Shown: in pieces, positions 1 through 54,180 of the stretch
Layout: each line of letters starts with the position of its first letter
Numbering within the stretch: position 1 is the first letter of the stretch
Virus record (IMG/VR): IMGVR_UViG_3300009073_000006
Location: 1 to 54,180 of that record
Direction: 5' to 3' (one strand)
DNA from: a virus
Length of the DNA: 54,180 nt
Notes under the pieces: generated by a model
Seen by the model: the letters and a program-made list of their open reading frames with translations, nothing else
Database searches by the model: none
What the model was told of the DNA's origin: nothing
Translations under genes and position numbers: made by a program

Positions 1-1
1 G

Positions 2-1681
2 ACTAGTGGGCTAGTAGCTGCAATGAATATTCATGCAAAGCAGTTTAAGCATTATACTAATTTGAGCAGGGTTATTACTGATAGCTTGGCGTTGAACTTG
101 GGTATTGCGATTAATACGTGGGATAGGGAAACTGCTAAGTTTGGTAAGATTAAGCCGTCGCAAAGTAACGTGACTTCGCAAACGCAGACTAAGACTGTGA
201 TTGAAGGGACAAAGATTAGACACAGTGATCCGTTAAACACGATATTGCAGCCGGGAATTAGTGCAGAAGACTATCAGATGGAAGCGCATTATTATGCTAC
301 CATTGAGCAGGTCGATGAATATGATTTATTGCGTCGTGCGGTTAAGGGCGAGGTAGTGTTTTCAGCTGAAATGCGCGGCCTGTTGAGAAAGCTTGCGTTT
401 AAAAAGGATATGAAATCTTCGGATATAACCGGCAATAAAGAATTTTACGCAGAACTTACTAAAAAGTATGGATTTTCTAGCTTTGGTTCTAAGTTAGGTC
501 TTTATAACAACCGACCTAACATGCACAGACCGATCTCTGCTAACGTTGAGAATAAAGTCGATATTAAAGCGATGAAAAGTTTTGATTTTGAAGGCTTTTG
601 TTCGGATGGTAAAAACATTAACTACGAAGAAACGCGGCCAGACTGCTGTAATGAGTTAATGACAGTTGTTATGCGGGCGCTGCCGGAGGATTTAGGGTTT
701 AGTCGTGACGAAGATAGTCCGTTAATGACGAGAATTTACGAGGTTAAGATTTTAAACGGTTCTTATATTATCGGCATAAAAGAAATCGGGACTACTCATG
801 GTATGATGAATATCGCGATAACTCGTCCACTTAGTGAACTTTCGCGCAATAATAGTCTGGCGTTAAGCGAGAAGCTTCTTCCTTTTCAGGAAGCGAGTAG
901 TAGTTTGTTAAACACGTTTATTCGTAAAGCGCGAGGCAGTGCTAATAACGGTATGACTTATGCTCTGGATAAGTTGGTTAGTTCAAATCAGATTATTGAT
1001 CCAGCTACAGGGTTTGTTCCCGTTGACATGGAAGAGATGAAGAAGCTTGGTTTGGATGATATTCGCAAAGTTGTGCATACTGTAGGTGGTGATGCACCAG
1101 ATCAAAGTGCGCTAGTTGGCATGGAGACTTTGACAAGAAGTATGCAGGATGTAGTACCGACTGATGCGATTGATCAAATGGCGCAGCTGAATCGTCCAGT
1201 GCAGCATCAAAGTAAAAGACTAGCGGAACTCCAAAACTTGCACGTTTGGTGGTTGTCTCGCATTATCCACGAAGAACTAATGATGCCTACGACGCACATG
1301 CACACACAAGACTTGTTGAGTTTTCAGAAAGAGATTAACATTATCGGACCTGACGGGGCGCTGCAGACTATTGATCCTAGCGTGTTTGAAGAAGTTGATT
1401 TAGATGTTGCAGTTAGTGATGGTATGCGCGGGTTAGATACTCTGGCGATTGCTGATCGAGTTGAGAAGATATTGCAGTACGCGTTTCAATCTCGCAGGGT
1501 ACAGAATGATATTGACGTTATTGCGATGACGAATTATCTGTTGCAGATGGATGGCGCTAATATTGATCTTAATATGTTTAGATACGAGAACGAGTTTGAC
1601 AAGTTAAGTACAGAGGCTAAAGAACAAGCGTTCGCTATGTTGCAAGCTGCGGCTGCGGAACAGCAACAAGCCCCCGCCTAA
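2..1681 (+). CDS. portal protein, 3' portion (gene split by the window junction; 5' portion at 53678..54180)
   Basis: The frame is open from base 2, in phase with listed ORF 23..1681. Bases 1..123 equal 54058..54180, so the frame joins the ATG at 53678 (joined product about 686 aa). The gene sits directly after the large terminase and before the scaffold/capsid-like genes. Call rests on position and size only. Confidence 0.6.
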   Translation, partial: TSGLVAAMNIHAKQFKHYTNLSRVITDSLALNLGIAINTWDRETAKFGKIKPSQSNVTSQTQTKTVIEGTKIRHSDPLNTILQPGISAEDYQMEAHYYATIEQVDEYDLLRRAVKGEVVFSAEMRGLLRKLAFKKDMKSSDITGNKEFYAELTKKYGFSSFGSKLGLYNNRPNMHRPISANVENKVDIKAMKSFDFEGFCSDGKNINYEETRPDCCNELMTVVMRALPEDLGFSRDEDSPLMTRIYEVKILNGSYIIGIKEIGTTHGMMNIAITRPLSELSRNNSLALSEKLLPFQEASSSLLNTFIRKARGSANNGMTYALDKLVSSNQIIDPATGFVPVDMEEMKKLGLDDIRKVVHTVGGDAPDQSALVGMETLTRSMQDVVPTDAIDQMAQLNRPVQHQSKRLAELQNLHVWWLSRIIHEELMMPTTHMHTQDLLSFQKEINIIGPDGALQTIDPSVFEEVDLDVAVSDGMRGLDTLAIADRVEKILQYAFQSRRVQNDIDVIAMTNYLLQMDGANIDLNMFRYENEFDKLSTEAKEQAFAMLQAAAAEQQQAPA

Positions 1682-1694
1682 ATAATCACACGCA

Positions 1695-1851
1695 TTAATG
1701 AAAAGGGAGAAAATTCGCGGGGAAGAAGGGGAGCGTTTACACGGATTAATTAATGACGAATAAGGGCCGACAAGGGAGGCACGCAGTGCTTCCCGCGGGC
1801 GAATAGCCCAGTCATTAATTCACTTGGTGTCAATGTTCCACGCAAGGTTCC
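1695..1851 (+). repeat. intergenic palindromic element, copy A (left arm degenerate)
   Basis: Shares AAAATTCGCGGGG on the left and CACTTGGTGTCAAT..N..AAGGTTCC on the right with copies B, C and D. Internal pairings: AATTAATGAC (1748..1757) with GTCATTAATT (1811..1820), and CGCGGGGAAG with CTTCCCGCG. Confidence 0.7.
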
Positions 1852-1878
1852 GCGAGAATTTACGATACAACAACCAAT

Positions 1879-1914
1879 AAACTAATCATCAAACTAATCA
1901 TCAAACTAACTAAC
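1879..1914 (+). repeat. 12-nt tandem repeat AAACTAATCATC, 2 full copies plus a partial third
   Basis: Direct reading of aaactaatcatc aaactaatcatc aaactaac taacc, immediately upstream of the ATG at 1921. Confidence 0.9.
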
Positions 1915-1920
1915 CAAAAC

Positions 1921-2733
1921 ATGAAAGAGAATAAAATGTCAAAGTTTTTCACACCAGCAGCGCCGCAAACTAATCAATCTGTAATTAACAACCCTTCACC
2001 GTCGTCTATCCCTGCCGATGTGGACAGCAATGGGAACGCGCAGACTACTACCGCAGCACAAGATACTAAAAATAACACGGTCGAAAGCCTTGTAGAACGC
2101 TTGACGACTGGTGGCGAAGTCTCTAATGTAACAAACTCCAATCAACAGCAACAGCTACAACCTAACAACCCGCAGGATAACCAACAACAAACCAGACACA
2201 ACGACCCGACAAATCCGGACACTACTCAAGCATCATCTGTTGAAAAGATGTTAGAAGCTTTTAATGCGCCGTTTAAAGGTGAGTCGTTAACTGCTAAGTT
2301 TGATATTGAAAAGATTGCAGAGGGTATTCGCAACGGAGACTTGTCAGAATTGCAAGGTGCGGTAGAAGAAACTGCACAACAGAGTGTTAATCGAGCTAGT
2401 CAGGTTTTGCTTAACCTTATTCCTGACATTATCGACGCTGCCGAAAAGCGCGTACTTGAGCGAGTTAATACTGATAAAAGTGTTGACAATCTCTGGACAC
2501 GATTTAAAGGCGAACACGAAGGCTTCGAAGGCGCGCGGGCAGTAATGGAACCCATGATCCTTAACGCTGTTAAAAACGGCGCAAACGAACAACAAGCTTT
2601 TGAAGCGGTTGCTATGATCTACGCAGGCATTAACAAAACTGCAAACGAAACGAAGACTAACAACTCTAACCCCGACCCACGTGATAGCGCGAGTAAAACA
2701 TTCGATCTCGAAGCTTTCACAAAAAGTAATTAA
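1921..2733 (+). CDS. putative scaffolding protein
   Basis: Lies between the portal and capsid-like genes. Q/N/T-rich N-terminus and helical acidic C-terminus. An alternative start at ATG 1936 (MSKFF) has a weak AAAGAGA Shine-Dalgarno. Positional inference. Confidence 0.45.
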   Translation: MKENKMSKFFTPAAPQTNQSVINNPSPSSIPADVDSNGNAQTTTAAQDTKNNTVESLVERLTTGGEVSNVTNSNQQQQLQPNNPQDNQQQTRHNDPTNPDTTQASSVEKMLEAFNAPFKGESLTAKFDIEKIAEGIRNGDLSELQGAVEETAQQSVNRASQVLLNLIPDIIDAAEKRVLERVNTDKSVDNLWTRFKGEHEGFEGARAVMEPMILNAVKNGANEQQAFEAVAMIYAGINKTANETKTNNSNPDPRDSASKTFDLEAFTKSN

Positions 2734-2750
2734 ACTAAGGAGACTAACCA

Positions 2751-4007
2751 ATGTCACAGAATGGCTTGTTTGTAACAACAGACGCCGACCCCAGAAACGT
2801 TACCAAGGGGTTTGGCGCCGCTACAGTTAATTTGCAAAACGCAAATAACGCACCACTACTAACTGCTCTTAGCGCGTCGGCAGATCGCTCTTACAATGAC
2901 GTGCGTATTGAGTGGGCAGAAAAGCAGCCATTAACTGGACTTAACGCAATCATCGGCACGCAAGATGGTCCGCAAGGTTGTTATCTTGTTTTGGCCGATG
3001 GTTGTATCGCTACTACTCATTCATTGTTTATGGTAGTTGCCACTGGTGAGATTTTCCGAGTATTGGGTAGTGCCGATAATGTTGTTACGGTTAAACGTGG
3101 TTTTGGTGGTACGCCAATTTCTGAAATTAACCCACAGAACGGTCGCGGTGTTGTTATTCAGCGAATTGGTTCAGCGTTTCCAGAAGGTTCTGAACGTCCA
3201 GAGCCGTTTACTCACTACACTACTACCCAACACAACTATAACCAGATTTTCCGTAACACTTACGCGCTAACACGAACTGCCGCGATGCGTAATTATCTTG
3301 ACGGCGATCTTCGCTCACGCTTGCGTCAGGAAATGCTGATGATGCACATGCGCGATATTGAGATGTCTATTCTTTTCTCAGTTAAATCTATGTCACATGA
3401 AAACGGCAAACCACTGCGCACAATGGACGGTATGTATCGTCAGATTAAAACCAACATTGCTGCACCTGTTGACGGCATTCTTACTGTGCCTATGCTTGAT
3501 CACTTTATTGAGCGGATTATGTCGCAGCAAATCGAGGGCGCAAGTCAGTCACGTATTGCCATTTGCGGACGCGGGTTCTTGACGTTCATTAACCGTCTTC
3601 ATAAAATGTCAACACAGTATCAAGTAGACGGCACTGAAAACTTCCACGGTCAAAATATTACTAAATGGGTAACACCACACGGTGCTATTGATCTAGTTCC
3701 TCACGACATTATGACACAAGTTCCGGGTTATCAGAACGATCTTTTGATCCTGCACCCTGACGCGTTGTCGTTGCACTATATGTACGAAGGTACTGAAGAC
3801 AATATGCACGCACAAGGCAACCAAGGCTTTGACGGGCATATTGGTGGCATTATCACAGAAATGACTACACGTCTTAAAGGCGAACTAACTTGCGGTATTC
3901 TTACAGGTGTCTGCGATGTAGCTGCCGAACCGCAACCGTTCTACCTTAAACAGCCTCACAAACCAATGCCTCGCACGGTTTGTCCACCAGAAAAGCTAGT
4001 CGGCTAA
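2751..4007 (+). CDS. putative major capsid protein
   Basis: 418 aa with a strong RBS (AAGGAG, spacer, ATG). Follows the scaffold-like gene and is followed by a strong hairpin terminator, as is typical of highly expressed capsid genes. No motif proof. Confidence 0.6.
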   Translation: MSQNGLFVTTDADPRNVTKGFGAATVNLQNANNAPLLTALSASADRSYNDVRIEWAEKQPLTGLNAIIGTQDGPQGCYLVLADGCIATTHSLFMVVATGEIFRVLGSADNVVTVKRGFGGTPISEINPQNGRGVVIQRIGSAFPEGSERPEPFTHYTTTQHNYNQIFRNTYALTRTAAMRNYLDGDLRSRLRQEMLMMHMRDIEMSILFSVKSMSHENGKPLRTMDGMYRQIKTNIAAPVDGILTVPMLDHFIERIMSQQIEGASQSRIAICGRGFLTFINRLHKMSTQYQVDGTENFHGQNITKWVTPHGAIDLVPHDIMTQVPGYQNDLLILHPDALSLHYMYEGTEDNMHAQGNQGFDGHIGGIITEMTTRLKGELTCGILTGVCDVAAEPQPFYLKQPHKPMPRTVCPPEKLVG

Positions 4008-4029
4008 AGATTTTTACCTCAAGGTCTTA

Positions 4030-4086
4030 ACCGCCCAGCTTTTAGGGGCGGTAGTTATTTCTCCATGTGTAGCTACCGCCTTTTTT
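4030..4086 (+). terminator. two overlapping hairpins; the second is a rho-independent terminator
   Basis: H1: ACCGCCC (4030..4036) pairs with GGGCGGT (4046..4052). H2: GGCGGTAGTT (4047..4056) pairs with AGCTACCGCC (4071..4080) and is followed by TTTTTT (4081..4086). Confidence 0.65.
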
Positions 4087-4112
4087 AACGCTAATTAACG
4101 AAAGACAAAAAC

Positions 4113-4847
4113 ATGACAGATTTTTTCAACAAAGAAAGTTCAGACGTAGACGTTAAGTCTATTGACGGAGTAAACCGCCAAGGTAATATTGGTGATCTTG
4201 ATAATACGTTAAAGAAAGATCGCGAAGGTCTTCCCGAGACTACCAAAACAGTAGGTTCAAACATCGCTGACGAAGCAATGCACTCGTCTTCTCCTTTGAA
4301 TACACTAGCTTCTGCTGATATTCGTGATCGCGTTGCTCGGCGTTCTCAAGCTGTGACCGAAGCGTCTGGCGACACTATCTCCGATGAATTGTCAGAAATT
4401 CTAGAAGCAGTTAACCCTGAAGATCATACGCAATTTGCGAACCCGCGTTACTTTGAGCAAACAGGCAACCGCAAAGGCTTTACTCTGTACGCAGAAGTTG
4501 AAGATCAGCAAGCTTTTCCTATTCAGTTTGACAACGGCATTTACGTTACTTCGAGCATTGCGATTGTCGAAGCGATTAACCGAACTATCAGAAACAATCG
4601 CGCTAACGTTTCTGCGCATATTGTTGAAATTTCGGCAGAGCGTTATAAAGCAGTTCTCGCTTCCGCAGCGCAGGCTAGTCGTTTACGTTCGACTAACGGT
4701 CCGGTGACTACTTCGACCGTTGGCGGCGGTGGCCGTGCGCCCGCAGAACTGGAAAAAGAAAACGCTGAACTGCGTGACGAACTAGCTGCAATGAAAGCTA
4801 AAACTGAAAAGCTTTCTAGTTCTACAGCTTTCGGTAAACTTAAGTAA
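4113..4847 (+). CDS. hypothetical virion-module protein with C-terminal coiled coil
   Basis: 244-aa ORF in the late operon. The C-terminus APAELEKENAELRDELAAMKAKTEKL looks like a heptad coiled coil. Confidence 0.5.
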   Translation: MTDFFNKESSDVDVKSIDGVNRQGNIGDLDNTLKKDREGLPETTKTVGSNIADEAMHSSSPLNTLASADIRDRVARRSQAVTEASGDTISDELSEILEAVNPEDHTQFANPRYFEQTGNRKGFTLYAEVEDQQAFPIQFDNGIYVTSSIAIVEAINRTIRNNRANVSAHIVEISAERYKAVLASAAQASRLRSTNGPVTTSTVGGGGRAPAELEKENAELRDELAAMKAKTEKLSSSTAFGKLK

Positions 4848-4862
4848 CAAGAGGCTGCGCGA

Positions 4863-5564
4863 ATGAGTACCTTTTCAGAGATTGTTGACGCAGTAGCTCA
4901 AGACACTGGACGTTCCGGTGCAAAGCAGCTACCGTCTGTCATTCGCGCAGTTAATTCCACGTTAATGGATTTTGAAACTAACGATAGTGAATACCAGCGC
5001 AGTGAGTTCGCTTACACGCACGATTATGAACGCTTCGGACAACAGAACGCTTTTGAAAAATGCAGTATCCCGCTTCCCGCAGACTACCAACGCATTGAAG
5101 CTATTATCACAGATTTAGATCAGATAGTTCATCGGGTTAAACCGGGACTTACTTCGATCTTATCTAAAGATAAAAACCGCTACTACATCGCAAACGGAAT
5201 GTTGCACTTTGCGGCGTGTTTTAAAAAACATATTTATATATCTTACTTTCGTGTTCGTAGAGATTTTCTTTACTACCCACAACCAATGCGTTTAATCAGA
5301 ACGTCATTAAACCCTATGCACGATTGTGCCTATGAGTATCGGCATCCTTCTACGGATACTTGGATACCCTACGATCCGACTAACGAGCAAATGCTACAAA
5401 GCTTTAACCGACACACTGATTGGATTTGCGACTTGTATGGTAAGATCGTTGAACTAGGCGCAGCAAGCACACTACATAACCGTTCAGGTAACGAGTCAAT
5501 AGGTGCGAGATTGTATCAAGAATACCAAACAAAAAGGACTGCGATAGTCGCAGGCCGTGTATAA
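4863..5564 (+). CDS. hypothetical protein, possible head-tail adaptor / tail tubular protein A-like
   Basis: 233 aa with a GAGG RBS. Its position after the capsid genes matches the gp11 slot of T7-like maps. Weak positional inference. Confidence 0.3.
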   Translation: MSTFSEIVDAVAQDTGRSGAKQLPSVIRAVNSTLMDFETNDSEYQRSEFAYTHDYERFGQQNAFEKCSIPLPADYQRIEAIITDLDQIVHRVKPGLTSILSKDKNRYYIANGMLHFAACFKKHIYISYFRVRRDFLYYPQPMRLIRTSLNPMHDCAYEYRHPSTDTWIPYDPTNEQMLQSFNRHTDWICDLYGKIVELGAASTLHNRSGNESIGARLYQEYQTKRTAIVAGRV

Positions 5565-5574
5565 GGAGAGTTCT

Positions 5575-5754
5575 ATGATCGGAGTATTGTTAAGCCGTAA
5601 AGTTATCGAAGGTATCGCGCGACATATTTTGACAACTTTTGGCGGCTGGTTAGTCGCTCAAGGTTATATCGACGAAGGTTTGTTTAAAGAATTGCTGGGC
5701 GCGCTCATGGTTATCTTTGGTATTATTATGTCAATTCTAAACAAAAAGAAGTAA
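5575..5754 (+). CDS. small membrane protein (possible holin-like)
   Basis: Start trimmed to ATG 5575, which has AAGGAG 6 nt upstream. 59 aa with two hydrophobic segments and a KKK tail. Confidence 0.45.
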   Translation: MIGVLLSRKVIEGIARHILTTFGGWLVAQGYIDEGLFKELLGALMVIFGIIMSILNKKK

Positions 5755-5758
5755 CGCT

Positions 5759-7429
5759 ATGCCCGTCGGTGCTAACTCTCAAAATAACATCGGCGGGTTT
5801 AATCCCGCAGTATCTCGCACGCAAAGTTCAGCAATCCGTGTGCTTAACGGTAAAAACTTTCGTTGGGATTTTGACGGGCCTTTTTCTGGTTTTGGTAATA
5901 GCCAAGTTAGTGAACAGTTTACTGGTCATAGTTTGTTGCCTTATTACGCGACATTTAACGTTGAAAGCAAAGCTTATTTGTTTACACCTAACGGTGTTTT
6001 TGAGCAAAGAGAAAGTAATGATCCTGACAAGTGTTATACTGATTTAATTTGCAAACTAGCTTTCACCCCTTATCAGTGGCCTTGCGAAGAAGATAACGAC
6101 TATCCTTGGTCACAAGCTTTTGTTGGTGATAGTTATTATTTTTCACACCCGACTGTTGGGTTGATTAAATACAACACTTATAAATGTGAGTGGTCTTGTT
6201 GCGAGTTAGTCGGAGAAGAGATTGAAAACGGCGAAGGTACTTTTTATGATTTTTCATGCCCAGAAAAAGGCTGTTTAATCACTGGACCTATTTTTGGTAT
6301 TACACAAGCTGGAAACCGCTTAGTCATTCAAGCCCGCGATACTATCGGCTGGTCAGCAATCGACGACGGTTGTACTTTGTTTTGCGATCCGTTTTGCGGC
6401 GGTGGTTTTGTTAGTAGTTCAGTTGCTCGTTACGGTAAGCCGCTAGGCGTTTATGAAACCGCAGACGGGTTTGCAGCTTTTACAAGTAACAGCATTATTC
6501 GCGGTGCGACTATTGACAGTATTGGCGCGTTTAATGTAGCTACGTTAAGCAATAAAACTTTTCCTATCAATCCACACGCTATTACTCAACTTGACAATTT
6601 TCAAATAATGTTTTATAGCAATAAAGGTTTGATGCTTTTAGCTAATAACCAACTTGCTCCATTTGAGCCAGAGTTAAGTAACTGGTTTCATAAACTACTG
6701 CGCAATACTAATATTCGTTATGTTCAACACGGTGTTAAGCTGGCTTATGCTGAAGACACTGACGAGTTATTTGTGAGTGTTATTGGTAAGCCTAGTGAAA
6801 AGCTAAACCCTAATGTATATCCGCGCGCGTTGGTTTATAAGTTTATTTCAAAAAAATGGGGTAGCTTTGATCAACCTCACTATTTTATCGGACCCGTTAA
6901 TGTCTCGCATAAAGTCGCGGGCCAAAATCTTGGGTTTATTAGCTGGTCTAATTATCTGCATCATTTTGACTATTCGCTAACTAACTCAGTTGGTGCTGGT
7001 TTAGAGTTAGATAATCTCGATAGTTTTATAACTGTCGGTCCTTTTCAGATAGCTTACGAGCAGCTAAGATCAGTTAAAACAGAGTTAACTTCATTTGATA
7101 TTCATACAGAAGTTAATAATAGTTCTGGATTTAATCTAGGAATTATTGACAGTTATCAAGAAGATTTTAAATCTAGTAATTGGGAAACCTGTGCGTTTGC
7201 TAACTACGATGCAGATGTTTATTTATTATCTTCTAAAGATGCTCACGGTACTAATGAAAATTGTGAACAAGCAGAACTTTTAAGTAATGAAGACTGTTTT
7301 GTTAAAAATTACACTTGTTCTGGTGTGGGTGATTATCATACAATTTCGATAGTCGCATCTAGGGTCGGCAGTTATTATTCAATAAATATGATAAGTGTCC
7401 AGCTAGTAAGCAAAGAAACCAAAGCCTAA
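5759..7429 (+). CDS. hypothetical structural protein, possible tail tube/nozzle
   Basis: 556-aa ORF in the tail region, tightly packed with its neighbours. Positional only. Confidence 0.3.
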   Translation: MPVGANSQNNIGGFNPAVSRTQSSAIRVLNGKNFRWDFDGPFSGFGNSQVSEQFTGHSLLPYYATFNVESKAYLFTPNGVFEQRESNDPDKCYTDLICKLAFTPYQWPCEEDNDYPWSQAFVGDSYYFSHPTVGLIKYNTYKCEWSCCELVGEEIENGEGTFYDFSCPEKGCLITGPIFGITQAGNRLVIQARDTIGWSAIDDGCTLFCDPFCGGGFVSSSVARYGKPLGVYETADGFAAFTSNSIIRGATIDSIGAFNVATLSNKTFPINPHAITQLDNFQIMFYSNKGLMLLANNQLAPFEPELSNWFHKLLRNTNIRYVQHGVKLAYAEDTDELFVSVIGKPSEKLNPNVYPRALVYKFISKKWGSFDQPHYFIGPVNVSHKVAGQNLGFISWSNYLHHFDYSLTNSVGAGLELDNLDSFITVGPFQIAYEQLRSVKTELTSFDIHTEVNNSSGFNLGIIDSYQEDFKSSNWETCAFANYDADVYLLSSKDAHGTNENCEQAELLSNEDCFVKNYTCSGVGDYHTISIVASRVGSYYSINMISVQLVSKETKA

Positions 7430-7444
7430 TTAAAGGGGACTGGA

Positions 7445-7780
7445 ATGAGTAGTCATACTCCAAACGGAACTAATAAAAGTTTCGGATCAATTAGTCGTTG
7501 GTTTTTCAATCAACGAAAAGCTGACAAAACAATTCTTCGACATGGCGCACTTTCGATTAATATGTGTACTGGCGTTTTATCTGTTCATGACGGTAAAACG
7601 TGCGGTGGCATTTTTCATTATTGCCCTTGCACACCTGACGGTAGCCCGATTGCCCCCGCATTAGATATGGACGACGCGCCAGTTTTGAACGACAACTGCG
7701 CAGTTCCGTGTGAGCCAAATGAAGACGTTAGTGATACGTCAGATGATCCAGATAACGCTCCAGTTATCGGCGATCTTTAA
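7445..7780 (+). CDS. tail-fibre N-terminal anchor-like protein (Mtd_N-like motif)
   Basis: The motif GVLSVHDGKTCGG resembles the widespread fibre N-terminal motif xLxVxDGxTxGG (for example in BPP-1 Mtd). Paralogous to the N-terminus of 18072..18698. GGGGA RBS. Confidence 0.5.
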   Translation: MSSHTPNGTNKSFGSISRWFFNQRKADKTILRHGALSINMCTGVLSVHDGKTCGGIFHYCPCTPDGSPIAPALDMDDAPVLNDNCAVPCEPNEDVSDTSDDPDNAPVIGDL

Positions 7781-7804
7781 AAACAATAACGAAGGATTAA
7801 TTCA

Positions 7805-9253
7805 ATGACAAATCAAGTATGGGGTCGCAATACTGAAACAGGTGCTAAAGGTTGGTTCAACCTACCTGAAAAGTTGCTTGACTGCCCGCAAGATCAAGTT
7901 AGTGTTATCTGGAAAGACGGCGATGGGATTGAGTTTGTTGTAGAGCCTGAAACTGGGCCTAACGGTGAGACTTGTATTCGCATCGTTAACACACATCCAG
8001 CTAACGGTAATTCCAATGGATGCCCGACAGAAGCAGTTGAGTGTTGTGAAAACTTTACCGGCACAGAAGGTTGTAAGTATCCAACCAAACCAAAAGAAGG
8101 CGATTATCATCTTAACGGTGGTGAAAACGGTTGGTTAGAGATTTACGACGGTAAAAACTGGTTAAAAATCTGCTTGCCTATTGGTTCGTTATTTGATTTT
8201 ACTAACGAAGAAGGTCGCGACTTTACTTGGCGCATGGTTGAGTGTGACTGCGACACTAACACATTTGTTTGGGAAGACGCTACTGAGATTCACGTAGTTA
8301 CAATCAATGGACGTCCGACTACCGAGAGCGATCCGCAGAACTACTCGTACTGCGAGTTGCCTGTTTTGCCTGAAGTTAACAATGCTTCTGAACTTGAAGA
8401 TGTAATCTTTAGTGTTTGTTATAAAGACCTAGGCTATCAAGTTGATGCAGATACTATTAAATCATGGTTTGAGTTTAATGCGCCCGCTGGTGATCCCGCT
8501 GATGCTGGCGGTATTGTTTACATTAACCAAGACGGAACTTACGAGACTGCTTCGTTTGAATACTTTTTCGAGCGTGCTTGTTATGATCTTCCTAGTCTGG
8601 ATAACGAGTGTTCGGATTACACTCCGGTAGCTTGGGTAAAAGACTCAAATGGTTGCGGAAAGCTAGTTAAAGCTAGTATCCCACAATTCCCGCAGGGTTT
8701 TAAGACGATCACTAAAAGCATTGAAGGTTCTTTTAACCACACGTTTACACTAACAAATAGTGATCCTAGTTATACTGGCGATCCTACTGTTCCTAATGAC
8801 TCAGGTTTCTGGCAAGAGATATTCAACGATCCTGATAAAATGGACGAGGATTATGTCGGCAAAGTTGTGTTCAGTAAAGACGAGTTCTGCGGATTGCAAA
8901 CCGCAGGTAACAAAATTCAAGTCCGCATGGATGCTATTATCGGTTATCGAATAGATACTGATAACCCTTCGAACAATGCAATCGCTCCATATCAATGGGG
9001 TACTGCATTGCGAGTGAACGGGAATATTATTGCGCGGAATGGAGACCAGTACGGTCTGAACACCAGTGGTAACAACGCAAGTCAACCTGATCTTCTAGCT
9101 GGTGAGTGGACTACTGATGGCGACGATATGTGCGTAGAAGTGTTGTTCATTCTACTTTCAGCCGAAACTGGTAATAATAATCCCGGTACTGTTGGCGATG
9201 TTTTGTCAATCGACATGGCGGTAGCTGGCGTAACTATCACGCCGCTATTGTAA
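7805..9253 (+). CDS. tail fibre / receptor-binding-like protein
   Basis: 482 aa, beta-rich and Cys-containing. Shares the motif ECCENFTGTEGC with the next gene. Its initiation region is identical to that of gene 9295. Confidence 0.4.
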   Translation: MTNQVWGRNTETGAKGWFNLPEKLLDCPQDQVSVIWKDGDGIEFVVEPETGPNGETCIRIVNTHPANGNSNGCPTEAVECCENFTGTEGCKYPTKPKEGDYHLNGGENGWLEIYDGKNWLKICLPIGSLFDFTNEEGRDFTWRMVECDCDTNTFVWEDATEIHVVTINGRPTTESDPQNYSYCELPVLPEVNNASELEDVIFSVCYKDLGYQVDADTIKSWFEFNAPAGDPADAGGIVYINQDGTYETASFEYFFERACYDLPSLDNECSDYTPVAWVKDSNGCGKLVKASIPQFPQGFKTITKSIEGSFNHTFTLTNSDPSYTGDPTVPNDSGFWQEIFNDPDKMDEDYVGKVVFSKDEFCGLQTAGNKIQVRMDAIIGYRIDTDNPSNNAIAPYQWGTALRVNGNIIARNGDQYGLNTSGNNASQPDLLAGEWTTDGDDMCVEVLFILLSAETGNNNPGTVGDVLSIDMAVAGVTITPLL

Positions 9254-9294
9254 ACAGTTGTCTCCAGATATCTAAAGCTTTAAGGATTAATTCA

Positions 9295-11304
9295 ATGTCA
9301 AAGAACACTCCGACAAACCAAGATAAAAAGATCACAGTCAGCGCAGATACGTGGCAGTGGTTGCAAGATAACGACTTGATTAACACTCAAGTTGTTGACA
9401 GTTGTGGCTGTACGACAGTTCAGTACACTATTGACTGGGAAAAACTCAGCGTTAATACTAAGCTTTGTGAGCAACTTCTCGCAGAGTTAGGTGACGCTTG
9501 TGGTGCTACTTGTCTCGCTGAATTACAGGTACTATTCGGTAACGGCGATCCAGCGACTACTGTGACACATTCTTCTAAAGACGGTTCTGTCACGTTTATC
9601 ACGACAGTAGACCCTGATACGGGCGCGGTTAATTACGACTGGTCAGTTGACCTGTCTAATGTTGACACTAACAACATTGTAACGCTGGCAGATGATGGGC
9701 TTAGCTTTAACGTCACAAGCCCGATTACTGGCATTACTACTAATTATCCCTTCCCGCCAGCCGGAAGCACAGAAACCGAAGGTCTGTTTGTTGACGGAAC
9801 TGTTAATCCGGTAATTGACCTCGACGCAGGTACGATAACTTATCAGACTATCTTTGATGTTTCTGGACAAGCAGGTCCGCCGCTTGTTCAAGATATCTCT
9901 GCTTTGATAGCTGCGTTAACTTCGCCTGATAATGTTCATAGTTCAATGGGTAAAGTCACTGCTGACGATGATCTAGCTGGCACAGGCGTGCTTGATGTTT
10001 GTGGTGATGCGCTGGTTAGCGGTAGCAATTACATTACACACACTTCTGGCGATGGTGTTATCTCTTACATTCCAATGTCTACTGGCGGTAATCCGTTGCA
10101 GTGTGTGGATATGGACGATCCAGATAATCAGCCTGATATAAATATTTCAGACATAGCTTTTGATCCTACAACTAATACGTTTTTTGGCTACTGCGACGGT
10201 GAGTGGCGGTCACAAGGCGGTGAAGATGCTGGTGTTTATGTAGTTGGCGATACTTGGGACGATAACGGCGTAACGGTTACTATCACAACAGACCCAGCTA
10301 CTTGGCCGCGAGTTCCAGCAGGGTTTACTCACCTGATCGTCGTCAACACAGATAACGAGATAATTGGTGAAGTTAAGTTTGATATTATCACTGGATTATC
10401 TACGCCGTATACTCTTGCTTGTTGCGAAAACGAGTCAATGGGCGAAGGTTGTGTTGTCGCAGGCGCGAGTTACTGCGTCTTGATGGACAAGCCTATCGGT
10501 AGTTATCGAGGCGGTGCTCCGTATAACAACCGGAATATCGCTGACGGTACTCCCGTAGAGATGCCTATCCAAACAGTCACTTTCACTAACCCGAACGACG
10601 CGCCACATCCTGTCTTCTTTACCTTTATCAACAGCGCGTCGTTTAAGCGTGAATGGTTGTTCAAAGGTTTCTATGGTGCACGCGCTTCTGGTGCTACTCA
10701 AGAAGTCGTGTTTGCGCCGATTGACAGTAAAGGCTTGTATGTTGGCACACCGCCTCGACAGCTAACTGGTGATCCCTTGCGTGGTGTGTTCTCTGGTAAT
10801 GCTAATCCTGAACGATTGTTTATTAACTTGGCTCATACGCCAGTTGACGTACAGCGATCTAATCATGACGTTTCACCGTTTGTTATCGACCCAGCTGATT
10901 TAGACATGGGCCAGTCGATACTTGCTAACTCGACTAACTATATGAATGTCGAAGGCGATACCGGACTCAATATGCTGATGCTTGAAGCTAATGAGACAGT
11001 CACGTTTGGCGTCATGGATTGGCAACGTGTAACAAGGACGCTTCTTGCCAACAACGCTGGCACCATGACGCATGACGATTTAATGCGAGGTGATACTGAA
11101 ACTTGGTACGAGCATAACGTTGCCCGCGATAACTCAGGCGATCCTTTTGATCGCCGTGAGCGCTACTGGTGGCGCGTCCATAATCAGTCAGGCGTTTACA
11201 TCGAGCCAATTAATGTCCTTTCAGGACAAAAGCCTGTTGAAATTGAAAAAGGCACTATTACAGTAGAAGAAGGCCGACTGTTGGCTGGCGTTGATGTGGT
11301 TTAA
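9295..11304 (+). CDS. tail fibre / receptor-binding-like protein
   Basis: 669 aa with G/T/D/N-rich repetitive beta-type composition and the motif ACCENESMGEGC. Lies in the tail cluster. Confidence 0.4.
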   Translation: MSKNTPTNQDKKITVSADTWQWLQDNDLINTQVVDSCGCTTVQYTIDWEKLSVNTKLCEQLLAELGDACGATCLAELQVLFGNGDPATTVTHSSKDGSVTFITTVDPDTGAVNYDWSVDLSNVDTNNIVTLADDGLSFNVTSPITGITTNYPFPPAGSTETEGLFVDGTVNPVIDLDAGTITYQTIFDVSGQAGPPLVQDISALIAALTSPDNVHSSMGKVTADDDLAGTGVLDVCGDALVSGSNYITHTSGDGVISYIPMSTGGNPLQCVDMDDPDNQPDINISDIAFDPTTNTFFGYCDGEWRSQGGEDAGVYVVGDTWDDNGVTVTITTDPATWPRVPAGFTHLIVVNTDNEIIGEVKFDIITGLSTPYTLACCENESMGEGCVVAGASYCVLMDKPIGSYRGGAPYNNRNIADGTPVEMPIQTVTFTNPNDAPHPVFFTFINSASFKREWLFKGFYGARASGATQEVVFAPIDSKGLYVGTPPRQLTGDPLRGVFSGNANPERLFINLAHTPVDVQRSNHDVSPFVIDPADLDMGQSILANSTNYMNVEGDTGLNMLMLEANETVTFGVMDWQRVTRTLLANNAGTMTHDDLMRGDTETWYEHNVARDNSGDPFDRRERYWWRVHNQSGVYIEPINVLSGQKPVEIEKGTITVEEGRLLAGVDVV

Positions 11305-11315
11305 GGAGAAATACA

Positions 11316-11828
11316 ATGCAGACTTTTTTTATTAAACTTGGTGATTTCGACGTTAGTCACGAAGGACTAGGGGCAACTTTTCAGCCTGTTAAAGCAGACA
11401 GTGCTGAACAAGCCGAAAAAGAATTTCGCAATAATGCTGGAGAAACCGCGAAACTTTTGAAGTTAGTTGTTTACTCTCAAGAAAAAGTCCAGAAGGTTTT
11501 TGACGGTCTTTGGTCAATTATCTCGACAGGTGAAGTAACTTACTTTTCCGACAAAGGATTGCGTGATTATTATCAAAAAGAATGGATCACTGGTGAACTT
11601 CCGTTTTCTGCGCTTGTTCGCGGAAAAGAAACCTTAAGCAACCCTAAAGAATTTTTGGCTCATTTAAAAATTAGTCAAGCAGAGCATACCGCTGCTTACT
11701 GGGCCGAACAACGTGCAATGGAAAGCCGGATTAATGAAACGAAGACAGCGATTGAGAAACGTGCTAAGGAACGCGCTGAATACCGTCAAAAACAAATGGC
11801 GCGAGGTACGGAGAAAGCTGATGAGTAA
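11316..11828 (+). CDS. hypothetical protein
   Basis: 170 aa with an AAGGAG RBS and a helical K/E-rich C-terminus. Its stop overlaps the next start (GCTGATGAGTAA). Confidence 0.55.
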   Translation: MQTFFIKLGDFDVSHEGLGATFQPVKADSAEQAEKEFRNNAGETAKLLKLVVYSQEKVQKVFDGLWSIISTGEVTYFSDKGLRDYYQKEWITGELPFSALVRGKETLSNPKEFLAHLKISQAEHTAAYWAEQRAMESRINETKTAIEKRAKERAEYRQKQMARGTEKADE

Positions 11829-14094
11829 CTTCACGCCCAACAAACCTTGGGTGACTAACCAGCTAGTCGTGGACACTGACACTGATCCTGACACGGATTA
11901 CGTGGCTATGGGGGAGAACGTTATCTGCGCAATCCCTCACCATCCACGTAATCCTAACGCGGTTTTTGAAGATGCAACAATTCAGGTTTATCTGAATTGT
12001 GATCCTAATGACTTACCGTTATCAGGTGTCGTAGTTAACTTAGAGTTACCTGACGGCACTTTTGTCATGGCGGGAAATACAAACAGCCTCGGCGTTGTCG
12101 AGTTTACTGTTAACATTAATGCGACAACAAGTTATGTTGTTGTAGTTCCTGCTGTTTTGTCTGGATCGAAACAACTATTATCAAGTGGAAATTTCACAAA
12201 CGGAACTTCCGCGCCAGTTTCTATTGGACCTAATCAAACATTGCTTTTGCAAGCGGACTACAAGATAGAGTGCTCAACAACTCTTGACAATATTTCATTT
12301 TTACTTCCTGACGGGCTTGCGCCAAATATTGTACGTGTTAAATCAACTGAAATTGGTATGGATGATCCTAGTGATCCCGACTATGTTGAAAAGCACGATA
12401 ATGATTTTAGAACAACTTTTTCAGACGCGTATACTTACACGGCGCCGCAAAATGTTTTAACAAACTGGCGTAATGCTGGTTACTCGTTATCAGACATTGC
12501 TGATCACTGTTATAAAGAAAGCGGTAGCTACGCTATTAACCGGACTGTTACTAACAAACAAACAGGTTGTGTTTCGGTGGCAGCGCCTAAGACTATTACT
12601 TTAAATGACAAGTCGTCAGTGTTTGATGATACTAATACTTTTTATATCTCGCCAACGTTAACCCCTAATCCTGCTGACCCTGCGATGCTGGTTTTTGCTA
12701 CGGTTAAAAACGCGTTTGATTACTCAATTAATCCTGCGTTATCGTTGACGAGAACTAGATATATCCTTGAAGCTAATACAGCCCACAAGACGCTTGGCGT
12801 GCGGGTTCGAGATTATCATCCTGATATGTGTGTTGAGTTTTTAGCAGGTGCTTCTTTAGAGCAGGTTAATCCGACGCAGCAATATATGTTCTGGTTTAGT
12901 GATGCTAATAAAAACTTCCGTTTAATTAACCCTGTTGTTTTCGGAGATTGGGATCCAGTTACTGAGACGGGTAACTTTAGCAGTAAGTTTATTTTTACGA
13001 CAGGTGCAAAAACTCCAAATATTCTTGTCGTTGACGGGTTCTTAAAAGGTATGCCTGACAACTTTGTTATTTCAGGTAGCGGCAGCGCAGGCGTTGGTGG
13101 GCTTGGTCTGGTTAATACTGCCGTTGATGGTTACGCGAACTACGGTGCGTTTATGGGTGCTGGTATCTGGCATAGTCGTTTAGGTACTAGAATTATTCAA
13201 CTACCAGAAGCGCAGTCTGGCGGACCTAAAGACGGGTTTAACAATGCACACGGTTGTTTCCGAAATAGTTCACAACAACCCGTAGAGAGTGTTGTCGAGG
13301 GTTGTGATGCGTACACTGCTAACGGCTGGATCGCTAATGTGGTTATCGGCGGGGTTCCTTATTATACCGAACAACCTTGCGAGCGCATTAACCAAGAGCA
13401 GATCGCTGGTAGTGTCGAGCGGTATTTGAGAAGTTCTTTTGAAGGTGGCTTTAATCTCATGGCTAACCAGAATAAAGATCAATCCGGCGGGGCGGCAGCT
13501 GGTGTTACTAACTGTGATGCTGATATGGTTGTTTCTTATTGTGTATTTGTTGCTTCGCATATGACGCAGAGTTATATCGCTTTAGCTTCCAGCGGAATTA
13601 CGATAAAGAACAACTTGTTTACTGTCCCCGATGTTAATGAAATTGCTGATGTTTTTGAAACTTCCGAAGTGCTGGCTTTGTTGCAGCCGATAACCGCAGG
13701 TGTTGGTTTACTTCGTAACAAAGTAGCTGGTTGCACTGTGCATGATAAACGTACTGCGGCAGTTAATCAGCAAATCGCGTATATCAGAGATTTAACAACT
13801 ACCATCAGCCCTAGTATGGTTATGGAAGATAATGTTTTAGTTCAGCCGAATAAAGGCGCTATTGCAGATCAACCGCTTACGCAGGCAGACTTGTGGCCGC
13901 CGAGAAGTCTTGGATATATCGACATTAACACAGGTGTTCCGACTGTTGTTGCGGGTACTGCGTCACCTGCGGGTGGCGTTCCTGAAAGCAAGCCTTTAGC
14001 TGGAAATCCTGCGATAGCTAGTGCTGTTAAAACGCGCTGTCGTGATCTTTCAGGTAACATGCGTGTGCAGCCTACAAACCGTGGTTGTTGGTAA
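11821..14094 (+). CDS. tailspike-like protein (possible beta-helix enzyme)
   Basis: Start trimmed from 11713 to ATG 11821, which overlaps the upstream stop. 757 aa with repetitive beta composition (for example GITIKNNLFTVPD). Fold assignment is unverified. Confidence 0.4.
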   Translation: MSNFTPNKPWVTNQLVVDTDTDPDTDYVAMGENVICAIPHHPRNPNAVFEDATIQVYLNCDPNDLPLSGVVVNLELPDGTFVMAGNTNSLGVVEFTVNINATTSYVVVVPAVLSGSKQLLSSGNFTNGTSAPVSIGPNQTLLLQADYKIECSTTLDNISFLLPDGLAPNIVRVKSTEIGMDDPSDPDYVEKHDNDFRTTFSDAYTYTAPQNVLTNWRNAGYSLSDIADHCYKESGSYAINRTVTNKQTGCVSVAAPKTITLNDKSSVFDDTNTFYISPTLTPNPADPAMLVFATVKNAFDYSINPALSLTRTRYILEANTAHKTLGVRVRDYHPDMCVEFLAGASLEQVNPTQQYMFWFSDANKNFRLINPVVFGDWDPVTETGNFSSKFIFTTGAKTPNILVVDGFLKGMPDNFVISGSGSAGVGGLGLVNTAVDGYANYGAFMGAGIWHSRLGTRIIQLPEAQSGGPKDGFNNAHGCFRNSSQQPVESVVEGCDAYTANGWIANVVIGGVPYYTEQPCERINQEQIAGSVERYLRSSFEGGFNLMANQNKDQSGGAAAGVTNCDADMVVSYCVFVASHMTQSYIALASSGITIKNNLFTVPDVNEIADVFETSEVLALLQPITAGVGLLRNKVAGCTVHDKRTAAVNQQIAYIRDLTTTISPSMVMEDNVLVQPNKGAIADQPLTQADLWPPRSLGYIDINTGVPTVVAGTASPAGGVPESKPLAGNPAIASAVKTRCRDLSGNMRVQPTNRGCW

Positions 14095-14130
14095 ACAGCT
14101 TTTACGGTTAATTAATTAGAGGATAATAAG

Positions 14131-14589
14131 ATGAAAGTGGAAATTAACGCAGACGCAGGTGGACGTCAGCAAGGCTGCTGCAATAGCTGCCATCAAAAAG
14201 TTTGCTGCTGTCACCGCGGGTTAAAGCGTCAACACGGACGCGACTGTCATGATGGTAGTCACGGCAACAATATCATGGTAACTCAAAGCCACACTGTTTA
14301 CAACAACAACGGTGAAAAGTGCGGAGTAGCTTCGAGTGATAAAAATTGCGCCGAAGATCATGATGAAATCACAGTCAAAACTGATGATGATAAATGCTGT
14401 GGAAGTAGTGACGTTATCACCACGATTAACAAAACCAGCGTTGTAAATATTAATACGGGTGGAAGTACCCAAGTTGATAAATACCGCTGCGCGCCGAAGA
14501 CTAAAGACTGTGTAAAAGTCGAAGAACCTTGCGGTTGCGAGGAAAAACCTGAAACACAAGTTAAAACTAACGGAACGGTGATAAGCTAA
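14131..14589 (+). CDS. Cys/His-rich hypothetical protein
   Basis: 152 aa with a GAGGA RBS. Contains CCNSCHQKVCCCH, DCHDGSHG, KCCG and CGCEE clusters. Confidence 0.55.
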   Translation: MKVEINADAGGRQQGCCNSCHQKVCCCHRGLKRQHGRDCHDGSHGNNIMVTQSHTVYNNNGEKCGVASSDKNCAEDHDEITVKTDDDKCCGSSDVITTINKTSVVNINTGGSTQVDKYRCAPKTKDCVKVEEPCGCEEKPETQVKTNGTVIS

Positions 14590-14747
14590 TGACTTGTGGA
14601 ACTTGTGGAGAAATCAGAAAAGAAGTTATCGACGGAGTGCTTGCACGTAAACCTGCGAAAACTATCAAAGCTGTTGCCAAGGGAGTTATCCATATGGCAA
14701 TGGGAAGTAAGGTAACGCCGCTTAAAGGCAAGCCTGTTAAGAAGTAA
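14589..14747 (+). CDS. small CxxC protein (52 aa, not in the ORF track)
   Basis: The ATG overlaps the upstream TAA (TAATG). Translation: MTCGTCGEIRKEVIDGVLARKPAKTIKAVAKGVIHMAMGSKVTPLKGKPVKK. It fills an otherwise empty gap in the operon. Confidence 0.4.
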   Translation: MTCGTCGEIRKEVIDGVLARKPAKTIKAVAKGVIHMAMGSKVTPLKGKPVKK

Positions 14748-14769
14748 ACTAATAACCAAGGAGACTACA

Positions 14770-16050
14770 ATGCCACCTATTAATGCAAATTCAGGGTGTC
14801 CACCCCAGACCGGACCTAACCTGACAGCCGCTGAAATTGAGCAAGCGTTTTGTAACGCGTTGCAGAACTGTATGCCGCAACCGCTAGAAGTTACTGCGGA
14901 CTCGGTTTTGACTGCTTTGCTTGAAAGTATTGCAGACGATATTATTGCGCAGTTGATTGCGACTGGTGATGATCTGGCTAATTCACTAGAAGATATTACA
15001 GTAACTATTGACACGTCGGGCGGACCTGTTGAGGTAACTGGAACAGTGTCTATTTCAGGCGATGTTACTGTTGACTGGTCTGGTATCCAAGATGCGTTGA
15101 ATGGACTTGAAATAGAAGTAACGAATTATCAAGATCTTGTTGATATTTTGACTGATCCGGCTACTACGCTGACGATTGATGGTTCGGTTACTGCTTTGAT
15201 TGATCCTACGCAGTTTGCGATTATCGAAGATTTGCTTGGCACAATTAACGACACGCTTAAAGCGATTGTTCGTAAAGATTGGGAAGTGATTGACTTCTGT
15301 ATCGTTGACGCTGATGGTGTTCCTGTTCCTTTAGTTGGGGTGTTTTCTGAACGCGGTTATGATTATCTAGGTAATCAGGTTTCAGAAATTGTTGTTTATT
15401 CAAAGTTTGATCCTACGGTTCCTGAATGGACTAGCTATGCGCTGCAAGCTGGTGATCAAGTTGTTGAGTGCTCTCGTCAAACAACAAATACTGTGCTGGT
15501 TATGGAAGGCTGTTATGAAGGCGCCGACGGAGAACTTTACCAAGGTTATTCTGGTATTAACAGCATTGACGGTACTCTCGCTTGGGGTCCGCTGGATAAA
15601 GGCGATCTGGGCTTTGTTGCGTGTTGTCCTAAAAAAGCTACTGTGCAAGCTTGCGTTAAGATGGAAGCTTTTGATTACTACTCAGAGAAAGAACTTGAAG
15701 CTGGACAAACTATGTCGTTTACCGTTAATGGCGGTGCGCCTATTGTGATTGATTATCTGGCTATCGGTGACGGTGTTAATAAGTCTTCTTGGTATGGTCC
15801 GGTTATTGCAGCGGTTAATGCGCTTGGTCCTTGGACAATGACGATAGACACTGACGCAGGTGTCGGAACTTCGCAGCGTCCGGTTTGGCAGATCGACTAT
15901 AACGGTGTTGGTGGCGAGTCACTAGTTATTACTCAAAACAGCGACACTCGGACAATTAGTGTTGATGCGGCTGGCGTTTTGACTAGCGAGGCACTTGGCG
16001 GTACTACACCGTTCGGCACTGATCCGTTTACCGCTTGTAGTGGTAAGTAA
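14770..16050 (+). CDS. tail fibre-like protein
   Basis: 426 aa with an AAGGAG RBS. Acidic, with T/V/D-rich beta-type composition. Lies in the tail cluster. Confidence 0.4.
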   Translation: MPPINANSGCPPQTGPNLTAAEIEQAFCNALQNCMPQPLEVTADSVLTALLESIADDIIAQLIATGDDLANSLEDITVTIDTSGGPVEVTGTVSISGDVTVDWSGIQDALNGLEIEVTNYQDLVDILTDPATTLTIDGSVTALIDPTQFAIIEDLLGTINDTLKAIVRKDWEVIDFCIVDADGVPVPLVGVFSERGYDYLGNQVSEIVVYSKFDPTVPEWTSYALQAGDQVVECSRQTTNTVLVMEGCYEGADGELYQGYSGINSIDGTLAWGPLDKGDLGFVACCPKKATVQACVKMEAFDYYSEKELEAGQTMSFTVNGGAPIVIDYLAIGDGVNKSSWYGPVIAAVNALGPWTMTIDTDAGVGTSQRPVWQIDYNGVGGESLVITQNSDTRTISVDAAGVLTSEALGGTTPFGTDPFTACSGK

Positions 16051-16389
16051 ATGAGTAACCCGCGCAAAGATTTAAGTGTTGAAAAAGAAAAAGTTCTTGA
16101 ATTTTTGCGCGGGTTTATTAAATATGATTTTTGTAAAAAGCTGTATATTAACGGCAGCCGTTCACCAAAATCAAAACGAAAGCCAAGAGAAGACAGCGAC
16201 TGGGATTTTTTGTGCGTTAGTCCTGAAGGTAAATACTTCATCATGAACCCACGAGATAACGGTCTGCATAGTGATATTGTAATAATCTGGGAAGATATGT
16301 TGCAACACTACTCCGCAGCTGTTGAAATTTGGCCCCAAGATAAAAGCGGCGAATTTGCCGAATTAGGAGATAACTATGCCGCCAATTAA
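16051..16389 (+). CDS. minimal Pol-beta-superfamily nucleotidyltransferase (MNT-like)
   Basis: YINGS-RSPKSKRKPREDS-DWDFLCV fits hG[GS]-x9-13-Dh[DE]h. A third acidic strand HSDIVII follows, and a helix precedes the motif. Confidence 0.6.
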   Translation: MSNPRKDLSVEKEKVLEFLRGFIKYDFCKKLYINGSRSPKSKRKPREDSDWDFLCVSPEGKYFIMNPRDNGLHSDIVIIWEDMLQHYSAAVEIWPQDKSGEFAELGDNYAAN

Positions 16390-16891
16390 ACCATGTTGTG
16401 AAAAAGATAACGTAGCTGTTGATCCGTTTGCAGATTACGAAGAAGTAGAACTGTTCGAGTACCGTGATATTTGGGCGGAAGAAAGTGGCGCTATGACTAA
16501 TAACTCTGCGGAGTGGTCATACGGTAATGGCGCTACTGGATTTATCGGACTACCTATTGATGCGGGATGGTTAGTAGAAAGCATGTACTTTCACGCGGAT
16601 ACTTACGCGGCGCGTACACGGATAGAAGTTGCTTTGCTGAATTACGGTAACACGCCTAGTTCTGCTGCGGCTAACAGGCTCACGTCTATCACGCTGGCTA
16701 ATGCAGCCGACGGCGGGGGACAAACTAACAATGCCTATAAAATGGTCAACTCTAATGATGTGCCTATTCCAGTAACCGGAACACATACTGTTATCGGGTT
16801 CCATACTGTGTCGTTACGCGGTGCTGCTAGTGATGGGCGTGTTGGTGCAAGACTTCGCAGAAGTCTCGGTTTCTTTCTTCGTAAAAAATAA
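16376..16891 (+). CDS. hypothetical beta-rich protein
   Basis: 171 aa with an AGGAG RBS, overlapping the upstream gene by 14 nt. Basic C-terminal tail RLRRSLGFFLRKK. Confidence 0.5.
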   Translation: MPPIKPCCEKDNVAVDPFADYEEVELFEYRDIWAEESGAMTNNSAEWSYGNGATGFIGLPIDAGWLVESMYFHADTYAARTRIEVALLNYGNTPSSAAANRLTSITLANAADGGGQTNNAYKMVNSNDVPIPVTGTHTVIGFHTVSLRGAASDGRVGARLRRSLGFFLRKK

Positions 16892-16902
16892 AGGATAATC
16901 AA

Positions 16903-17691
16903 ATGAAAACGTTTCAAAAAGGTTCGGGCGATAATACGCTAGTTTATCCTTTAACTCAAACTGCTTTAGGTAATTTGATACCTAGCAAACTAGCTTCTCC
17001 ACGTGTGGGTAAACCTCACGGTATTGTATTGCCGCATCAGTATAGCACTGTCGCAGGTTTGACTGAAATGTGTGATGAAGTTATTTATGCACATGCGCAA
17101 GTTCGCCGAGGTGAAATGCCTTGGGGGTTTTTGCGTAAACATTGGGACAATAGCTGGGGAGAGTTTCCTGAGTTTCCTGAATTGTTAAAACGCGAAGGTT
17201 TGTCTATTCGCAACCCGCAGGGATTAGCTAACATTGTGCATATGGATAAACCGTGGCACTTGTTTAGTGCTATGCAAAGCTGGTTACTCTCAACAGGCGC
17301 TTTACCTAAAGAACAAATCAGCCCAGAGCATAACGATTTTCTATCCAAAGTAGTGCATCCGATGAACAAGTTTAGCACGCTACTTAGTCAATGGATGGAA
17401 ATGGCTTTTGAGGCTAAGTATTATTTCGGCAAACCTCGCCCCGAAGAAATGCAAGGTACGAACGTTAGCTACTATCCAGAAGGTTGCCCTACGCACCCCG
17501 AAGTACCTCCCGGCCATTCTGTCACTTCTTGGGGTGCAGTTAAGTATTTCCAAGATCACTGGCATTTGACTGATGAACAATCTGCCGCGCTTGTAGCTGC
17601 TGGGTTTTACTTTAGTAACGCGCGTAGTTTTTCTCTCGTTCACTACGGTCCGGCTAATCGCCTTGGTCGTGTTATAGTTGGGTTGGATTAA
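16903..17691 (+). CDS. PAP2-superfamily enzyme, acid phosphatase / vanadium haloperoxidase-like, soluble
   Basis: All three PAP2 motifs are present with correct spacing: KYYFGKPRP (K-x6-RP), 21 aa, PPGH within THPEVPPGHS, 34 aa, ARSFSLVH (R-x5-H). No transmembrane segment is evident. Confidence 0.7.
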   Translation: MKTFQKGSGDNTLVYPLTQTALGNLIPSKLASPRVGKPHGIVLPHQYSTVAGLTEMCDEVIYAHAQVRRGEMPWGFLRKHWDNSWGEFPEFPELLKREGLSIRNPQGLANIVHMDKPWHLFSAMQSWLLSTGALPKEQISPEHNDFLSKVVHPMNKFSTLLSQWMEMAFEAKYYFGKPRPEEMQGTNVSYYPEGCPTHPEVPPGHSVTSWGAVKYFQDHWHLTDEQSAALVAAGFYFSNARSFSLVHYGPANRLGRVIVGLD

Positions 17692-17694
17692 CCA

Positions 17695-18072
17695 ATGAAC
17701 TTTGCGCAAAATTACGCAGGTCGATTGATCGGTTTCATCTTGTTTATGACTGTGATTTGTGGCCTAATGTTTGGACTGTTTTACTACGCAGATGCAATAA
17801 ACGAAACAGTTAAAACAATAATGATCGTGATTATCGGGTTGTTTGCAGAACCTGCAACTACTGCGTTTAAGCGAATCGCTGATCCGGCGGCTAATGACTT
17901 GACTAAATACGAAGAAGAAATTCAAAAGCTGCGCTCTGAAATACATGAGTTGCGGATTGAAACTAACGCACGAGACGAGGAACAACGTCGGATTATTAAC
18001 TTGCTTCTTGCACGAGACGAGGAACAGAAAAACCCGTCACTCAAAATAACTAAACAAAAAGGTACTAACTAA
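17695..18072 (+). CDS. membrane protein with C-terminal coiled coil
   Basis: 125 aa with two hydrophobic helices (LIGFILFMTVICGLMFGLFYY and IMIVIIGLF), followed by the coiled coil EEEIQKLRSEIHELRIE and a repeated ARDEEQ. Confidence 0.55.
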   Translation: MNFAQNYAGRLIGFILFMTVICGLMFGLFYYADAINETVKTIMIVIIGLFAEPATTAFKRIADPAANDLTKYEEEIQKLRSEIHELRIETNARDEEQRRIINLLLARDEEQKNPSLKITKQKGTN

Positions 18073-18698
18073 TGGCACAAAGAACTTCAGGAAATCCTGC
18101 TAACCCTTCGGTTGGTGATCCAATTCGTAACGCTATTTTTCGCGACCCTAATGCAGTAAAAAGCTATAAAGGTGTACACGGACAGATTGGCTTTTTACTC
18201 TGCGCAGGTAATATGCGCGGTATCTTGTTTGATGGTAAAACGTGTGGTGGTGTGGCGCACTGGCCTTTGTTTGCTCCCAACAGCGACTTCTCAAATTTCT
18301 ACGCACTAGCTGACAACTGTCTTGACGTTAGTGCGCTGATGGACGGTTGCCCGCCAGAAGATGAAGAACCAACTGACGAAGAAATCGCACTTTGCGCATC
18401 AACAAAAATCGGCGCTGACTTAACAACAGGTAACTCGCAGTTGTCTTGGGACGGTGTTCTGTACTCAAGTTCCACAATAACAATCTCTAATGTTGTAGGT
18501 ACTTTGACGGTTACTGACTCGGCAGGCGTTGATCATGTACTTCCGCAGGATGGAACAGTTGTTAGCGGAGTAGCTGCTGGTGCAACAACAGGTGCGGTGT
18601 TTGATGGTACTTATGACGTTACTAACGAAGACGGGCTAACAGCAAGTTGCGAACAAACTGCCCGAGTTACTTCTGCATCGGTTATCGTACTGCTTTAA
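18072..18698 (+). CDS. tail-fibre-like protein with Mtd_N-like N-terminus
   Basis: GILFDGKTCGGVAHW parallels GVLSVHDGKTCGGIFHY of gene 7445. An acidic linker CPPEDEEPTDEE also parallels that gene. TAATG overlap with the upstream gene. Confidence 0.5.
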   Translation: MAQRTSGNPANPSVGDPIRNAIFRDPNAVKSYKGVHGQIGFLLCAGNMRGILFDGKTCGGVAHWPLFAPNSDFSNFYALADNCLDVSALMDGCPPEDEEPTDEEIALCASTKIGADLTTGNSQLSWDGVLYSSSTITISNVVGTLTVTDSAGVDHVLPQDGTVVSGVAAGATTGAVFDGTYDVTNEDGLTASCEQTARVTSASVIVLL

Positions 18699-18724
18699 AT
18701 TAGAGCAACGATAGCTTATCTAAA

Positions 18725-18762
18725 CAGCACAGGCTTCCTCCCAGCTTGTGCTGTTTTTGTTT
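18725..18762 (+). terminator. rho-independent terminator
   Basis: CAGCACAGGCT, loop TCCTCCC, AGCTTGTGCTG, then TTTTTGTTT. Confidence 0.75.
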
Positions 18763-18897
18763 GGAAAATTAACGTGTATTTACACGAATTTGGCGGGGCA
18801 AAAAAGTGAACCGAAGGTGAAGCGCAAGCTTCGCCGTAGCGTGAAACGCGATGCTCCGACAAACTTGGTGTCAATATCGTTAATAAAGGTTCCAAAC
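18759..18897 (+). repeat. intergenic palindromic element, copy B
   Basis: 139 bp. Outer stem GTTTGGAA/TTCCAAAC, left arm TTACACGAATTTGGCGGGG, right arm AACTTGGTGTCAAT..AAGGTTCC. Confidence 0.8.
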
Positions 18898-18923
18898 TAA
18901 AAGAGTATTAAGGAAACAAAAAC

Positions 18924-19394
18924 ATGACTGATTATTCGTCCGATAAAGAACTAACCGACTTAGATGTAAGTCAGTACAATATTGTCACATACGAACGTCC
19001 CGCCGAGGCTATTGGAGTGATTGCTACGTTGCTGCATTTTGATTATCGTTATGCTAAAATGCCAATGTCTCAAGTTATTAATGAAATCACTTCAAGTGTA
19101 GCTGGAAATAACTACGTTGTAGTTGTTCGTCAGGTTGGTGAGAAAATTCAACCAGTTGCTTTGCTTGGTTGGAAGTATGTTAACGAATATACTTTGCTTT
19201 TACAGGCTAATGATATCAGACCGCTTTCACCTGCGGAGTCTAATCAAGGTGATATTTGTTTGCTTAGTGTTTTTAGTAGTCCTTTTTCTTCACCTCATCA
19301 AATGATGGAGTTTATGCAAGAAAATTCTAAAAAATTACAATCACTAAAAGGGGTGGTAGGTCTTGACAGTTTATTCAATCCAGTGCAGTATTAA
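18924..19394 (+). CDS. HlyC/CyaC-like toxin-activating acyltransferase-fold protein (tentative)
   Basis: 156 aa. By-eye alignment to remembered HlyC/CyaC sequences: AIGVIATLL, MP, NNYVVVV, PVALLGWKYVNE, QGDICLLSVFSSPFS against LG.V.WLW, WP, QYVLL, PVAYCSWA, GDRKWFIDWIAPFG. The canonical His and Asp are not obviously conserved. Confidence 0.4.
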   Translation: MTDYSSDKELTDLDVSQYNIVTYERPAEAIGVIATLLHFDYRYAKMPMSQVINEITSSVAGNNYVVVVRQVGEKIQPVALLGWKYVNEYTLLLQANDIRPLSPAESNQGDICLLSVFSSPFSSPHQMMEFMQENSKKLQSLKGVVGLDSLFNPVQY

Positions 19395-19432
19395 TAAACC
19401 GAAAAACTCAGCGCTGAGAGGTAGTTCGTAAA

Positions 19433-20233
19433 ATGACTAACGTTACTGTAAACCTTAACGACACTTTTCAGTGGAAAAATTCTTCGCAACGTATCTTTAG
19501 TTACGGCGCAGGTTTAAATTATAACAACACTTCTGATGATACTGATCGTGACACTAATTCGACAACAAAACTATTCGACGAAGATCAACTAGCCAAGTTG
19601 TCTGATCTTGTCTGTCAGTATTATGATCACTTTGCAACAGGTATCACGATTAGTAATCGTGAAACTATCCGTGAGTATGCTGACTGTTTTTGGACTTACG
19701 CTAAAGAAGAACTTTACGACGCATTAGAAGAACAAGCTGATGCGATAGCTGACGAAGAACGTCGGCGGTTAGAAGAGGAACTTTGTTCTCGGATAACTAC
19801 GTTAAACTCTATCGCTGGAACTACACGAGGTTGTTTTCCGCAAACTGTTATTGCTAAAACTTTGTCAGATAACGCTACGCAAATGGCTGCGATGCGGGCT
19901 GAAGCTAATCTTAACGCAAGAACGCTGGAAGCACAAACAGTAGCCAACGCTTTTGATCGTGCATACGCAGCGTATATTCAGGGTGATGAAGCTGACTTTG
20001 GTAAGTACAGTAACTTGCTTCAAGTTTTGCGCGGGGCTTGTGCGACAGAAGATGTTGAAGACAATATCGCTCGCGATATTTCAGAACTCGGAGTTACTGC
20101 TAAGTTCAATCAATCGGTTGCTAATATTTCAGATACTTCTGGAGATTATATCGACGATAGTCAAGACGTGGTTGACGCAGGTAGTATCATTAATGACATT
20201 TTAGCAGCTGCGGCTGCTGCGGGAGGAATTTAA
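19433..20233 (+). CDS. hypothetical protein (ejection/internal virion module)
   Basis: 266-aa acidic helical ORF in an operon with the SleB-like hydrolase and the giant proteins. Confidence 0.45.
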   Translation: MTNVTVNLNDTFQWKNSSQRIFSYGAGLNYNNTSDDTDRDTNSTTKLFDEDQLAKLSDLVCQYYDHFATGITISNRETIREYADCFWTYAKEELYDALEEQADAIADEERRRLEEELCSRITTLNSIAGTTRGCFPQTVIAKTLSDNATQMAAMRAEANLNARTLEAQTVANAFDRAYAAYIQGDEADFGKYSNLLQVLRGACATEDVEDNIARDISELGVTAKFNQSVANISDTSGDYIDDSQDVVDAGSIINDILAAAAAAGGI

Positions 20234-20236
20234 GTT

Positions 20237-20839
20237 ATGGGCGTGTTAGATGATTTTTTTCTAGGTCGTAATCGTGAACGTAGACAACTCGCATCTTCAC
20301 AGTTAGAAGATTTGCGTAATGCTAAGGTGTTGGCTTTAACAGAACGCGGCGCGTTAATTGAAACCGCTGATCGACGGGCTAGTACAATGGGTGCTGCGAC
20401 TGCACTGTTGCGAACTACTGGCGGATTACCTGAAGGGTTTTTTACAAAAGCTTCGCGCGAAAGCCTTGTTGCTTTTAGAGGCGATACAGGTAAAGAGACC
20501 GCAGGTTTACTAGCTTCGCGTGGTATCGGCAAAGGTAGTACAGTTAGTGATCTTGCAGGCGCTTTAGGTAGCGGCGGAGAAGCCGCTTCTTCTAGCAGAA
20601 AAATTGCGGAAGAAATTGATCTTTATCTTAAAGAAAACCGTAAAAACGGTAGAGCTAACGCGTCAAGCACTGGCAGTAGATTTGGCGGTTCAACTAGCCC
20701 GTTTTCTTCTGGTCAATCTAATCCTACGCAAAGCTTCCAAAAAGGTTATGGTTTAGTTAATTTGAATAATGATAACGAAGATATCAATGACTTAGGCAAG
20801 TTTCTTGAAAATCTTTTTCCTTCAACTCGGCGTTACTAA
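20237..20839 (+). CDS. hypothetical protein (ejection/internal virion module)
   Basis: 200 aa with a GGGAGGA RBS. G/S/A-rich and probably disordered. Confidence 0.45.
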   Translation: MGVLDDFFLGRNRERRQLASSQLEDLRNAKVLALTERGALIETADRRASTMGAATALLRTTGGLPEGFFTKASRESLVAFRGDTGKETAGLLASRGIGKGSTVSDLAGALGSGGEAASSSRKIAEEIDLYLKENRKNGRANASSTGSRFGGSTSPFSSGQSNPTQSFQKGYGLVNLNNDNEDINDLGKFLENLFPSTRRY

Positions 20840-20840
20840 A

Positions 20841-21767
20841 ATGGCAATGATTAACGATCCTAAAGCTTTGGCTATTTACCGTGATTTTAACGCGCGGGTT
20901 TCTGCTGCGCAAACTCAGCGTGTAGAAGGTCGTCGTCCGCAGATTAGACCTCAAGGTTTAGTTAATTCTAGCTACGTTAGCGCAGACGATAGGGATATTT
21001 TAATTCGTACTGTTATCGGTGAAGCTAACGGCGAGTCAATGACTGGACAAGCTGCTGTTGCTCACAACGTTTTAAACCGCACTCGCGATAGTCGTTATCC
21101 CGACAGGATTAAAGATGTTGCTTTACAAAAAGATCAATACTCTACTTGGAGAGACCCTAATGCTCCAACTGGCGACGCTTTAATCGGCGGTAACAGTTTA
21201 GCCACGCGTTATAATCCTGGAGATAGACAATACGACCGCGCTGCGGAAGTAGTTGATTTAGTTTTATCTGGTGAAGTTCCTGATATGACTAACGGTGCTG
21301 TTAATTATTATGCACCTAAAGGTATGCGTAATGGTATGGCTCCCCGATGGTGGGCTAGTAAGCTTGCTGAAAGCGGCGGAGAGTTTATTACTATTGGCGG
21401 TCACAGGTTTGCAGGTAAAAGTAATAATCTTGGCGCTCAAGTGTTTGACACTAGTGGACTAGGATATGAAGTTAATCTTGATGAAAAACCCGTAGGCGAT
21501 GTTTACGCCGATCCTGATAAGTTTCGTCTTGATACATCTATTCGGTTATCTAATGAGGCTTCTGTTAATCTTGGCAATGCGCGTAATACTAATCGCAATT
21601 CGTCGGATACACCTTCAACAGACTACGATCCAGACTACAGTGATTTAATTGCTCAACTTCAAAACAATTCTAGAGAACCGTTGCAACGTAACGAGTTGTT
21701 TCACTCGATGGTTAAAGAGCAACACAATCAACTTGACCGCGAAATTTCACAGAAGCTTTCGGAGTAA
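20841..21767 (+). CDS. SleB/CwlJ-type cell wall hydrolase domain protein (virion-associated lysin)
   Basis: Start trimmed to ATG 20841, right after the upstream stop. LIRTVIGEANGESMTGQAAVAHNVLNRTRDSRYPDRIKDVALQKDQYSTW matches the Hydrolase_2 signature, and NGAVNYYAP follows. Confidence 0.7.
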   Translation: MAMINDPKALAIYRDFNARVSAAQTQRVEGRRPQIRPQGLVNSSYVSADDRDILIRTVIGEANGESMTGQAAVAHNVLNRTRDSRYPDRIKDVALQKDQYSTWRDPNAPTGDALIGGNSLATRYNPGDRQYDRAAEVVDLVLSGEVPDMTNGAVNYYAPKGMRNGMAPRWWASKLAESGGEFITIGGHRFAGKSNNLGAQVFDTSGLGYEVNLDEKPVGDVYADPDKFRLDTSIRLSNEASVNLGNARNTNRNSSDTPSTDYDPDYSDLIAQLQNNSREPLQRNELFHSMVKEQHNQLDREISQKLSE

Positions 21768-21772
21768 AAAAC

Positions 21773-24175
21773 ATGGGCAAGCGACCACAAGCACGCGGTG
21801 ATAATACTGCTACTAAGCCAGCGTCAACTACTGCGCAAAGCAATACTGATTTGTTTGCAGCGTTTGCTTCTGCAAGTAATGATAAAACTGACCCACAACA
21901 ACTCGCGACTATTACAGGATTTGCTAGTAACTTAGCAACTCTGCAAGGAACTAACCAAGGTTCTTCAAAAGCGGCGCGAGATTTAGTTGAGGGCAGGCAC
22001 GCTAACAGCGCTGCAGTTTTAAATCAGTATGCGGCAGCAGGTGAAGAAATCACGCCAGAAATGCGCGGTATTATTGACGAGTTAGATAACCTTGCACACC
22101 ACGGTAATTCAATCTCTGGAATGGATGATCGTATTCGTATGCGTTGGTCTGGTGCTGGTGCAGGAACTTATGACATTAAAGCTTTAGAGCGTCGTGAAAG
22201 TGAATTAAATAAACAACTTGCTGATTTAACTCGCGGAGTAATGACAGAACCTCAACAGCTTGCTTTGCGTAGTGACCGAGCGAAAACAACTATTATTGAA
22301 AATCAAGCTGAACAAATTGCTGCGGCTGCGTCTCCTGCGGAAGTAGCCCGATGGGATAGTGTTTTAGATGAAATGACTATTCCGCAAATTGGTCAGATGT
22401 TATCTGAAGGTAAGCTGCAAGATATTCCAAGAGCCTATGTGCAAGATCGTCAGCAAGCAATGATAAAGAATAAATCTAACGAACAGATTAGCTTGCTCCA
22501 AGGTAACGTAGCCGCTAATGCTTTGCAAGCAGATAAAATTGCAGTTAATTATTCTGACCCACAAATTTTGATAAACCTTATTGACGAGTTTGACTTAACT
22601 AACCAACAGTTAATTGAAAACGGCGAACCGGCACTACGTGAAATTGATTTAGGCGCAGGTGTTGGTAAGTTTCCTGCGGGAATTGTCCATCAAGCTTTGG
22701 GATTGTTAGTAGAAGCTGATGAAAGTGGTCGCTTAGTTGGTAGCGGAACAGACTTAGATATTGCCACTAAAACAATGTTAAACCAAATAGGCGCAAGTAA
22801 TCAAAATCGTATTGGCGAGTTTTATTTAACTTTGCAAAGGATGGGTGTTGATATTAGCACGTCAAATAATCTCACCGCTGGAGTTCAAGCTGTTGAGGAT
22901 TCTTTAACCAGCGCTTTATTAAGAGGTGACTTAGAAGAAGCTGGTAAAGCCGGAGAACGACTTACTGACGAACTAGGTAAAGCGCGCGAAGAACTAGTTA
23001 AAGGTGCTGGACGTAATATCCCTGAACTGGAAGAAGCTTATCGCAGTTTATTTAACGTTGACGGGTTTACTAACCTAGGCATGGCACAGGATTATCTTGA
23101 GAATATTACCGATGATCAACGCGAAGTTGAAGTTACAGAAAAGTATAAAGAAGTCAATAACATACTAGAGATTTTAGAATCTGTTGAATTTGCTAGTGAC
23201 GCTGAATTATATTCTGACAATTCAGGACAAAGAACACCTGCTTCCGGTAGAGTGCCTTTGCCTTTACATAATCTTTTTTCTAACGATCCAAACGCACGAG
23301 CTAGTTTAAAACAGGCTTTCGTTGGTGAGATTACTAGTGATATCTTGATGCGTGGAATACGTGCTAGTTACGCTCAACTTGGTCAAGAGATTAGTGCGCG
23401 CAGTGATCTGCAAGACGGACAAAAAGCGGATATGTTAGAGCGTGTGCAAGCTATGCACGATGAAATATTTAACCCGATTACAGGAACAATAACAGGTTCC
23501 GCTGCTCGAAATTTAATAGGGCGCGTAGATTTTAAAGTAACTGACAGAGAAAATCCTGAAAGTACAGCAGGGGTTACTTTGCCTGACATGAATGGAAATC
23601 CTGTTCAGGTTAAGCAGTTGAATTTATCAGCGCTAACTGCGTTGTCTTTAGATCATCAGGCTACTTTAGTTGAAATGGGTATTGGTGAAGACGTAGCTAA
23701 TCCTTTAAAGTTTGCTTTTGATAACATGGAAAGATTTTCTGAAGAAGCAGCTGAAGCTTACTTGCCTAGGTCTGGTACAGATAAAGCGTTGCTTTCTATG
23801 TTCAGCGAAAGATATGCTAACAACGTTGCCGATCGCGAAGGTCGAGTAGTGTTAAGATCACTTGCTGAAACTTTAGGGAGTAGTTTAGAAAAGAACTTTC
23901 AAGATAGTTTTATTAATAAAGAGTTTGAAGAAGCTGATAGTGTTTTAGAGTTAGCTGTGAGTAATGATTTTGAAAGTAGTTCGGTTTACGAAGAAGCTAA
24001 AAATAATTATCTTCGAGAGATTATGACTGATACTGCTGCAAATAATATTTCTCAAGGTAAAGCTTTGTTCGACCCAGAAGCCGCGCCTATTGAAAGACCA
24101 ACTGCTCAGTTCTTATTAAACGAAGGTTTTTTAAGCCGACAGCAACTTAGTGATTTTAACCGCCAAGGAAACTAA
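21773..24175 (+). CDS. internal virion / ejection protein (large, helical)
   Basis: 800 aa, A/E/L/Q-rich. Occupies the position equivalent to the podovirus core proteins. Confidence 0.4.
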   Translation: MGKRPQARGDNTATKPASTTAQSNTDLFAAFASASNDKTDPQQLATITGFASNLATLQGTNQGSSKAARDLVEGRHANSAAVLNQYAAAGEEITPEMRGIIDELDNLAHHGNSISGMDDRIRMRWSGAGAGTYDIKALERRESELNKQLADLTRGVMTEPQQLALRSDRAKTTIIENQAEQIAAAASPAEVARWDSVLDEMTIPQIGQMLSEGKLQDIPRAYVQDRQQAMIKNKSNEQISLLQGNVAANALQADKIAVNYSDPQILINLIDEFDLTNQQLIENGEPALREIDLGAGVGKFPAGIVHQALGLLVEADESGRLVGSGTDLDIATKTMLNQIGASNQNRIGEFYLTLQRMGVDISTSNNLTAGVQAVEDSLTSALLRGDLEEAGKAGERLTDELGKAREELVKGAGRNIPELEEAYRSLFNVDGFTNLGMAQDYLENITDDQREVEVTEKYKEVNNILEILESVEFASDAELYSDNSGQRTPASGRVPLPLHNLFSNDPNARASLKQAFVGEITSDILMRGIRASYAQLGQEISARSDLQDGQKADMLERVQAMHDEIFNPITGTITGSAARNLIGRVDFKVTDRENPESTAGVTLPDMNGNPVQVKQLNLSALTALSLDHQATLVEMGIGEDVANPLKFAFDNMERFSEEAAEAYLPRSGTDKALLSMFSERYANNVADREGRVVLRSLAETLGSSLEKNFQDSFINKEFEEADSVLELAVSNDFESSSVYEEAKNNYLREIMTDTAANNISQGKALFDPEAAPIERPTAQFLLNEGFLSRQQLSDFNRQGN

Positions 24176-24177
24176 AC

Positions 24178-27100
24178 ATGACCGAAAGTATTTTCATTGA
24201 CCCGCAAGAGTTTGCTAACGAAGAAATAGTTAATTATCATCGAGAGCGTCGTCGCAATCAGAGGATTAGTGCGGGTTCAATAGCCTTTGCGCCTGTCGGG
24301 GCTGTAGCTGGTGGTTTAGATACTATTGGACAAAGCTTAGGTATTGTAGACGATCAAGACTTTGAAAGATTCTTTAACGGTCTAAACGAAAACGCTGGCG
24401 ATATGTATAAGCGCAACAAAGTGGGCTATCGTTTTGCAGGCGATGTAGCTAGTATGTTTGTAGGCGCTGGGGCAGCAAGTAAGTTGTTACGATCTGGCGG
24501 AATGATAAGTAGTGTTTTGCAAAAAGGTGGTAGTGTTGGTCGAGCTATTGACAGAACTGTTTCAATTAATCAAAGCAGAGTAGATGATCTTGTTCAAGAG
24601 TACGCGAAGTTTAGTGAGGTTGTTGGAAGCAACGCTGCGCCGGGTACTACCACATTTGCTCACGGAAGAAAGCTGCGTAGTCAGGCACGCCTTGCAACAG
24701 CAGCTAATGATTTAAGGGGTGGTTTGGCGGCAGAAGCGTTTATCTTTGGCGCTATGAGTGAAAGCGAGTTATTCTTTCCAGAAGGTCAGAAGACTAGCGA
24801 TATGGTTTATATGTCAGCGGCAGGATTAGGTTTAGGTGGTGCGCTAGGTCAGTTGTTTATTACGCCCGCGTTAAAGCGTGCTGGTGGTCGTGCTGCGCGT
24901 GAAGCGTTAGAGCGTGGAGATATCATTTCAGACGACGCTGGATTAGACTTAGTAACTGCTAGTAAAATTATCGACGAGACTTCACTCGGTGTTCCTGTTG
25001 ACATACTAGCTGACGCGCCAGAATTGCAAGGTACTTTTAATAATCTAAATTCTGCGGCCCAGAATAATGCACGTAAAGCTACTGAACAATTAACAGAAAA
25101 CTCACCGTTAGGTGGTATGTCTAGTAATGTCACAGTCACGCAAGGCGTTGTTGATACTGTTTTAGATGTAGCGCGCGGGAATGATAAAATGATCGCTAAT
25201 ACATTAAGTATTGAAACTGGCGATACGTTGTCTGATTTTGTTAACAAAAGCGCAGCCGCGGTTAAGAAGTTAGAAAAACAACGCGACGAGTTAAAGGCTT
25301 CGCAAGCTGATGCGGCTAATGATGCGTTACGGAATAAACTTAACGGTGAGTTGATTGATATTGATACGCAGATTAAAAACCTACAAGGTGATGCTTATGC
25401 TGTGCGTGTTAGTAGCGTTGGTAACTTGTCAACTAATCCTAACCAGCCTACTATTTTCGACGGCGGTAAAGTTAAAGTATCTAAAGTTAACAACAAAGTC
25501 AAAGGCGCGGGTAATGAAGTGTTTTACGCTTCAGAGGGTAGCAAGGATACTACTTTAGGCGTGACTACTGACGGTCGAATTGTTCGTGGAAATAAGCAGA
25601 TTAGCACAACGGCTGGTTTAAGTGTTCGCGAGATGACTAAACCCTACGCTGCTATGGCAAGAGCGCAAAAAAACTTAAGCAAAACTTTAGCCGATGATAG
25701 TATCATAGTTAAATCTCGCCACAAGATTACAAAAAACAGTAATCACATGACGTTTGATTATATAATCGAAGCGGCTAAACGTTTGAACTTAGAAGACGAT
25801 TTAAGTCCGTTGGATAAAATGTTTGACACTAGTGAGTTTGGAACTCTTAGTGCTTTGAAAAAGGCTAGTTTAGACGCGAAGCTTAAAGAGTTTGGTAAGT
25901 TAAAAGCTGCGCAACTTAAAGCACTAAAGTCGGGACAAGACCTGTATAACAGCGAGTCTATTGGTGCGATTTTAAATCTAAAATTTAGTGATAACTTTAA
26001 CAGCAATAACTACTCTTTGCAGTGGTTTGAAGATTTATACCGTGCAGGTAAAAAGACTGTAGGTAATGACTACGTTGAGGCGATGGAAGACTTTAAACAG
26101 CATCTTAGTCTGGGCAGCACTAAAGGTACTTCCGCGCATTTGCTTGCGGAAAAAGGCACAGGGATTGAAAGATTAATTGAGACTGATTTATTTAAACGCC
26201 TGAAAAATCCGCAAGAACCTTTGACATTTATTGTCAGCAAAAGCGGTCGTGTTGATAACAGTATGTTTGATACGCATAACTTAATTGATATTAAAAAGCG
26301 TCACGAACAATTACGCGAAAACGAATTAGGTGAAGCTGTTCGGACTACTGCTGGCGCAGAAATGTTTGGTCAAATTGATGATGCGTTAATTAATAGCCCG
26401 ATGTTGACTAAAGCGATGCGTGATGGAAGTAAGGTTATCTCACAAGACGCTGTTGATCAACCGTTGTTTGATAAGTTCGGTCAGCTTACGCCGTTTAGTT
26501 TGAATTATTTATTGCGTGGTGTTGAAGGTGCTGACAGTGCTGGAATTATTGCGGATATCTGGCAAAGACAAGCTAAAGTTTTTGCTGCGAATGAATTAAA
26601 AAATAATACTAAAGCTATGAACAAGCTGCGCGTTAAAGGCAATGAAGAAAGTGCTGCAAGATTTCTGCATTATCATTCTGCTATGCAACAAGGCTGGGTT
26701 TTAGCTGATAATTTTGTTGAAAGCGGCAGAAGAATTAAACTCGAACCTGAAAACAAAAAGAATAAAAAGATAGCAGAACAAATGGGACTTAAACAAGTTC
26801 CTGAGTTTATGCCTGATCCAGTTGCACGTAATGGTGTACCGTTAATTATGGATGAATTATCGCTGGCTGCTTTGGCAGAAGTGCGACGCTTTAGTGATAT
26901 GCGATGGAGTATGGATAACGTTTTAGCAAAGCACCTAGGTCGCAGTGGTTTGCAATATCGCAATGGTCACACTATTGAGCCTAGTCGTTACGGTAAAGAA
27001 ATGGTGTTTATTACTGACGAGTTTGGTAAGGTAGTGGATTATATTACCGAAGGTAATATTGTTCAAGGTAAGAAACTGGCTAATCAAAGGATTGCCGAAC

Positions 27101-29331
27101 TTATGAGGCAGCGATCTCAAGGAGATCAATTAGAAGTTGTTGTTAACGGTAAAACTGTAATTAATGAAGGTGAAAAAGTTCCAGTTTACAATGAGAAGGG
27201 TAACGGTGTTTACGGCATCGTTACTCGTGACGAGGTTGGTAAGTATAAGCAGGCTCACCAGCAAGCTTGGAACAGTGCGTATATTGACATTAGTGATTCT
27301 TGGAAACAAACTAGTGGTAAGAAAGAAGCAGGCGGTCGTTCGGGTTTGTATACTAATACTGATTTTATTGACGGCCAGTTGTTAGAGATTAGTGAGATGT
27401 TTGAAGAATCTGGGCGCAAGTTTATTGCGACTAAGTTCAGCGGCATGTTAGAGAATGTTAAAAACTTGCAACGAGTAGCTAATGTGCAGAAGCAAGGTTT
27501 GAGAAACTTTGTTACTGGTGAAGCTGGCGTAGCGTTTGATGATGCTTATGATATGTTTACTAATCAGTTGTTGAACACTTCGACAAGACATGAGGGTAGT
27601 TTATACGGTAGTTTAGGTATGACTATCGAGCATATTTTTGACACTACTGTTGGTAAGATGTTTGACGGTTTACATAGTATTCCTAAAACTGGCGGTAAAA
27701 AAGGTAACGCTGCGATGCAAGCAGCTTACGAGAAGCTGGCTAAAGAGACTGGATTTGATCCTGCGGAGTACGCTATTCGTATGGCAGAGCGTGGCATGGG
27801 CGAGAAGATGCCGCCAAATATGCTCAAGGTAATGCGCGGCGCTGCAAGCTTCACACAGTCAATGGCTTTGAAGTTTTTTGAAGTTGGTCACGCTGCACTG
27901 ACTAGTGCGAGTATTGCCACAACAGTACCGCATAACGTTGAATGGATGCGTCGTAATGCTGGTGAAAGTGTTGAAGCTTTTAAATCCAGAGTAGGTGTTG
28001 CGGGCGATTTGCTAGATGATGATTTTGCTGTGCCTAACGGCAGCAAGTTAGCTATGACTACGGTTATGAAGCATTTAAAAGGTGAATACAACGACGTGAT
28101 CGGCGAAGCAAGTAAGCTTGGTTATCTTGACAGTCAGATTGCGGAGTTTGTTAATGAATTAACTGCTCCTAGAAAAACTGCGCTGGGCAGAGGTGCTAAA
28201 AAGTTTGGCGACTTCGCGGGGTTGGTTAGTGGAAAATCGGAAGACTACGCAAGAACGATTAGTTTTTTAACTGGTTATGAAATGTTTAGTAAGCAAGGTA
28301 AAATTAATCCGAAAATGGCAATGGCGTTGAGTAATGATTTTGCCAATAAAGTTATTGCAGACTATCGCCCGCATCAAAGAGCCGAGGTTTTTAAAGGCGC
28401 TACTGGTATCCCGTTAGCTATGTTCCAAACGTTTGCGATTAACTACTTCCAACGGTTGTTGCAGAATGTCGAGAACAAACAATGGAAAGCTTTGGCTACG
28501 CAGTATGGTACGCAAGCTTTTGTATTTGGCGGAAGTAGTGTTCCAGGTTTTGAATTTATTAACGAGAAAGTTTTAGAAACTTGGGACGAGAAAGCTAGAC
28601 CAGAAGATTTAGTTCGTGATGGTTTTGGTAAAGGCTTGTCTGATGTTTTGCTATACGGGACTTTAGGTAATTTGCCAAAGTTGCTGGGTGCAGATGATGG
28701 ATTAGCGTTTCACACTCGCGGTGAAATGTCAGTGCCGAGGAATATTACCTTTGGCAACTTTACAGAAACACCCGTTGCACAGTTGGTAGCACGCAGCGGT
28801 AGTGCTATGCTTGAAGGGTTTAAAGCTGCGACAAGTAACGGCGATGTTGGTGGCAGGCAAAGACTGCAAGAAAGTTTAATTTACGCGATACCTAATCGTC
28901 CGGTTAAGGGATTGCTAGAGTACGCACAAGGTTACAGTACCAACCGCCGAGGCGAGATAATTAACGATGAAATTTCGGGACTTTACAAGTTTGCTCAACA
29001 GGTCAGCGGATTGAAAGCGTTGAGGGATGCTGACAAGGCCGCAGCGCTGTGGAGAGATCAGGAAACGCAAATGAGCCAGCGGAGTAGCATGTCACGACTA
29101 AGCGCATCTGTTGAGGCTGGTATGAGGGCTGGAGGGGTAGGTAATTTTTCATCAGGACAGATACAAACAGTGATGGAAAGATACTTTGCAAATGGTGGTA
29201 GTCCGCGAGGATTTAAAAGATGGTATCGTGAGCGGTTAATGCGTAGTCAGTATAGTCGAAGTGACCGAGCGTTACTTAGAGCGCTCGGCCAAGGTGATCG
29301 TGGTCAGGATATTTTGAGGTTTGCTGATTAA
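24178..29331 (+). CDS. giant internal virion / ejection protein
   Basis: 1717 aa and the last gene of the late arm, analogous in size and position to T7 gp16-class proteins. No enzymatic motif recognised. Confidence 0.45.
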   Translation: MTESIFIDPQEFANEEIVNYHRERRRNQRISAGSIAFAPVGAVAGGLDTIGQSLGIVDDQDFERFFNGLNENAGDMYKRNKVGYRFAGDVASMFVGAGAASKLLRSGGMISSVLQKGGSVGRAIDRTVSINQSRVDDLVQEYAKFSEVVGSNAAPGTTTFAHGRKLRSQARLATAANDLRGGLAAEAFIFGAMSESELFFPEGQKTSDMVYMSAAGLGLGGALGQLFITPALKRAGGRAAREALERGDIISDDAGLDLVTASKIIDETSLGVPVDILADAPELQGTFNNLNSAAQNNARKATEQLTENSPLGGMSSNVTVTQGVVDTVLDVARGNDKMIANTLSIETGDTLSDFVNKSAAAVKKLEKQRDELKASQADAANDALRNKLNGELIDIDTQIKNLQGDAYAVRVSSVGNLSTNPNQPTIFDGGKVKVSKVNNKVKGAGNEVFYASEGSKDTTLGVTTDGRIVRGNKQISTTAGLSVREMTKPYAAMARAQKNLSKTLADDSIIVKSRHKITKNSNHMTFDYIIEAAKRLNLEDDLSPLDKMFDTSEFGTLSALKKASLDAKLKEFGKLKAAQLKALKSGQDLYNSESIGAILNLKFSDNFNSNNYSLQWFEDLYRAGKKTVGNDYVEAMEDFKQHLSLGSTKGTSAHLLAEKGTGIERLIETDLFKRLKNPQEPLTFIVSKSGRVDNSMFDTHNLIDIKKRHEQLRENELGEAVRTTAGAEMFGQIDDALINSPMLTKAMRDGSKVISQDAVDQPLFDKFGQLTPFSLNYLLRGVEGADSAGIIADIWQRQAKVFAANELKNNTKAMNKLRVKGNEESAARFLHYHSAMQQGWVLADNFVESGRRIKLEPENKKNKKIAEQMGLKQVPEFMPDPVARNGVPLIMDELSLAALAEVRRFSDMRWSMDNVLAKHLGRSGLQYRNGHTIEPSRYGKEMVFITDEFGKVVDYITEGNIVQGKKLANQRIAELMRQRSQGDQLEVVVNGKTVINEGEKVPVYNEKGNGVYGIVTRDEVGKYKQAHQQAWNSAYIDISDSWKQTSGKKEAGGRSGLYTNTDFIDGQLLEISEMFEESGRKFIATKFSGMLENVKNLQRVANVQKQGLRNFVTGEAGVAFDDAYDMFTNQLLNTSTRHEGSLYGSLGMTIEHIFDTTVGKMFDGLHSIPKTGGKKGNAAMQAAYEKLAKETGFDPAEYAIRMAERGMGEKMPPNMLKVMRGAASFTQSMALKFFEVGHAALTSASIATTVPHNVEWMRRNAGESVEAFKSRVGVAGDLLDDDFAVPNGSKLAMTTVMKHLKGEYNDVIGEASKLGYLDSQIAEFVNELTAPRKTALGRGAKKFGDFAGLVSGKSEDYARTISFLTGYEMFSKQGKINPKMAMALSNDFANKVIADYRPHQRAEVFKGATGIPLAMFQTFAINYFQRLLQNVENKQWKALATQYGTQAFVFGGSSVPGFEFINEKVLETWDEKARPEDLVRDGFGKGLSDVLLYGTLGNLPKLLGADDGLAFHTRGEMSVPRNITFGNFTETPVAQLVARSGSAMLEGFKAATSNGDVGGRQRLQESLIYAIPNRPVKGLLEYAQGYSTNRRGEIINDEISGLYKFAQQVSGLKALRDADKAAALWRDQETQMSQRSSMSRLSASVEAGMRAGGVGNFSSGQIQTVMERYFANGGSPRGFKRWYRERLMRSQYSRSDRALLRALGQGDRGQDILRFAD

Positions 29332-29386
29332 GGAGATATTACTGTGGAATTAAGAATAATAAAGATTACGCAAACAGTGATAAAAA

Positions 29387-29641
29387 CTATTGAGGTTCTT
29401 GACATGATGTAGTTCCTTTAGGTGAAAGTTTAGGTGAGAGTAGTGTGTTGTTTTTCTCGCAGAGAATTTTGGCAAAAGTTAAATCAAGAACTTTGCCGAT
29501 TTGTTCTCCGTCGAGGTAGCAATAAAAAAAATCTCCTTGTTTTTCGATTGAGTAATGTACGGGTGCTAATCCGTGGTGAGAAGGTGATTCGATAACGAGG
29601 TTGTTATGGTTTGTCCATGATAGTGCTGAGGTAGTTGTCAT
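29387..29641 (-). CDS. hypothetical protein (84 aa)
   Basis: Start trimmed to MTTTSALSW (ATG 29641), which forms an ATGA overlap with the stop of the upstream 42-aa ORF. Confidence 0.45.
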   Translation of the reverse strand: MTTTSALSWTNHNNLVIESPSHHGLAPVHYSIEKQGDFFYCYLDGEQIGKVLDLTFAKILCEKNNTLLSPKLSPKGTTSCQEPQ

Positions 29642-29766
29642 AATAAAAACTGGATAACAAACTGGATAATTTTTGAGATAAATGATATCGCAGCAAAACC
29701 GCATAATAGAACAGCCACTACTATGAAAAACGCTGTTGGTGTGTTAGTGTGTTTTTTATTAGACAT
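29638..29766 (-). CDS. small membrane peptide (42 aa, not in the ORF track)
   Basis: AGGAGAAAACAA then ATG. Translation: MSNKKHTNTPTAFFIVVAVLLCGFAAISFISKIIQFVIQFLL. One transmembrane segment. Confidence 0.45.
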   Translation of the reverse strand: MSNKKHTNTPTAFFIVVAVLLCGFAAISFISKIIQFVIQFLL

Positions 29767-29790
29767 TTGTTTTCTCCTGTTAAAAAGTTA

Positions 29791-29931
29791 TAAATGGAAC
29801 CTTTGGTTAGTGTGTTGACTACCTAGTTTACGCGTGGACCGCCTACGGCTGTGCCGAAGCTACGCTTACGGCTTTGCCTCCATCTATTTCCCCGCGAAAA
29901 TTCGTAGTCAACACACTAACCTTTCCATTTA
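29791..29931 (-). repeat. intergenic palindromic element, copy D (reverse orientation, best preserved)
   Basis: 141 bp. Perfect 18-bp inverted repeat GGTTAGTGTGTTGACTAC / GTAGTCAACACACTAACC, plus the outer stem TAAATGGAA/TTCCATTTA. Confidence 0.85.
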
Positions 29932-29938
29932 AACTTGT

Positions 29939-30598
29939 TTAATTATCTAGCATGTTGTCGGTGATGGTATCGTACAACGCCATATCAAAATCATACAACG
30001 CTTTAGCGTCGGCCAAAGCTTCGTGCTTACTAGTGTCGGGGCGAAAATCGGCGGCAAGACCGTGATACCTGTGGACGTCACGAAGCGAACAACCTGAACC
30101 ATAGTGCCAAGGCAATCTAGGCGCTTTTCTGTCTTGAGGTTTAGCAAACGGTAACTTGCAAGACCTCTCAAGTATCCCGATATCGAAGTTACCCCATGTG
30201 AACACGGTGTGATTTTCACGTGACATTAACGGGTTGTAGTCAGACGCCACCATAGTGAACATTGAATAATTGCAAAACTCAATGCAATTAATTATACTCT
30301 CTGCTAGTTCTTCCAAAGCTTCGCTTAGATGAACTCCGTGCTCAAATGAGTGCAAGTAACGCGAGTAAAGTTCTTTGTCTTTCAGCCATTGGATAGTTTC
30401 TGGATCAGACTTGCCGCCTTGTGGTAAGATAAAATCACTAAACTCGCCAATTTTTCTACCATCAATAACAATCACTGCACCGATTTCCCAAACGTTGCAA
30501 CCTGCTGTAGTTCCATCTGTTTCAATGTCGAGGTAGGTTTCGATTTTTGGCTTGTGAAGTATAGCCACGTTAGATGTTTCAGTAGATGTATCAGTCAT
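29939..30598 (-). CDS. DEDDh 3'-5' exonuclease (DnaQ-like)
   Basis: Start trimmed to ATG 30598 (AAGGAG 6 nt upstream). ExoI YLDIETDG, ExoII TWGNFDIGIL, ExoIII HEALADAKAL. Confidence 0.7.
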   Translation of the reverse strand: MTDTSTETSNVAILHKPKIETYLDIETDGTTAGCNVWEIGAVIVIDGRKIGEFSDFILPQGGKSDPETIQWLKDKELYSRYLHSFEHGVHLSEALEELAESIINCIEFCNYSMFTMVASDYNPLMSRENHTVFTWGNFDIGILERSCKLPFAKPQDRKAPRLPWHYGSGCSLRDVHRYHGLAADFRPDTSKHEALADAKALYDFDMALYDTITDNMLDN

Positions 30599-30624
30599 GT
30601 TTTTCTCCTTGGGGTTGTTGTTAA

Positions 30625-32049
30625 TCATTCCATAAACTTGCCAAGCAAAGTCGCAGCTTTACCTTTTTGTTCTCTTACTCTGTTTTTGCTAAATGACTTG
30701 TCAAATTTACCGTGGATTTTATTACGCTCTTTTACTTCGTCACTTAATGTAGGCATAACAATATCAATTTTCTGGCCTTCGTGTTGCTTAGTAGCTAGTT
30801 TGCAAAGCCCGTTTGTACAGAAGGCGTTTAACGCAGCCTCAAACTCTCTAACCTGCATGTCACGTAGCATGTTGCTGCGCAGTACCGACACCGAAACTCC
30901 CAGCGGCCAAGATGAAGTTATCATTTCTCGCATGTGTTGTTTAGCGATAGTTATTTTGTCTAAGCCGATCTCTCCTAAGCTTGCTGCCATGTTTATTTCG
31001 GTGGCTTCTAAGATCACTTGTGCGTCTGCTACATCACGGGGCAGTACCTCGTCACGGTTTTCTCCGGCGGCCAAGACCATGCAAAGCTTGATTAAATGGT
31101 CTTGCCTACGCTGGTCGTAGTGTTGAAAACGACTGTCATTAATCTTCGAAGTATATCCAAAATATAACTTAGTCATTATCTCGACAGTTTGATCTGCCAT
31201 TGAAAATTCGCCGATAAAGTTAAACGCTTTATTCAAAGCTTCACCGACGACAGCTTCCAGTTTTTTATCTAACTCGGGCGCGGGAAATACCTTGGGTCTA
31301 GCTACCCCTTCATAAACCATGATAGCCCTAGACGTAAAACCCTGCCCAACACTTTGCGGAGGTAAATGCGCAGCTAAACTTGTCGGGGTAATGCACCCTA
31401 ATAAATTCAAATAAGGATAATCAATATCTCTGGTTTCTTTTGATAATGTGTATTGATAATCTGCTGGACAGTAATAAATCTCTGTCAGAAAGTTAATCAT
31501 CTCGATCTGGTTTAATCCGATCAGCGTAGCTAACTCGTCAGCAAATATAAACAAACTTCTCGAAGTTACGTTATCATAATCATACGATCTGGATTTAGGT
31601 GCTTTAGCCTTAGCTGCTCTGTGCTTTGCAAACGCATCTGCGACAGGATTGTTTGTAATCTCTGGGTCAGTTATCATATCGGATATCTCGTCAGCTAGTT
31701 CTTCGTTTTTAGCTGACTGTCCGTAGGCATTGTAAAAAGAACTTAACAAACCTTGCTTTTTACCTGCGGTATCTGTTGGTCCGAATTTACAATTAGTGTA
31801 TTTTTCTAGTAGCTTTTTGCCTAAAGAAGCTGCTGACGATTTTCTAACCGCCGCAGGTCCGACGAGAAAAATATACATATTACTGAAATGATTAAACCGT
31901 CCAACTTGCAAAGAGTTATCACGATCTAAACATGCGGCCAAGGTACTGATACCTGACCACATATTAAAGATCAAAGGACTTTCTGAATTACCGCAGTAGT
32001 CCAGCCAATCTTTGATAAACTTGTTATGAATATCGTCGGAGTTTAGCAT
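30625..32049 (-). CDS. P-loop NTPase, putative replicative (SF3/D5- or DUF3987-like) helicase
   Basis: Walker A is LVGPAAVRKSS and Walker B is LFIFADEL. 474 aa in the replication module. Subfamily unverified. Confidence 0.5.
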   Translation of the reverse strand: MLNSDDIHNKFIKDWLDYCGNSESPLIFNMWSGISTLAACLDRDNSLQVGRFNHFSNMYIFLVGPAAVRKSSAASLGKKLLEKYTNCKFGPTDTAGKKQGLLSSFYNAYGQSAKNEELADEISDMITDPEITNNPVADAFAKHRAAKAKAPKSRSYDYDNVTSRSLFIFADELATLIGLNQIEMINFLTEIYYCPADYQYTLSKETRDIDYPYLNLLGCITPTSLAAHLPPQSVGQGFTSRAIMVYEGVARPKVFPAPELDKKLEAVVGEALNKAFNFIGEFSMADQTVEIMTKLYFGYTSKINDSRFQHYDQRRQDHLIKLCMVLAAGENRDEVLPRDVADAQVILEATEINMAASLGEIGLDKITIAKQHMREMITSSWPLGVSVSVLRSNMLRDMQVREFEAALNAFCTNGLCKLATKQHEGQKIDIVMPTLSDEVKERNKIHGKFDKSFSKNRVREQKGKAATLLGKFME

Positions 32050-32130
32050 GTTTGTCTTTCAGATAGGGCGGATTATCTGTGAGGATATTTAAGCTATTAG
32101 TGAAGCTGTTAGCTAACTACGGGCGGGTAG

Positions 32131-32589
32131 TTAGATCAGCGGGTGATGGTTAGACAACATTATCTGCGCAAGCTTACTTGCGTTTTCAACTGAATGATTA
32201 CCTTGTTGTTTTTCGGGAATATCAAACTCACCGATACCACGCATTTCAGAACTAACAAACATAGCTACGCTCGATGCGAGCAAAATAAAATGAGGTAAGC
32301 CTGAGTGTGCGTCGTAATGTTCACCGCCCATGATAGCGCGTGTGTGCCGATCTACTGAATTAATCAGGTCGGTTTGATTGAGACCCTTTTCCCAGTTGCG
32401 GGCAGAGTATTTTTCTCTATCGTAGTTTAATCCTGCGGCTGCGGCACAGATCAATTCATAAGGGACTAGCGATGTGTCAATTTTTGTCCCGATACTGGCA
32501 CGCTGTGCGCCGCTTTCGCGTTCGGGTTGTGAAGCTTTAACTTTAACGGTTGCTTTAGCTTCGGCTTTAGTTTTTCTTTTCTTAGTCAT
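32131..32589 (-). CDS. MazG-like all-alpha NTP pyrophosphohydrolase (DUF5664 / dATP-dGTP diphosphohydrolase-like)
   Basis: REKYSARNWEKGL....SVDRHTRAIMGG....SGLPHFILLASSVAMF fits the remembered KYG.RNWEKG / S..RH signature. Confidence 0.5.
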   Translation of the reverse strand: MTKKRKTKAEAKATVKVKASQPERESGAQRASIGTKIDTSLVPYELICAAAAGLNYDREKYSARNWEKGLNQTDLINSVDRHTRAIMGGEHYDAHSGLPHFILLASSVAMFVSSEMRGIGEFDIPEKQQGNHSVENASKLAQIMLSNHHPLI

Positions 32590-32775
32590 GTTCTTTCCTT
32601 CGGGCTAGAAGTTATGTATCGTTATTGCGTAGCATGTTTATAATCGTGGTTAGCGAAAGCTTGAGGGACAGTCAAAACTCTCGCTAACCACTGGTCGAAC
32701 AAGGCGGTCCGTCCGCCCGATTTCTCGCCTTATTCTATTCAGTCAGGTAAACATGCAAACCTGACTGAAATTCTT
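32590..32775 (-). other. structured 186-nt intercistronic region (three hairpins)
   Basis: Stems: 32646..32656 with 32681..32691 (11 bp perfect), 32703..32707 with 32713..32717 (GGCGG/CCGCC), and 32739..32747 with 32760..32768 (9 bp perfect). Confidence 0.6.
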
Positions 32776-33477
32776 TTACGCTTTAGCTTTAGATTTACCT
32801 TCGGCAGGCTCTTCGTCTTCAAGCACCAAAACAGGCGCTTCTTGCACTGCTTCATAAGCGCAGCAAAACAACTCGCCCATTTTCTCATGGTACTCACTGG
32901 AAAACAATCCGCCAACACCGCCAAGATAACCCGGCGCGTTACCGCCTTTATGACGCAAAGGTGATTGCCCGCGGTTCAAGAAAGCACTGTGCATTAGCCC
33001 AGAAGCGCAACACATATTATCCAAAACAGCCGCGTTCATTTGACCAGTGACAGAATTAAACGCGTTAGTTGTTTCACCTACGCTACCGTCTGGGTTACAC
33101 TGTTCAAACAAAGGCTGGCCCATGTCGTTGTGTTTCTGTGTACCTGACAACGGTTGGTTGTGTCCGATAGTAGACAACGGATCACCGCAAGGTTCGCAAC
33201 GCGCTACTGGTGAAACAAGTTGCAGCATGCGTTCTAGCATTAACATCACCGCAGCTTTAGCCGCAGGCGTCATGGCTAGTTCATCGACACAAAAATCAGG
33301 AACACACTGGCACGGTTCGCAATCCGCTAGTGCTTTATCAAATTCGCAAGGTTCAATGTGGATAGGAATATCGCACGCAGGACGAACAACAAAGTGATGC
33401 ACATCTGGGCAACATTCATTGACGTGGTTAATTGGTTCACAACTTGGCAGTGACGGGGGGTTGATATCTTTAGCCAT
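32776..33477 (-). CDS. Cys-rich hypothetical protein
   Basis: 233 aa. Repeated CEP/EPC motifs (SCEPINH, ECCPD, EPCEF, DCEPCQC, RCEPCGD). The start overlaps the DNA polymerase stop by 8 nt. Confidence 0.55.
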   Translation of the reverse strand: MAKDINPPSLPSCEPINHVNECCPDVHHFVVRPACDIPIHIEPCEFDKALADCEPCQCVPDFCVDELAMTPAAKAAVMLMLERMLQLVSPVARCEPCGDPLSTIGHNQPLSGTQKHNDMGQPLFEQCNPDGSVGETTNAFNSVTGQMNAAVLDNMCCASGLMHSAFLNRGQSPLRHKGGNAPGYLGGVGGLFSSEYHEKMGELFCCAYEAVQEAPVLVLEDEEPAEGKSKAKA

Positions 33478-36412
33478 GAGTTAGAAGTCCTTCATCAGAG
33501 TAATTGTTTAAAAGGTTAATCACAAGTTCTGCGTTAGTGTGGTTAGGTTTAATCTCTGGCATCTTTTTAGACCAGCGATGCCCGACGTTTACTTCGCAAG
33601 GTACTTTGTAATTTACTCCGTTAAAGTTACACTGTAATTCCATCATTGTCAAGATGTAATCTATTAAAGTTCTCTCTTTAAGTACCTCGACTGGTACTTG
33701 ATAAGTTAAACTGTCGTGTGTTTGCAGTAACAAGTCGATGTTATGCTCACGCATGAATGTTGAGTTATCGTCTGCTACTGCAACATGCGGTTTGCCGACT
33801 TGATCCAAGTTACCGTAATACATTCTAATCATGGCTTCGTTGATCATGCCTGCTGTACCGCCTTGGCCGTAGAAAGCAAGTAACGCGCGTGTTAAACTAG
33901 CATGTTCACCGCGTCGTTTGTAGTCGTCAAAGTAAACAGTTAACCCGCCAAAGCAAGTAACTAAACCTTCGTTATCTATGCACTGTTGCAGGATATCTTT
34001 ACGCCAAGGTTTTTGTTGCGAGTATTCTTCGAAGTAAGGTATCATAACAAAGTCGCAGAATTGATAATAGTCTTCTCTCGACCAAGTTGAAGGGTCTAAG
34101 CCCAAGGCTACTGCTGCGGCGGCTAAAGCTTCCTTACCTGCGTTGACGTAAACGGTGTGTGCAGTCATGCCGTAGTTACCGCCGTGAGTGAGTTTTTTAA
34201 TAATCTGCCGTAAGCCTGTGATCGGATGATTCATTATTGCGTTCTCGGCTTCGTCGTCAGACTTGCGCAGGCGCATACCTTCTTCATAAGGCAGTTGTAA
34301 GATAGTCTCAACATGAACGGTGTGAGTATCACGATCATCAAACACATTTTTCATCATGTTTTTATCGCCGCAAGCTACCGCGAAATGATACAAGTCAGCT
34401 TGTGAGTAGTCGATATCTAATAAGACTTTACCATCGTCTGCGGTCATAAAGCTGCGCATTTTTGCAGATATGTTTTGAACGTTACTGCCTTTCCAGAAAC
34501 TACTGCCACGACAGTTGAGTCGTCCAGTATAAGGCGCTAATCCGTAACCGTAGGTCATGCGACCATGATGGGGTTTAAGTGACTGATACATTTCAATTTG
34601 CTTTTTAGGCTCGCGATGTGCGCGTATGTACTCAATCGCTTTATCGAAGATAGGATGCTGTTCTGCAACAAGGATTAGTTGTTTCTGGTCTACCGAAAAG
34701 CTAGTCTTGCGATTGGGTTTTTTCGGCGGGGGATTAGCACCTAGTGTGTGATATAGCCAATTAACAACTTCGGTATCGGTGTCAGTTTTAACAACGTGGT
34801 TAGAGGCTTTTTGCAAATCAACTAGTGCTTCGCTGGATTTTTTGCGGTGTCCTGCTAGTAACCTGTGCAGTTCTGGCGTGTCCATTTTCATGCCTTTGAA
34901 GTTTGTCTCAAACAAAGGCCCGCGCATTAGTGCGTATTCTTTAGCGTAATTATAACCCGCCCAAGAATTACCGTTCACTAACTCGATTAGTTTTAAAAAC
35001 GCGGTCATGCACATATGCGTGTCTAGCCCAGCGTACCGCCAGTAAATCATTAACCCTTGTCGAGTAACAGGAACGGCGTATTTTACTTGTGTTTTCTTCT
35101 CACCACTACCGCCCTTGATTTCGTCTTTCCAGAAATAATAATCATCACAAAAGATACTGGCAACAGTTGCAAGGCTCTGCGGCATACGAGCGCGATAGCT
35201 GTGCCACATTAACATAGTATCATAATTCAAACCTGCGCTGGGCATATTGTAAAGCATTGAATAGTGATTGTCGTAGTTACCGTTGTGCCAGATTTTCGGC
35301 GCGTGATGGTTAAGTATCGCATCCAACACCGCTTTAAATGCACCGAAACCTACATACTCATTATCTTGAGCAATCGGTGCAATGTGTGCAACAAGCCAAG
35401 TTTTCATGGTTGATTTATCGTTGTTACTTATCCCTGTCACGCTGATACAGGTAATATGTCCCATAGAAGTTTCAAAGTCTAACGCAAGTAAACACTGCTG
35501 ACTTAACCACTGATGAAAACGATAAGTATTATACCACGATGAATTGACAAGTTTATCAGTAGGTCCAGCTACCGCTGATATAGCGCGGCCACCTAGCGAC
35601 AGAACCTCAAATCTTTCATCAAAGGTATTAGTACAGCAACGAGGGTCTTTGTAAATTCGTTGTAGTTTGTCAATATCATACTCAAAGAACTGACAGGATT
35701 GTGTCTTGCTAACTTCGTCTTTACCTGTGAGGCGGTTAAAATTCGGCGCGTAGCATTTAAAAGCGTCTTCGATAACTATCGCAGGAATACCCGCGAAAAA
35801 CTCGTTTAGATAAATACTTCCACGAAATGCGGCGAGAGTTTTTTTATTACCGTGCCCTGTGCTGCCATGTAGTAAACAAACCAAAACATCAAAATGATTA
35901 ATAACAAATACACTAGCGCGTGGAATATAACTCGAAAGAGCATGAGAGAATAACTCCTGATAGTTATCAGACGGTTGGATTGTTTGTTTAGTTCGCGGTT
36001 TTGTGATCTTGTTTTTAGGCGTGCCTACTGTGACAAAGCGAAGCTTGCGCAGCAAATGAGGGCAACGTTGTTGGAAGATTTTCTTAATATATGATTTTCG
36101 CTTGTCATTTTCGCCAGGCGCTAACAGCCAAACTATGAGGTCTTTACCTTCTTGTTTACTGACTGTTGGTTCGTTACGATCATTAACGCGGTCGGTGGCT
36201 GCTTCGAGATAGTCTTCTTCTGTCATGATATGCGCAGGGCGCACGGCTTCTAGTTTCTCCCACAAGTCGTCTGGTATCTCACTAGCTTTTTTGTCAGTTG
36301 CAAAAAACTTAGGACGGTTTAGCATTGCTGCCATATCTTTATCGTCGTTATCCATGAGCGAGGCTATTCTTTCGATTTCATGTGTGGTAGAATTTGAAGC
36401 TTTTTTTGACAT
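33470..36412 (-). CDS. family A DNA polymerase with 3'-5' exonuclease domain and about 300-aa N-terminal extension
   Basis: Exo motifs LALDFETS, HNGNYDNHY, YAGLDTHM. Polymerase motif A DIDYSQADLYHFA, motif B RQIIKKLTHGGNYGM, motif C LLQTHDSL. Confidence 0.9.
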   Translation of the reverse strand: MSKKASNSTTHEIERIASLMDNDDKDMAAMLNRPKFFATDKKASEIPDDLWEKLEAVRPAHIMTEEDYLEAATDRVNDRNEPTVSKQEGKDLIVWLLAPGENDKRKSYIKKIFQQRCPHLLRKLRFVTVGTPKNKITKPRTKQTIQPSDNYQELFSHALSSYIPRASVFVINHFDVLVCLLHGSTGHGNKKTLAAFRGSIYLNEFFAGIPAIVIEDAFKCYAPNFNRLTGKDEVSKTQSCQFFEYDIDKLQRIYKDPRCCTNTFDERFEVLSLGGRAISAVAGPTDKLVNSSWYNTYRFHQWLSQQCLLALDFETSMGHITCISVTGISNNDKSTMKTWLVAHIAPIAQDNEYVGFGAFKAVLDAILNHHAPKIWHNGNYDNHYSMLYNMPSAGLNYDTMLMWHSYRARMPQSLATVASIFCDDYYFWKDEIKGGSGEKKTQVKYAVPVTRQGLMIYWRYAGLDTHMCMTAFLKLIELVNGNSWAGYNYAKEYALMRGPLFETNFKGMKMDTPELHRLLAGHRKKSSEALVDLQKASNHVVKTDTDTEVVNWLYHTLGANPPPKKPNRKTSFSVDQKQLILVAEQHPIFDKAIEYIRAHREPKKQIEMYQSLKPHHGRMTYGYGLAPYTGRLNCRGSSFWKGSNVQNISAKMRSFMTADDGKVLLDIDYSQADLYHFAVACGDKNMMKNVFDDRDTHTVHVETILQLPYEEGMRLRKSDDEAENAIMNHPITGLRQIIKKLTHGGNYGMTAHTVYVNAGKEALAAAAVALGLDPSTWSREDYYQFCDFVMIPYFEEYSQQKPWRKDILQQCIDNEGLVTCFGGLTVYFDDYKRRGEHASLTRALLAFYGQGGTAGMINEAMIRMYYGNLDQVGKPHVAVADDNSTFMREHNIDLLLQTHDSLTYQVPVEVLKERTLIDYILTMMELQCNFNGVNYKVPCEVNVGHRWSKKMPEIKPNHTNAELVINLLNNYSDEGLLTHG

Positions 36413-36425
36413 GATTAACCTGTGT

Positions 36426-36770
36426 TTATAAAAACATTGCAGAGATAGTCACTACAAACATATGACTTTTAGTCGTGGCTTTTTTGCGGATAGTAAAACG
36501 ATCAATAACAAATACTTTACCGCTTACGTGTTCGGTCATTCTGATGTTTGGATTACTGCGCATCAGTTCAGTTAACAAACCATGATAGTTTTCGATAATG
36601 TCTTGTTCAAAGTCGGTATCATCTTTGGACTGTAAAGCAGTCTGCACTTTACCAGTTAGTGCATTAAATATGTCGTAAAAACCCTCCCATTCATGGCTAA
36701 TAAACCCGTAATTTCTCTTCATACCTCCGCTCACGTGTTCAAATAGATTAATGTCAAATTGATAATTCAC
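36426..36770 (-). CDS. hypothetical protein (GTG start)
   Basis: 114 aa. GTG start at 36770 with AAGGA 7 nt upstream. Confidence 0.5.
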   Translation of the reverse strand: MNYQFDINLFEHVSGGMKRNYGFISHEWEGFYDIFNALTGKVQTALQSKDDTDFEQDIIENYHGLLTELMRSNPNIRMTEHVSGKVFVIDRFTIRKKATTKSHMFVVTISAMFL

Positions 36771-36789
36771 AAGCTTATCCTTTATTGTA

Positions 36790-36825
36790 TTTTTAAAAAC
36801 GGCAGAGATAACTAAACCCCTGCCG
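36790..36825 (-). terminator. rho-independent terminator (minus strand)
   Basis: The minus-strand RNA reads CGGCAG GGGTTTAGTTATCT CTGCCG followed by TTTTT. It lies 43 nt after the stop of gene 36869. Confidence 0.55.
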
Positions 36826-36868
36826 CTAGGTTTATCTTAACGCGTCAGCGTTATCGTCAGCGTTATCA

Positions 36869-37483
36869 TTAACCGACTGGTTGAAACTCGTCCATAATAT
36901 TGATCTGAACGTTAACACGGTCGCCCCATTTGTTGTGACCGATAGGTGTGATAGTCAACTTACCTGTCGCCAGTTCAATCAACTCGCTAAGTGATTTATT
37001 ATCGCAGTCGTTTTCTTCCCAAGCTTGTTCGCCAAGGTGACGTTGCATCAAAGTAACTGCTTTATCAAAGCCCGTGTTTTTCGCTTTAGCTTTGTCTTCG
37101 TCGTTTTCTGGCAAACGCAAGACGCGGTTTTCACCAGAACCCTCAACGACTAAACCGTCGTTACCAAACAAGACGCTTTCAGTGTATTCTTGATCGACAA
37201 ATTCAGCCATTTTGTCAGCACTGACGCGCTTGTCTTTAACGTCGAAGTATTTGCCTTTATCGTCAACACCTTTGATGATGTAGTTAAACTCAAGGCGTGC
37301 AGCTTCTTCACCCTCGAAAGGATGCCCTTCGTTTTTAATCTCGTAAGACTCTTGGTTAACCCCTACCAATTCAAGCACATAATCCCCTTTCGGAAACAGT
37401 TTACTTTCCATAATAGTAGCTTCTGCTACTTTTTTACCTAGTAGGTCGTCCATAGTTGCTGGACCAGCTGTTTCGTTAAACAT
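36869..37483 (-). CDS. hypothetical protein, possible DUF669-like ssDNA-binding partner of the Sak4-like ATPase
   Basis: 204 aa, acidic. LFPKGDYVLELVGV resembles the DUF669 core. Sits directly downstream of the Sak4-like ATPase, as in many phages. Weak. Confidence 0.3.
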   Translation of the reverse strand: MFNETAGPATMDDLLGKKVAEATIMESKLFPKGDYVLELVGVNQESYEIKNEGHPFEGEEAARLEFNYIIKGVDDKGKYFDVKDKRVSADKMAEFVDQEYTESVLFGNDGLVVEGSGENRVLRLPENDEDKAKAKNTGFDKAVTLMQRHLGEQAWEENDCDNKSLSELIELATGKLTITPIGHNKWGDRVNVQINIMDEFQPVG

Positions 37484-37553
37484 ATGTTTTCTTTCTCTGA
37501 GTTAAAAAGATGAGTTATCCCATCTTCGGATTATGATAAGTAACGCGCGCGCG

Positions 37554-38525
37554 TTATCCTACCAATTCTTTTATCATCGCCCCTGTAAGGATACAGATGG
37601 GCGGTAATGTATTTGGGTCTCGCGGTGTTGGTTTAGGTAATCCTGCCTCTTTAGCGTAGTCACCATAACCCCACGGCGGAAACTTGTGTTCTGCGGGGGC
37701 TACTCTGCATCCGCCAGAAATTCGCGTCGGCGATCCTTTAGTTGACATCGTGCTAGTCATGCCGTCGTTTGCTTGCGTCGCATAGATAACGTCACCAAAT
37801 GCCGCAGGTACTTTTGCAGCTTGATTACCTGATGTTGACAACACTTGTACGTGTGTTTCGTCTCGTTTTGATGCACCTTCGCGGATAGTGTGTGTGTAAA
37901 AGTCTCTATGCGCAGTCATGATAACGTTGCAAGGTAAACTGTTAAGCTGACTCGCGATTGGGTCAAGGACTAGGTTACAATAATTAAAAAACGCAAACAA
38001 GTCTTCGCTGCCTTTAGCTGTTTTAACAGTAATCTTACCTTCAAACGGGTCTAGTCCGTGCAGGTTTTTAAAGTCCTCAACAACGTCGCGAGTAATCTGT
38101 GTCCAGCTATCAACTAACAAAACATCGTTAATCGTAAACAAACTCAAGTCAACAGCGTAATAAAGCTGATCATCTTTTAAAACACTAGGACTAGACATTT
38201 TCTTGCGTGTTGCAGGGCAGTAAATAAACTGACTATATTCCAACATCAGCATTAAAAACGCAGCCATAGTTGAACCTGTAGCGGATTGGTTAACTGGTAT
38301 CCTTGACACACGCTTTTGTGCGTCTGGAGATAACTGCTTTAAAATACCTGTGTTATTTTCGCCGTCTAAGATCGTGAGATTAAACCCAGCTTCCGCCGCA
38401 GTACCGCTCCACCAAGTTTTTCGCGCCTTTGATGGACCGTAAACTAGCGTCCGCGCGGGTTCTATTAAACCTTTGGTTTCGGCTTCATCGCCAAATGATA
38501 GGTTAGTGAATTGATTAAAGTCCAT
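37554..38525 (-). CDS. RecA-fold AAA ATPase (Sak4 / AAA_24-like)
   Basis: Walker A is LVYGPSKARKTW and Walker B is VLLVDSW. ATG 38525 overlaps the upstream TGA. Confidence 0.6.
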   Translation of the reverse strand: MDFNQFTNLSFGDEAETKGLIEPARTLVYGPSKARKTWWSGTAAEAGFNLTILDGENNTGILKQLSPDAQKRVSRIPVNQSATGSTMAAFLMLMLEYSQFIYCPATRKKMSSPSVLKDDQLYYAVDLSLFTINDVLLVDSWTQITRDVVEDFKNLHGLDPFEGKITVKTAKGSEDLFAFFNYCNLVLDPIASQLNSLPCNVIMTAHRDFYTHTIREGASKRDETHVQVLSTSGNQAAKVPAAFGDVIYATQANDGMTSTMSTKGSPTRISGGCRVAPAEHKFPPWGYGDYAKEAGLPKPTPRDPNTLPPICILTGAMIKELVG

Positions 38526-38761
38526 CACCCATTCCCGTTGTTTTTGCCGCGATTAGCTGCGGCTATTTCAACACACTTAACACCCACACAAACACCCTCG
38601 TAAACCGGCTTGGCTACCGTGGACATTAAAGCGGTCTTATTAAGAACAACCTTAAACGCGTTCATTTCAGCTTGCTTTTTAATTCGTTCAAACTTAGACG
38701 ATTTACAACGAAAGGTTTGTCCACAAACTTTACACTGTACTCTGATTGGTTGAATTGTCAA
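38525..38761 (-). CDS. small zinc-ribbon-like protein (TTG start)
   Basis: 78 aa with CKVCGQTFRC and CVGVKC. The TTG start overlaps the upstream TGA. Confidence 0.35.
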   Translation of the reverse strand: MTIQPIRVQCKVCGQTFRCKSSKFERIKKQAEMNAFKVVLNKTALMSTVAKPVYEGVCVGVKCVEIAAANRGKNNGNG

Positions 38762-39228
38762 TTTACTATCCTTCCTAGTTCATCAATGATACCATGCCCG
38801 AAAGATTGTCCGTCATGGTATTTGGTAACGGGTGTTTTACATTGACGTAATTCAGTACCTTCGATTGATTTCAGTTCAAGGTACTGCAAAGCCGCGTCAA
38901 CGATAGGCCAGAATTTAACCATTATGTCAGGCTCTACGTTATAAAGCATCGCAGTGGTTTTGAAAGCTTGACGCCAGTTAGTCTCTGGTGTTTGATCCTT
39001 CTCATAGCGGACTTCGTTTTCCTCGCGTACTTGCCCAACGTTTAAAGCGTAGGTTAACAAACCATGCGCTTCTGCGAATTGCGGAAAGCTAATTTCATCA
39101 CAAAGAAAAGAATAAAACGGCACGTCAATTTGCATACCTTTTAACTCTGGATTGCTGCTTATGCTACGCATTGCGTTAGATGATTGCATTGAGTGATTAA
39201 CTCGCGGTGGTAAGATAAGCTTGCTCAT
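38758..39228 (-). CDS. hypothetical protein
   Basis: 156-aa ORF packed in the operon. Confidence 0.5.
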   Translation of the reverse strand: MSKLILPPRVNHSMQSSNAMRSISSNPELKGMQIDVPFYSFLCDEISFPQFAEAHGLLTYALNVGQVREENEVRYEKDQTPETNWRQAFKTTAMLYNVEPDIMVKFWPIVDAALQYLELKSIEGTELRQCKTPVTKYHDGQSFGHGIIDELGRIVN

Positions 39229-39241
39229 TTGTTGACAACTT

Positions 39242-39535
39242 TCAGATTTTGATTTTCTTGATAGCGAGTAACGCTGGTTTTTGACGCTTACGTTTGCATG
39301 TTTTTAAATACACGTCTTTACCAGATTGTGCAAATGCAAAGTTTGTTAACCATGCTTGATTAATGTCACTGGTTAACGTCTCGCCAGACATATGAAGATA
39401 TTGCGCAGGTAAGACTGGCTTTAACTCACCGTTGCCGTTGCGTTGCACAACAACCAAACCATGACTGCCTAGAATTTTGGCAAACTTTATAACCTTTGAA
39501 CCGTCGGCAGATTGCACTACTGTTGGGTTGCTCAT
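39242..39535 (-). CDS. hypothetical protein
   Basis: 97 aa with a GGAGA RBS and a basic C-terminus. Confidence 0.5.
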   Translation of the reverse strand: MSNPTVVQSADGSKVIKFAKILGSHGLVVVQRNGNGELKPVLPAQYLHMSGETLTSDINQAWLTNFAFAQSGKDVYLKTCKRKRQKPALLAIKKIKI

Positions 39536-39546
39536 TTTCTTGTCTC

Positions 39547-39780
39547 CTACTCTGGCGCGGGTTGTGTAGTTAACAAAACAGGCGGATGCAGAGTACCTAA
39601 AATAGTTAACTTAACCGCGCCACCCGCGACTAACTCAGCTAGTTCTTTCGGTGTAGGTTCCCACACGGTAGTCATCATATGATAACCGTCAATTACTTCG
39701 TCTTTAATTGCCAAAGAACTAAACTCGTCTTGCGTTTCGGCTAAGACTCTAGTGTTGTCTTTTATTCTTAGTGCTTGCAT
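39547..39780 (-). CDS. hypothetical protein
   Basis: 77 aa with a GAGGAG RBS. Confidence 0.5.
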   Translation of the reverse strand: MQALRIKDNTRVLAETQDEFSSLAIKDEVIDGYHMMTTVWEPTPKELAELVAGGAVKLTILGTLHPPVLLTTQPAPE

Positions 39781-39792
39781 TTTATTATCTCC

Positions 39793-40782
39793 TCAAACTT
39801 CCATATACAAAGTAACCCACGGATTAAAATCACGTTCTTCTGCGACTTCCCATTCACCGTAGTTTAACAAGCGATTTTGTAGTTCTTCGTGATCACTAAT
39901 GTGACAGTTCTTAAAAAACGCGCAAGGACGGCCCCAAAATTCACAACCCGAGTTAGTTCGCGGCCACACTTCACGATCATTAAATCGTTCCATGTCTGCA
40001 ATCAAAGAAGTAACGCTTTCAAACCACGCATGAACGTCAGAGATATCGCGTTTAAAGTTATACGCTCGATGATCAGGGTCTAGTATATCGACAAACAAAC
40101 TATGATATTCAGTATCGAATTTTAGATATTTTCCATCAGTAGAGTTGCCAGTTAAATGCTCCAAGATTAACCCGTAAGGAACAAGCTGGCTATCGTACTT
40201 AAACTTATGCTCTTGGTTTTCAGATGATCTTTGTTTATAATCGCGGTGAGTTTTAAAATCAATAGCCTTGTAGCGTTTGAAAAAGTCACTATAAGTAACT
40301 AGGTCTATCGCTCCACGAAAACGGTAGTCACAAGCCCAATCTTCGCTAGTAAACACGATCTGAAAACGCAACTCGATAGCTGGGCGGCTTTCACCGTTAA
40401 TTTCAAAATAAGCTAACTGCGATTGATCAATGTCCATTTCAGCATAGAGTGCCTCGGCAGTGTGCAAGCAAGCTTCAAAGCCACGGTTATCTCGCGTAAA
40501 CGGGGTAGCTTCCTCTTCTGCTACAAAATCGAAACCATAGAAAAAAGCCATACGGGCTTGCTCGATTGAATTAGTAGCTATGCGTGTTTGCAAATACTCA
40601 TGTATCGCAGTGCCGCCAGCCGCAGCTAGTCCCGTCTCCCAAGCGTGCTTTGGTTGTGTGAATAGCTTGCGTATCTGATACTTGCGCGAGCATGTTTTTA
40701 ACTCTTTATTAGAAGAATACGACATATCGCGCATGGGTTTGATTTTCGCGTCACGGGCGGACGGACTATTTAAATCGCTCAT
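39793..40782 (-). CDS. PD-(D/E)XK nuclease, Cas4/RecB-like with Fe-S cysteines
   Basis: GAIDLV ... AIDFKTH (D ... D-x-K) and QLVPYG (QhxxY). Four cysteines: KTCSRK plus the C-terminal CEFWGRPCAFFKNC. Confidence 0.75.
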   Translation of the reverse strand: MSDLNSPSARDAKIKPMRDMSYSSNKELKTCSRKYQIRKLFTQPKHAWETGLAAAGGTAIHEYLQTRIATNSIEQARMAFFYGFDFVAEEEATPFTRDNRGFEACLHTAEALYAEMDIDQSQLAYFEINGESRPAIELRFQIVFTSEDWACDYRFRGAIDLVTYSDFFKRYKAIDFKTHRDYKQRSSENQEHKFKYDSQLVPYGLILEHLTGNSTDGKYLKFDTEYHSLFVDILDPDHRAYNFKRDISDVHAWFESVTSLIADMERFNDREVWPRTNSGCEFWGRPCAFFKNCHISDHEELQNRLLNYGEWEVAEERDFNPWVTLYMEV

Positions 40783-41462
40783 TACATCAAGTCCGCAAAT
40801 TCGTTAGCCAGATCGTCAACGGCTTTAGCTTTTTCTTCTTTAACTGCTACTTTTTTCTGTGCAGTAGTTTTCTTTGCTGCGGCTTTACCGTGCGCGGTAC
40901 TTGTCAACACACCCATTGCGCGGGTAATGTTGCCTAAGTGCTCTGGCAATAACAAGTCTTTTAACTCACGATCGTTCTTTAACTGGTCATGCAAAGTAGC
41001 TAACGTATCTCTGGCAGCGATAGGATGGTTGATAACTAGCGCAAGCTTATCAAGTTGATACTTTAATAAATCTTCTGCACTAGCGTCAGCGTCAGGCGCG
41101 GGTGGCAACTCGATACCGTCTAAGATGTTATTCTCTTTAGATAGGTTTCGCTGGGCAAATGCGTTAGCGATTTTATCCTCGTTATCCCCGTTATCTCTTC
41201 CACTTTCTTTTCCGTCATCTCCGTTATCGCTTGCATCATCACCGCTTCCATTAGCTTTTTTTCCGCCGCCAGCGATTTTCGCTTCTCCTGCTGATTTTCC
41301 GAAGAAATTTGTGGCATTAGTTTTTGCTTCTTTAGGTGCAGTATCTTCCGGCGTTGCAGTGTCTTCCTGTACCGCGCTTGTCCCTTTGACAGGTTCTTCA
41401 ACTTTTTCATCAGACTTACCCTCACTGCGTTTAGCTTTCGCTCGGTTAAAAAAATCACTCAT
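40782..41462 (-). CDS. hypothetical protein with low-complexity K/E/D/G-rich N-terminus
   Basis: 226 aa. TAATG overlap with the downstream gene. Confidence 0.5.
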   Translation of the reverse strand: MSDFFNRAKAKRSEGKSDEKVEEPVKGTSAVQEDTATPEDTAPKEAKTNATNFFGKSAGEAKIAGGGKKANGSGDDASDNGDDGKESGRDNGDNEDKIANAFAQRNLSKENNILDGIELPPAPDADASAEDLLKYQLDKLALVINHPIAARDTLATLHDQLKNDRELKDLLLPEHLGNITRAMGVLTSTAHGKAAAKKTTAQKKVAVKEEKAKAVDDLANEFADLM

Positions 41463-41910
41463 GGATGTCTACCCCTGCTTTAGTAATGATTTTGGAAAAG
41501 TCTAGCGCTGCGGCGTCAGTGGCAAATTCCCAAGTCATACGAACGTCGTTAGTGTTGTCCGCCATGCGCGAGTAACCAACAAAATGCGACTTGAACGGGA
41601 TAAACTTTTTACCCGTGTTTTCCTCGTGTTCTTTTTTAATACGCGATAAAGAAACACGAAAAGAATTAACCCGCTTTGCGACAAACATTGCAAGTTTTTT
41701 ATCAGAAAGCAATCCACCGCTCGCACGAATAGCATAATGCACTTGTGCTTTTTTAGCATCGCCTTCGTTATCTAGTGATATATCACCGCCAACTAGAATG
41801 AAATAATAAACCGCGTCACTAACGCTGTCGATAAACGGGGTAAAGTCTTCACCTTCGTCGCGGCGCTGTTGATGTAACGCCGCGATAGCCTGTGGGTCTA
41901 GTTTAGCCAT
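41455..41910 (-). CDS. hypothetical protein
   Basis: 151-aa ORF that overlaps the next gene by 8 nt. Confidence 0.5.
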   Translation of the reverse strand: MAKLDPQAIAALHQQRRDEGEDFTPFIDSVSDAVYYFILVGGDISLDNEGDAKKAQVHYAIRASGGLLSDKKLAMFVAKRVNSFRVSLSRIKKEHEENTGKKFIPFKSHFVGYSRMADNTNDVRMTWEFATDAAALDFSKIITKAGVDIHE

Positions 41911-41914
41911 TTGA

Positions 41915-42808
41915 TCAAGCCTTGTCTTGCGTTATTAGTTTACGCGCTTGAGTTAGGGTCGTGAAGTTGTTTTTAACAAACTTTTTGACCTGAAAATTAG
42001 GGCAAGTTCTCATGTTAGTGTAATCGTTGTGACCACTAACGAATTTAAAGTTAAGGTAATCGTCGCGGCTTAAGTACAATTCAAAAAACTCACCAAACGC
42101 GATAATAAACCCTAGCGTTGCAATGAGTTGATCCCGCGTGTAGATGTCAAGAAAGTTTTCATCATTAGATGAACGTCCGCGATATCCCTTACCGCCTTTG
42201 CCGCCGAACAAACAAAAACCCATGTTGTTAGCGTTTTCGCCTAGAACGTGCGCGCCATTACGGCGCATTGGCCGACCTTTAACAACGTTGCCTCTGCGAC
42301 CACCTAAAAAATGATAACCAATATCAGACCAGCCGTTACCTCTAGGTTTAGGGTTAGTGTGCCAGCGCCGGATTTCTTCAACGCCACCTAGTGTGTTTTT
42401 ATCAAACCAAGTTGGTTGAGTATCTGCGCAATGTATTGTCAGGCGGTTGAACGGTTTACTTCCGCGCACGTTTTCCTGCTTTTTAAACAAAGCTAACGTA
42501 TTTTTTGCACTATCTGCAATTTCTCGCATAGCCTTGCCATGCACGCTTTCGGTTTCAATTAACGTCTGTTCTTTTTCGTCAGAAACTACGGTGAGATTTT
42601 CGGCAGGCTGTTTAGCTAACAGTTGAGTTACGGTCTTATGGTAACCAACTTCCAAACCATTCATACGTTGGTCTAATCTTTCAATCACCGCGTCTTGTTC
42701 TTCGACTTTATCAAGTAACGCTTTTAACCCTTTTCCAAACGCGCCATAACCATCGTCTAGTGCAACAGCTAATTTAGTTAACTCTTTTGAATTTTTATCA
42801 TCAGTCAT
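41915..42808 (-). CDS. N-acetylmuramoyl-L-alanine amidase (Amidase_2 / T7 lysozyme-like) with N-terminal coiled-coil extension
   Basis: Start trimmed to ATG 42808 (GAGGA 9 nt upstream). Motifs WSDIGYHFLGGRRGNVVKGRP, GAHVLGENANNMGFCLFG and SGHNDYTNMRTCPNF. Confidence 0.85.
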   Translation of the reverse strand: MTDDKNSKELTKLAVALDDGYGAFGKGLKALLDKVEEQDAVIERLDQRMNGLEVGYHKTVTQLLAKQPAENLTVVSDEKEQTLIETESVHGKAMREIADSAKNTLALFKKQENVRGSKPFNRLTIHCADTQPTWFDKNTLGGVEEIRRWHTNPKPRGNGWSDIGYHFLGGRRGNVVKGRPMRRNGAHVLGENANNMGFCLFGGKGGKGYRGRSSNDENFLDIYTRDQLIATLGFIIAFGEFFELYLSRDDYLNFKFVSGHNDYTNMRTCPNFQVKKFVKNNFTTLTQARKLITQDKA

Positions 42809-42900
42809 TTTGTTAGTCCTCATGTTTTTCTTAAACTTACGCAAAGTTACATCTGTATTAAAACTTTGTCAATCCCTAATTTTACAACTATTTAACTAAA

Positions 42901-43107
42901 TTATTGAACTGTCCAATGCAGCGAGCTACTTATTACATAGCTAACAAGGCTTTCCTCGTTACTGCGAATTATCAACAAGCTTAATCCGTTGTCGTTATTT
43001 ACAACTCTCACCCCGTCAATGTGATTAGGATAAGTGTAAACACCTAGCTGTTTTTTATCTCCGTTTTTTAAAATCTTCATCACGGTTACTGTTTTTACTC
43101 TGGTCAT
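42901..43107 (-). CDS. hypothetical protein
   Basis: 68 aa with an AAGGA RBS. Confidence 0.5.
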   Translation of the reverse strand: MTRVKTVTVMKILKNGDKKQLGVYTYPNHIDGVRVVNNDNGLSLLIIRSNEESLVSYVISSSLHWTVQ

Positions 43108-43126
43108 AGATTTTATCCTTTATCCT

Positions 43127-44914
43127 TTATCCTCGTTCTTGCGGTATATCAAAATCAATCTTTTTCTTTTCACGCTTTAGCTTTGCTAGATAATTCTCGA
43201 TCTTTTCTGAAAGAGTATCACCTTTAATCAACTGACTGCGCAAAGCTTTCTTTACTGCGACGTTAGTCGTCAATAGAATAATATTATCCTGCGCACGCGT
43301 TACCGCTGTATATAGCATTTCCCTGTTTAACGCTTTAGCGTGGCTCGGATGCAATAGCACATAAACATTCCGCGCACTTGAACCTTGGGCGATATAAACA
43401 GTAATCCACCAACCAAGCTGCACGTTAGTAATCTGCGTTGACTGGTGCATCTGGATAAGATAATCCAACCCGTCTTTACTATCCTCTTCAAGATAATCAA
43501 ACTGCGTTTTAATGCTGTGACTGGCCATGCGTTTACGCGTGCCGTCCTCGTCTTCCGGCTCGTCAGGTAGTTCTTGTTGCCTACCAAAGCCTGTCAAGTT
43601 AAAGCTGCTAAGTTTTGCTTGCGTTGCCTTGTCGCGTTGCTGCTTTTCAAGATCAGTAACGGCTTTGTTTAGTTCGTCTTCTAAATCAAGTTTTTGTTGT
43701 TCAGACTGTAAACCAGTGTCACTAAACTTAGCCATGCCAGCGTTGAGATTAATCTCTTTTATCTCGCCACACATACCATTAGTCACGCCGATTTCATAAT
43801 CATTCTTTCGATTAACTACTCTATCACCAACCGCAAAGCGTTCAATACCGTGCATTGTTCGGATACTTTGCACAGGGTTATCTGGGTTTAAATACACCCT
43901 TGCTTTGACGTTAAGAACCTCTTGACCTAGCAAGCCTACGTTTTGCGGGGTAATTAACAGATCAAGGTCAGGATCATATCGACCCTCGTTATATTCTTTT
44001 TGAATAAAGTTAGTAACAAACCGTGAAGCTTCTAGTTCATCCTTTGGAATAGCAACCGCACGGAAGTTTTCGTTAATCGAGGGGTTGTCTCCCGTGCGGA
44101 TTTTGTTCGCGTTGTCGATTAAGTCACCGTCTTTTTGACGATAAATTGTCCTTAGTTCTTGAGTAGGCCATGAGTTGATTAGCAACGGAAAGCTTGGCGT
44201 GTCTAATACAGGCGTTAGCTGTGCTAAGTCACCAATGCAGATAATCCGGCAATCTTTGTCCAACGCTTCAAACAGTTTGCTTAACAGGCTCATACCTGCC
44301 ATAGATACCTCGTCGATAACTACAACATCAAAAGGCAACTGTTTGTCAGCATTGCGGCGAGGTATCATCACGCGTTTTTCAATAGGCTCGCCTACATAAT
44401 CCGCCTTGCGTTTTTCCACGTCGTCTTTTGTGGCTTTAACTTCGACAACGTCAGGACCGTAATCTAATAGCTTGTGAATTGTATAACAATAGGGCTTGTA
44501 AGCGTTATCCACGCTGCGCTGAATAGTATTGGCCGCTTTAGCTGTGAAAGCACAAATGCCGATTGATAATGATTTAGTGTTATGCTTTAAATGCTCTGGC
44601 GGTATACGGTTACGATCCATAAAGCTTTTCACAATGCCACGATCTGCTAACGTGCTGATAAGTTTCATGACAGTTGAGGTTTTACCCGTTCCCGCCGAAC
44701 CGACAATATTACAATACTGCGCACTACAACCTAACTCGACTGCCGCTAATTGGTCAGCGTCTAGTTTTAAATCTTTGCGGGTTGGTTCGCTGGGTTCTTC
44801 TGGTATCTCAATATCATCAACGATCTCTGTTTCAGGCATTGAGGCTAGTTTGTCGCGTTCGAGTTGTTCTGCTTTTTGTTTAGCTAGTGCTTTAGCTTTT
44901 TCCAGAAAATTCAT
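43127..44914 (-). CDS. SF1 RecD/Dda-like DNA helicase
   Basis: Walker A GSAGTGKTS, Walker B VVIDEVSMAG, motif III ICIGDLAQLTPV, motif V VYIAQGSSARNVYVLL, motif VI LYTAVTRAQDNIILL. Confidence 0.85.
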   Translation of the reverse strand: MNFLEKAKALAKQKAEQLERDKLASMPETEIVDDIEIPEEPSEPTRKDLKLDADQLAAVELGCSAQYCNIVGSAGTGKTSTVMKLISTLADRGIVKSFMDRNRIPPEHLKHNTKSLSIGICAFTAKAANTIQRSVDNAYKPYCYTIHKLLDYGPDVVEVKATKDDVEKRKADYVGEPIEKRVMIPRRNADKQLPFDVVVIDEVSMAGMSLLSKLFEALDKDCRIICIGDLAQLTPVLDTPSFPLLINSWPTQELRTIYRQKDGDLIDNANKIRTGDNPSINENFRAVAIPKDELEASRFVTNFIQKEYNEGRYDPDLDLLITPQNVGLLGQEVLNVKARVYLNPDNPVQSIRTMHGIERFAVGDRVVNRKNDYEIGVTNGMCGEIKEINLNAGMAKFSDTGLQSEQQKLDLEDELNKAVTDLEKQQRDKATQAKLSSFNLTGFGRQQELPDEPEDEDGTRKRMASHSIKTQFDYLEEDSKDGLDYLIQMHQSTQITNVQLGWWITVYIAQGSSARNVYVLLHPSHAKALNREMLYTAVTRAQDNIILLTTNVAVKKALRSQLIKGDTLSEKIENYLAKLKREKKKIDFDIPQERG

Positions 44915-44974
44915 AATTGATAACTCCGCTTTTGCATGGCTGTAGCTGGTATTTTAGCACAGCCTTTTACACTG

Positions 44975-45238
44975 TCAAGACGCGTTTACAAGGTCAGGCA
45001 GATCATTTTCGTCTACGTCGTCCTTGGCATATGTGACAACAATGCGCTTATTCCGCATAGCCCAATGGCAATGTTTAGCAAGCTTTGCTCGACCCTCTTT
45101 TGTGTTCACGTTAACAACGAAAGCTTTTTCTGGTTCATCGTTATCTTCGGAAATTTGCCTGTCAACGTGATAAGTTTCTACGATGATATACCAAGGCTGG
45201 TTATGCGGGATAATGCGATTTTGATTGTTTGAAGTCAT
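44975..45238 (-). CDS. hypothetical protein
   Basis: 87 aa. TAATG overlap with the upstream gene. Confidence 0.5.
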   Translation of the reverse strand: MTSNNQNRIIPHNQPWYIIVETYHVDRQISEDNDEPEKAFVVNVNTKEGRAKLAKHCHWAMRNKRIVVTYAKDDVDENDLPDLVNAS

Positions 45239-45438
45239 TATTTAGTTCCTTTGAGAAGTTTCATTATAGAAACGAAAGTTACAGTGATTAAAAACAATGA
45301 AACCCCCGCGCCGCTTAATCCCACGGCAGCCTCGCCTAACCATGAGTCGTCTGTAACTACCGCAACTATGAACAACGGAATTGAGCCTAGCATTAAGCAT
45401 AAAGATACATCCAGACTTGTTGTTATATACTTTTGCAT
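45238..45438 (-). CDS. small membrane protein (two TM segments)
   Basis: 66 aa with an AAGGAA RBS. Hydrophobic stretches LCLMLGSIPLFIVAVV and AAVGLSGAGVSLFLITVTFV. Confidence 0.55.
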   Translation of the reverse strand: MQKYITTSLDVSLCLMLGSIPLFIVAVVTDDSWLGEAAVGLSGAGVSLFLITVTFVSIMKLLKGTK

Positions 45439-45459
45439 TATTTAGTTCCTTAGTCAAAT

Positions 45460-45596
45460 GTTAATGGAAAGAGGTTAGTGTTGACAACGTATTTTTCGCG
45501 GCCAAGACTGACCAGAGGGAAGGCATCGCCTGACCGTGGGCAAAGCCCAGCCGCTAAAAACTTGGTTGTCAATATTAACCGCAAGGTTCCATTAAC
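45460..45596 (+). repeat. intergenic palindromic element, copy C (antisense to flanking genes)
   Basis: 137 bp. Outer stem GTTAATGGAA/TTCCATTAAC, left arm GGTTAGTGTTGACAACGTATTTTTCGCGG, right arm AACTTGGTTGTCAATATTAACCGCAAGGTTCC. Confidence 0.85.
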
Positions 45597-45605
45597 CATT
45601 TACGG

Positions 45606-45800
45606 TTAATATATTTCCTCAACTGTAGTTCTAAACAGCTTTGGGTTTCCTCTTGGTCGCTGAATTAGTGTATTAAATTGATATTTTCCATCTACTTTAT
45701 TTAAAGGCCCTGCTTCTGACGTTATTTTTGCAACTTCTTCTGCTGCGGTTAAACTTTCATACATTAATGCTTCTGCAAATCTTTTATGCGGCTTTGACAT
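45606..45800 (-). CDS. hypothetical protein
   Basis: 64 aa with a GGAAGAAAG RBS. Confidence 0.5.
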   Translation of the reverse strand: MSKPHKRFAEALMYESLTAAEEVAKITSEAGPLNKVDGKYQFNTLIQRPRGNPKLFRTTVEEIY

Positions 45801-45820
45801 TATCTTTCTTCCTTTTTAGT

Positions 45821-46027
45821 TTACGATTTATTTAACGCTTCAACCTTATCTCTGATAACCCTCAAAGATTGTTCTACTAGTATTTTATGACCACTAGTTA
45901 AACAAACTTCAACGCACATACTTCCATTGTAATCTGCTACGCTCAACACATTCATATGCGCAACAAAAACAATACAAGGTGTTGTAGTTATCGCGTTAGT
46001 TAATGTTATGGTTCTTAAATCAGCCAT
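45821..46027 (-). CDS. hypothetical protein
   Basis: 68 aa with an AAGGAAAAG RBS. Confidence 0.5.
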   Translation of the reverse strand: MADLRTITLTNAITTTPCIVFVAHMNVLSVADYNGSMCVEVCLTSGHKILVEQSLRVIRDKVEALNKS

Positions 46028-46087
46028 TATCTTTTCCTTTTTAGTTTACGGTTTGTGTTTAGTTAAACAATATTATCGCCCATTAAA

Positions 46088-47047
46088 TCAATCGTCCATC
46101 ATGTTTAAAAATTCATCCGCTAAATCTTGCAACTCCGCAACCTTGTCTAGTTTCTGTTTCTTAATCACACTAGCCAAATGCACACTGCGTTGCATAAAGT
46201 TAACTTCTCTCCCTAACAACGCGTTCATAGGTTGTTTAGCTAACCCTCGTAACGCATTATCAATCCGATTTTCGTTAATTGTCAAAACTTGCTGGGCGCG
46301 ATTTTGTAGTTCTTCACTAGTCTCGCTCACATCATTATCTAACTGCAAACAAAACCCGTCAACTAAGTTAGCCAAAACCTCACCAACCCATTGTAATACT
46401 GTATCAACAGTATTCAAATCCTTATTACTGTTAAAAACAAACCCACTCAACCTTTCCGTGGCTTTTTTACTAATTAACTGATTTTCAACTTTCAAACTCA
46501 ACTCAATAACATTAACCAAACTCGCTAATTCATCAAATTCCTTTTGCATCAAACTCGCATAAAGCTTTGCTTTAAACTGCCTAAAAGCTTGCTCGCTTTC
46601 AATCGTCGCGCTAACTGGTCCTTTATTCCCAACGTTATTCTGATACTTTCTACAAAGTTGTCCTAACAAATAAACCGCATAACCAACAGGCTCTTTCGCG
46701 GCTAGTTTCTCAAGATCATCATAACCCGTTCTTATCCACTGCGGCGAGATATTGCTTGCATTTTCGTCACTACAAAACCCCAACCCAAAAACTTGCCCTG
46801 ACTTTGCACAATAAACAACACTCTGCGCTAACTCAGGGTGTTCATTAGTATCCCTAACCGCAAGCTGTTCTGCGATTAACGTTAACCTGCTTTTATTTAA
46901 CTCAACTTCACTAGCCAACGCGATCAAACTATCATCACTCACTACTTCTGCAATCTGGATAATCTTTGCCAAGCTTTCCCAGCTATGTGCCTTGGACGGT
47001 TTTGTTCTGCGTTTAGCTGCGTCGTTAACCTTATCAAATTCGCTCAT
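46088..47047 (-). CDS. hypothetical all-alpha protein, first gene downstream of the iteron region
   Basis: 319 aa with an AGGGAA RBS. Preceded by a sigma70-like promoter at 47089..47116. Confidence 0.55.
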   Translation of the reverse strand: MSEFDKVNDAAKRRTKPSKAHSWESLAKIIQIAEVVSDDSLIALASEVELNKSRLTLIAEQLAVRDTNEHPELAQSVVYCAKSGQVFGLGFCSDENASNISPQWIRTGYDDLEKLAAKEPVGYAVYLLGQLCRKYQNNVGNKGPVSATIESEQAFRQFKAKLYASLMQKEFDELASLVNVIELSLKVENQLISKKATERLSGFVFNSNKDLNTVDTVLQWVGEVLANLVDGFCLQLDNDVSETSEELQNRAQQVLTINENRIDNALRGLAKQPMNALLGREVNFMQRSVHLASVIKKQKLDKVAELQDLADEFLNMMDD

Positions 47048-47088
47048 ATTCCCTGCCTTTACAACTCTTTTATGGTCTTCGCACGGCT

Positions 47089-47116
47089 ATTCTATCAGCT
47101 ATCTCGCGCGTTGCAA
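47089..47116 (-). promoter_or_regulatory. sigma70-like promoter for the middle/replication operon
   Basis: The minus strand reads TTGCAA, a 16-nt spacer, then TAGAAT. The -10 lies about 40 nt upstream of ATG 47047, and the -35 abuts iteron cluster 1. Confidence 0.5.
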
Positions 47117-47121
47117 GCCTT

Positions 47122-47657
47122 AAATTACATAAAATTACGTCAAAATTACACCAAAATTACACACTTTTTCACACTCACCCCCCTATGACCCTCGTTTTCA
47201 CGAAATCACTAGTTAACCTACACTTTTACACCCTATTTATGTCGATTATTGAGTTTAACCTGCTATTCAGCGTGGTTTTAGTGGTCCGCGAGATAACCCT
47301 TGGCAGTTTTTTGGGGTTCAATAAATTTTGTAATGTTATGTAATTCTCTGTAATTTATTAAGTTTATACCTTTAACATACCTCTTTAACACGCTTTTTGC
47401 GAAGCGCTTAAATGCTTAGTTAACTTGTTAGCCCGCACACCTAAAATTAACAAATTACACACAATTACATAACATGACAGGCTTAATTTACTACCCCCAA
47501 ACCTACGATCTACCCCTGTTTTGGCTGTAAACACTACTGTTTTTGCCCTAAAAGGGGGTTCAAATGCGGGTTTAACGCGTTATTTGGTGAAATATAGGGT
47601 CATAGGGGGCGGAGGGGTCTCAGAAACGTGTAATTCTGGTGTAATTCTCTGTAATTC
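47122..47657. repeat. four clusters of phased 8-nt iterons (AAATTACA / TGTAATTT), 13 copies
   Basis: Cluster 1 (+) starts at 47122, 47132, 47143, 47154. Cluster 2 (-) starts at 47329, 47339, 47349. Cluster 3 (+) starts at 47444, 47452, 47462. Cluster 4 (-) starts at 47629, 47640, 47650. Spacing is mostly 10-11 bp (one 8-bp interval in cluster 3). Confidence 0.85.
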
Positions 47658-48005
47658 TTGCCGTGAGCGCCTCATAGAACGCGGTTAGCCTCTGAACCAC
47701 CCTATGATCTAGCTTTTGCCCTAGCTGCGTTGTGTGAGGCTATTTTCGCGGTCCTTGCACGATCTATGCACGATCTAGGCCAGACATTGCCCCAGCCCTG
47801 TCCTCCGACACGGCAATCTTGAATTACACAAAATCAAACTTTTAACTTTTGGGATAAGCTTTCACTACTTCGCATTTTTGGCTTTGAATATTCTCTTTTT
47901 ATTAGTGTTTTCAATAACTTTAAACAAACTAGTGTTGAGTGATCTTAAAACTTAATTATGTAACTTTTGGTGTGTTTTTTCACTACCTCAAACCGCTTTT
48001 TACAC

Positions 48006-48038
48006 ACAAAAAAGGCGACTAACCTAAGCCAGCCGCCT
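48006..48038 (-). terminator. rho-independent terminator ending the early operon
   Basis: The minus-strand RNA reads GGCGGCU GGCUUAGGUU AGUCGCC followed by UUUUUUGUGUGU. It lies 30 nt after the stop of gene 48069. Confidence 0.6.
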
Positions 48039-48068
48039 AATCTTGTTTTTCTTTATCGCTTTGCGATA

Positions 48069-48902
48069 TTAGTCAAAATCAATATCCTCGATAATAACAT
48101 CGCCAGCCTCGGCTTGATCATTCCGCGTAGCTTTCCACGCTTCAAGCTGTGCTAGTTCTTTCTCTAGATCAAGCGTTTCTGGATCTTTACTGTCAGGCTT
48201 GGGCTTGTATTCGTTCTTTACATAGTCCGTGATCTTGCTTTCCAGAACTGCAATGATCTTTTCCCACAATTCATTTGGCAAACTAGGGTGTTGCGCCTCT
48301 GCCAAGTTAGCATCGGCAAGACACGCTTTCAACGCGTTCATATCAAACGAGATACTAACACCCTTGTTCCGGTACGCAGCGTTAAGCGATTTAATAACAT
48401 CAGGCGCAACTGCACGAAACGCACGCGTTGCCATACGCTTTTTGCCACTAGAAACACCACTACGCGCGCCAGTGATCAACCCACCGATATCCTGCGGCAA
48501 TGCAAACACTGGGCTAGACTTTAACGCGCCACGTGCCATTGCGCCGATCTTACGCGAGAAACTTGCAAGCAAACTATCGGCAACAAATTCGCGGCCTTTT
48601 TCGCTTTCCATCATCTTGTCAAGGTCTGGCAACTGGTAAACAAACACGCGTGGCTTGTCCTCATAAGTCCCCGCATCACGCCGATCAATAAACACTGACC
48701 AACCCTCTTGCAAAGACTCCATATCATTGACCAAACTAAATAGCGACTTTTCGTCCAACCCTTCCATAGCGTCTGCCATAGCGCCGGACATTTCCTCACC
48801 GTTGTCTTCTTTGATATCATTATAACTAAACACCTGCGGATAATTCACGCTCGTGGTCGCGCTTGTCTCTGCGGTGTCTTCACTTGTGTTTTCGTTTGTC
48901 AT
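48069..48902 (-). CDS. hypothetical protein with highly acidic termini
   Basis: 277 aa with an AAGGG RBS. Last gene of the early operon. Confidence 0.55.
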   Translation of the reverse strand: MTNENTSEDTAETSATTSVNYPQVFSYNDIKEDNGEEMSGAMADAMEGLDEKSLFSLVNDMESLQEGWSVFIDRRDAGTYEDKPRVFVYQLPDLDKMMESEKGREFVADSLLASFSRKIGAMARGALKSSPVFALPQDIGGLITGARSGVSSGKKRMATRAFRAVAPDVIKSLNAAYRNKGVSISFDMNALKACLADANLAEAQHPSLPNELWEKIIAVLESKITDYVKNEYKPKPDSKDPETLDLEKELAQLEAWKATRNDQAEAGDVIIEDIDFD

Positions 48903-48996
48903 GTTATTAACCCTTTCAAGGTTTGCTGATTATCTGCGAATTGACCTGATTGCCTTTTCGCTAAAATGATCCTGACATAGTATCCTACAAATAACA

Positions 48997-49037
48997 ATAG
49001 CCTGATTAGCTTTTTATCACTAATCAGGCTATTTTTT
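48997..49037. terminator. 13-bp perfect hairpin, bidirectional terminator-like
   Basis: ATAGCCTGATTAG, 10-nt loop, CTAATCAGGCTAT. T6 follows on the plus strand and UGUUAUUUG follows on the minus strand. Confidence 0.55.
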
Positions 49038-49066
49038 CAATCGTGTTGTTTTGTTGTTTTGTTGTT

Positions 49067-49339
49067 TTAGTTGTATTCACCTTTCAACAGTTTCTTATGA
49101 CGTTGTTTCCTTTCTTCCATCTTTCTCAGCAACTCAAGCATCGCTCGCAACTGACCATAAACCTCGGGCTTTGATCCGCGATCAATATAACTTAAATCTC
49201 CCCCCGTTTGCGTATCGCTAACACGGTACAGGTTATTGCTTCGATAAAACACTAAATCAAACCCCGTCTTATCCGCTAACCTGCGTGTCAACGTTTCGCA
49301 ATCCTTAACCGTCACGCGGTTACTTTGCTCGCTTGTCAT
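49067..49339 (-). CDS. hypothetical protein
   Basis: 90 aa with an AAGGA RBS. Confidence 0.5.
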   Translation of the reverse strand: MTSEQSNRVTVKDCETLTRRLADKTGFDLVFYRSNNLYRVSDTQTGGDLSYIDRGSKPEVYGQLRAMLELLRKMEERKQRHKKLLKGEYN

Positions 49340-49366
49340 CTATCTTATCCTTTCATTGCTTTATTG

Positions 49367-49753
49367 TTAAGCTATTGACCATTCGTAATCGTCAACAGTC
49401 ATGACACTTTCAAAACCGTCATATTCATCTATACGGTATCTGATACCCTTTTCTATCTCGACAACGCGCAATGCTGCGCACGTTCCGTCTGCGGCTTCAC
49501 CTAACTTTTCTACAACCGCAACTAAATCAACATCTTTTCTATCTTTGAAAAAGTCACGCTTACATAACATCCCTTTTTTGCCTGATACTCCTTTTCTGCT
49601 GTAATTATCTGCAAACGTAGAACCGATTTCTTTTCTGTCCCATTTAATGCCTTTAAGATCAAGCAAAGCCTCAAACGCAACATCAGATATCCCAAACCCG
49701 CCATAACACGCGTTATAAACGATCTTTGTTTTTTCTGTTTCATTAGTCATCAT
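49367..49753 (-). CDS. hypothetical protein
   Basis: 128 aa with an AAGGGA RBS. Contains the motif YNACYGGFGIS. Confidence 0.5.
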   Translation of the reverse strand: MMTNETEKTKIVYNACYGGFGISDVAFEALLDLKGIKWDRKEIGSTFADNYSRKGVSGKKGMLCKRDFFKDRKDVDLVAVVEKLGEAADGTCAALRVVEIEKGIRYRIDEYDGFESVMTVDDYEWSIA

Positions 49754-49754
49754 C

Positions 49755-49976
49755 TTATCCCTTCACTATTTTCTCATTATCAAACCAGCCCGCAAGGCCG
49801 CTCACAATCTCACTAAACCACACACACACAACAAACAGAACAACTAACCCTACTACCGCAAGCATATCCTCAAGCACTTCCCTCTCCGCTTGCTTGCGCT
49901 CTTTTTTGCTTTCAATAGTCCGCATATCGATTCCTAACTTTTCATATTCGTTATTGTTGTCCATATCTTTAATCAT
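49755..49976 (-). CDS. small membrane protein
   Basis: 73 aa. ATGA overlap with the upstream gene. TM segment VVGLVVLFVVCVWF. Confidence 0.5.
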   Translation of the reverse strand: MIKDMDNNNEYEKLGIDMRTIESKKERKQAEREVLEDMLAVVGLVVLFVVCVWFSEIVSGLAGWFDNEKIVKG

Positions 49977-50209
49977 CTTTCTTTTTCTGCTACTGTTAAA
50001 TTGTTGTGTAGTTTTGCTATAGCATTAGCTTGCCTTAACTCATCTGCACGTCTTAATCCTCTCGCGTTGCCTGCGTTGTCAAAATACTCACTATCTTGCA
50101 CTCTGCCCGCTCTATTGCACCACAAGGTTACAAAACCCGACTTTCCTGTAATTCTAACCTCTTTCAAAACATAGTCACCGTTTCTGCCGTTTGTTACCTT
50201 ATACATCAT
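49973..50209 (-). CDS. hypothetical protein
   Basis: 78 aa with an AAGGAAAG RBS. Confidence 0.5.
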   Translation of the reverse strand: MMYKVTNGRNGDYVLKEVRITGKSGFVTLWCNRAGRVQDSEYFDNAGNARGLRRADELRQANAIAKLHNNLTVAEKER

Positions 50210-50284
50210 CTTTCCTTTTCTTTCATTAAACTATCTTATGACGCAACCCCGCAGGGTTACGCTTTAAGCTAGTTTATTGTTTTT

Positions 50285-50557
50285 TTATCTACTCAACAAC
50301 TCTGCAAGGCTCTTTTTTACGATACTCTTACTGCAAGCACCGCTTAAAGGCAGCGCGTCTCTAGTTTCAAATAGTAACGCGGTCCAAGCTGGCATAGAGA
50401 CAACCCACGCAACATGCCCCATGTCTTGCAAATCCCTAACATGCTCTTTTGCTTGCTCGCTACCTTCCTTGTCATGATCAAACTCTATATCATAACCATC
50501 GTTAGTAAACACAACTAGTCTAAGCTTTTTTAGCTTGTCTTTGTTACTACCTTGCAT
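50285..50557 (-). CDS. hypothetical protein
   Basis: Start trimmed to ATG 50557 (MQGSNKDKL), just after the upstream stop. 90 aa. Confidence 0.45.
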   Translation of the reverse strand: MQGSNKDKLKKLRLVVFTNDGYDIEFDHDKEGSEQAKEHVRDLQDMGHVAWVVSMPAWTALLFETRDALPLSGACSKSIVKKSLAELLSR

Positions 50558-50558
50558 A

Positions 50559-50708
50559 TTAATACCCCGCCCAAGCGCGTAGCTCTTTAAAGTCATTAAA
50601 AACCCGTGTTTCGCCATCTTCTAATTCATGCCTCACCACAACGTTTCCTTTGCTGCTACCTAAGTACCAATCATGAGCCATTGCCCATTGAATTTGCTGA
50701 TTAGTCAT
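50559..50708 (-). CDS. hypothetical protein, first early gene
   Basis: Start trimmed to ATG 50708 (MTNQQIQW) with GAGGA 8 nt upstream. 49 aa. Confidence 0.45.
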   Translation of the reverse strand: MTNQQIQWAMAHDWYLGSSKGNVVVRHELEDGETRVFNDFKELRAWAGY

Positions 50709-51145
50709 TGTCGTGTCCTCTCGTTTGATTAACTCGTGCCATATCCCTTGCACATATCTGCACTAACGGTCAAGTATTTTGTTTGTTGAATGTCGCACTA
50801 ATGAAAAACAAATATACATATGTGACATATACCACACACTATACCATCGCCTATAGCCTTGCTCATTGGGTGATAGGGTAGTGTGGCGTTATTTGGTGGA
50901 CGACAATGGACGATCTAAAACGTTATAGATGGTGATTAGCTTGCTATGTGGGGTAATATGGTAGTGCTTGAGGGTTTTAGTCAGGAATTAAAGGGGGGGG
51001 GTATACCCCATTTTTGAGTTGGTCGCGTTTGCTATATAAAGACAACCTTACAAAAAAAATTAACAAAAACAAAATAGTGAAATTTAAAGTATGACGAGTT
51101 AGTGTTGGGTTTGGTGAAGAATTTTAAAATTGAGTTAATTCGCCT

Positions 51146-51236
51146 CGCGCGCGCGTGCGCGATAAGTATGATGTGAAGGGTGTGAGAGAGGGTGTGAGAG
51201 AGGGAGAGGGGGGGGGAAGGGGTAGCTAGGGGGCGG
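51146..51236 (+). repeat. (CG)n tract, 12-nt tandem repeat and G-run cluster
   Basis: CGCGCGCGCGTGCGCG at 51146..51161. GGGTGTGAGAGA twice at 51178..51201. G-runs GGG, G9, GGGG and GGGGG between 51202 and 51233. Confidence 0.9.
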
Positions 51237-51348
51237 ATATGAAATGCAATATGTAATTTTACATAAAACAAAGATAATACTAGACAATCGGAGAAATTGT
51301 GTTAAAAATAATCAACCCCGCAAAATTTATGAAATACGAGTTAATGAA

Positions 51349-52062
51349 ATGACCGAGTTAGCAGTATCCAAAAATATCGAAATGTTTTCAGATATGCAAG
51401 TGCAGGTGGCCGCGCAAATGGCTGCCGCAGGTTATGACGTTGTAGGCATTGAAACTAGCGCAGGATTAGAGAGCGGACAACTTGCGATATTAATGCAAGA
51501 TACAAGATACAAAGAACTATCGACAGAAGTTTCGCAAGAAATAGCTAGTAATGATTTAGAAACAGACTTGTCTTGGGATAGTGTAGAGAAGAAAGCATTA
51601 GCAAGTTTAAGTTATGACTTAGCGCACCATGACGGTGAATTAACTGTTATGGAAAAAATTTCAGTAGCAAAACAAGCTAACGCTGCTCGTCGGCGTGCAG
51701 GTAGACTTGGAGAGCATAACCGCCGAGGTAACGGCGAAGGTGTGATCAATGGTGATGTTAATAATAACACTGTGATTAATTTGCAGTTACCAGAGGTAAT
51801 TACTGATCGGTTGAAAAAGATCGAAAACAGTAGTGGTGAGATTTATGAGCATGAAGCTAAAGAAGTGTTTGATCCTAACGAACAAGGCGAGAGATTAAAC
51901 GTAGAAGATGTTGAAGAGATTTTCGGGTTAGATGTTACTAGCCCTGATCGACAATTTGCTGCGGACGATGATGCGCGTATGTTTGACAAGTTAATCGAAG
52001 ATAAATCTAAAGAAGAAATGAAAGATGATTTTTCCGGTTTCTTTGCGCAGCAAGAAGGTTAA
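51349..52062 (+). CDS. putative small terminase subunit (positional)
   Basis: Start trimmed to ATG 51349 (MTELAVSK). 237 aa, acidic, immediately upstream of the large terminase. No motif evidence. Confidence 0.3.
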   Translation: MTELAVSKNIEMFSDMQVQVAAQMAAAGYDVVGIETSAGLESGQLAILMQDTRYKELSTEVSQEIASNDLETDLSWDSVEKKALASLSYDLAHHDGELTVMEKISVAKQANAARRRAGRLGEHNRRGNGEGVINGDVNNNTVINLQLPEVITDRLKKIENSSGEIYEHEAKEVFDPNEQGERLNVEDVEEIFGLDVTSPDRQFAADDDARMFDKLIEDKSKEEMKDDFSGFFAQQEG

Positions 52063-52072
52063 GTAGTTAGCC

Positions 52073-53674
52073 GTGTCTAATGATTTTACATATGACGAAG
52101 TAGACCAGCTGGCTCAAGAAATGAAAGCCGCGTTAGATGGTCCTTCGACTAGCAAGTTTAAAAGCATTGACGAGTTGCTTGAGGTTAACATGCCTGTCGA
52201 GCAACTGCGCGAGATATTAAGAGTTGATCTGCGGTTGTGGATTATGTTTTGTCTTGTGTATGAAGAAGGTATTAACTCCGGTACTCCTGATTTTCATATC
52301 TGGGGGTTAAAAGAGATGTTAAAAGAGAATGAAAAACCTCTTGCTATCGCTTGGCCTCGTGATCATGCAAAAACAACGTTGGCTAAGATAGCAGTTGCGC
52401 ATTTGTTAACTTTTAGTAAGAAGCGATTTTGTGTTTATATTAGTCATACTCATAAAGTAGCTAAAGCTTCTGCGAAAGATATTAAAGATATATTAAACAG
52501 CCCGCTAATGCGGCAAGTGTTTGGTTCGATAATCTTTGCGACTAACAGTGACGCGTTGGGAGATTACGAGTTTACTTGGCGGGGGAAGATTTGTTTCTTA
52601 GTAGCGTTGGGTGTTGGTATGCAAATTCGTGGTACTAACCGAAACAACAAACGCCCAGATATCATGGTGTTAGACGACGTTGAAAGCGCCCAAGAAGGTG
52701 AAGAGAATAAACTAGGCTACGCAGGTATTGATACGTGGTTTTATAGTTCGGCTAAGAAAGCCATGGACAGTAACGGGCATACTATTCTCCAGATAGGTAA
52801 CTTCGTTGCGAGTAAGAGTTTCTTAGGAGATAACTTGAGAAGTCCTGACTGGAGAAGTCAGATTTTATCTGCGGTTACTAAGCAAGGAAGACCTCTCTGG
52901 GAAAGTAGATGGTCGCTTGAAGAGTTAAAGCTTGATTTAATTAGCTACATGCGCCGGAGTAAAACAAGCGTTTGGTTGTGCGAAATGCTCAATATGCCGT
53001 TGAGTGAGACGGGGCAGTTGTTAAAGATTGACGAGATTAAATTTGAAGAAGAACTAGACCCGTTTGATAAAGATATCAAGTTTAGGTGTATTACTGTAGA
53101 CCCTGCGATTGCAGAAAACAAACGGTACGCAGACCAAGCCGGTATCGGGGTGCATTGTTATCTTAACGGACGTTGGCAGTTGGCAGAGATTAAAGGGGTT
53201 ACTGGTAAAGGTCCGTATGAGTTGTATCGACTGATAATGGAAATGGCTGAGAAGTGGCATGTTAGTTTAGTCGGTATCGAGTGTGAAGGTTATCAAGAAG
53301 CTTTAAGGCAGGTATGTATTACCGAAGCTGAAAGAAGCGGGCTTGGTTTTATGAAATTTGTCGAGTTAAAAACAGGCAAGAAGCGTAAATCTATTCGGAT
53401 TAGTGCTTTTGCTGACATGGTTAAAGAAGGTTATTATACTGTTGCCGTTAGCGGGTTAAGTGTGCTTAGGCAGTTAGCAGAGTATGATATACATGCGAAG
53501 AATAACAAAGACGATTTAGCAGATACTTGCAGTTACTTGCCGCAAATGGTGGATAAGTACAGTGAGTTAATGTTACCGTATATGTTTACAAGAGAACAAA
53601 GTACGGTACTGGGAATGAACAACGCGCTTTATGCGCAGAACTTATCACCTACAAACGCTTATGCAAGGTATTAA
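52073..53674 (+). CDS. terL: terminase large subunit
   Basis: GTG start. ATPase motifs WPRDHAKTT (Walker A-like) and IMVLDDVES (Walker B). C-terminal nuclease-type acidic motifs ITVDPA and GIECEGYQEA. Followed directly by the portal gene. Confidence 0.85.
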   Translation: MSNDFTYDEVDQLAQEMKAALDGPSTSKFKSIDELLEVNMPVEQLREILRVDLRLWIMFCLVYEEGINSGTPDFHIWGLKEMLKENEKPLAIAWPRDHAKTTLAKIAVAHLLTFSKKRFCVYISHTHKVAKASAKDIKDILNSPLMRQVFGSIIFATNSDALGDYEFTWRGKICFLVALGVGMQIRGTNRNNKRPDIMVLDDVESAQEGEENKLGYAGIDTWFYSSAKKAMDSNGHTILQIGNFVASKSFLGDNLRSPDWRSQILSAVTKQGRPLWESRWSLEELKLDLISYMRRSKTSVWLCEMLNMPLSETGQLLKIDEIKFEEELDPFDKDIKFRCITVDPAIAENKRYADQAGIGVHCYLNGRWQLAEIKGVTGKGPYELYRLIMEMAEKWHVSLVGIECEGYQEALRQVCITEAERSGLGFMKFVELKTGKKRKSIRISAFADMVKEGYYTVAVSGLSVLRQLAEYDIHAKNNKDDLADTCSYLPQMVDKYSELMLPYMFTREQSTVLGMNNALYAQNLSPTNAYARY

Positions 53675-53677
53675 ATC

Positions 53678-54180
53678 ATGGCTAAGAGAACTAAAAAAAC
53701 CAGAGAAGAAACCAAGCGTGTTCGCGTTGCGGCAGATCGGTTAATGGGCAAAGAAAAGCACGACAAACTAGTTGAGCGGATTTTTGAAATAATTAGTCCG
53801 GGGATTATTAATCACCAAACCCAAGTTAATAAATATTGTGGTTTGTTGATATCCTTAGCTGCGATGCCTATTGCCGATAATGTTGACAAGGCTAAAGCTG
53901 AAGCTTATGCGCTGGGCGAAAGTACAGTAGTTGGAGACACAAGGTATCCTAAAGCCTTGGGGCATATTAACAGCGTTGCGATTAGTATTATGCAGGTTTT
54001 GTTTCCTGCAAGACAGATGTATGGTAGTGTTGAGGTTCAATCAGACAAGCAGCGTGAGACTAGTGGGCTAGTAGCTGCAATGAATATTCATGCAAAGCAG
54101 TTTAAGCATTATACTAATTTGAGCAGGGTTATTACTGATAGCTTGGCGTTGAACTTGGGTATTGCGATTAATACGTGGGA
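53678..54180 (+). CDS. portal protein, 5' portion (continues at base 2 after the circular junction)
   Basis: ATG at 53678, 4 nt after the terL stop. The frame has no stop to the window end and is in phase with ORF 23..1681 once the 123-bp duplication is collapsed. Confidence 0.6.
   Translation, partial: MAKRTKKTREETKRVRVAADRLMGKEKHDKLVERIFEIISPGIINHQTQVNKYCGLLISLAAMPIADNVDKAKAEAYALGESTVVGDTRYPKALGHINSVAISIMQVLFPARQMYGSVEVQSDKQRETSGLVAAMNIHAKQFKHYTNLSRVITDSLALNLGIAINTW
54058..54180. repeat. exact 123-bp duplicate of bases 1..123 (circular closure overlap)
   Basis: Base-by-base identity: gactagtgggctagtagctgcaatgaatattcatgc ... attaatacgtggga. Confidence 0.95.

Follow-up and report, generated by a model that had tools for sequence, protein, structure and literature searches.

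A probable soluble PAP2-superfamily enzyme of a large phage-borne family related to vanadate-dependent haloperoxidases

A gene of an uncultivated, podovirus-like 54-kb phage encodes what is, with a probability of about 0.9, a soluble PAP2-superfamily enzyme of 262 aa that is made in the cytoplasm and belongs to a large, unnamed, mostly phage-borne family. Alignments suggest that this family is a half-size relative of the bacterial and algal branch of vanadate-dependent haloperoxidases (VHPOs). Its C-terminal ~160 residues appear to keep the pocket residues K172, R179, H205, R241 and H247 together with further VHPO-typical positions, namely D115, F169 three residues before the pocket lysine (K-3) and the extra H198, while a family-specific N-terminal region of ~100 aa would stand in for the first helical bundle of true VHPOs. 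As its function we tentatively favour an accessory, cofactor-independent PAP2-type histidine phosphatase acting on envelope phosphate, the leading if far from certain explanation. The positions of all features in the window, i.e., the whole stretch of 54,180 nucleotides analysed, are collected in Table 1.

Table 1. Features of the PAP2-like gene and its surroundings in the window
Feature	Position	Strand	Remarks
Fibre-like protein, 426 aa	14770..16050	+	70% identity to 381-aa protein of related phage L175
112-aa ORF	16051..16389	+	Second accessory insertion; absent from L175 at the syntenic place
171-aa protein, start MPPIKPCC, directly upstream	16376..16891	+	49% identity to 177-aa protein of L175
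Shine-Dalgarno-like AAGGA	16891..16895	+	7 nt 5' of the ATG; overlaps the stop of the upstream ORF; sequence reading
PAP2-superfamily, VHPO-like enzyme	16903..17691	+	ORF of 262 aa, ATG start, range including stop
Family-specific N-terminal region, residues 1-103	16903..17211	+	Conserved F4-x-K6-G7, P16, P33, G36, P73
V112-H-M-D115 motif	17236..17247	+	D115 invariant, 142/142
Motif C1, K172-YYFGKP-R179-P180 (residues 172-180)	17416..17442	+	Alignment, motif scan
Motif C2, T-H198-PEVP-P-G-H205-S (residues 197-206; PPGH 202-205)	17491..17520	+	VBPO-type context
Motif C3, A240-R241-SFSLV-H247 (residues 240-247)	17620..17643	+	Alignment, motif scan
125-aa protein, two N-terminal TM helices and charged coiled-coil tail	17695..18072	+	Holin- or spanin-like; TM prediction
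208-aa protein, last gene of transcription-unit-like block	18072..18698	+	55% identity in L175
Intrinsic-terminator-like hairpin, 14-bp stem then T-run	18722..18756	+	Consensus scan only

The PAP2-like protein and its family

The reading frame of the soluble enzyme was recovered exactly at its position from the ORF list and the translation, and its GC content was 44.7% vs 42.5% for the window. No hydrophobic segment was found in the protein (Kyte-Doolittle ≥1.6 over 19 aa), which bore out the preliminary description of a soluble protein devoid of transmembrane (TM) helices; a signal-peptide-like N-terminal extension was seen neither in this protein nor among 142 family members. An AF2 model reached a pLDDT of 81 and a pTM of 0.78, with pLDDT <65 at residues 1-40.

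The three sequence strings that had been described as PAP2 motifs were all present. The superfamily pattern K-x6-R-P (PF01569) was found in motif C1, the K and R of which were invariant in 139/139 aligned members. Motif C2 offers P202-P-G-H205 for the canonical P-S-G-H, with H205 invariant and G204 kept in 135/142 members; the Ser position is occupied by Pro in the window protein and by Ala in 111/142 family members, as it also is in the A. marina VBPO. Compared with S-R-x5-H-x3-D, motif C3 contains the invariant R241 and H247, but Ser is replaced by Ala240 and the Gly at H-2 by Leu245, and Ala251 (17653-17655) stands in place of the terminal Asp of HxxxD, which occurs at that position in 103/142 family members; motif C3 is in this sense incomplete. 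A regular expression (K-x6-RP-x(12,54)-P-x-G-H-x(31,54)-[SA]R-x5-H) matched a single time when the whole window was translated in six frames, and never in 2000 residue shuffles over all ORF segments. The spacings of 21 and 34 aa given earlier are right between the cores RP, PxGH and [SA]Rx5H, and amount to 16 and 33 between the longer strings quoted. By alignment, H205 is the predicted general acid/base His and H198, seven residues upstream, the extra His typical of bromoperoxidases, while H247 would be the nucleophile or vanadate-ligand His. Furthermore, D115 aligned with the invariant Asp of an 'A-E-Y-V-H-x-D' block in bacterial and algal VHPO-like proteins, and the D115 region also received weak extra domain alignments in the PDB profile search. 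The K-3 position is aromatic (F169) in the window protein and Trp in VCPO and the bacterial VHPO-like proteins; across the family, F was counted 126 times and W 6 times.

The significance of the PAP2 assignment stems from homologues and profiles and not from the single sequence. On its own, the window protein scored 12.7 bits (E=0.11) against Pfam PAP2, below the gathering threshold of 27.2 bits, and single-sequence searches gave no match in PHROGs or NCBIfam and nothing relevant in the PDB (phmmer). Among its 11 close homologues, of which P0002 is the closest (57% identity), nine matched PF01569 (e.g., P0161 44.7, P0047 42.5, P0163 41.6, P0005 31.6 and P0012 29.4 bits). Since family members pass the Pfam threshold, the window protein belongs to PAP2 by homology (57-32% identity). 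The profile match on which the preliminary description had made its reading depend was thus obtained with family members, not with the window protein alone. Conservation of the motif residues in homologues, likewise at stake there, was clear: across 130-142 representatives the seven positions D115, K172, R179, H198 (139/140), H205, R241 and H247 were invariant. The family comprises at least 132 clusters at 50% identity (E≤1e-30), and detectable relatives number ~1100 when more distant cellular VHPO/PAP2 relatives are included. A metagenome scan (query A1) returned only ~13 full-length members, and a precomputed match to Pfam PF22778 was noted on some members. No member was found in 50,697 GenBank phage records (tblastn with the window protein, P0012 and P0153) or among PHROGs, in agreement with the earlier statement that this is not a standard phage gene. 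As far as the collections searched show, we are dealing with a large unnamed family carried mostly by uncultivated aquatic phages.

Relative to the family consensus, the window protein carries A203P, G206S, G245L, D251A and D119H, and the loss of G245 and of the Asp251 equivalent is common to it and P0002. These departures, together with the lowest Pfam PAP2 score of all close homologues, would fit a crippled enzyme in this lineage, that is, an oxyanion- or phosphate-binding module or a decaying accessory gene. We consider this quite improbable. All seven invariant residues are intact, the ORF is full-length with a good ribosome-binding site, and the protein scored 290 bits against the family profile. 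About a quarter of the members also lack the Asp, which is accordingly not obligatory in the family, and the 57% identity to P0002 with a conserved active site indicates purifying selection.

Likeness to haloperoxidases and acid phosphatases

When the family profile was searched against the PDB, VHPOs were matched at 3.7e-11 to 1e-9, the best being the A. marina VBPO (5LPC/8Q21, 3.7e-11), with the Zobellia VIPO 4CIT at 1.1e-10 and the Corallina VBPO at 1.2e-10. Class A acid phosphatases followed at 2e-9 to 2e-5, and PgpB/LpxE reached only 3.6e-3 and 5.3e-3. For comparison we used the A. marina VBPO (5LPC/8Q20-22), the Corallina VBPO (1QHB/1UP8) and the Zobellia VIPO (4CIT), as well as a bacterial VHPO-like set of uncharacterised ~540-aa proteins (e.g., loci L019-L071). 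Against the latter, hhalign of the family gave 99.6% probability (E=3e-24, 162 columns), the homology spanning VHPO-like columns 292-516 of 551. Both the profile E-values and this alignment support the earlier proposal that the protein sits in the soluble VHPO/acid-phosphatase branch and not with the membrane lipid phosphatases. An all-helical PAP2 fold was likewise indicated by Foldseek, where the best 50 PDB matches all belonged to the PAP2 superfamily (probability up to 1.0), at modest TM-scores of 0.35-0.43 of the query and E-values ≥0.019.

The likeness to VHPOs extends to individual residues. The pocket Lys, Arg, (Ser/Ala)-Gly-His, Arg and His are shared and collinear over ~160 residues. 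Known VHPOs have a block 'YPEG(C/S)PxHPxYxxGH' with an extra His at position -7 relative to the acid/base His, and the family consensus reads 'YPEGCPxHPxYPAGH'; the HP-x-x-P-x-GH context singled out in the preliminary description is this VBPO-type 'YPEGxPxHPxYxxGH' block. Also shared are the Asp of an upstream 'A-x-x-V-H-x-D' and the aromatic residue at K-3. At the second sphere, D115, F169 and H198 aligned with D288, W348 and H412 of the bacterial VHPO-like alignment, positions which we take to correspond to Asp292/Trp350/Phe397 of CiVCPO and His411 of AnVBPO. In CiVCPO, vanadate is bound by Lys353, Arg360, Ser402, His404, Arg490 and His496 (PMC10278073), with which K172, R179, G204-H205, R241 and H247 aligned, Ser being replaced by Pro/Ala. 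In the family profile search against the PDB, the C2 block of the window protein was aligned with 'PEGSPMHPSYGAGHA' of the A. marina VBPO; H547 (PDB numbering) is the 'active site His513' of PMC11871015.

The differences from VHPOs are equally marked. VHPOs measure 450-670 aa and the window protein 262 aa; two helical bundles, a length of at least 450 aa and an oligomer-forming N-terminal domain were not found in it. The phage family lacks the first helical bundle, which measures ~290 aa in the bacterial relatives, and likewise inter-motif insertions of ~35 and ~23 aa. The N-terminal 100 aa gave no match and have no VHPO or acid-phosphatase counterpart, the hhalign and PDB profile alignments starting at about residue 104. 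Equating the N-terminal 'FxKG' with the 'FSKGLPH' block of bacterial VHPO-like proteins was considered and rejected, as hhalign aligned nothing before column 105. Several bacterial relatives carry RRxFL twin-arginine leaders, whereas the phage family has no Sec/TAT signal. Finally, the Gly and the Asp around the ligand His are missing from the window protein, and carriage by phages is itself a difference.

We therefore weighed the possibility that the protein is a VHPO, the smallest known. In such an enzyme vanadate would be bound covalently to H247 and held by K172, R179 and R241, H2O2 would convert it to peroxo-vanadate with H205 as acid/base, and halide would be turned into hypohalous acid that could act on molecules of the host or of competitors, on signalling molecules or on phage proteins. 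This reading draws on the profile search, in which characterised VBPOs and the VIPO were the best matches, on the hhalign probability, on a consensus nearly identical to that of VHPO-like proteins, and on the conserved second-sphere D115, H198 and K-3 aromatic, the K-3 position being known to tune VHPO halide specificity (PMC11871015); the Ala for Ser in PAGH also has its parallel in the A. marina VBPO. We nevertheless regard it as a serious but unlikely rival, because all characterised VHPOs are more than twice the size of the window protein, which lacks the whole first helical bundle, superposes on VHPO structures with TM-scores of only ~0.4 of the query and has lost the Gly and Asp flanking the ligand His. 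Moreover, no phage VHPO was found in the literature searched, and the supply of vanadate, halide and H2O2 in the cytoplasm of a freshwater host is doubtful. More doubtful still is the specific version of a phage-borne 'mini' VHPO of ~260 aa that would be more than twofold smaller than all known VHPOs, bind vanadate at H247 and generate hypohalous acid with H2O2 at a late stage of infection. Since acid phosphatases have the same first-shell residues, phosphatase and haloperoxidase are not separable by sequence.

Class A acid phosphatases (PhoN, PhoC, E. blattae 1D2T and P. aeruginosa 7F17/7F18) were the best Foldseek matches of the window protein and share with it a soluble, all-helical PAP2 core, a similar size and the catalytic Lys/Arg/His/Arg/His. 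They are periplasmic or secreted; the corresponding Sec signal peptide was detected neither in the window protein nor in 142 members. Their signature G-S-Y-P-S-G-H-(T/S) with a complete S-R-x5-H-x3-D was not found in the window protein, which has HPEVPPGHS and ARSFSLVHYGPA. At family level, 'GSYPSGH' contrasts with 'HPxxPAGH', and 7F18 lacks a His at -7. They have no counterpart of the D115 block or of the N-terminal domain, the alignment beginning at the Lys helix. Membrane PAP2 enzymes (PgpB, LpxE/LpxF, BcrC/YodM) share the tripartite motif, and a lipid phosphate of the envelope would be a plausible substrate, but their multiple TM helices are absent from the window protein and the similarity is marginal. 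In BFVD, similarity of the predicted fold was confined to PAP2 proteins of giant viruses (Hokovirus, Yasminevirus, Sylvanvirus). These are larger (485-637 aa), come from eukaryotic viruses and matched weakly (TMq ~0.4, E 5e-3 to 7e-2); among the phage proteins of BFVD none matched the window protein.

Genomic setting of the gene

PHROG and Pfam scans of ~30 neighbouring window proteins recognised only the major capsid protein, a Hydrolase_2 domain and, at a borderline level, HlyC, and the neighbours of 793, 669 and 556 aa had no match in the PDB (phmmer). The hairpin listed in Table 1 closes the block that contains the PAP2-like gene. The 426-aa fibre-like protein has a domain mosaically common to a 799-aa protein of L007 (45% over 185 aa), and the 171-aa protein is probably fibre- or receptor-binding-associated; its position directly upstream is taken by fibre-like genes with collagen repeats in L013 and L092 and with Peptidase_S74 in L173. 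No family match was obtained for the 112-aa ORF (PHROG, Pfam, further family searches), and no PHROG or Pfam family for the 125-aa two-TM protein.

A comparison with the related phage L175 (contig ERR13858334_1811) was informative on the status of the gene. The two phages share 46-70% aa identity over 15 structural genes, and the gene order in L175 is 381-177-115(2TM)-203, the 115-aa protein being homologous to the 125-aa protein, which is conserved whether or not a phage carries the PAP2-like gene. L175 has no PAP2-like gene at the syntenic place, while the neighbouring structural genes are kept, indicating that the PAP2-like gene is an accessory insertion and not a tail component. We infer an optional accessory (moron-like) late-operon gene situated between fibre-like genes and the two-TM/coiled-coil protein. 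The earlier placement 'among tail genes' stands insofar as the gene lies in a late virion operon downstream of fibre-like genes; no neighbour belongs to a PHROG or Pfam tail family, and the gene is dispensable in the related phage. By the same evidence, a core structural tail or virion protein needed for particle building is hardly credible. Its site in the late operon between head genes and a block of 320/800/1717-aa proteins, the last of which is homologous to a 'putative structural protein' of Polaromonas phage Tiera, would suit such a role. It is largely refuted by L175, in which the conserved presence and position expected of a core protein were not found; in other phages quite different modules hold the gene, and its neighbours lack shared homology across most loci.

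At several other loci the neighbours are of recurrent kinds, although most loci share no common homology among them. Small two-TM or TM-plus-coiled-coil proteins adjoin the family gene in the window, L008, L173, L003 and L007. The genes of ~100-140 aa that immediately precede the family gene at different loci showed no sequence homology to one another and have only the TM/coiled-coil architecture in common. About 5-9 of the 63 window ORFs contain a hydrophobic segment, so the chance of a small TM neighbour is non-trivial. Directly upstream of the family gene, L003, L008, L009 and L092 have mosaic fibre proteins that they share. Peptidase_M10 adjoins the family gene (L003) or is fused to it (P0060), Peptidase_M43 is fused in P0064, Peptidase_S8 adjoins in L011 and L098 and Amidase_3 in L017, and a class-3 lipase lies two genes off in L016. 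Other contexts look early and non-structural: L171 (Prim-Pol, RuvC-like, WhiB) and L010, L093 and L094, where the gene lies among small ORFs. In L011 it adjoins ParB_N and ParB_N-methylase genes, and one chromosomal member was found among housekeeping genes of a Gracilibacteria MAG. Given the early-looking loci and this chromosomal copy, an envelope role is not implied by every context.

Such variable contexts (L171, L011, the Gracilibacteria chromosome), together with the family-wide lack of signal peptides and TM helices, the dispensability of the gene in L175 and the presence of another small insertion in this region (the 112-aa ORF), could point to an auxiliary phosphatase that stays in the cytoplasm, independent of the envelope, and acts on a soluble metabolite, nucleotide or signalling molecule of the infected cell. 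It might scavenge phosphate, remodel nucleotide pools or counter a nucleotide-based defence signal, and the site after the fibre genes would merely be permissive for moron insertion. We judge this to be possible but improbable, as hydrolases (proteases, an amidase and a lipase), together with fibre-like genes and small membrane proteins, recur as neighbours or fusion partners. No match pointed to defence or counter-defence (PADLOC-independent searches), no precedent for a soluble cytoplasmic PAP2 phosphatase was found, and a survey of polyvalent proteins does not list PAP2 or phosphatase domains (PMC5512222).

Proposed activity and significance

Of the activities considered, an envelope-directed histidine phosphatase is the one we tentatively prefer. 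Phosphatase activity is the ancestral, cofactor-free activity of PAP2 enzymes, and apo-VHPOs reportedly hydrolyse phosphate esters (Hemrika et al. 1997, PNAS). In the proposed mechanism, the substrate, a phosphomonoester or pyrophosphate, would be held by R179, R241 and K172 and attacked by H247 to form a phospho-histidine intermediate, H205 protonating the leaving group before water frees the phosphate. The loss of the charge-relay Asp (A251) and of the Gly (L245) could mean slower or altered turnover in the window protein. The likely target would be some phosphate-bearing part of the envelope; candidates are the phosphates of LPS (lipid A or core), polyprenyl-phosphate carriers and phosphorylated glycans. 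A protein devoid of a signal peptide would need a holin-like route to reach the envelope, with permeabilisation of the inner membrane by the two-TM protein, or carriage with the virion. The outcome would be an envelope or receptor weakened or remodelled at lysis or entry. What speaks against a phosphatase is that the nearest relatives by sequence are haloperoxidases and that D115 and H198 are invariant in the manner of catalytic residues.

Accessory envelope-active enzymes are familiar from phages, e.g., the mycobacteriophage LysB esterase and the O-antigen deacetylases of tailspikes. The analogy is functional only (an optional hydrolase beside membrane, lysis-like or fibre genes with a non-peptidoglycan envelope target); in fold and chemistry these enzymes are unrelated to the PAP2-like protein. 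The literature searched for phage PAP2 or VHPO enzymes, which returned mostly 'phage PaP2' noise, contained no phage VHPO and no phosphatase in an accessory envelope role.

The analysis defines a sizeable, previously unannotated enzyme family. As a natural minimal version of the VHPO/acid-phosphatase active site, it could reveal what in the large VHPO scaffold is required for phosphatase chemistry and what for halogenation, and a family of ~260-aa proteins may yield a compact biocatalyst. Should the protein be an ordinary non-specific phosphatase, the gain in annotation would be modest. If the 'mini' VHPO were true, it might consume peroxide in catalase-poor aquatic hosts, damage the envelope or neighbouring cells, or chemically modify, e.g., cross-link, the adjoining collagen-like or fibre proteins. 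A phosphate- or oxyanion-directed activity would join the accessory proteases, amidases and lipases that phages carry beside fibre and lysis-type genes, with a possible bearing on outer-membrane destabilisation, receptor modification and host range.

The PAP2-like protein and its family

The PAP2-like gene, preceded by an AAGGA ribosome-binding site 7 nt 5′ of its ATG, encodes three PAP2 motifs (see table). Measured between the canonical cores RP, PxGH and [SA]Rx5H, the spacings of 21 and 34 residues claimed in the preliminary description were borne out, each falling inside the accepted PAP2 range. A regular expression for the tripartite motif matched once across the six frames of the 54-kb window, whereas 2000 residue-shuffled versions of all the ORF segments gave no match. 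The reported lack of transmembrane (TM) helices was confirmed as well, the protein having no hydrophobic segment, and signal-peptide-like N-terminal extensions were not seen across the family. Taken alone, the window protein did not match Pfam PAP2 significantly (E = 0.11, 12.7 bits; cut-off 27.2).

Ten homologues from a large protein database, all metagenomic, were 32–57% identical and ~250–280 aa long. When 1.84 billion representatives were searched exhaustively with a profile, 1118 proteins emerged at E ≤ 1e-3 (364 at E ≤ 1e-10, 132 at E ≤ 1e-30), the top ~130 being nearly all full-length (240–300 aa). Pfam PAP2 was matched at E ≤ 0.01 by nine of the 11 closest members, and several exceeded the curated threshold, with up to 44.7 bits. 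In alignments of 130–142 representatives, D115, K172, R179, H198, H205, R241 and H247 were invariant. The PAP2 reading had been staked in part on a profile match and on conserved motif residues; both were found, because family members match Pfam PAP2 and these seven residues do not vary. The homologues make the PAP2 assignment of the window protein solid, and its oxyanion-binding/His-catalysis site appears intact and strongly constrained. Motif 3 of the window protein is incomplete (Ala for Ser, Leu for Gly at H-2, Ala251 for the terminal Asp); that its lineage carries a catalytically impaired binder is, in our view, quite improbable.

A profile of 130 family sequences was searched against all PDB sequences. 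The placement in the soluble acid-phosphatase/vanadium haloperoxidase (VHPO) branch proved correct: the bromoperoxidase (VBPO) of A. marina was matched at E = 3.7e-11, Zobellia iodoperoxidase 4CIT at 1.1e-10, Corallina VBPO at 1.2e-10, and the class A acid phosphatase of E. blattae, PhoC and PhoN at 2.3e-9, 5e-9 and 1.5e-7, whereas the membrane enzymes YodM/PgpB and LpxE reached only 3.6e-3 and 5.3e-3. The AF2 model of the window protein (pLDDT 81, pTM 0.78) is all-helical past residue 45; its Foldseek matches in the PDB were exclusively PAP2-superfamily proteins, at modest TM-scores of ~0.4, and a viral structure library gave only weak matches to giant-virus PAP2 proteins. The family is a half-size, VHPO-like, soluble PAP2 family.

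Relationship to haloperoxidases and acid phosphatases

Scanning 185,579 species genomes with a sequence pattern recovered VHPO-like proteins of ~540 aa from Paenibacillus, Rossellomorea, Sorangium, Acidobacteriota and others, which contain 'YPEGCPTHPSYPAGH' and 'AEYVHxD' and score 53–78 bits with the family HMM. Profile–profile comparison (99.6% probability, E = 3e-24, 162 collinear columns) aligned family positions 105–266 with 292–516 of 551, equating D115 with the invariant D288, F169 with W348 at the Lys-3 position, K172 with K351, H198 with H412, H205 with H419, R241 with R478 and H247 with H484. The family retains the first-shell residues common to VHPOs and acid phosphatases, and also three VHPO positions which we take to be second-sphere, namely the Asp of the V-H-x-D block, the Lys-3 residue and an 'extra' His located seven positions ahead of the acid/base His. 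Unlike the family, acid phosphatase 7F18 lacks this His. The first shell of CiVCPO comprises Lys353, Arg360, Ser402, His404, Arg490 and His496 (PMC10278073), and the Lys-3 residue tunes VHPO halide specificity (PMC11871015).

The first ~100 family residues, with conserved F4-x-K-G, P16, P33, G36 and P73, match nothing, and the inter-motif insertions of the bacterial VHPO-like proteins are missing from the family. The window protein has neither the two-bundle architecture of at least 450 aa of VHPOs, nor the signal peptide and GSYPSGH/HxxxD signature of class A phosphatases, nor the TM helices of lipid phosphatases. Homology links it to VHPOs and class A acid phosphatases, whose mode of action it probably shares, yet it fails a defining feature of each. 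The sequence affinity to VHPOs and the invariant D115 and H198 would suit a true vanadate-dependent haloperoxidase, which we nonetheless consider unlikely in view of the small size, the missing domain, the cofactor supply and the Gly and Asp lost from the window protein. A sister group of 316–481 aa (P0127, P0146, P0153, P0157 and P0143, the last with two tandem copies) shares the N-terminal FxKG..YP motif of the family, has 'PAMHS' in place of 'PAGHG' and, like the bacterial VHPO-like proteins, has motifs 1 and 2 set apart by an insertion of ~30 aa. The sister group may bridge the gap from the full-size VHPO-like proteins to the mini family.

Genomic setting

At about 54 kb, the window amounts to an essentially complete phage genome. 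An identical ~54-kb genome was assembled twice, in two projects, with different end points, which would fit a genome that is circular or circularly permuted. Two further phage contigs from the same JGI sample (Ga0209187) have divergent family copies of their own, at 38% and 31% identity (loci concerned, with the two assemblies: L001, L002, L092 and L100). Its distant relatives (21–30% amino acid identity) are Pseudomonas 119X/PaP2-type podoviruses, Polaromonas phage Tiera and Caulobacter phage Kuura. The − strand carries the replication module (family A DNA polymerase, RecD-like helicase, PD-(D/E)XK nuclease, DUF3987 primase-like protein) and the + strand the late module, in which genes for proteins of 426, 112 and 171 aa, the PAP2-like protein and proteins of 125 and 208 aa follow one another. 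A hairpin, the best terminator-like site in 14–21 kb, divides the late module into two units.

Features of the window and motifs of the PAP2-like protein
Feature	Position	Strand	Remarks
Portal	23		mapped against Tiera
MCP	2751		mapped against Tiera
426-aa protein	14770-16050	+	starts MPPI(N/K)..C
112-aa ORF	16051-16389	+	second accessory insertion; missing at syntenic L175 position
171-aa protein	16376-16891	+	starts MPPI(N/K)..C
PAP2-like ORF	16903-17691	+	ATG start, 262 aa
KYYFGKPRP	residues 172-180
THPEVPPGHS	residues 197-206
ARSFSLVH	residues 240-247
125-aa protein	17695-18072	+	two N-terminal TM helices, charged coiled-coil C-terminus
Terminator-like hairpin, strong	18722-18756	+	14-bp stem then T-run, in 226-bp gap 3′ of 208-aa ORF
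HlyC-like ORF, 156 aa	18924-19394	+	heads next transcription-unit-like block, just before the virion-protein block
Hydrolase_2/800/1717-aa block	20805-29331	+	conserved in L175
TerL	52073		mapped against Tiera

Past the hairpin lie the HlyC-like ORF, genes for 266 and 200 aa, and the Hydrolase_2, 800- and 1717-aa proteins. This last block, opened by a 320-aa protein whose Hydrolase_2 domain is that of a SleB-type cell-wall hydrolase, looks like a podovirus internal-virion/ejection-protein set; the C-terminus of the 1717-aa protein matches a 1845-aa 'putative structural protein' of Tiera. The HlyC-like ORF, conserved too in L175, a contig of a related phage, is a borderline match to Pfam HlyC (RTX-toxin lysine acyltransferase; E = 2.1e-5; 24.8 bits, where the cut-off is 25; profile 2–109 of 127). 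Only five homologues were found, with LLHFD and FSSPF invariant; a PDB profile search gave no match, and its low-confidence AF2 model (pLDDT 56) only weak GNAT-fold matches. A phage acyltransferase able to lipidate an ejection or internal protein, if this is one, would be unusual.

Since the immediate neighbours of the PAP2-like gene had no tail-family match in PHROG, Pfam or the PDB, the label 'tail genes' is one that we infer. Comparison lends some support to a fibre-like nature: a domain of the 426-aa protein recurs in a 799-aa protein of L007, and the family gene comes directly after a Peptidase_S74 fibre protein in L173, after proteins with collagen repeats in L013 and L092, and after a mosaic set of big, acidic proteins rich in Cys in L003, L008, L009 and L092. 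The common MPPI(N/K)..C start of the 426- and 171-aa proteins, found also in the 177-aa L175 homologue, suggests a shared N-terminal attachment module, by analogy with interchangeable fibre/receptor-binding proteins. The location 'among tail genes' stands as to the late module and fibre-like neighbours, but not as to tail-family matches or core status.

In L175, 15 structural proteins are 46–70% identical to those of the window, and the gene order is 381 aa (≈426), 177 aa (≈171), 115 aa (two TM helices and a coiled coil), 203 aa (≈208) and HlyC-like. A tblastn search of this 20.5-kb stretch detected no trace of the PAP2-like gene or the 112-aa ORF; the former is therefore an optional insertion rather than a core virion gene, and the latter is likewise an accessory insertion, the second in this region. 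A core structural role is thus largely refuted. At 44.7%, the GC content of the PAP2-like gene differs little from the 42.5% of the genome. The 112-aa ORF had no match in Pfam, PHROG or NCBIfam, and its 'GS...DSDWD' stretch resembles a minimal nucleotidyltransferase motif by eye only.

Across 12 other loci, the family gene was usually the sole gene in common with the window. Settings include an early/replication-type region of a putative actinophage, beside Prim-Pol, RuvC-like and WhiB genes; a place next to ParB_N and ParB_N-methylase genes; and Saprospiraceae MAG contigs, beside Bro-N and Amidase_3 genes. One full-length member (39% identity; L015 7920–8861, on a 230-kb contig of Gracilibacteria MAG JAHDHX010000001.1) lies among housekeeping genes (leucyl aminopeptidase, release factor 2, PNPase, argininosuccinate synthase) and is a cellular copy in a CPR bacterium.

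Recurrent partners and proposed function

The 125-aa protein, which has no family in PHROG or Pfam, appears holin- or i-spanin-like and is the strongest membrane-protein candidate of the late module. Small membrane proteins that combine one or two TM helices with a coiled-coil tail adjoin the family gene downstream in the window and L007 and upstream in L008, L173 and L003; a small 2-TM protein occurs also in L175, where the PAP2-like gene is missing, and those of the window, L008 and L175 look homologous. Hydrolases recur too: a translationally coupled Peptidase_M10 gene downstream in L003 (10743–11558 entry), adjoining Peptidase_S8 genes in L011 (8824–9999 entry) and L098 (917–1879 entry), an adjoining Amidase_3 gene in L017 and, nearby, a class-3 lipase in L016. 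The PAP2-like domain is fused to Peptidase_M10 in P0060 and to a lipoprotein signal, Peptidase_M43 and a TM segment in P0064. The protease link has no obvious biochemical rationale. Together, the membrane-protein and hydrolase associations, which are not universal, point towards envelope/extracellular chemistry; a cytoplasmic auxiliary phosphatase with no envelope connection seems to us rather unlikely.

We favour, at a probability of about 40%, an accessory envelope-directed phosphatase. Phosphomonoester hydrolysis, the cofactor-free activity of the site, would be the default, with a phospho-His intermediate at H247, H205 as general acid, and K172, R179 and R241 stabilising the transition state. 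Its substrate could be LPS/lipid A or core phosphates, the loss of which would undo divalent-cation bridges in the outer membrane; a polyprenyl-phosphate carrier; or a phosphorylated glycan. The adjacent holin-like protein or virion carriage may provide access.

The suspicion that this is not a standard phage gene was well founded, as the family was not found in GenBank phages, PHROGs, NCBIfam or the searched literature. It is real, large and uncharacterised, a novel form of PAP2 protein that is phage-borne, truncated, VHPO-like and equipped with an N-terminal domain of its own. The family could be a minimal haloperoxidase scaffold, although we think it more probable that it will prove to be a plain accessory phosphatase.

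Follow-up and report, generated by a model that had tools for sequence, protein, structure and literature searches.

Which activity keeps a family of GC-rich palindromes between the genes of a freshwater phage, and is it exerted as RNA or as DNA? The window, meaning the whole stretch of 54,180 nucleotides that was analysed (IMG/VR record IMGVR_UViG_3300009073_000006), is a complete circular phage contig of 54,057 bp, having a GC content of 42.5%, from an uncultured, lytic-looking freshwater podophage whose distant cultured relatives are the LUZ24-like phages. An initial annotation, made from the letters alone, had reported four intergenic loci, A to D, with complementary ends around divergent cores, had read the changes at their outermost pairs as compensatory, and had compared them to ERIC/MITE-type transcribed repeats or to the RNase III hairpins of T7-like phages.

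Copies in the window

A covariance model of the family recovers exactly four copies in the window, at 97–124 bits and at essentially the positions first proposed, copy D being reversed (Table 1). When the filters are switched off, the reverse strands of D and C come next (26 bits), followed by noise at 13 bits or less. Moreover, AAGGTTCC occurs exactly four times in the window, always inside copies A–D. The degenerate fifth copy suspected at 47729–47828 was not found with filters off at E-values up to 10, this region being covered by a 1-kb non-coding stretch of TGTAATT iterons. Copy A is a real member, but its left end had been misaligned, as TTCGCGGGG (about 1712–1722) belongs to the outer closing stem and does not correspond to the inner ATTTTCGCGG of B–D.

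The forward strand of each copy folds into one long hairpin, with z-scores from −4.7 to −7.3. Copy D reaches a minimum free energy (MFE) of −64 to −65 kcal/mol, with a z-score of −7.3 against −10.2 for the other strand, and its arms are 88% complementary over 25 nt, including the perfect 18-nt inverted repeat already noticed (29805–29822/29904–29921). B, C and D likewise have outer pairs that differ between copies yet stay complementary, and the cores are indeed richer in GC (53–66%) than the genome as a whole. The 3' arm follows the consensus aAaCU.GGu.GUCaA ... AaGgUuCc, and the P2 hairpin of copy B is capped by a GCAA tetraloop.

Table 1. Positions of the four copies, the parts of copy D and the neighbouring features in the window
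Feature	Position	Strand	Remarks
Copy A	1714..1860	+	cmsearch 97.2 bits; between portal gene (end 1681) and scaffold-like gene (start 1921/1936); sense
Intrinsic terminator	18722..18756	+	14-bp stem and T-run; abuts the 5' edge of copy B
Copy B	18756..18902	+	111.7 bits; between strong intrinsic terminator and the gene at 18924-19394; sense
Copy C	45459..45599	+	118.9 bits forward, 26 bits reverse; antisense to flanking genes
Genes flanking copy C	45606-45800 and 45238-45438	both −	ORFs look genuine
Copy D	29787..29933	−	cmsearch 124.2 bits; between exonuclease gene and small membrane-protein ORF; sense to both
Copy D, 5' arm	29904..29931	−	outer-stem strand TAAATGGAA, then GGTTAGTGTGTTGACTAC holding the conserved TTGAC box; helix 1 and helix 2
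Copy D, GC-rich core	29830..29896	−	63% GC; purine-rich junction strand, P2 hairpin with C(GUA)G triloop, P3 mini-hairpin (GCC-GUA-GGC)
Copy D, 3' arm	29791..29829	−	AAACTAGGT, GTCAA box, CACACTAACC, unpaired AAAGG loop, stem-closing TTCCATTTA
Exonuclease gene next to copy D	29939-30628	−
Small membrane-protein ORF	29638..29766	−	42 aa, hydrophobic; AGGAG Shine-Dalgarno; start 21 nt downstream of copy D

Family fold and covariation

A search among related phages added 18 copies from seven uncultured relatives, giving a family of 22 copies in eight phages, each about 145–160 nt long and all sharing one fold. The closing stem has 11 bp, composed of about seven mostly copy-specific pairs and a GGAA/UUCC segment, and is followed by an asymmetric purine internal loop with AAAGG or ACGAAGG on its 3' side. 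Above it, a helix of 16–18 bp carries a nearly invariant UUKAC/GUCAA box, of which the GUCAA partner is the more invariant, and leads to a conserved ACGWA/CUYGG internal loop, an A-U helix and then a G-C helix. The apex is a conserved GC-rich three-way junction formed by a purine-rich 5' strand, where AAGG/GGA motifs recur, and two mini-hairpins, mostly capped by C(GUA)G or C(GCA)G triloops and otherwise by GNRA tetraloops, so that the same apical position is taken by GCAA or GUAA in some copies and by a GNA triloop in others. One of these mini-hairpins, P2, has a stem of 5–9 bp closed by C(GTA)G/C(GCA)G in most copies, and both sides have changed in seven of the eight pairs of helix 5.

When 18 copies are aligned independently with MAFFT, 80% of the cells can pair, compared to 33–48% when the partners are slid, and 28 of the 40 pairs have changed on both sides. 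The alignment of 22 copies gives 88.7% compared to 35–41%, with changes on both sides in 39 of the 47 pairs, and none of 500 shuffles reached the observed covariation values. In addition, four copies kept out of the training set were still recovered by the model, at 91.6, 62.8, 49.5 and 32.2 bits. There is thus strong confirmation of the selection through compensatory change first claimed for the closing stem, and it applies to the hairpin over its full length.

The fold is also strand-specific, with 34 G-U against five A-C combinations, and the forward strand has the lower MFE in 17 of the 22 copies. The six copies lying antisense to their neighbours keep the forward fold as well (eight G-U against one A-C). 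A hairpin kept intact through so many compensating mutations indicates that a single strand, most likely RNA, does something important.

The same strand preference, independent of gene direction (G-T 8 against A-C 1 in the antisense copies), would also suit a DNA hairpin that folds on the forward strand when extruded or exposed in replication or recombination, where it would signal priming, nicking or recombination or serve as a hairpin promoter. Similar cases are the G4/phiX-type single-strand initiation signals, the N4 virion-RNAP promoters and Frpo of the F plasmid. The GNA-type loops closing P2 are those of unusually stable DNA mini-hairpins, the invariant GTC of the 3' arm is reminiscent of primase recognition triplets, and genes for a primase-helicase, a Dda-like helicase, a PD-(D/E)XK nuclease and an AAA_24 ATPase are present in the phage itself. 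However, no scheme of origin and fork direction fits all the orientations, with A, B and C on the top strand, D on the bottom one and, in relatives, divergent and convergent pairs of copies a few dozen nt apart. An orientation linked to replication was rejected, as the GC skew changes sign only at the switches of gene direction near 29.4 kb and 50.5 kb, with no extra switch. Neither was a phage RNA polymerase detected in the window phage, whose 1717-aa virion-module protein has no Pfam match and no sequence match in PDB. Nick sites of the type found in phage tf, which we take to be a LUZ24-like relative, are not enriched (TACTRTGMC, three against 1.2 expected) and were discarded; plasmids have no blastn similarity to the elements; and the 60-nt unpaired or branched centre would disfavour cruciform extrusion from duplex DNA. 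The DNA hairpin has a modest chance of being correct.

Distribution, inheritance and genomic context

Regarding inheritance, the gap between the portal and scaffold genes is occupied by copy A in all five phages for which it was fetched (window, L005, L006, L007 and L008). Copy D has orthologues in L011 (15787–15932) and L012 (9975–10121), 80–82% identical compared to 65–67% for the flanking polymerase/primase DNA, and a small membrane-protein ORF analogous to the one in the window also follows the L011 copy. The orthologue of copy C (L011, 51–195) is 77–80% identical and also antisense to its neighbours, its stem being rewritten by compensatory changes; this antisense position is kept at a polymerase identity of 69%. 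Taken together, orthologous D and C copies are 76–82% identical, against 65–72% for adjacent polymerase/primase DNA. The cores, initially described as divergent, do differ by type, but they are not freely divergent, being conserved between orthologues, and three phages have almost the same D core.

Every copy lies strictly between genes, 16 of the 22 being sense to the flanking genes and six antisense. Sense copies begin 14–60 nt past a stop codon, with the next ATG 25–85 nt downstream, and are followed by an unstructured CA-rich leader with a Shine-Dalgarno sequence. One copy (L013, 17293–17435) closes the replication operon at a convergent junction. The initial annotation had overlooked that copies lie in either orientation to the genes, that a single strand carries the fold, that the apex is branched and that copy A is syntenic in the clade.

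The position of copy A, always in the portal-to-scaffold gap, and the orthologues of D and C show that inheritance is vertical, and this is accompanied by duplication to new intergenic sites within genomes, in either orientation. Such duplication could be the work of a selfish, REPIN- or MITE-like non-autonomous palindrome, whose fold would be recognised by a mobilising enzyme and which would bring no benefit to the phage. The number of copies varies from one to five per phage in the fetched regions, and paralogues cluster within a genome, as P5 a, b and c are mutual nearest neighbours despite a distance of 13 kb, and the same goes for P14 b and c. Both orientations occur, with inverted pairs placed back to back (L026, 2146–2285(−)/2341–2477(+)) or flanking one gene (L013 a/b) or two genes (L011 C/E), and some copies lie at variable small-gene junctions behind helicase and primase genes. 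MITEs are, moreover, known from viral genomes (PMC11602168). Against this, copy A is fixed at one locus throughout the clade and evolves by compensatory substitution, and coding DNA is less conserved than the cores of orthologues. To our knowledge, the viral MITEs so far described all have cellular counterparts. Here, none of the 40 window ORFs scanned carries a transposase, HUH/Y1, RAYT-like or integrase domain. Terminal inverted repeats are present in all copies as in MITEs, but there is no consistent target-site duplication, since direct repeats at the flanks measure 0–7 nt with no common length or sequence (the boundaries called from the MFE folds being noisy), and the flanks are complementary to each other, forming helix 1, rather than directly repeated. 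A purely selfish origin has a modest chance of being correct.

The elements were not found outside the close relatives of the window phage. Among the distant cultured relatives, Polaromonas phage Tiera and Caulobacter phage Kuura have no copy, and 50,697 phage records gave no match. Pattern scans of IMG/VR returned two chance matches in capsid-like coding sequence and then none. A capsid-profile scan of metagenomes led to two remote loci only, and a homologue search with the 800-aa protein returned just the query and thereby no orthologue of the B locus. Reference genomes of 185,579 bacterial and archaeal species, a collection from which the true host may be absent, were scanned twice by pattern and gave zero and eight candidates, none confirmed by the model. 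Plasmid sequences showed no similarity by blastn, nor did copy D match, by blastn at E-values up to 0.01, any of 5,426 complete genomes of E. coli, a species in which ERIC and REP are present. A host-derived MITE, ERIC or REP was discarded on these searches, and actual membership of the ERIC or MITE families does not stand, there being no relation to E. coli repeats, no target-site duplication and no cellular counterpart.

Known RNA families were rejected too, as no family of Rfam 15, ribozymes, 6S, Y RNA, CsrB/Rsm and phage motifs included, gave a gathering-level match in the whole window. Scans of D and A at E-values up to 10 returned a partial freshwater-2 match of 21 bits (gathering score 49.9), lying on the downstream Shine-Dalgarno sequence and ATG, and rox2 at 17 bits. 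By Rfam, the sequence collections and a short literature search, the family is previously undescribed and confined to close relatives of the window phage.

Proposed role in RNA processing

The reading that we prefer, with a probability of roughly 0.4, is that the elements are transcribed hairpins for processing or stability, similar to the RNase III sites of T7 or to ERIC, a function that we infer from their fold and surroundings. ERIC/MITE-like transcribed palindromes and T7-type RNase III hairpins appear to be the best-fitting functional models. Several lines favour this reading: covariation, a fold specific to the forward strand and the recovery of held-out copies; orthologous copies more conserved than adjacent coding DNA, with copy A in every fetched gap; and an RNA-like context, namely intergenic, mostly sense, with a leader and Shine-Dalgarno sequence downstream and with GNRA tetraloops. 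The sequence of lower stem, asymmetric loop and upper stem is the layout of a T7 RNase III site. The kinship with LUZ24-like phages favours it further, as LUZ24 produces antisense RNAs, most of its promoters being host sigma-70-like (PMC10914365).

According to this processing model, the elements would be transcribed within long phage operons and would act in cis as intercistronic modules. The lower stem, the conserved asymmetric loop and the long helix may be recognised by a host double-strand-specific endonuclease of the RNase III type, or else by a protein with sequence specificity. If the 3' side were cut, the upstream message would keep the hairpin as a protective cap at its 3' end, and the G-poor, CA-rich leader downstream, with its Shine-Dalgarno sequence, would become free for translation. 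Expression could then be segmented between modules, such as portal from scaffold and capsid, head from tail, and replication from the small membrane protein. Paralogues would arise from duplication by recombination, and the antisense copies might act on antisense or read-through transcripts.

The closest parallels are the T7 hairpins R0.3 and R1.1, which are also intercistronic, present as several paralogous copies per genome, located between modules and succeeded by the next gene's leader, with the same layout of stems and loop. A T7-type site calls for an intercistronic hairpin that spans about 20 bp or more, is interrupted by an internal loop and belongs to a polycistronic transcript, and the folds and positions seen here agree with this (11-bp lower stem, 16–18-bp helix; all copies intergenic, 16/22 sense). 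However, the elements have about three times the length, a GC-rich apex that branches and conserved boxes (UUKAC/GUCAA, ACGWA/CUYGG and AAGG), share no sequence similarity with the T7 hairpins and occur in both orientations, 6/22 being antisense with the forward fold, whereas the RNase III sites of T7 are all on one strand.

ERIC/IRU and Correia (NEMIS) elements are likewise intergenic imperfect palindromes of 100–160 bp, in either orientation and forming long RNA hairpins, co-transcription being, for the phage family, part of the model. In bacteria, ERIC and Correia elements are co-transcribed with the genes beside them, and their hairpins alter the processing and stability of mRNA in an orientation-dependent manner. 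The phage elements differ in being limited to one phage clade, lacking target-site duplication, having a three-way-junction core and one syntenic copy, and numbering one to five per phage in the fetched regions; the search of E. coli genomes with copy D revealed no homology to the enterobacterial 127-bp consensus.

Some observations weaken the processing model. The six antisense copies keep the forward fold, although a purely mRNA-borne cis element should be sense, and no convincing promoter for forward transcription of these copies was found. Little read-through transcription may reach copy B, since a terminator that looks efficient lies immediately before it. The C(GNA)G triloop, which predominates, is also the classic ultra-stable loop of DNA mini-hairpins. 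Finally, RNase III cuts without the need for any conserved sequence, and the invariant motifs GUC(A), ACGWA/CUYGG and AAGG therefore speak for another or an additional partner.

The family could be a new class of structured nucleic acid, with a biochemical activity of its own or a dedicated partner. It might be a folded RNA by which host machinery is captured, such as RNA polymerase, the ribosome, an RNase or a defence protein, or a strand-specific hairpin of single-stranded DNA that an as yet unrecognised phage enzyme copies to new sites. Either would explain why the foldable strand is independent of gene direction and why these boxes stay invariant in otherwise freely covarying helices; we regard it as a minority possibility.

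Promoters and trans-acting RNAs

The box of the left arm, always a good −35 variant (TT[G/T]AC[A/T], seen as TTGACA, TTTACA or TTGACT), raises the possibility of host sigma-70 promoters within a regulatory palindrome. Copy B lies behind a terminator, the gene after it lacks any other candidate promoter, and divergent pairs of copies would resemble divergent promoters. The −10 hexamer is nevertheless absent when A at position 2, T at position 6 and a spacer of 16–18 nt are demanded: 17 nt downstream lies AAnAGn (AATAAG, AATAGA, AAGACT and AACAAC among others), usually without the essential T at −7, inside a covarying helix or junction, and a promoter scan flags no element in the forward direction. 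Furthermore, the 5' arm would be missing from any transcript that such a promoter initiates, and covariation along the entire hairpin would then have no explanation; it is also GUCAA, not the TTKAC box, that is the more invariant. The promoter reading is therefore unlikely, its chance being very slight.

The elements could also yield a stable small RNA acting in trans, either as a sponge or decoy (for RNA polymerase like 6S RNA, the ribosome, a CsrA-like protein or a defence protein) or as a guide through its type-specific core. The conservation of core types between orthologues, the purine-rich junction strand with recurrent AAGG/GGA and an orientation independent of the neighbours, as for autonomous RNA genes, agree with it, and the long hairpin with a bubble recalls 6S RNA. 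On the other side, the terminator abutting copy B leaves no room for a promoter, and no terminator-like T-run follows the elements, which were for the same reason rejected as intrinsic terminators. A ribosome decoy of Shine-Dalgarno type was set aside, since pairing to the anti-Shine-Dalgarno is no better than for shuffled sequences (−7.65 against −7.85 kcal/mol), and Rfam, including its 6S, Y RNA and CsrB/Rsm families, has no match. A trans-acting RNA is, on the whole, improbable.

Other structured repeats

The family resembles three further systems. Like REPINs, the elements have two inverted arms, form a long imperfect hairpin with a strand-specific single-stranded fold and duplicate within a genome; unlike them, they have no RAYT/Y1 transposase in the ORFs scanned, their arms are not simple REP units, their centre is structured and type-specific, and they are very few, without the many REP copies of a REPIN/RAYT system.

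PeSL cassettes of T4-type phages, reportedly described by Arbiol et al. in 2010, are said to be repeated intergenic stem-loops at the boundaries of variable small-gene cassettes, which may promote module shuffling. In that position and repetition the present elements are, from what is reported, similar. PeSLs combine an early promoter and a short stem-loop, whereas these elements are 145 nt long, without a −10 and with extensive covariation, and have one copy inside the late structural operon.

The attC sites of integrons are imperfect palindromes of similar size (57–141 bp), with conserved ends, extrahelical bases and a variable terminal structure, and they are recognised as a folded single strand, which is what is proposed here. 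The elements lack the R''/R' core motifs RYYYAAC/GTTRRRY and a cassette array; their ends read (U)GGAA ... UUCC(A) with inner boxes TTKAC/GTCAA, and no IntI or other integrase was found in the ORFs scanned.

Significance

Dispersed structured palindromes of bacteria (REP, ERIC and Correia) and the RNase III sites of T7 were known already. No description was found, in the resources searched, of a multi-copy, branched, strongly covarying family of 145 nt, private to a clade of uncultured freshwater podophages, and the diversity of 22 copies in eight phages suffices for a clean structural model. Metagenomes can also be searched for this phage clade with the covariance model as marker. The locus of copy A, conserved in the clade between the portal and the scaffold/capsid genes, suggests a role in setting late-gene expression. 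The puzzle is that one strand stays foldable even where it is antisense to genes, and its solution could reveal how such phages divide up long operons transcribed by the host, a phage-specific mobile hairpin or a new RNA-protein interaction.

Genome Layout and Copies in the Window

The palindromic hairpins of the window form a genuine family of structured elements lying between genes, one that had not been catalogued before. The window itself is a complete circular assembly, as bases 1-123 recur exactly at 54058-54180, and in this 123-bp repeat the two ends of the assembly overlap, the phage genome of 54,057 bp being circular or terminally redundant; an identical 54,057-bp contig is on record (JGI 3300027509 Ga0209187_1000652). 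Genes are arranged in two blocks, diverging near 50.6-51.2 kb and converging at about 29.35 kb, a layout that GC skew tracks exactly, and the portal gene, called at 686 aa by JGI, spans the end junction. The cultured relatives are all distant, at 23-30% protein identity (LUZ24/PaP2/119X-like Pseudomonas podophages, Polaromonas phage Tiera and Caulobacter phage Kuura), and the phage collection held no DNA-level match to the window.

The initial annotation had described four intergenic loci (A-D) with GC-rich cores, copy-specific complementary outer pairs and, in D, a perfect 18-bp inverted repeat, all of which were recovered, the cores having 53-66% GC where the genome as a whole has 42.5%. Each element contains AAGGTTCC once, making four occurrences in the window, and each copy is a single long hairpin whose energy on the forward strand, the one carrying the conserved fold, lies 4.7 to 7.3 standard deviations under shuffled sequence. 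Run over the window with filters off, the covariance model R1 finds exactly four copies, below which come only D and C read on the reverse strand (26 bits) and noise at 13 bits or less; the fifth copy suspected at 47729-47828, a site within an iteron-like region, is therefore unsupported. The left end of A had also been misaligned, TTCGCGGGG there being the outer closing stem.

Coordinates of the elements and of other features in the window
Feature	Position	Strand	Remark
Portal gene	ends at 1681
Copy A	1714-1860	+	Covariance model, 97 bits
Leader, copy A to scaffold-like gene	1861-1920		About 50 nt without G
SU10-type major capsid protein	2751-4007
Intrinsic terminator	18722-18756	+	Strong; inside structural operon, directly abutting front of copy B
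Copy B	18756-18902	+	Covariance model, 112 bits
First gene downstream of copy B	18924-19394	+	Borderline HlyC match
1717-aa protein	24178-29331	+	Closes structural block
42-aa membrane ORF	29638-29766	-	Downstream of copy D
Copy D	29787-29933	-	Covariance model, 124 bits
Primase-helicase	30625-32049	-
152-aa protein	32131-32589	-	PF18909, E 6e-17
Family A DNA polymerase	33470-36412	-
Dda-like helicase	43127-44914	-
Copy C	45459-45599	+	Covariance model, 119 bits
Iteron-like region	47050-48060		About 1 kb, non-coding
47-nt inverted repeat	47320-47366 / 47442-47488		Within iteron-like region
Intrinsic terminator	48013-48038	-	Strong; ends early leftward operon, after 277-aa gene
Low-complexity stretch	51140-51235		CGCGCGCGCGTGCGCG then GGGTGTGAGAGAGGGTGTGAGAGAGGGAGAGGGGGGGGGAAGGGG
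Large terminase	52073-53674

Other features of the genome deserve mention. The iteron-like region, between the early and replication gene blocks, is dense in TGTAATT/AATTACA repeats in either orientation and is probably an origin or regulatory region. The unusual low-complexity stretch lies just upstream of a 272-aa gene, itself preceding the large terminase gene, and may be a physical genome end or packaging region. The 152-aa protein matches a dATP/dGTP diphosphohydrolase N-terminal domain, a MazZ-like domain linked to base-substituted phage genomes, and has homologues at the same position in two related contigs (L011 and L012). The 1717-aa protein is conserved throughout the relatives, at lengths of 1690-1757 aa and, for Tiera, 1845 aa, with neither a Pfam domain nor a sequence match to any solved structure.

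Conservation and Covariation among Related Phages

Through capsid and polymerase homologues, contigs of seven related uncultured phages were reached, about 50 kb each, in which the covariance model located 18 further copies, giving 22 with those of the window; four of the 18 were outside the training set and still scored 91.6, 62.8, 49.5 and 32.2 bits. Each phage has 1 to 5 copies in the regions fetched. In all five phages whose portal-to-scaffold gap was fetched, an A-type copy occupies it, the most distant of them having 45% capsid identity; other copies follow the primase gene, follow or precede the helicase gene, or lie at the convergent junction, as for the L013 copy closing the replication operon (17293-17435). 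Beyond these phages, no copies were found in Tiera or Kuura, in E. coli genomes and plasmids, or in reference genomes of 185,579 bacteria and archaea, for which the model rejected all eight candidates of a looser pattern; pattern scans of IMG/VR gave chance matches in coding sequence only, and Rfam gave none at the gathering threshold or at E up to 10.

Covariation was first assessed on a MAFFT alignment of 18 copies with an RNAalifold consensus, where 80.4% of cells pair and the share falls to 33-48% once the 3' partners are shifted by 1-3 columns; changes on both sides are seen in 28 of 40 pairs, and none of 500 shuffles reaches any of five measures. The 22-copy alignment gives 88.7% against 35-41%, with both-side changes in 39 of 47 pairs, although it was fitted to the covariance model and therefore leans towards structure. 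The compensatory change proposed earlier for the outer stem holds, as 10 of its 11 pairs change on both sides in this alignment. Orthologues let this process be seen directly: copy C of the window and its L011 orthologue have almost identical cores and wholly different outer helices, yet each helix is complementary (GGUUAGUG/UAUUAACC in the window, CAAACUAGUA/UACUAGUUUG in L011). Orthologous D and C copies share 76-82% DNA identity, compared to 65-72% for the neighbouring polymerase and primase genes.

Architecture and Strand of the Fold

One architecture is common to all 22 copies. From the base, a closing stem of about 11 bp (about 7 bp copy-variable, the remainder GGAA/UUCC, or GGA/UCC in the A subtype) is followed by an asymmetric internal loop (5' side 1-5 nt, 3' side AAAGG, GCAAGG or ACGAAGG) and by a 16-18-bp helix, whose outer half is freely variable and whose inner half pairs UU[G/U]AC with a near-invariant GUCA(A). 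Then come a second internal loop (5' side ACG[A/U]A, 3' side (AAA)CU[U/C]GG(U)), a short A-U helix, a G-C helix and a junction with a purine-rich 5' strand, bearing hairpin P2 (5-9 bp, capped in most copies by C(GUA)G or C(GCA)G and in some by GCAA or GUAA) and, after a G(C/U)AG linker, hairpin P3 (3-5 bp). The TTKAC box and the end of AAGGYYCC are 110-120 nt apart in every copy scanned. A sigma-70 promoter is very improbable here: despite a genuine -35-like box, the sequence at -10 is AAnAGn, which falls within covarying structure and which the promoter scan does not flag.

The fold belongs to one strand. At the model's pairs, G-U outnumbers A-C by 34 to 5, the forward strand has the lower minimum free energy in 17 of 22 copies, and the reverse strand scores 70-100 bits below it. 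Relative to flanking genes, 16 copies are sense and six antisense (C of the window and of L011, L013 a and c, L014 b, L026 a), C being antisense also in a phage with a 69% identical polymerase. These six keep the forward-strand fold (G-U 8 against A-C 1; lower forward energy in five); therefore, the conserved object is a specific single strand, which does not in every case coincide with the mRNA strand of adjacent genes. Such independence from gene direction, as well as the GNA triloops, would be explained by a single-stranded DNA hairpin serving priming, nicking, recombination or as a hairpin promoter. However, this is unlikely, given that no fork geometry suits all orientations, GC skew carries no extra signal, the search for a phage RNA polymerase found none, and there is no enrichment of the phage tf nick motif.

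Inheritance and Local Context

Among close relatives, copies cluster by locus, as D of the window and of phages P11 and P12 (80-85%) and C of the window and P11 (77%), and they also cluster by genome, where P5 a, b and c are mutual nearest neighbours despite a 13-kb distance, and likewise P14 b and c. Inverted pairs stand back-to-back in L026 (2146-2285(-)/2341-2477(+)), or enclose one small gene (L013 a/b), two (L011 C/E) or four (L013 c/d), and L014 has a convergent pair; the post-primase and post-helicase sites are places where small-gene content varies among relatives. No fixed-length direct repeat flanking the copies was found, nor any transposase, HUH or integrase domain in the 40 window ORFs scanned. 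On these grounds, the family is inherited vertically and occasionally duplicated to new intergenic sites, likely by recombination rather than classical transposition. A purely selfish REPIN/MITE-like element would fit the paralogue clusters and inverted pairs, but it is a doubtful explanation of a fixed A locus, of conservation exceeding that of coding DNA, and of the absence of target-site duplications, of a transposase and of copies in cellular genomes.

Sense copies start 14-60 nt past the upstream stop codon; after them come a CA-rich leader poor in G, a Shine-Dalgarno sequence and, 25-85 nt downstream, a start codon. Such leaders also follow most sense copies in relatives, and the one after copy A contains two direct copies of AAACTAATCATC and then AAACTAAC. 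The ORF downstream of D encodes a hydrophobic membrane protein (MSNKKHTNTPTAFFIVVAVLLCGFAAISFISKIIQFVIQFLL) and has a strong AGGAG ribosome-binding site, having been missed by a 60-aa ORF cut-off; the L011 orthologue of D is followed by a similar 34-aa membrane ORF (15975-16078), uncalled by the gene caller. The gene after copy B resembles HlyC RTX-toxin acyltransferases (24.8 bits, cut-off 25), which is odd in a virion structural module. A motif shared by two relatives, TTGACAAGT with local palindromes (L013 3060-3100, L014 3240-3275), lies ahead of the amidase gene, some 70-100 nt past the post-helicase copies; it may be a promoter or operator, and is unflagged by the consensus promoter scan.

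A trans-acting small RNA or sponge is quite unlikely, there being no promoter room before B and no terminators. Its Shine-Dalgarno-decoy version was rejected, as shuffled sequence pairs equally well with the anti-SD.

Proposed Mode of Action

The observations concern the fold, its strand and its conservation only, and from them we infer a mechanism. The reading we favour, tentatively and at a probability of about 0.4, is that the elements are transcribed, cis-acting intercistronic RNA modules. The lower stem, asymmetric loop and long helix would be recognised like a T7 RNase III site, and cleavage on the loop's 3' side would turn the whole hairpin into a 3' cap for the upstream message, freeing the unstructured leader of the next gene. 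Expression would thus be segmented between portal and scaffold and capsid, between head and tail, and between replication and the small membrane protein, which fits the use of mostly host sigma-70-type promoters by distant cultured relatives (PMC10914365) as well as the positions of the copies at these module boundaries. The invariant boxes imply a sequence-specific partner, which would read them besides or in place of RNase III. This RNA module would also require the antisense copies to act on antisense or read-through transcripts, putative in this phage and known in LUZ24 and other phages (PMC10914365).

As to known families, the likeness to T7 RNase III hairpins and ERIC suggested by the initial annotation stands for behaviour and not for membership. 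T7 RNase III hairpins, with a like layout of lower stem, asymmetric loop and long helix, are the closest in behaviour, together with ERIC and Correia elements; meanwhile, there is no sequence relation to ERIC or REP in the E. coli genomes searched, no Rfam family is matched, and target-site duplications and attC core sites are absent. What sets these elements apart from all of the families above is that they combine restriction to phages, a branched core that is conserved, invariant boxes within covarying helices, one copy syntenic across the clade and a strand-specific fold retained in either orientation, extending the dispersed palindromic hairpin theme with a new variant.

Follow-up and report, generated by a model that had tools for sequence, protein, structure and literature searches.

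Phased iterons in a conserved, gene-free gap at the head of the replication module of an uncultured phage: a putative protein docking region

At the P1 oriR, pSC101 and F origins, iterons of 17-22 bp overlap the promoter of an autoregulated initiator gene, with a recognisable Rep encoded downstream, and the herpesvirus origins oriL and oriS are palindromes that carry initiator sites on both arms and lie between the transcription units of replication proteins. Plasmid and prophage-plasmid iteron origins have been reviewed (PMC4980987). In the origins of SaPIs and phage-inducible islands, short iterons (5-8 bp) for a Rep helicase, several per side, flank a melting region on both sides and in opposite directions (PMC9371898). 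The origin of the Vibrio PLE lies inside a repeat-bearing non-coding region of 2.7 kb (PMC7145576), and lactococcal c2-type origins are non-coding regions with promoters on their flanks (PMC7150918). Response regulators of the OmpR/PhoB family, in turn, bind 2-5 direct repeats at 11-bp spacing (PMC3798270).

The locus described here belongs to a phage sequence of 54,180 nt (IMGVR_UViG_3300009073_000006), which was analysed along its whole length and is called the window. It is a gap of 1021 bp between two minus-strand genes, one coding for a protein of 277 aa (48069-48902), the final gene of the upstream, early operon, and the other for a protein of 319 aa (46088-47047), which opens the downstream operon. 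The latter contains, besides the 319-aa gene, small ORFs and genes for a Dda-like helicase, a nuclease, DNA polymerase A and a DUF3987 helicase/primase, and the gap sits at the head of this replication module. An earlier note on this DNA had found no credible ORF in the gap, and the public gene calls for the source contig place none there. Conserved small ORFs were rejected, the lone translated similarity among relatives being one DNA block that matches in several frames and on both strands, and no tRNA genes were found in the gap. An intrinsic terminator closes the 277-aa operon (48003-48038, minus strand); a scan recovered it with an 11-pair stem at 48013-48038 followed by a T run, where one had been reported at 48006-48038. 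Terminator-like hairpins occur at the equivalent place in four relatives (L058, L059, L179 and L183).

All 13 iteron sites that had been listed are present, the repeat count confirms four arrays of alternating orientation (A to D), and the starts, described as mostly 10-11 bp apart with a single 8-bp interval, were re-measured as 10, 11 and 11 bp in A, 10 and 10 bp in B, 8 and 10 bp in C, and 11 and 10 bp in D. The strict 8-mer AAATTACA has only five copies in the region by pattern count; the true core is the 7-mer AATTACA/TGTAATT, with 11 of its 22 window copies located within 47123-47828. Three of the 13 listed iterons are degenerate (47132, AAATTACG; 47329, TGTAATGT; 47444, AAATTAAC), the last one being a TGTTAAT variant, the form used by relatives, and there is a fourteenth, solitary copy at 47822-47828. 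TGTAAT occurs 12 times in the gap as opposed to 0.57 times per kb elsewhere (Poisson p = 1.7e-12), and a weight matrix derived from the sites reaches 13 bits or more only within 47129-47828, and nowhere else across the 54 kb. The sites are therefore non-random, being far above chance and confined, by their weight-matrix matches, to one locus. Multiple direct repeats unique to a single locus, as in iteron-type theta origins, are thus found here in the form of 13-14 sites in four arrays. The description of a whole kilobase packed with iterons was right about the sites but not about their extent: the arrays span 47122-47656 only, and 47660-48010 is variable filler, unconserved among relatives.

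The four arrays form two nested pairs within one large inverted duplication, which was overlooked in the earlier note. This degenerate inverted repeat of ca. 235 nt (arms 47133-47366 and 47442-47656) has an alignment score of 131 versus 24 ± 3 for shuffled sequences; its z-score is 33 in the window, compared with 10 in L058. At its left end, array A (47122-47161, minus strand) holds four iterons, TGTAATTT in minus-strand sense, and upstream of it is the left G-run box (47177-47192, minus strand; AGGGTCATAGGGGGGT in minus-strand sense). Next to array A lies the sigma70-like promoter of the 319-aa gene and replication operon, as noted before and now recovered by a scan (47116-47089, minus strand), with the structure TTGCAA-16-TAGAAT and an extended TG; the array A iterons are centred ca. 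44, 54, 65 and 76 nt before the predicted transcript start. Array B (47329-47355, plus strand) has iterons at 47329, 47339 and 47349, and two of them are part of the best-conserved block of the gap (47301-47345), together with AATTTATTGAACCCCAAAAAACTGCCA (minus-strand sense). Its identity is 93% with L058 (45 nt) and 89% with L059 (35 nt), and read on the plus strand it contains TTGGCA-16-TAAATT (47300-47327), of which the -10 hexamer is kept and the -35 hexamer is unconserved in L059 and L183. A sigma-54 promoter and a conserved hairpin in the same 45 nt were each considered and rejected by eye, being lost in L059.

The spacer between the inverted arms (47367-47441) bears a small hairpin, CGCTTTTTGCGAAGCG (47391-47406), and the sequence GTTAAC (47419-47424). 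On its other side, array C (47444-47469, minus strand) is made up of two iterons, with their ends at 47469 and 47459, and of a degenerate copy of the TGTTAATT type (47444-47451). It is followed by the conserved box TTTCACCAAATAACGCGTTA (47573-47592, minus strand), which has a mirror copy at 47196-47215 (plus strand) and recurs in L059 and L180, and by the right G-run box AGGGTCATAGGGGGCGGAGGGGTC (47596-47619, plus strand), the mirror of 47177-47192. Array D (47629-47656, plus strand) has three TGTAATT iterons, at 47629, 47640 and 47650, and adjoins a TTGCCG-11 nt-TAGAAC sequence (47658-47680, plus strand). By comparison with 47116-47089 we read this sequence as a mirror-image relic of the 319-aa promoter, with a spacer that is too short for a sigma-70 promoter.

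An exhaustive HMMER search, with the contigs of its matches then looked up, was the only source of relatives. At the DNA level, GenBank phages gave no match in near or distant mode, and no relatives came from scans of IMG/VR and the JGI metagenomes anchored on the 319-aa protein, on the 277-aa alignment or on P0005, or from a metagenome scan with the conserved box TGAACCCCWAAAAACTGC, whose matches were dominated by an unrelated bacterial gene start. A triple-iteron pattern had 56 matches in viral contigs, mostly giant-virus tandem repeats and none of them related by tblastn, and wider alignments of the flanking families contained no block conserved enough for searching. In five of the relatives, a gene-free gap (927 bp in L058, 966 in L059, 795 in L183, 608 in L180 and 529 in L179) lies after the 277-aa homologue and before the 319-aa homologue and the Dda-like helicase. 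The 277-aa homologue is inverted in L181 and L182, leaving a 785-bp gap between divergent genes, and three more distant relatives have gaps of ca. 450-500 bp upstream of the 277-aa family gene. TGTAAT or TGTTAA is enriched in 7 of the 10 gaps, and the order and orientation of the arrays (D< C> B< A>) is kept across relatives, though most of the sequence is randomised.

The comparison of iteron number and phasing among relatives that the earlier note had proposed gave a divided answer: number varies, and the 10-11-bp spacing is mostly kept while the repeat itself drifts. The repeat is of the TGTAATT type in the window, L058 and L183, and of the TGTTAAT/C/G type in L183, L181 and L059; the latter also carries three to four copies of TTGTAAGGGA (TGTAAGG among the lineage repeats), with the phasing kept. 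The exceptions are L180, where TTGATT occurs in pairs at 12-bp spacing, and L179, with three dispersed copies of AAGTCGATG (GTCGATG among the lineage repeats) and no phased array. Drift of the repeat with retention of the spacing is what would be expected for the site of a co-evolving protein, and not for an RNA or a bend. Intrinsic bending by phased A-tracts, as the sole explanation, was also rejected because L059 keeps the phasing with the A-tract-free TTGTAAGGGA.

How does this locus compare with described systems? The order iterons-promoter-gene, with further iteron sets of opposite orientation nearby, is that of P1 oriR, pSC101 and F, but the iterons are here of 7-8 bp and lie upstream of the -35 hexamer, and the 319-aa protein matches no Rep family. 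The herpesvirus origins belong to a eukaryotic virus and are much shorter, near-perfect palindromes, with unrelated sequence and proteins. As in SaPI origins, there are short, opposite-facing iterons on both sides of a centre, several per side, at sites unique within the element that adjoin replication genes. However, SaPI origins have a clear AT-rich centre and lie directly downstream of the gene for their cognate, self-loading Rep helicase, whereas here the centre is not clearly AT-rich, the upstream 277-aa gene lacks helicase motifs (its product has no helicase or P-loop family match), the DUF3987 helicase/primase gene (30625-32049) is 15 kb off, and four arrays are spread over 535 bp together with G-run boxes. 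[quoted passage not shown] Unlike this locus, the c2 origin requires no phage protein and acts by way of a non-coding transcript, the PLE origin has RepA_N iterons, and 7-bp arrays in helical phase, set in mirror-image modules, occur in neither of them; as to promoters of the c2 kind, 47116-47089 is conserved and the promoter-like 47300-47327 is conserved in its -10 only. Two other kinds of repeat-bearing loci found no counterpart among the ORFs scanned: there was no actin-like ATPase or ribbon-helix-helix family, as for the iterons of a type II plasmid centromere (parC/ParR), and no integrase or recombinase family, as for an attP with arm-type and excisionase sites. The genome looks virulent.

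In our preferred reading, to which we give a probability of around 0.5, the gap is a protein-bound platform that controls the promoter of the replication operon and most probably houses the lytic origin. Its core (47089-47690) would be a cis-acting platform for the assembly of a sequence-specific DNA-binding protein, which would recognise TGTAATT and bind head-to-tail on one face of the helix, with 3-4 sites per array, over a region made of two mirror-image arms. On the side of the 319-aa gene, the outer unit with the order [G-run box]-[array A]-[promoter] would be the working module that turns the replication operon on or off, that is, the genes for the 319-aa protein, the Dda-like helicase, the nuclease, DNA polymerase A and the primase/helicase. 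The inner arrays B and C face each other and take in the stretch of the genome that melts most readily; the lytic origin most likely lies here, where protein bound on both sides would open the DNA for helicase loading. The right outer arm, with array D and its decayed promoter, would be a relic of an ancestor with divergent promoters, an arrangement still present in L181. The proposal of an origin, or of an early-to-middle switch, operated by an iteron-binding protein is thus favoured by the conservation of the element, by the phasing kept as the repeat drifts and by the fixed distance from array to -35 hexamer; computation does not separate origin from switch, and both may be true.

As regards the putative origin, the inner arrays C> and <B converge across a spacer of 56-105 bp in the window, L058, L059 and L183. 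This spacer is not markedly AT-rich in the window, L059 and L183, and of all 60-bp windows in the genome, the one with the least stable duplex (47320-47379) is array B itself. The region contains two of the eight relaxed matches to a DnaA box in the genome (47165 and 47998), a weak enrichment, and one of the seven IHF-like matches, all of them weak and unconserved. GC skew follows gene orientation and is therefore uninformative as an origin marker.

For the promoter part, the last iteron begins 13 nt ahead of the -35 hexamer in the window and L058 and 14 nt ahead of it in L183, and four genomes (the window, L058, L183 and L181) have the unit [G-run]-[array]-TTTAGGC-[-35..-10] before their 319-aa family gene. 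In L181, L185 and L186, the 277-aa family gene has a second [G-run]-[array]-promoter copy upstream of it. A G-run with a promoter also occurs at the late-gene promoter region, in the window as well as in L185, which favours a purely transcriptional role of the outer arms.

These same data feed the main rival, possible but clearly behind, in which the arrays are only activator or repressor sites for the promoter of the 319-aa operon and replication starts elsewhere. The binder would then have a winged-helix, OmpR/PhoB-like geometry, whether encoded by the phage or supplied by the host as a response regulator like ArcA, whose half-site the TGTTAAT variant presumably resembles, and the distal arrays would act through DNA looping or be relics of a divergent promoter pair. 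At ompF, distal regulator sites lie hundreds of bp upstream. The rival accounts well for a proximal array at a fixed distance from the -35 hexamer in four very divergent genomes, for the presence of the module, in L181-type genomes, before the 277-aa as well as the 319-aa family gene, and for the G-run and promoter of the late genes. The arrays themselves, with 3-4 head-to-tail repeats at 10-11 bp and the proximal one abutting the -35, are also like the sites of ArcA, OmpR and PhoB, for which 2-5 direct repeats at ca. 11 bp, centre to centre, are typical (PMC3798270). However, a gap of 0.5-1 kb in six relatives is far above the need of one promoter, arrays B and C and the best 45-nt block are ca. 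200-400 bp away from the promoter with no convincing conserved promoter adjoining them, and iterons are found at no other promoter in the genome. Moreover, no winged-helix domain of the response-regulator type was found among the 50 phage ORFs scanned against Pfam, and the repeat is not the same from one phage lineage to the next, which points to a binder encoded by the phage.

A mirror-symmetric, bidirectional origin primed by transcription appears unlikely. Inward promoters beside array B (-10 at 47322-47327, plus strand) and array C (-10 at 47490-47485, minus strand) would produce transcripts that cross the centre and meet an RNA-sense G-run ca. 262-286 nt downstream (47596-47619, plus strand; 47192-47172, minus strand). 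The G-runs would hold persistent RNA-DNA hybrids, as happens in ColE1 RNA II and in the mitochondrial CSB II element, and each hybrid would prime one leading strand; the protein on the outer arrays A and D would gate the process and also drive the replication operon.

The promoter-like TTGGCA-16-TAAATT within the best-conserved block and the mirrored TAAATT that adjoins array C could alternatively produce one or two transcripts whose RNA is the functional product, as in the long non-coding RNA suggested earlier. The gap folds with a z-score of -2.9 over 47334-48045 on the plus strand, but such z-scores are modest, and the predicted stems that account for them are simply inverted iterons, whose number and spacing vary among relatives. 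Rfam covariance models gave no match at gathering score, only two chance-level ones (E = 0.2-0.8), both over the terminator. Genomes whose flanking protein is 54-60% identical share hardly any sequence apart from the arrays and three short boxes, and the -35 hexamer is not conserved in L059 and L183. We regard a non-coding RNA locus as very improbable.

We give equally little credit to a packaging or genome-end region, with the arrays as pac- or cos-like sites for terminase recognition or as flanks of ends with short terminal repeats. Outer arrays A and D, with four and three iterons, recall the 4 + 3 hexamers of P1 pac, the assembly circularises with an overlap of 123 bp, which fits permuted or terminally repeated genomes, and the L059 contig ends ca. 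300 bp past the gap. Nevertheless, other contigs break at unrelated positions, the module goes with promoters of 319-aa and 277-aa family genes and not with terminase genes, and the putative small and large terminase genes lie 3.2 kb off, beyond another intergenic region of 0.6 kb that is the more usual place. Least likely of all is a functionless relic between two operons, left by an inverted duplication or by a small mobile element that is non-autonomous and has multi-site inverted ends: the large imperfect inverted repeat has repeated sites at both ends, but six or more divergent relatives have the region at the same position, its architecture is kept while the sequence diverges, which indicates selection, there is no further copy elsewhere in the genome, and no transposase was found in the ORFs scanned.

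As to the putative binder, the flanking proteins had been proposed for this role and described as orphans. This last term does not apply, since the 277-aa family has 53 distant homologues and the 319-aa family is conserved beside the gap in all syntenic relatives; neither family had a match in Pfam, PHROGs or PDB sequence searches. Both proteins are acidic (277-aa, pI 4.6, with an acidic C-terminal tail, ..IEDIDFD; 319-aa, pI 5.0) and neither shows a DNA-binding domain, so adjacency is what speaks for them, the 277-aa family adjoining a gene-free iteron region in all relatives examined. Pfam and PHROGs likewise revealed no DNA-binding domain in 20 other small and medium proteins, and no initiator was identified; Trans_reg_C and other DNA-binding Pfam families were absent from the 50 window ORFs scanned. 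The AlphaFold models had a mean pLDDT of 47 (277-aa) and 36 (319-aa), too poor for use. Besides the two flanking families, candidates for the binder include small basic proteins of the early region, encoded at 49973-50206, 49067-49339 and 45606-45800.

The gene-free stretch is thus, as read from sequence and its comparison, a real and evolutionarily conserved docking region for a putative protein in an uncultured lytic phage. Since iteron arrays at promoters and origins are already well known, the gain is local and not conceptual: the phage group is new, but the kind of element is an ordinary one. Nearly all early and replication proteins of the group lack an assigned function, and a conserved cis-element with a clear repeat code offers a handle on the replication start site and on the switching of the replication operon in such phages. 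Because the repeat varies with the lineage (TGTAATT, TGTTAAT, TGTAAGG, TTGATT, GTCGATG), its co-variation with protein sequences could reveal the binder, and also give a function to one conserved family that has no assigned role.

The phage group has an SU10-type capsid and a family A DNA polymerase, is known only from uncultured members and has no close relative among GenBank phages. In the right G-run box of the window, GGGTCATAGGGGGCGGAG is also present in the distant relative L179. Finally, the variable part of the gap (47660-48002) contains a tandem TGCACGATCTA x2 (47756-47777), and only one other 100-bp window in the genome is less stable than its AT-rich stretch 47882-47981.

The largest stretch without a called gene in the surrounding 17-kb locus is the gap at positions 47048–48068, situated between the minus-strand genes for a 277-aa protein (48069–48902) and a 319-aa protein. 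All 13 iteron sites described in the earlier note were found here with the same spacings, in four arrays designated A (47122–47161), B (47329–47355), C (47444–47469) and D (47629–47656). The iteron core is the 7-mer TGTAATT, and 11 of its 22 copies in the window fall in 47123–47828; the gap contains 12 copies of the hexamer TGTAAT, versus 0.57 per kb elsewhere (p = 1.7e-12), and in a scan of the whole window with a weight matrix made from the iteron sites, scores of at least 13 bits were confined to the gap region. Scans also recovered the early-operon terminator (48013–48038, plus a T run) and the promoter (TTGCAA-16-TAGAAT, 47116..47089) proposed in that note. No tRNA genes or Rfam families were detected in the gap. 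Its lack of a credible ORF was likewise borne out: no small ORF is conserved among relatives; the only translated matches between their gaps correspond to a single DNA block read in several frames and on both strands. The iteron gap is real, and better supported than could be known from a first reading.

The window (contig Ga0209187_1000652 from JGI metagenome 3300027509) is a complete phage genome, a circular assembly of 54,057 bp plus a 123-bp overlap from assembly. Bases 1–123 and 54058–54180 are identical; 123 is a common k-mer length in assemblers, and the identity of the ends reflects circular assembly, not necessarily a physical terminal repeat. The plus strand carries structural genes, including that for an SU10-type capsid protein, at 23–29331 and from 51244 to the end, and the minus strand carries early and replication genes at 29939–50617, among them those for a Dda-like helicase, a PD-(D/E)XK nuclease, a family A DNA polymerase and a DUF3987 helicase/primase. 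DNA searches found nothing resembling the window among GenBank phages, and the polymerase shows only about 23–28% identity to its best matches.

A word-indexed search found no match to the 319-aa protein and two to the 277-aa protein (60% and 54% identity), and an exhaustive profile search identified 53 distant members of the 277-aa family. In five contigs, a terminator and then a gene-free gap follow the 277-aa homologue (gap of 927 bp in L058, 966 in L059, 795 in L183, 608 in L180 and 529 in L179); after the gap, contigs of sufficient length carry a 319-aa homologue, a small gene and a Dda-like helicase gene, the L059 contig stopping inside the first gene past the gap. In the pair L181/L182 the 277-aa homologue is inverted, leaving a 785-bp gap between divergent genes, and three still more distant contigs have a gap of about 450–500 bp upstream of the 277-aa homologue. 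A box with the 18-mer TGAACCCCAAAAAACTGC was useless as a search probe, since an unrelated bacterial gene that is very common in freshwater metagenomes also begins with it (ATGAACCC..TGAACCCCAAAAAACTGCTGCTGACCAAGTGGAC..., loci L060–L178).

The earlier note had called for comparing the iterons with those of related genomes. The order and orientation of the arrays (D<, C>, <B, A>) are identical in the window, L058, L059 and L183, and the sequence between arrays is essentially randomised. The gaps are enriched in TGTAAT (window, L058, L183, L184 and L185), in TGTTAA (L059, L183 and L181) and in G-runs (L058, L059, L183 and L180); L180 has TTGATT pairs with 12-bp spacing, and L179 has AAGTCGATG in three dispersed copies. 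The promoter-proximal array of L059 instead contains three to four copies of TTGTAAGGGA, still 10–11 bp apart. To judge from these sequences, keeping the phasing while the letters change is the behaviour expected of a protein site co-evolving with its protein and argues against an RNA structure; mere DNA bending is disfavoured because the L059 repeat contains no A-tract. The long non-coding RNA that had been suggested was rejected, since it has no Rfam match, conservation is limited to the arrays and the stems predicted for it simply consist of the iterons.

In the window, L058, L183 and L181, the gene of the 319-aa family is preceded by a unit composed of a G-run, an array, TTTAGGC and a promoter, and in three of these four the last iteron starts 13–14 nt ahead of the -35 hexamer. 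A second unit of this kind in L181 faces the 277-aa homologue, and L185 and L186 have a G-run and TGTAAT upstream of theirs. L181 also contains four to five tandem 10-bp units (ACACAATTAA, 4932–4985) between the predicted promoter and the start codon of its 277-aa homologue and, past that gene, where there is another gene-free gap, three copies of CTTAACAAACC with 11-bp spacing (6448–6478).

In the window, the four arrays form two nested pairs within one large degenerate inverted repeat (arms 47133–47366 and 47442–47656; alignment score 131 versus 24 ± 3 for dinucleotide shuffles), whose arms also share features other than iterons. Each has one copy of a G-run box (AGGGTCATAGGGGG; 47177–47192 minus, 47596–47619 plus) and one of the box TTTCACCAAAT.AC.CGTTA (47573–47592 minus, 47196–47215 plus), and beside array D there is a degraded mirror-image version of the 319-aa promoter (TTGCCG-11-TAGAAC, 47658–47680). 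In gene sense, the order is terminator, about 350 bp of variable sequence, array D, C-run box, array C, a 75-bp centre, array B with a conserved 45-nt block, G-run box, array A, promoter and 319-aa gene. Units facing both genes, as in L181-type contigs, explain this mirror symmetry: the gap would derive from two divergent promoters, of which the right-hand one may have decayed once the 277-aa gene lay upstream in the same orientation. The 45-nt block (47301–47345), comprising two B iterons and AATTTATTGAACCCCAAAAAACTGCCA, is the best conserved sequence of the gap (93% to L058 over 45 nt, 89% to L059 over 35 nt, and partly recognisable in L183). It can be read on the plus strand as TTGGCA-16-TAAATT, but L059 and L183 do not retain the -35 hexamer, and the "spacer" shows more conservation than a promoter requires. 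The gap also has a second repeat family: its variable part contains a tandem 11-bp repeat (TGCACGATCTA x2, 47756–47777), whose core, TAGATC(G/A)T, recurs near arrays C and D (47503–47510 and 47707–47714). TAGAC/TAGATC is in addition similar to the -35 elements of promoters in L058 and L059.

We consider, with a probability of about one half, that the gap serves as a protein-bound platform for control of the 319-aa promoter and, most likely, also contains the origin. The earlier note had offered an origin or a switch operated by an iteron-binding protein; both fit and are not mutually exclusive. Control of this replication-operon promoter is favoured by the conserved iteron-to-promoter geometry, by the unit's recurrence at promoters across several arrangements, and by likeness to response-regulator sites, which consist of two to five direct repeats at 11 bp (PMC3798270), close to the spacing of the window arrays. 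Transcription control alone, the main rival, is possible, if somewhat unlikely. An origin would agree with the size of the gap, its place at the head of the replication module, the uniqueness of the iteron sites in the genome, and the location here of the least stable 60-bp duplex (47320–47379) and second least stable 100-bp segment (47882–47981) of the genome. Additionally, the inner arrays B and C converge across a spacer, as iteron arrays do in SaPI origins (PMC9371898), and non-coding, repeat-bearing origin regions have precedent in lytic phages and satellites (PMC7150918, PMC7145576). Nevertheless, the centre of the gap is not clearly AT-rich, DnaA-like boxes are only weakly enriched and GC skew is uninformative, which, with the lack of a recognised initiator, weakens a firm origin call. 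Iteron arrays at a promoter or origin are a familiar class, and the gap is not a new kind of system. A functionless relic or mobile element is at odds with the conserved position despite sequence divergence; a partition site or attP lacks partner genes (no integrase, partition protein or transposase families among the window ORFs scanned); and a packaging site or genome ends do not fit putative terminase genes 3.2 kb off, beyond another intergenic region, or contig ends that are not consistently at the gap.

The 277-aa protein is by association the best candidate for the iteron binder, because its family is the only one always adjoining the iteron element. However, its strong acidity (pI 4.6) and an acidic C-terminal tail comparable to those of T7 gp2.5 and SSB make it appear, by analogy, more like a single-strand-binding or adaptor protein. 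A short acidic tail with a hydrophobic tip (..IEDIDFD, ..IEEIDFGL, ..ITELSL, ..ITELKFD) closes the window protein and all of family members P0003–P0008, and resembles the tails by which single-strand DNA-binding proteins contact their partners. In the 319-aa family a YC.KTGQ...PQW..G motif is conserved, and family searches gave no match to any known family; predicted structure models of both proteins were too poor for use. Small basic early proteins (49973–50206, 49067–49339 and 45606–45800) are alternative candidates.

Elsewhere in the early region, a perfect 15-bp hairpin without a T run (AATAGCCTGATTAGT...ACTAATCAGGCTATT, 48996–49033 minus) lies between the genes for the 90-aa and 277-aa proteins and might serve as an attenuation or processing signal within the early operon. 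A 323-aa protein (37554–38525 minus) with a P-loop-like motif (..LVYGPSKARKT..) and no Pfam or PHROG family match is perhaps a divergent ATPase of recombination or replication. A 152-aa protein (32131–32589 minus) matches PF18909, the N-terminal domain of dATP/dGTP diphosphohydrolase (6e-17), which is the MazZ-type enzyme of phages in which 2-aminoadenine takes the place of adenine. Among the window ORFs scanned, none matched a PurZ-like protein (adenylosuccinate synthetase). In the structural block, a 156-aa protein (18924–19394 plus) has a borderline match to HlyC, of the RTX toxin acyltransferase family (24.8 bits, cut-off 25). Between the early operon and the putative terminase genes, the divergent intergenic region (50720–51243) is unusual: it contains a G9 run, then TATACCCC and a TATATAAA (50985–51040), an alternating CG stretch (CGCGCGCGCGTGCGCG, 51146–51161) and, just ahead of the 51244 start codon, an all-purine tract of GAGAGGGTGT-type repeats with G9 at its end (51174–51235). 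A similar G-run/C-run with TTATATAAAT occurs in L185 (ca. 1955–2010), upstream of the genes equivalent to these.
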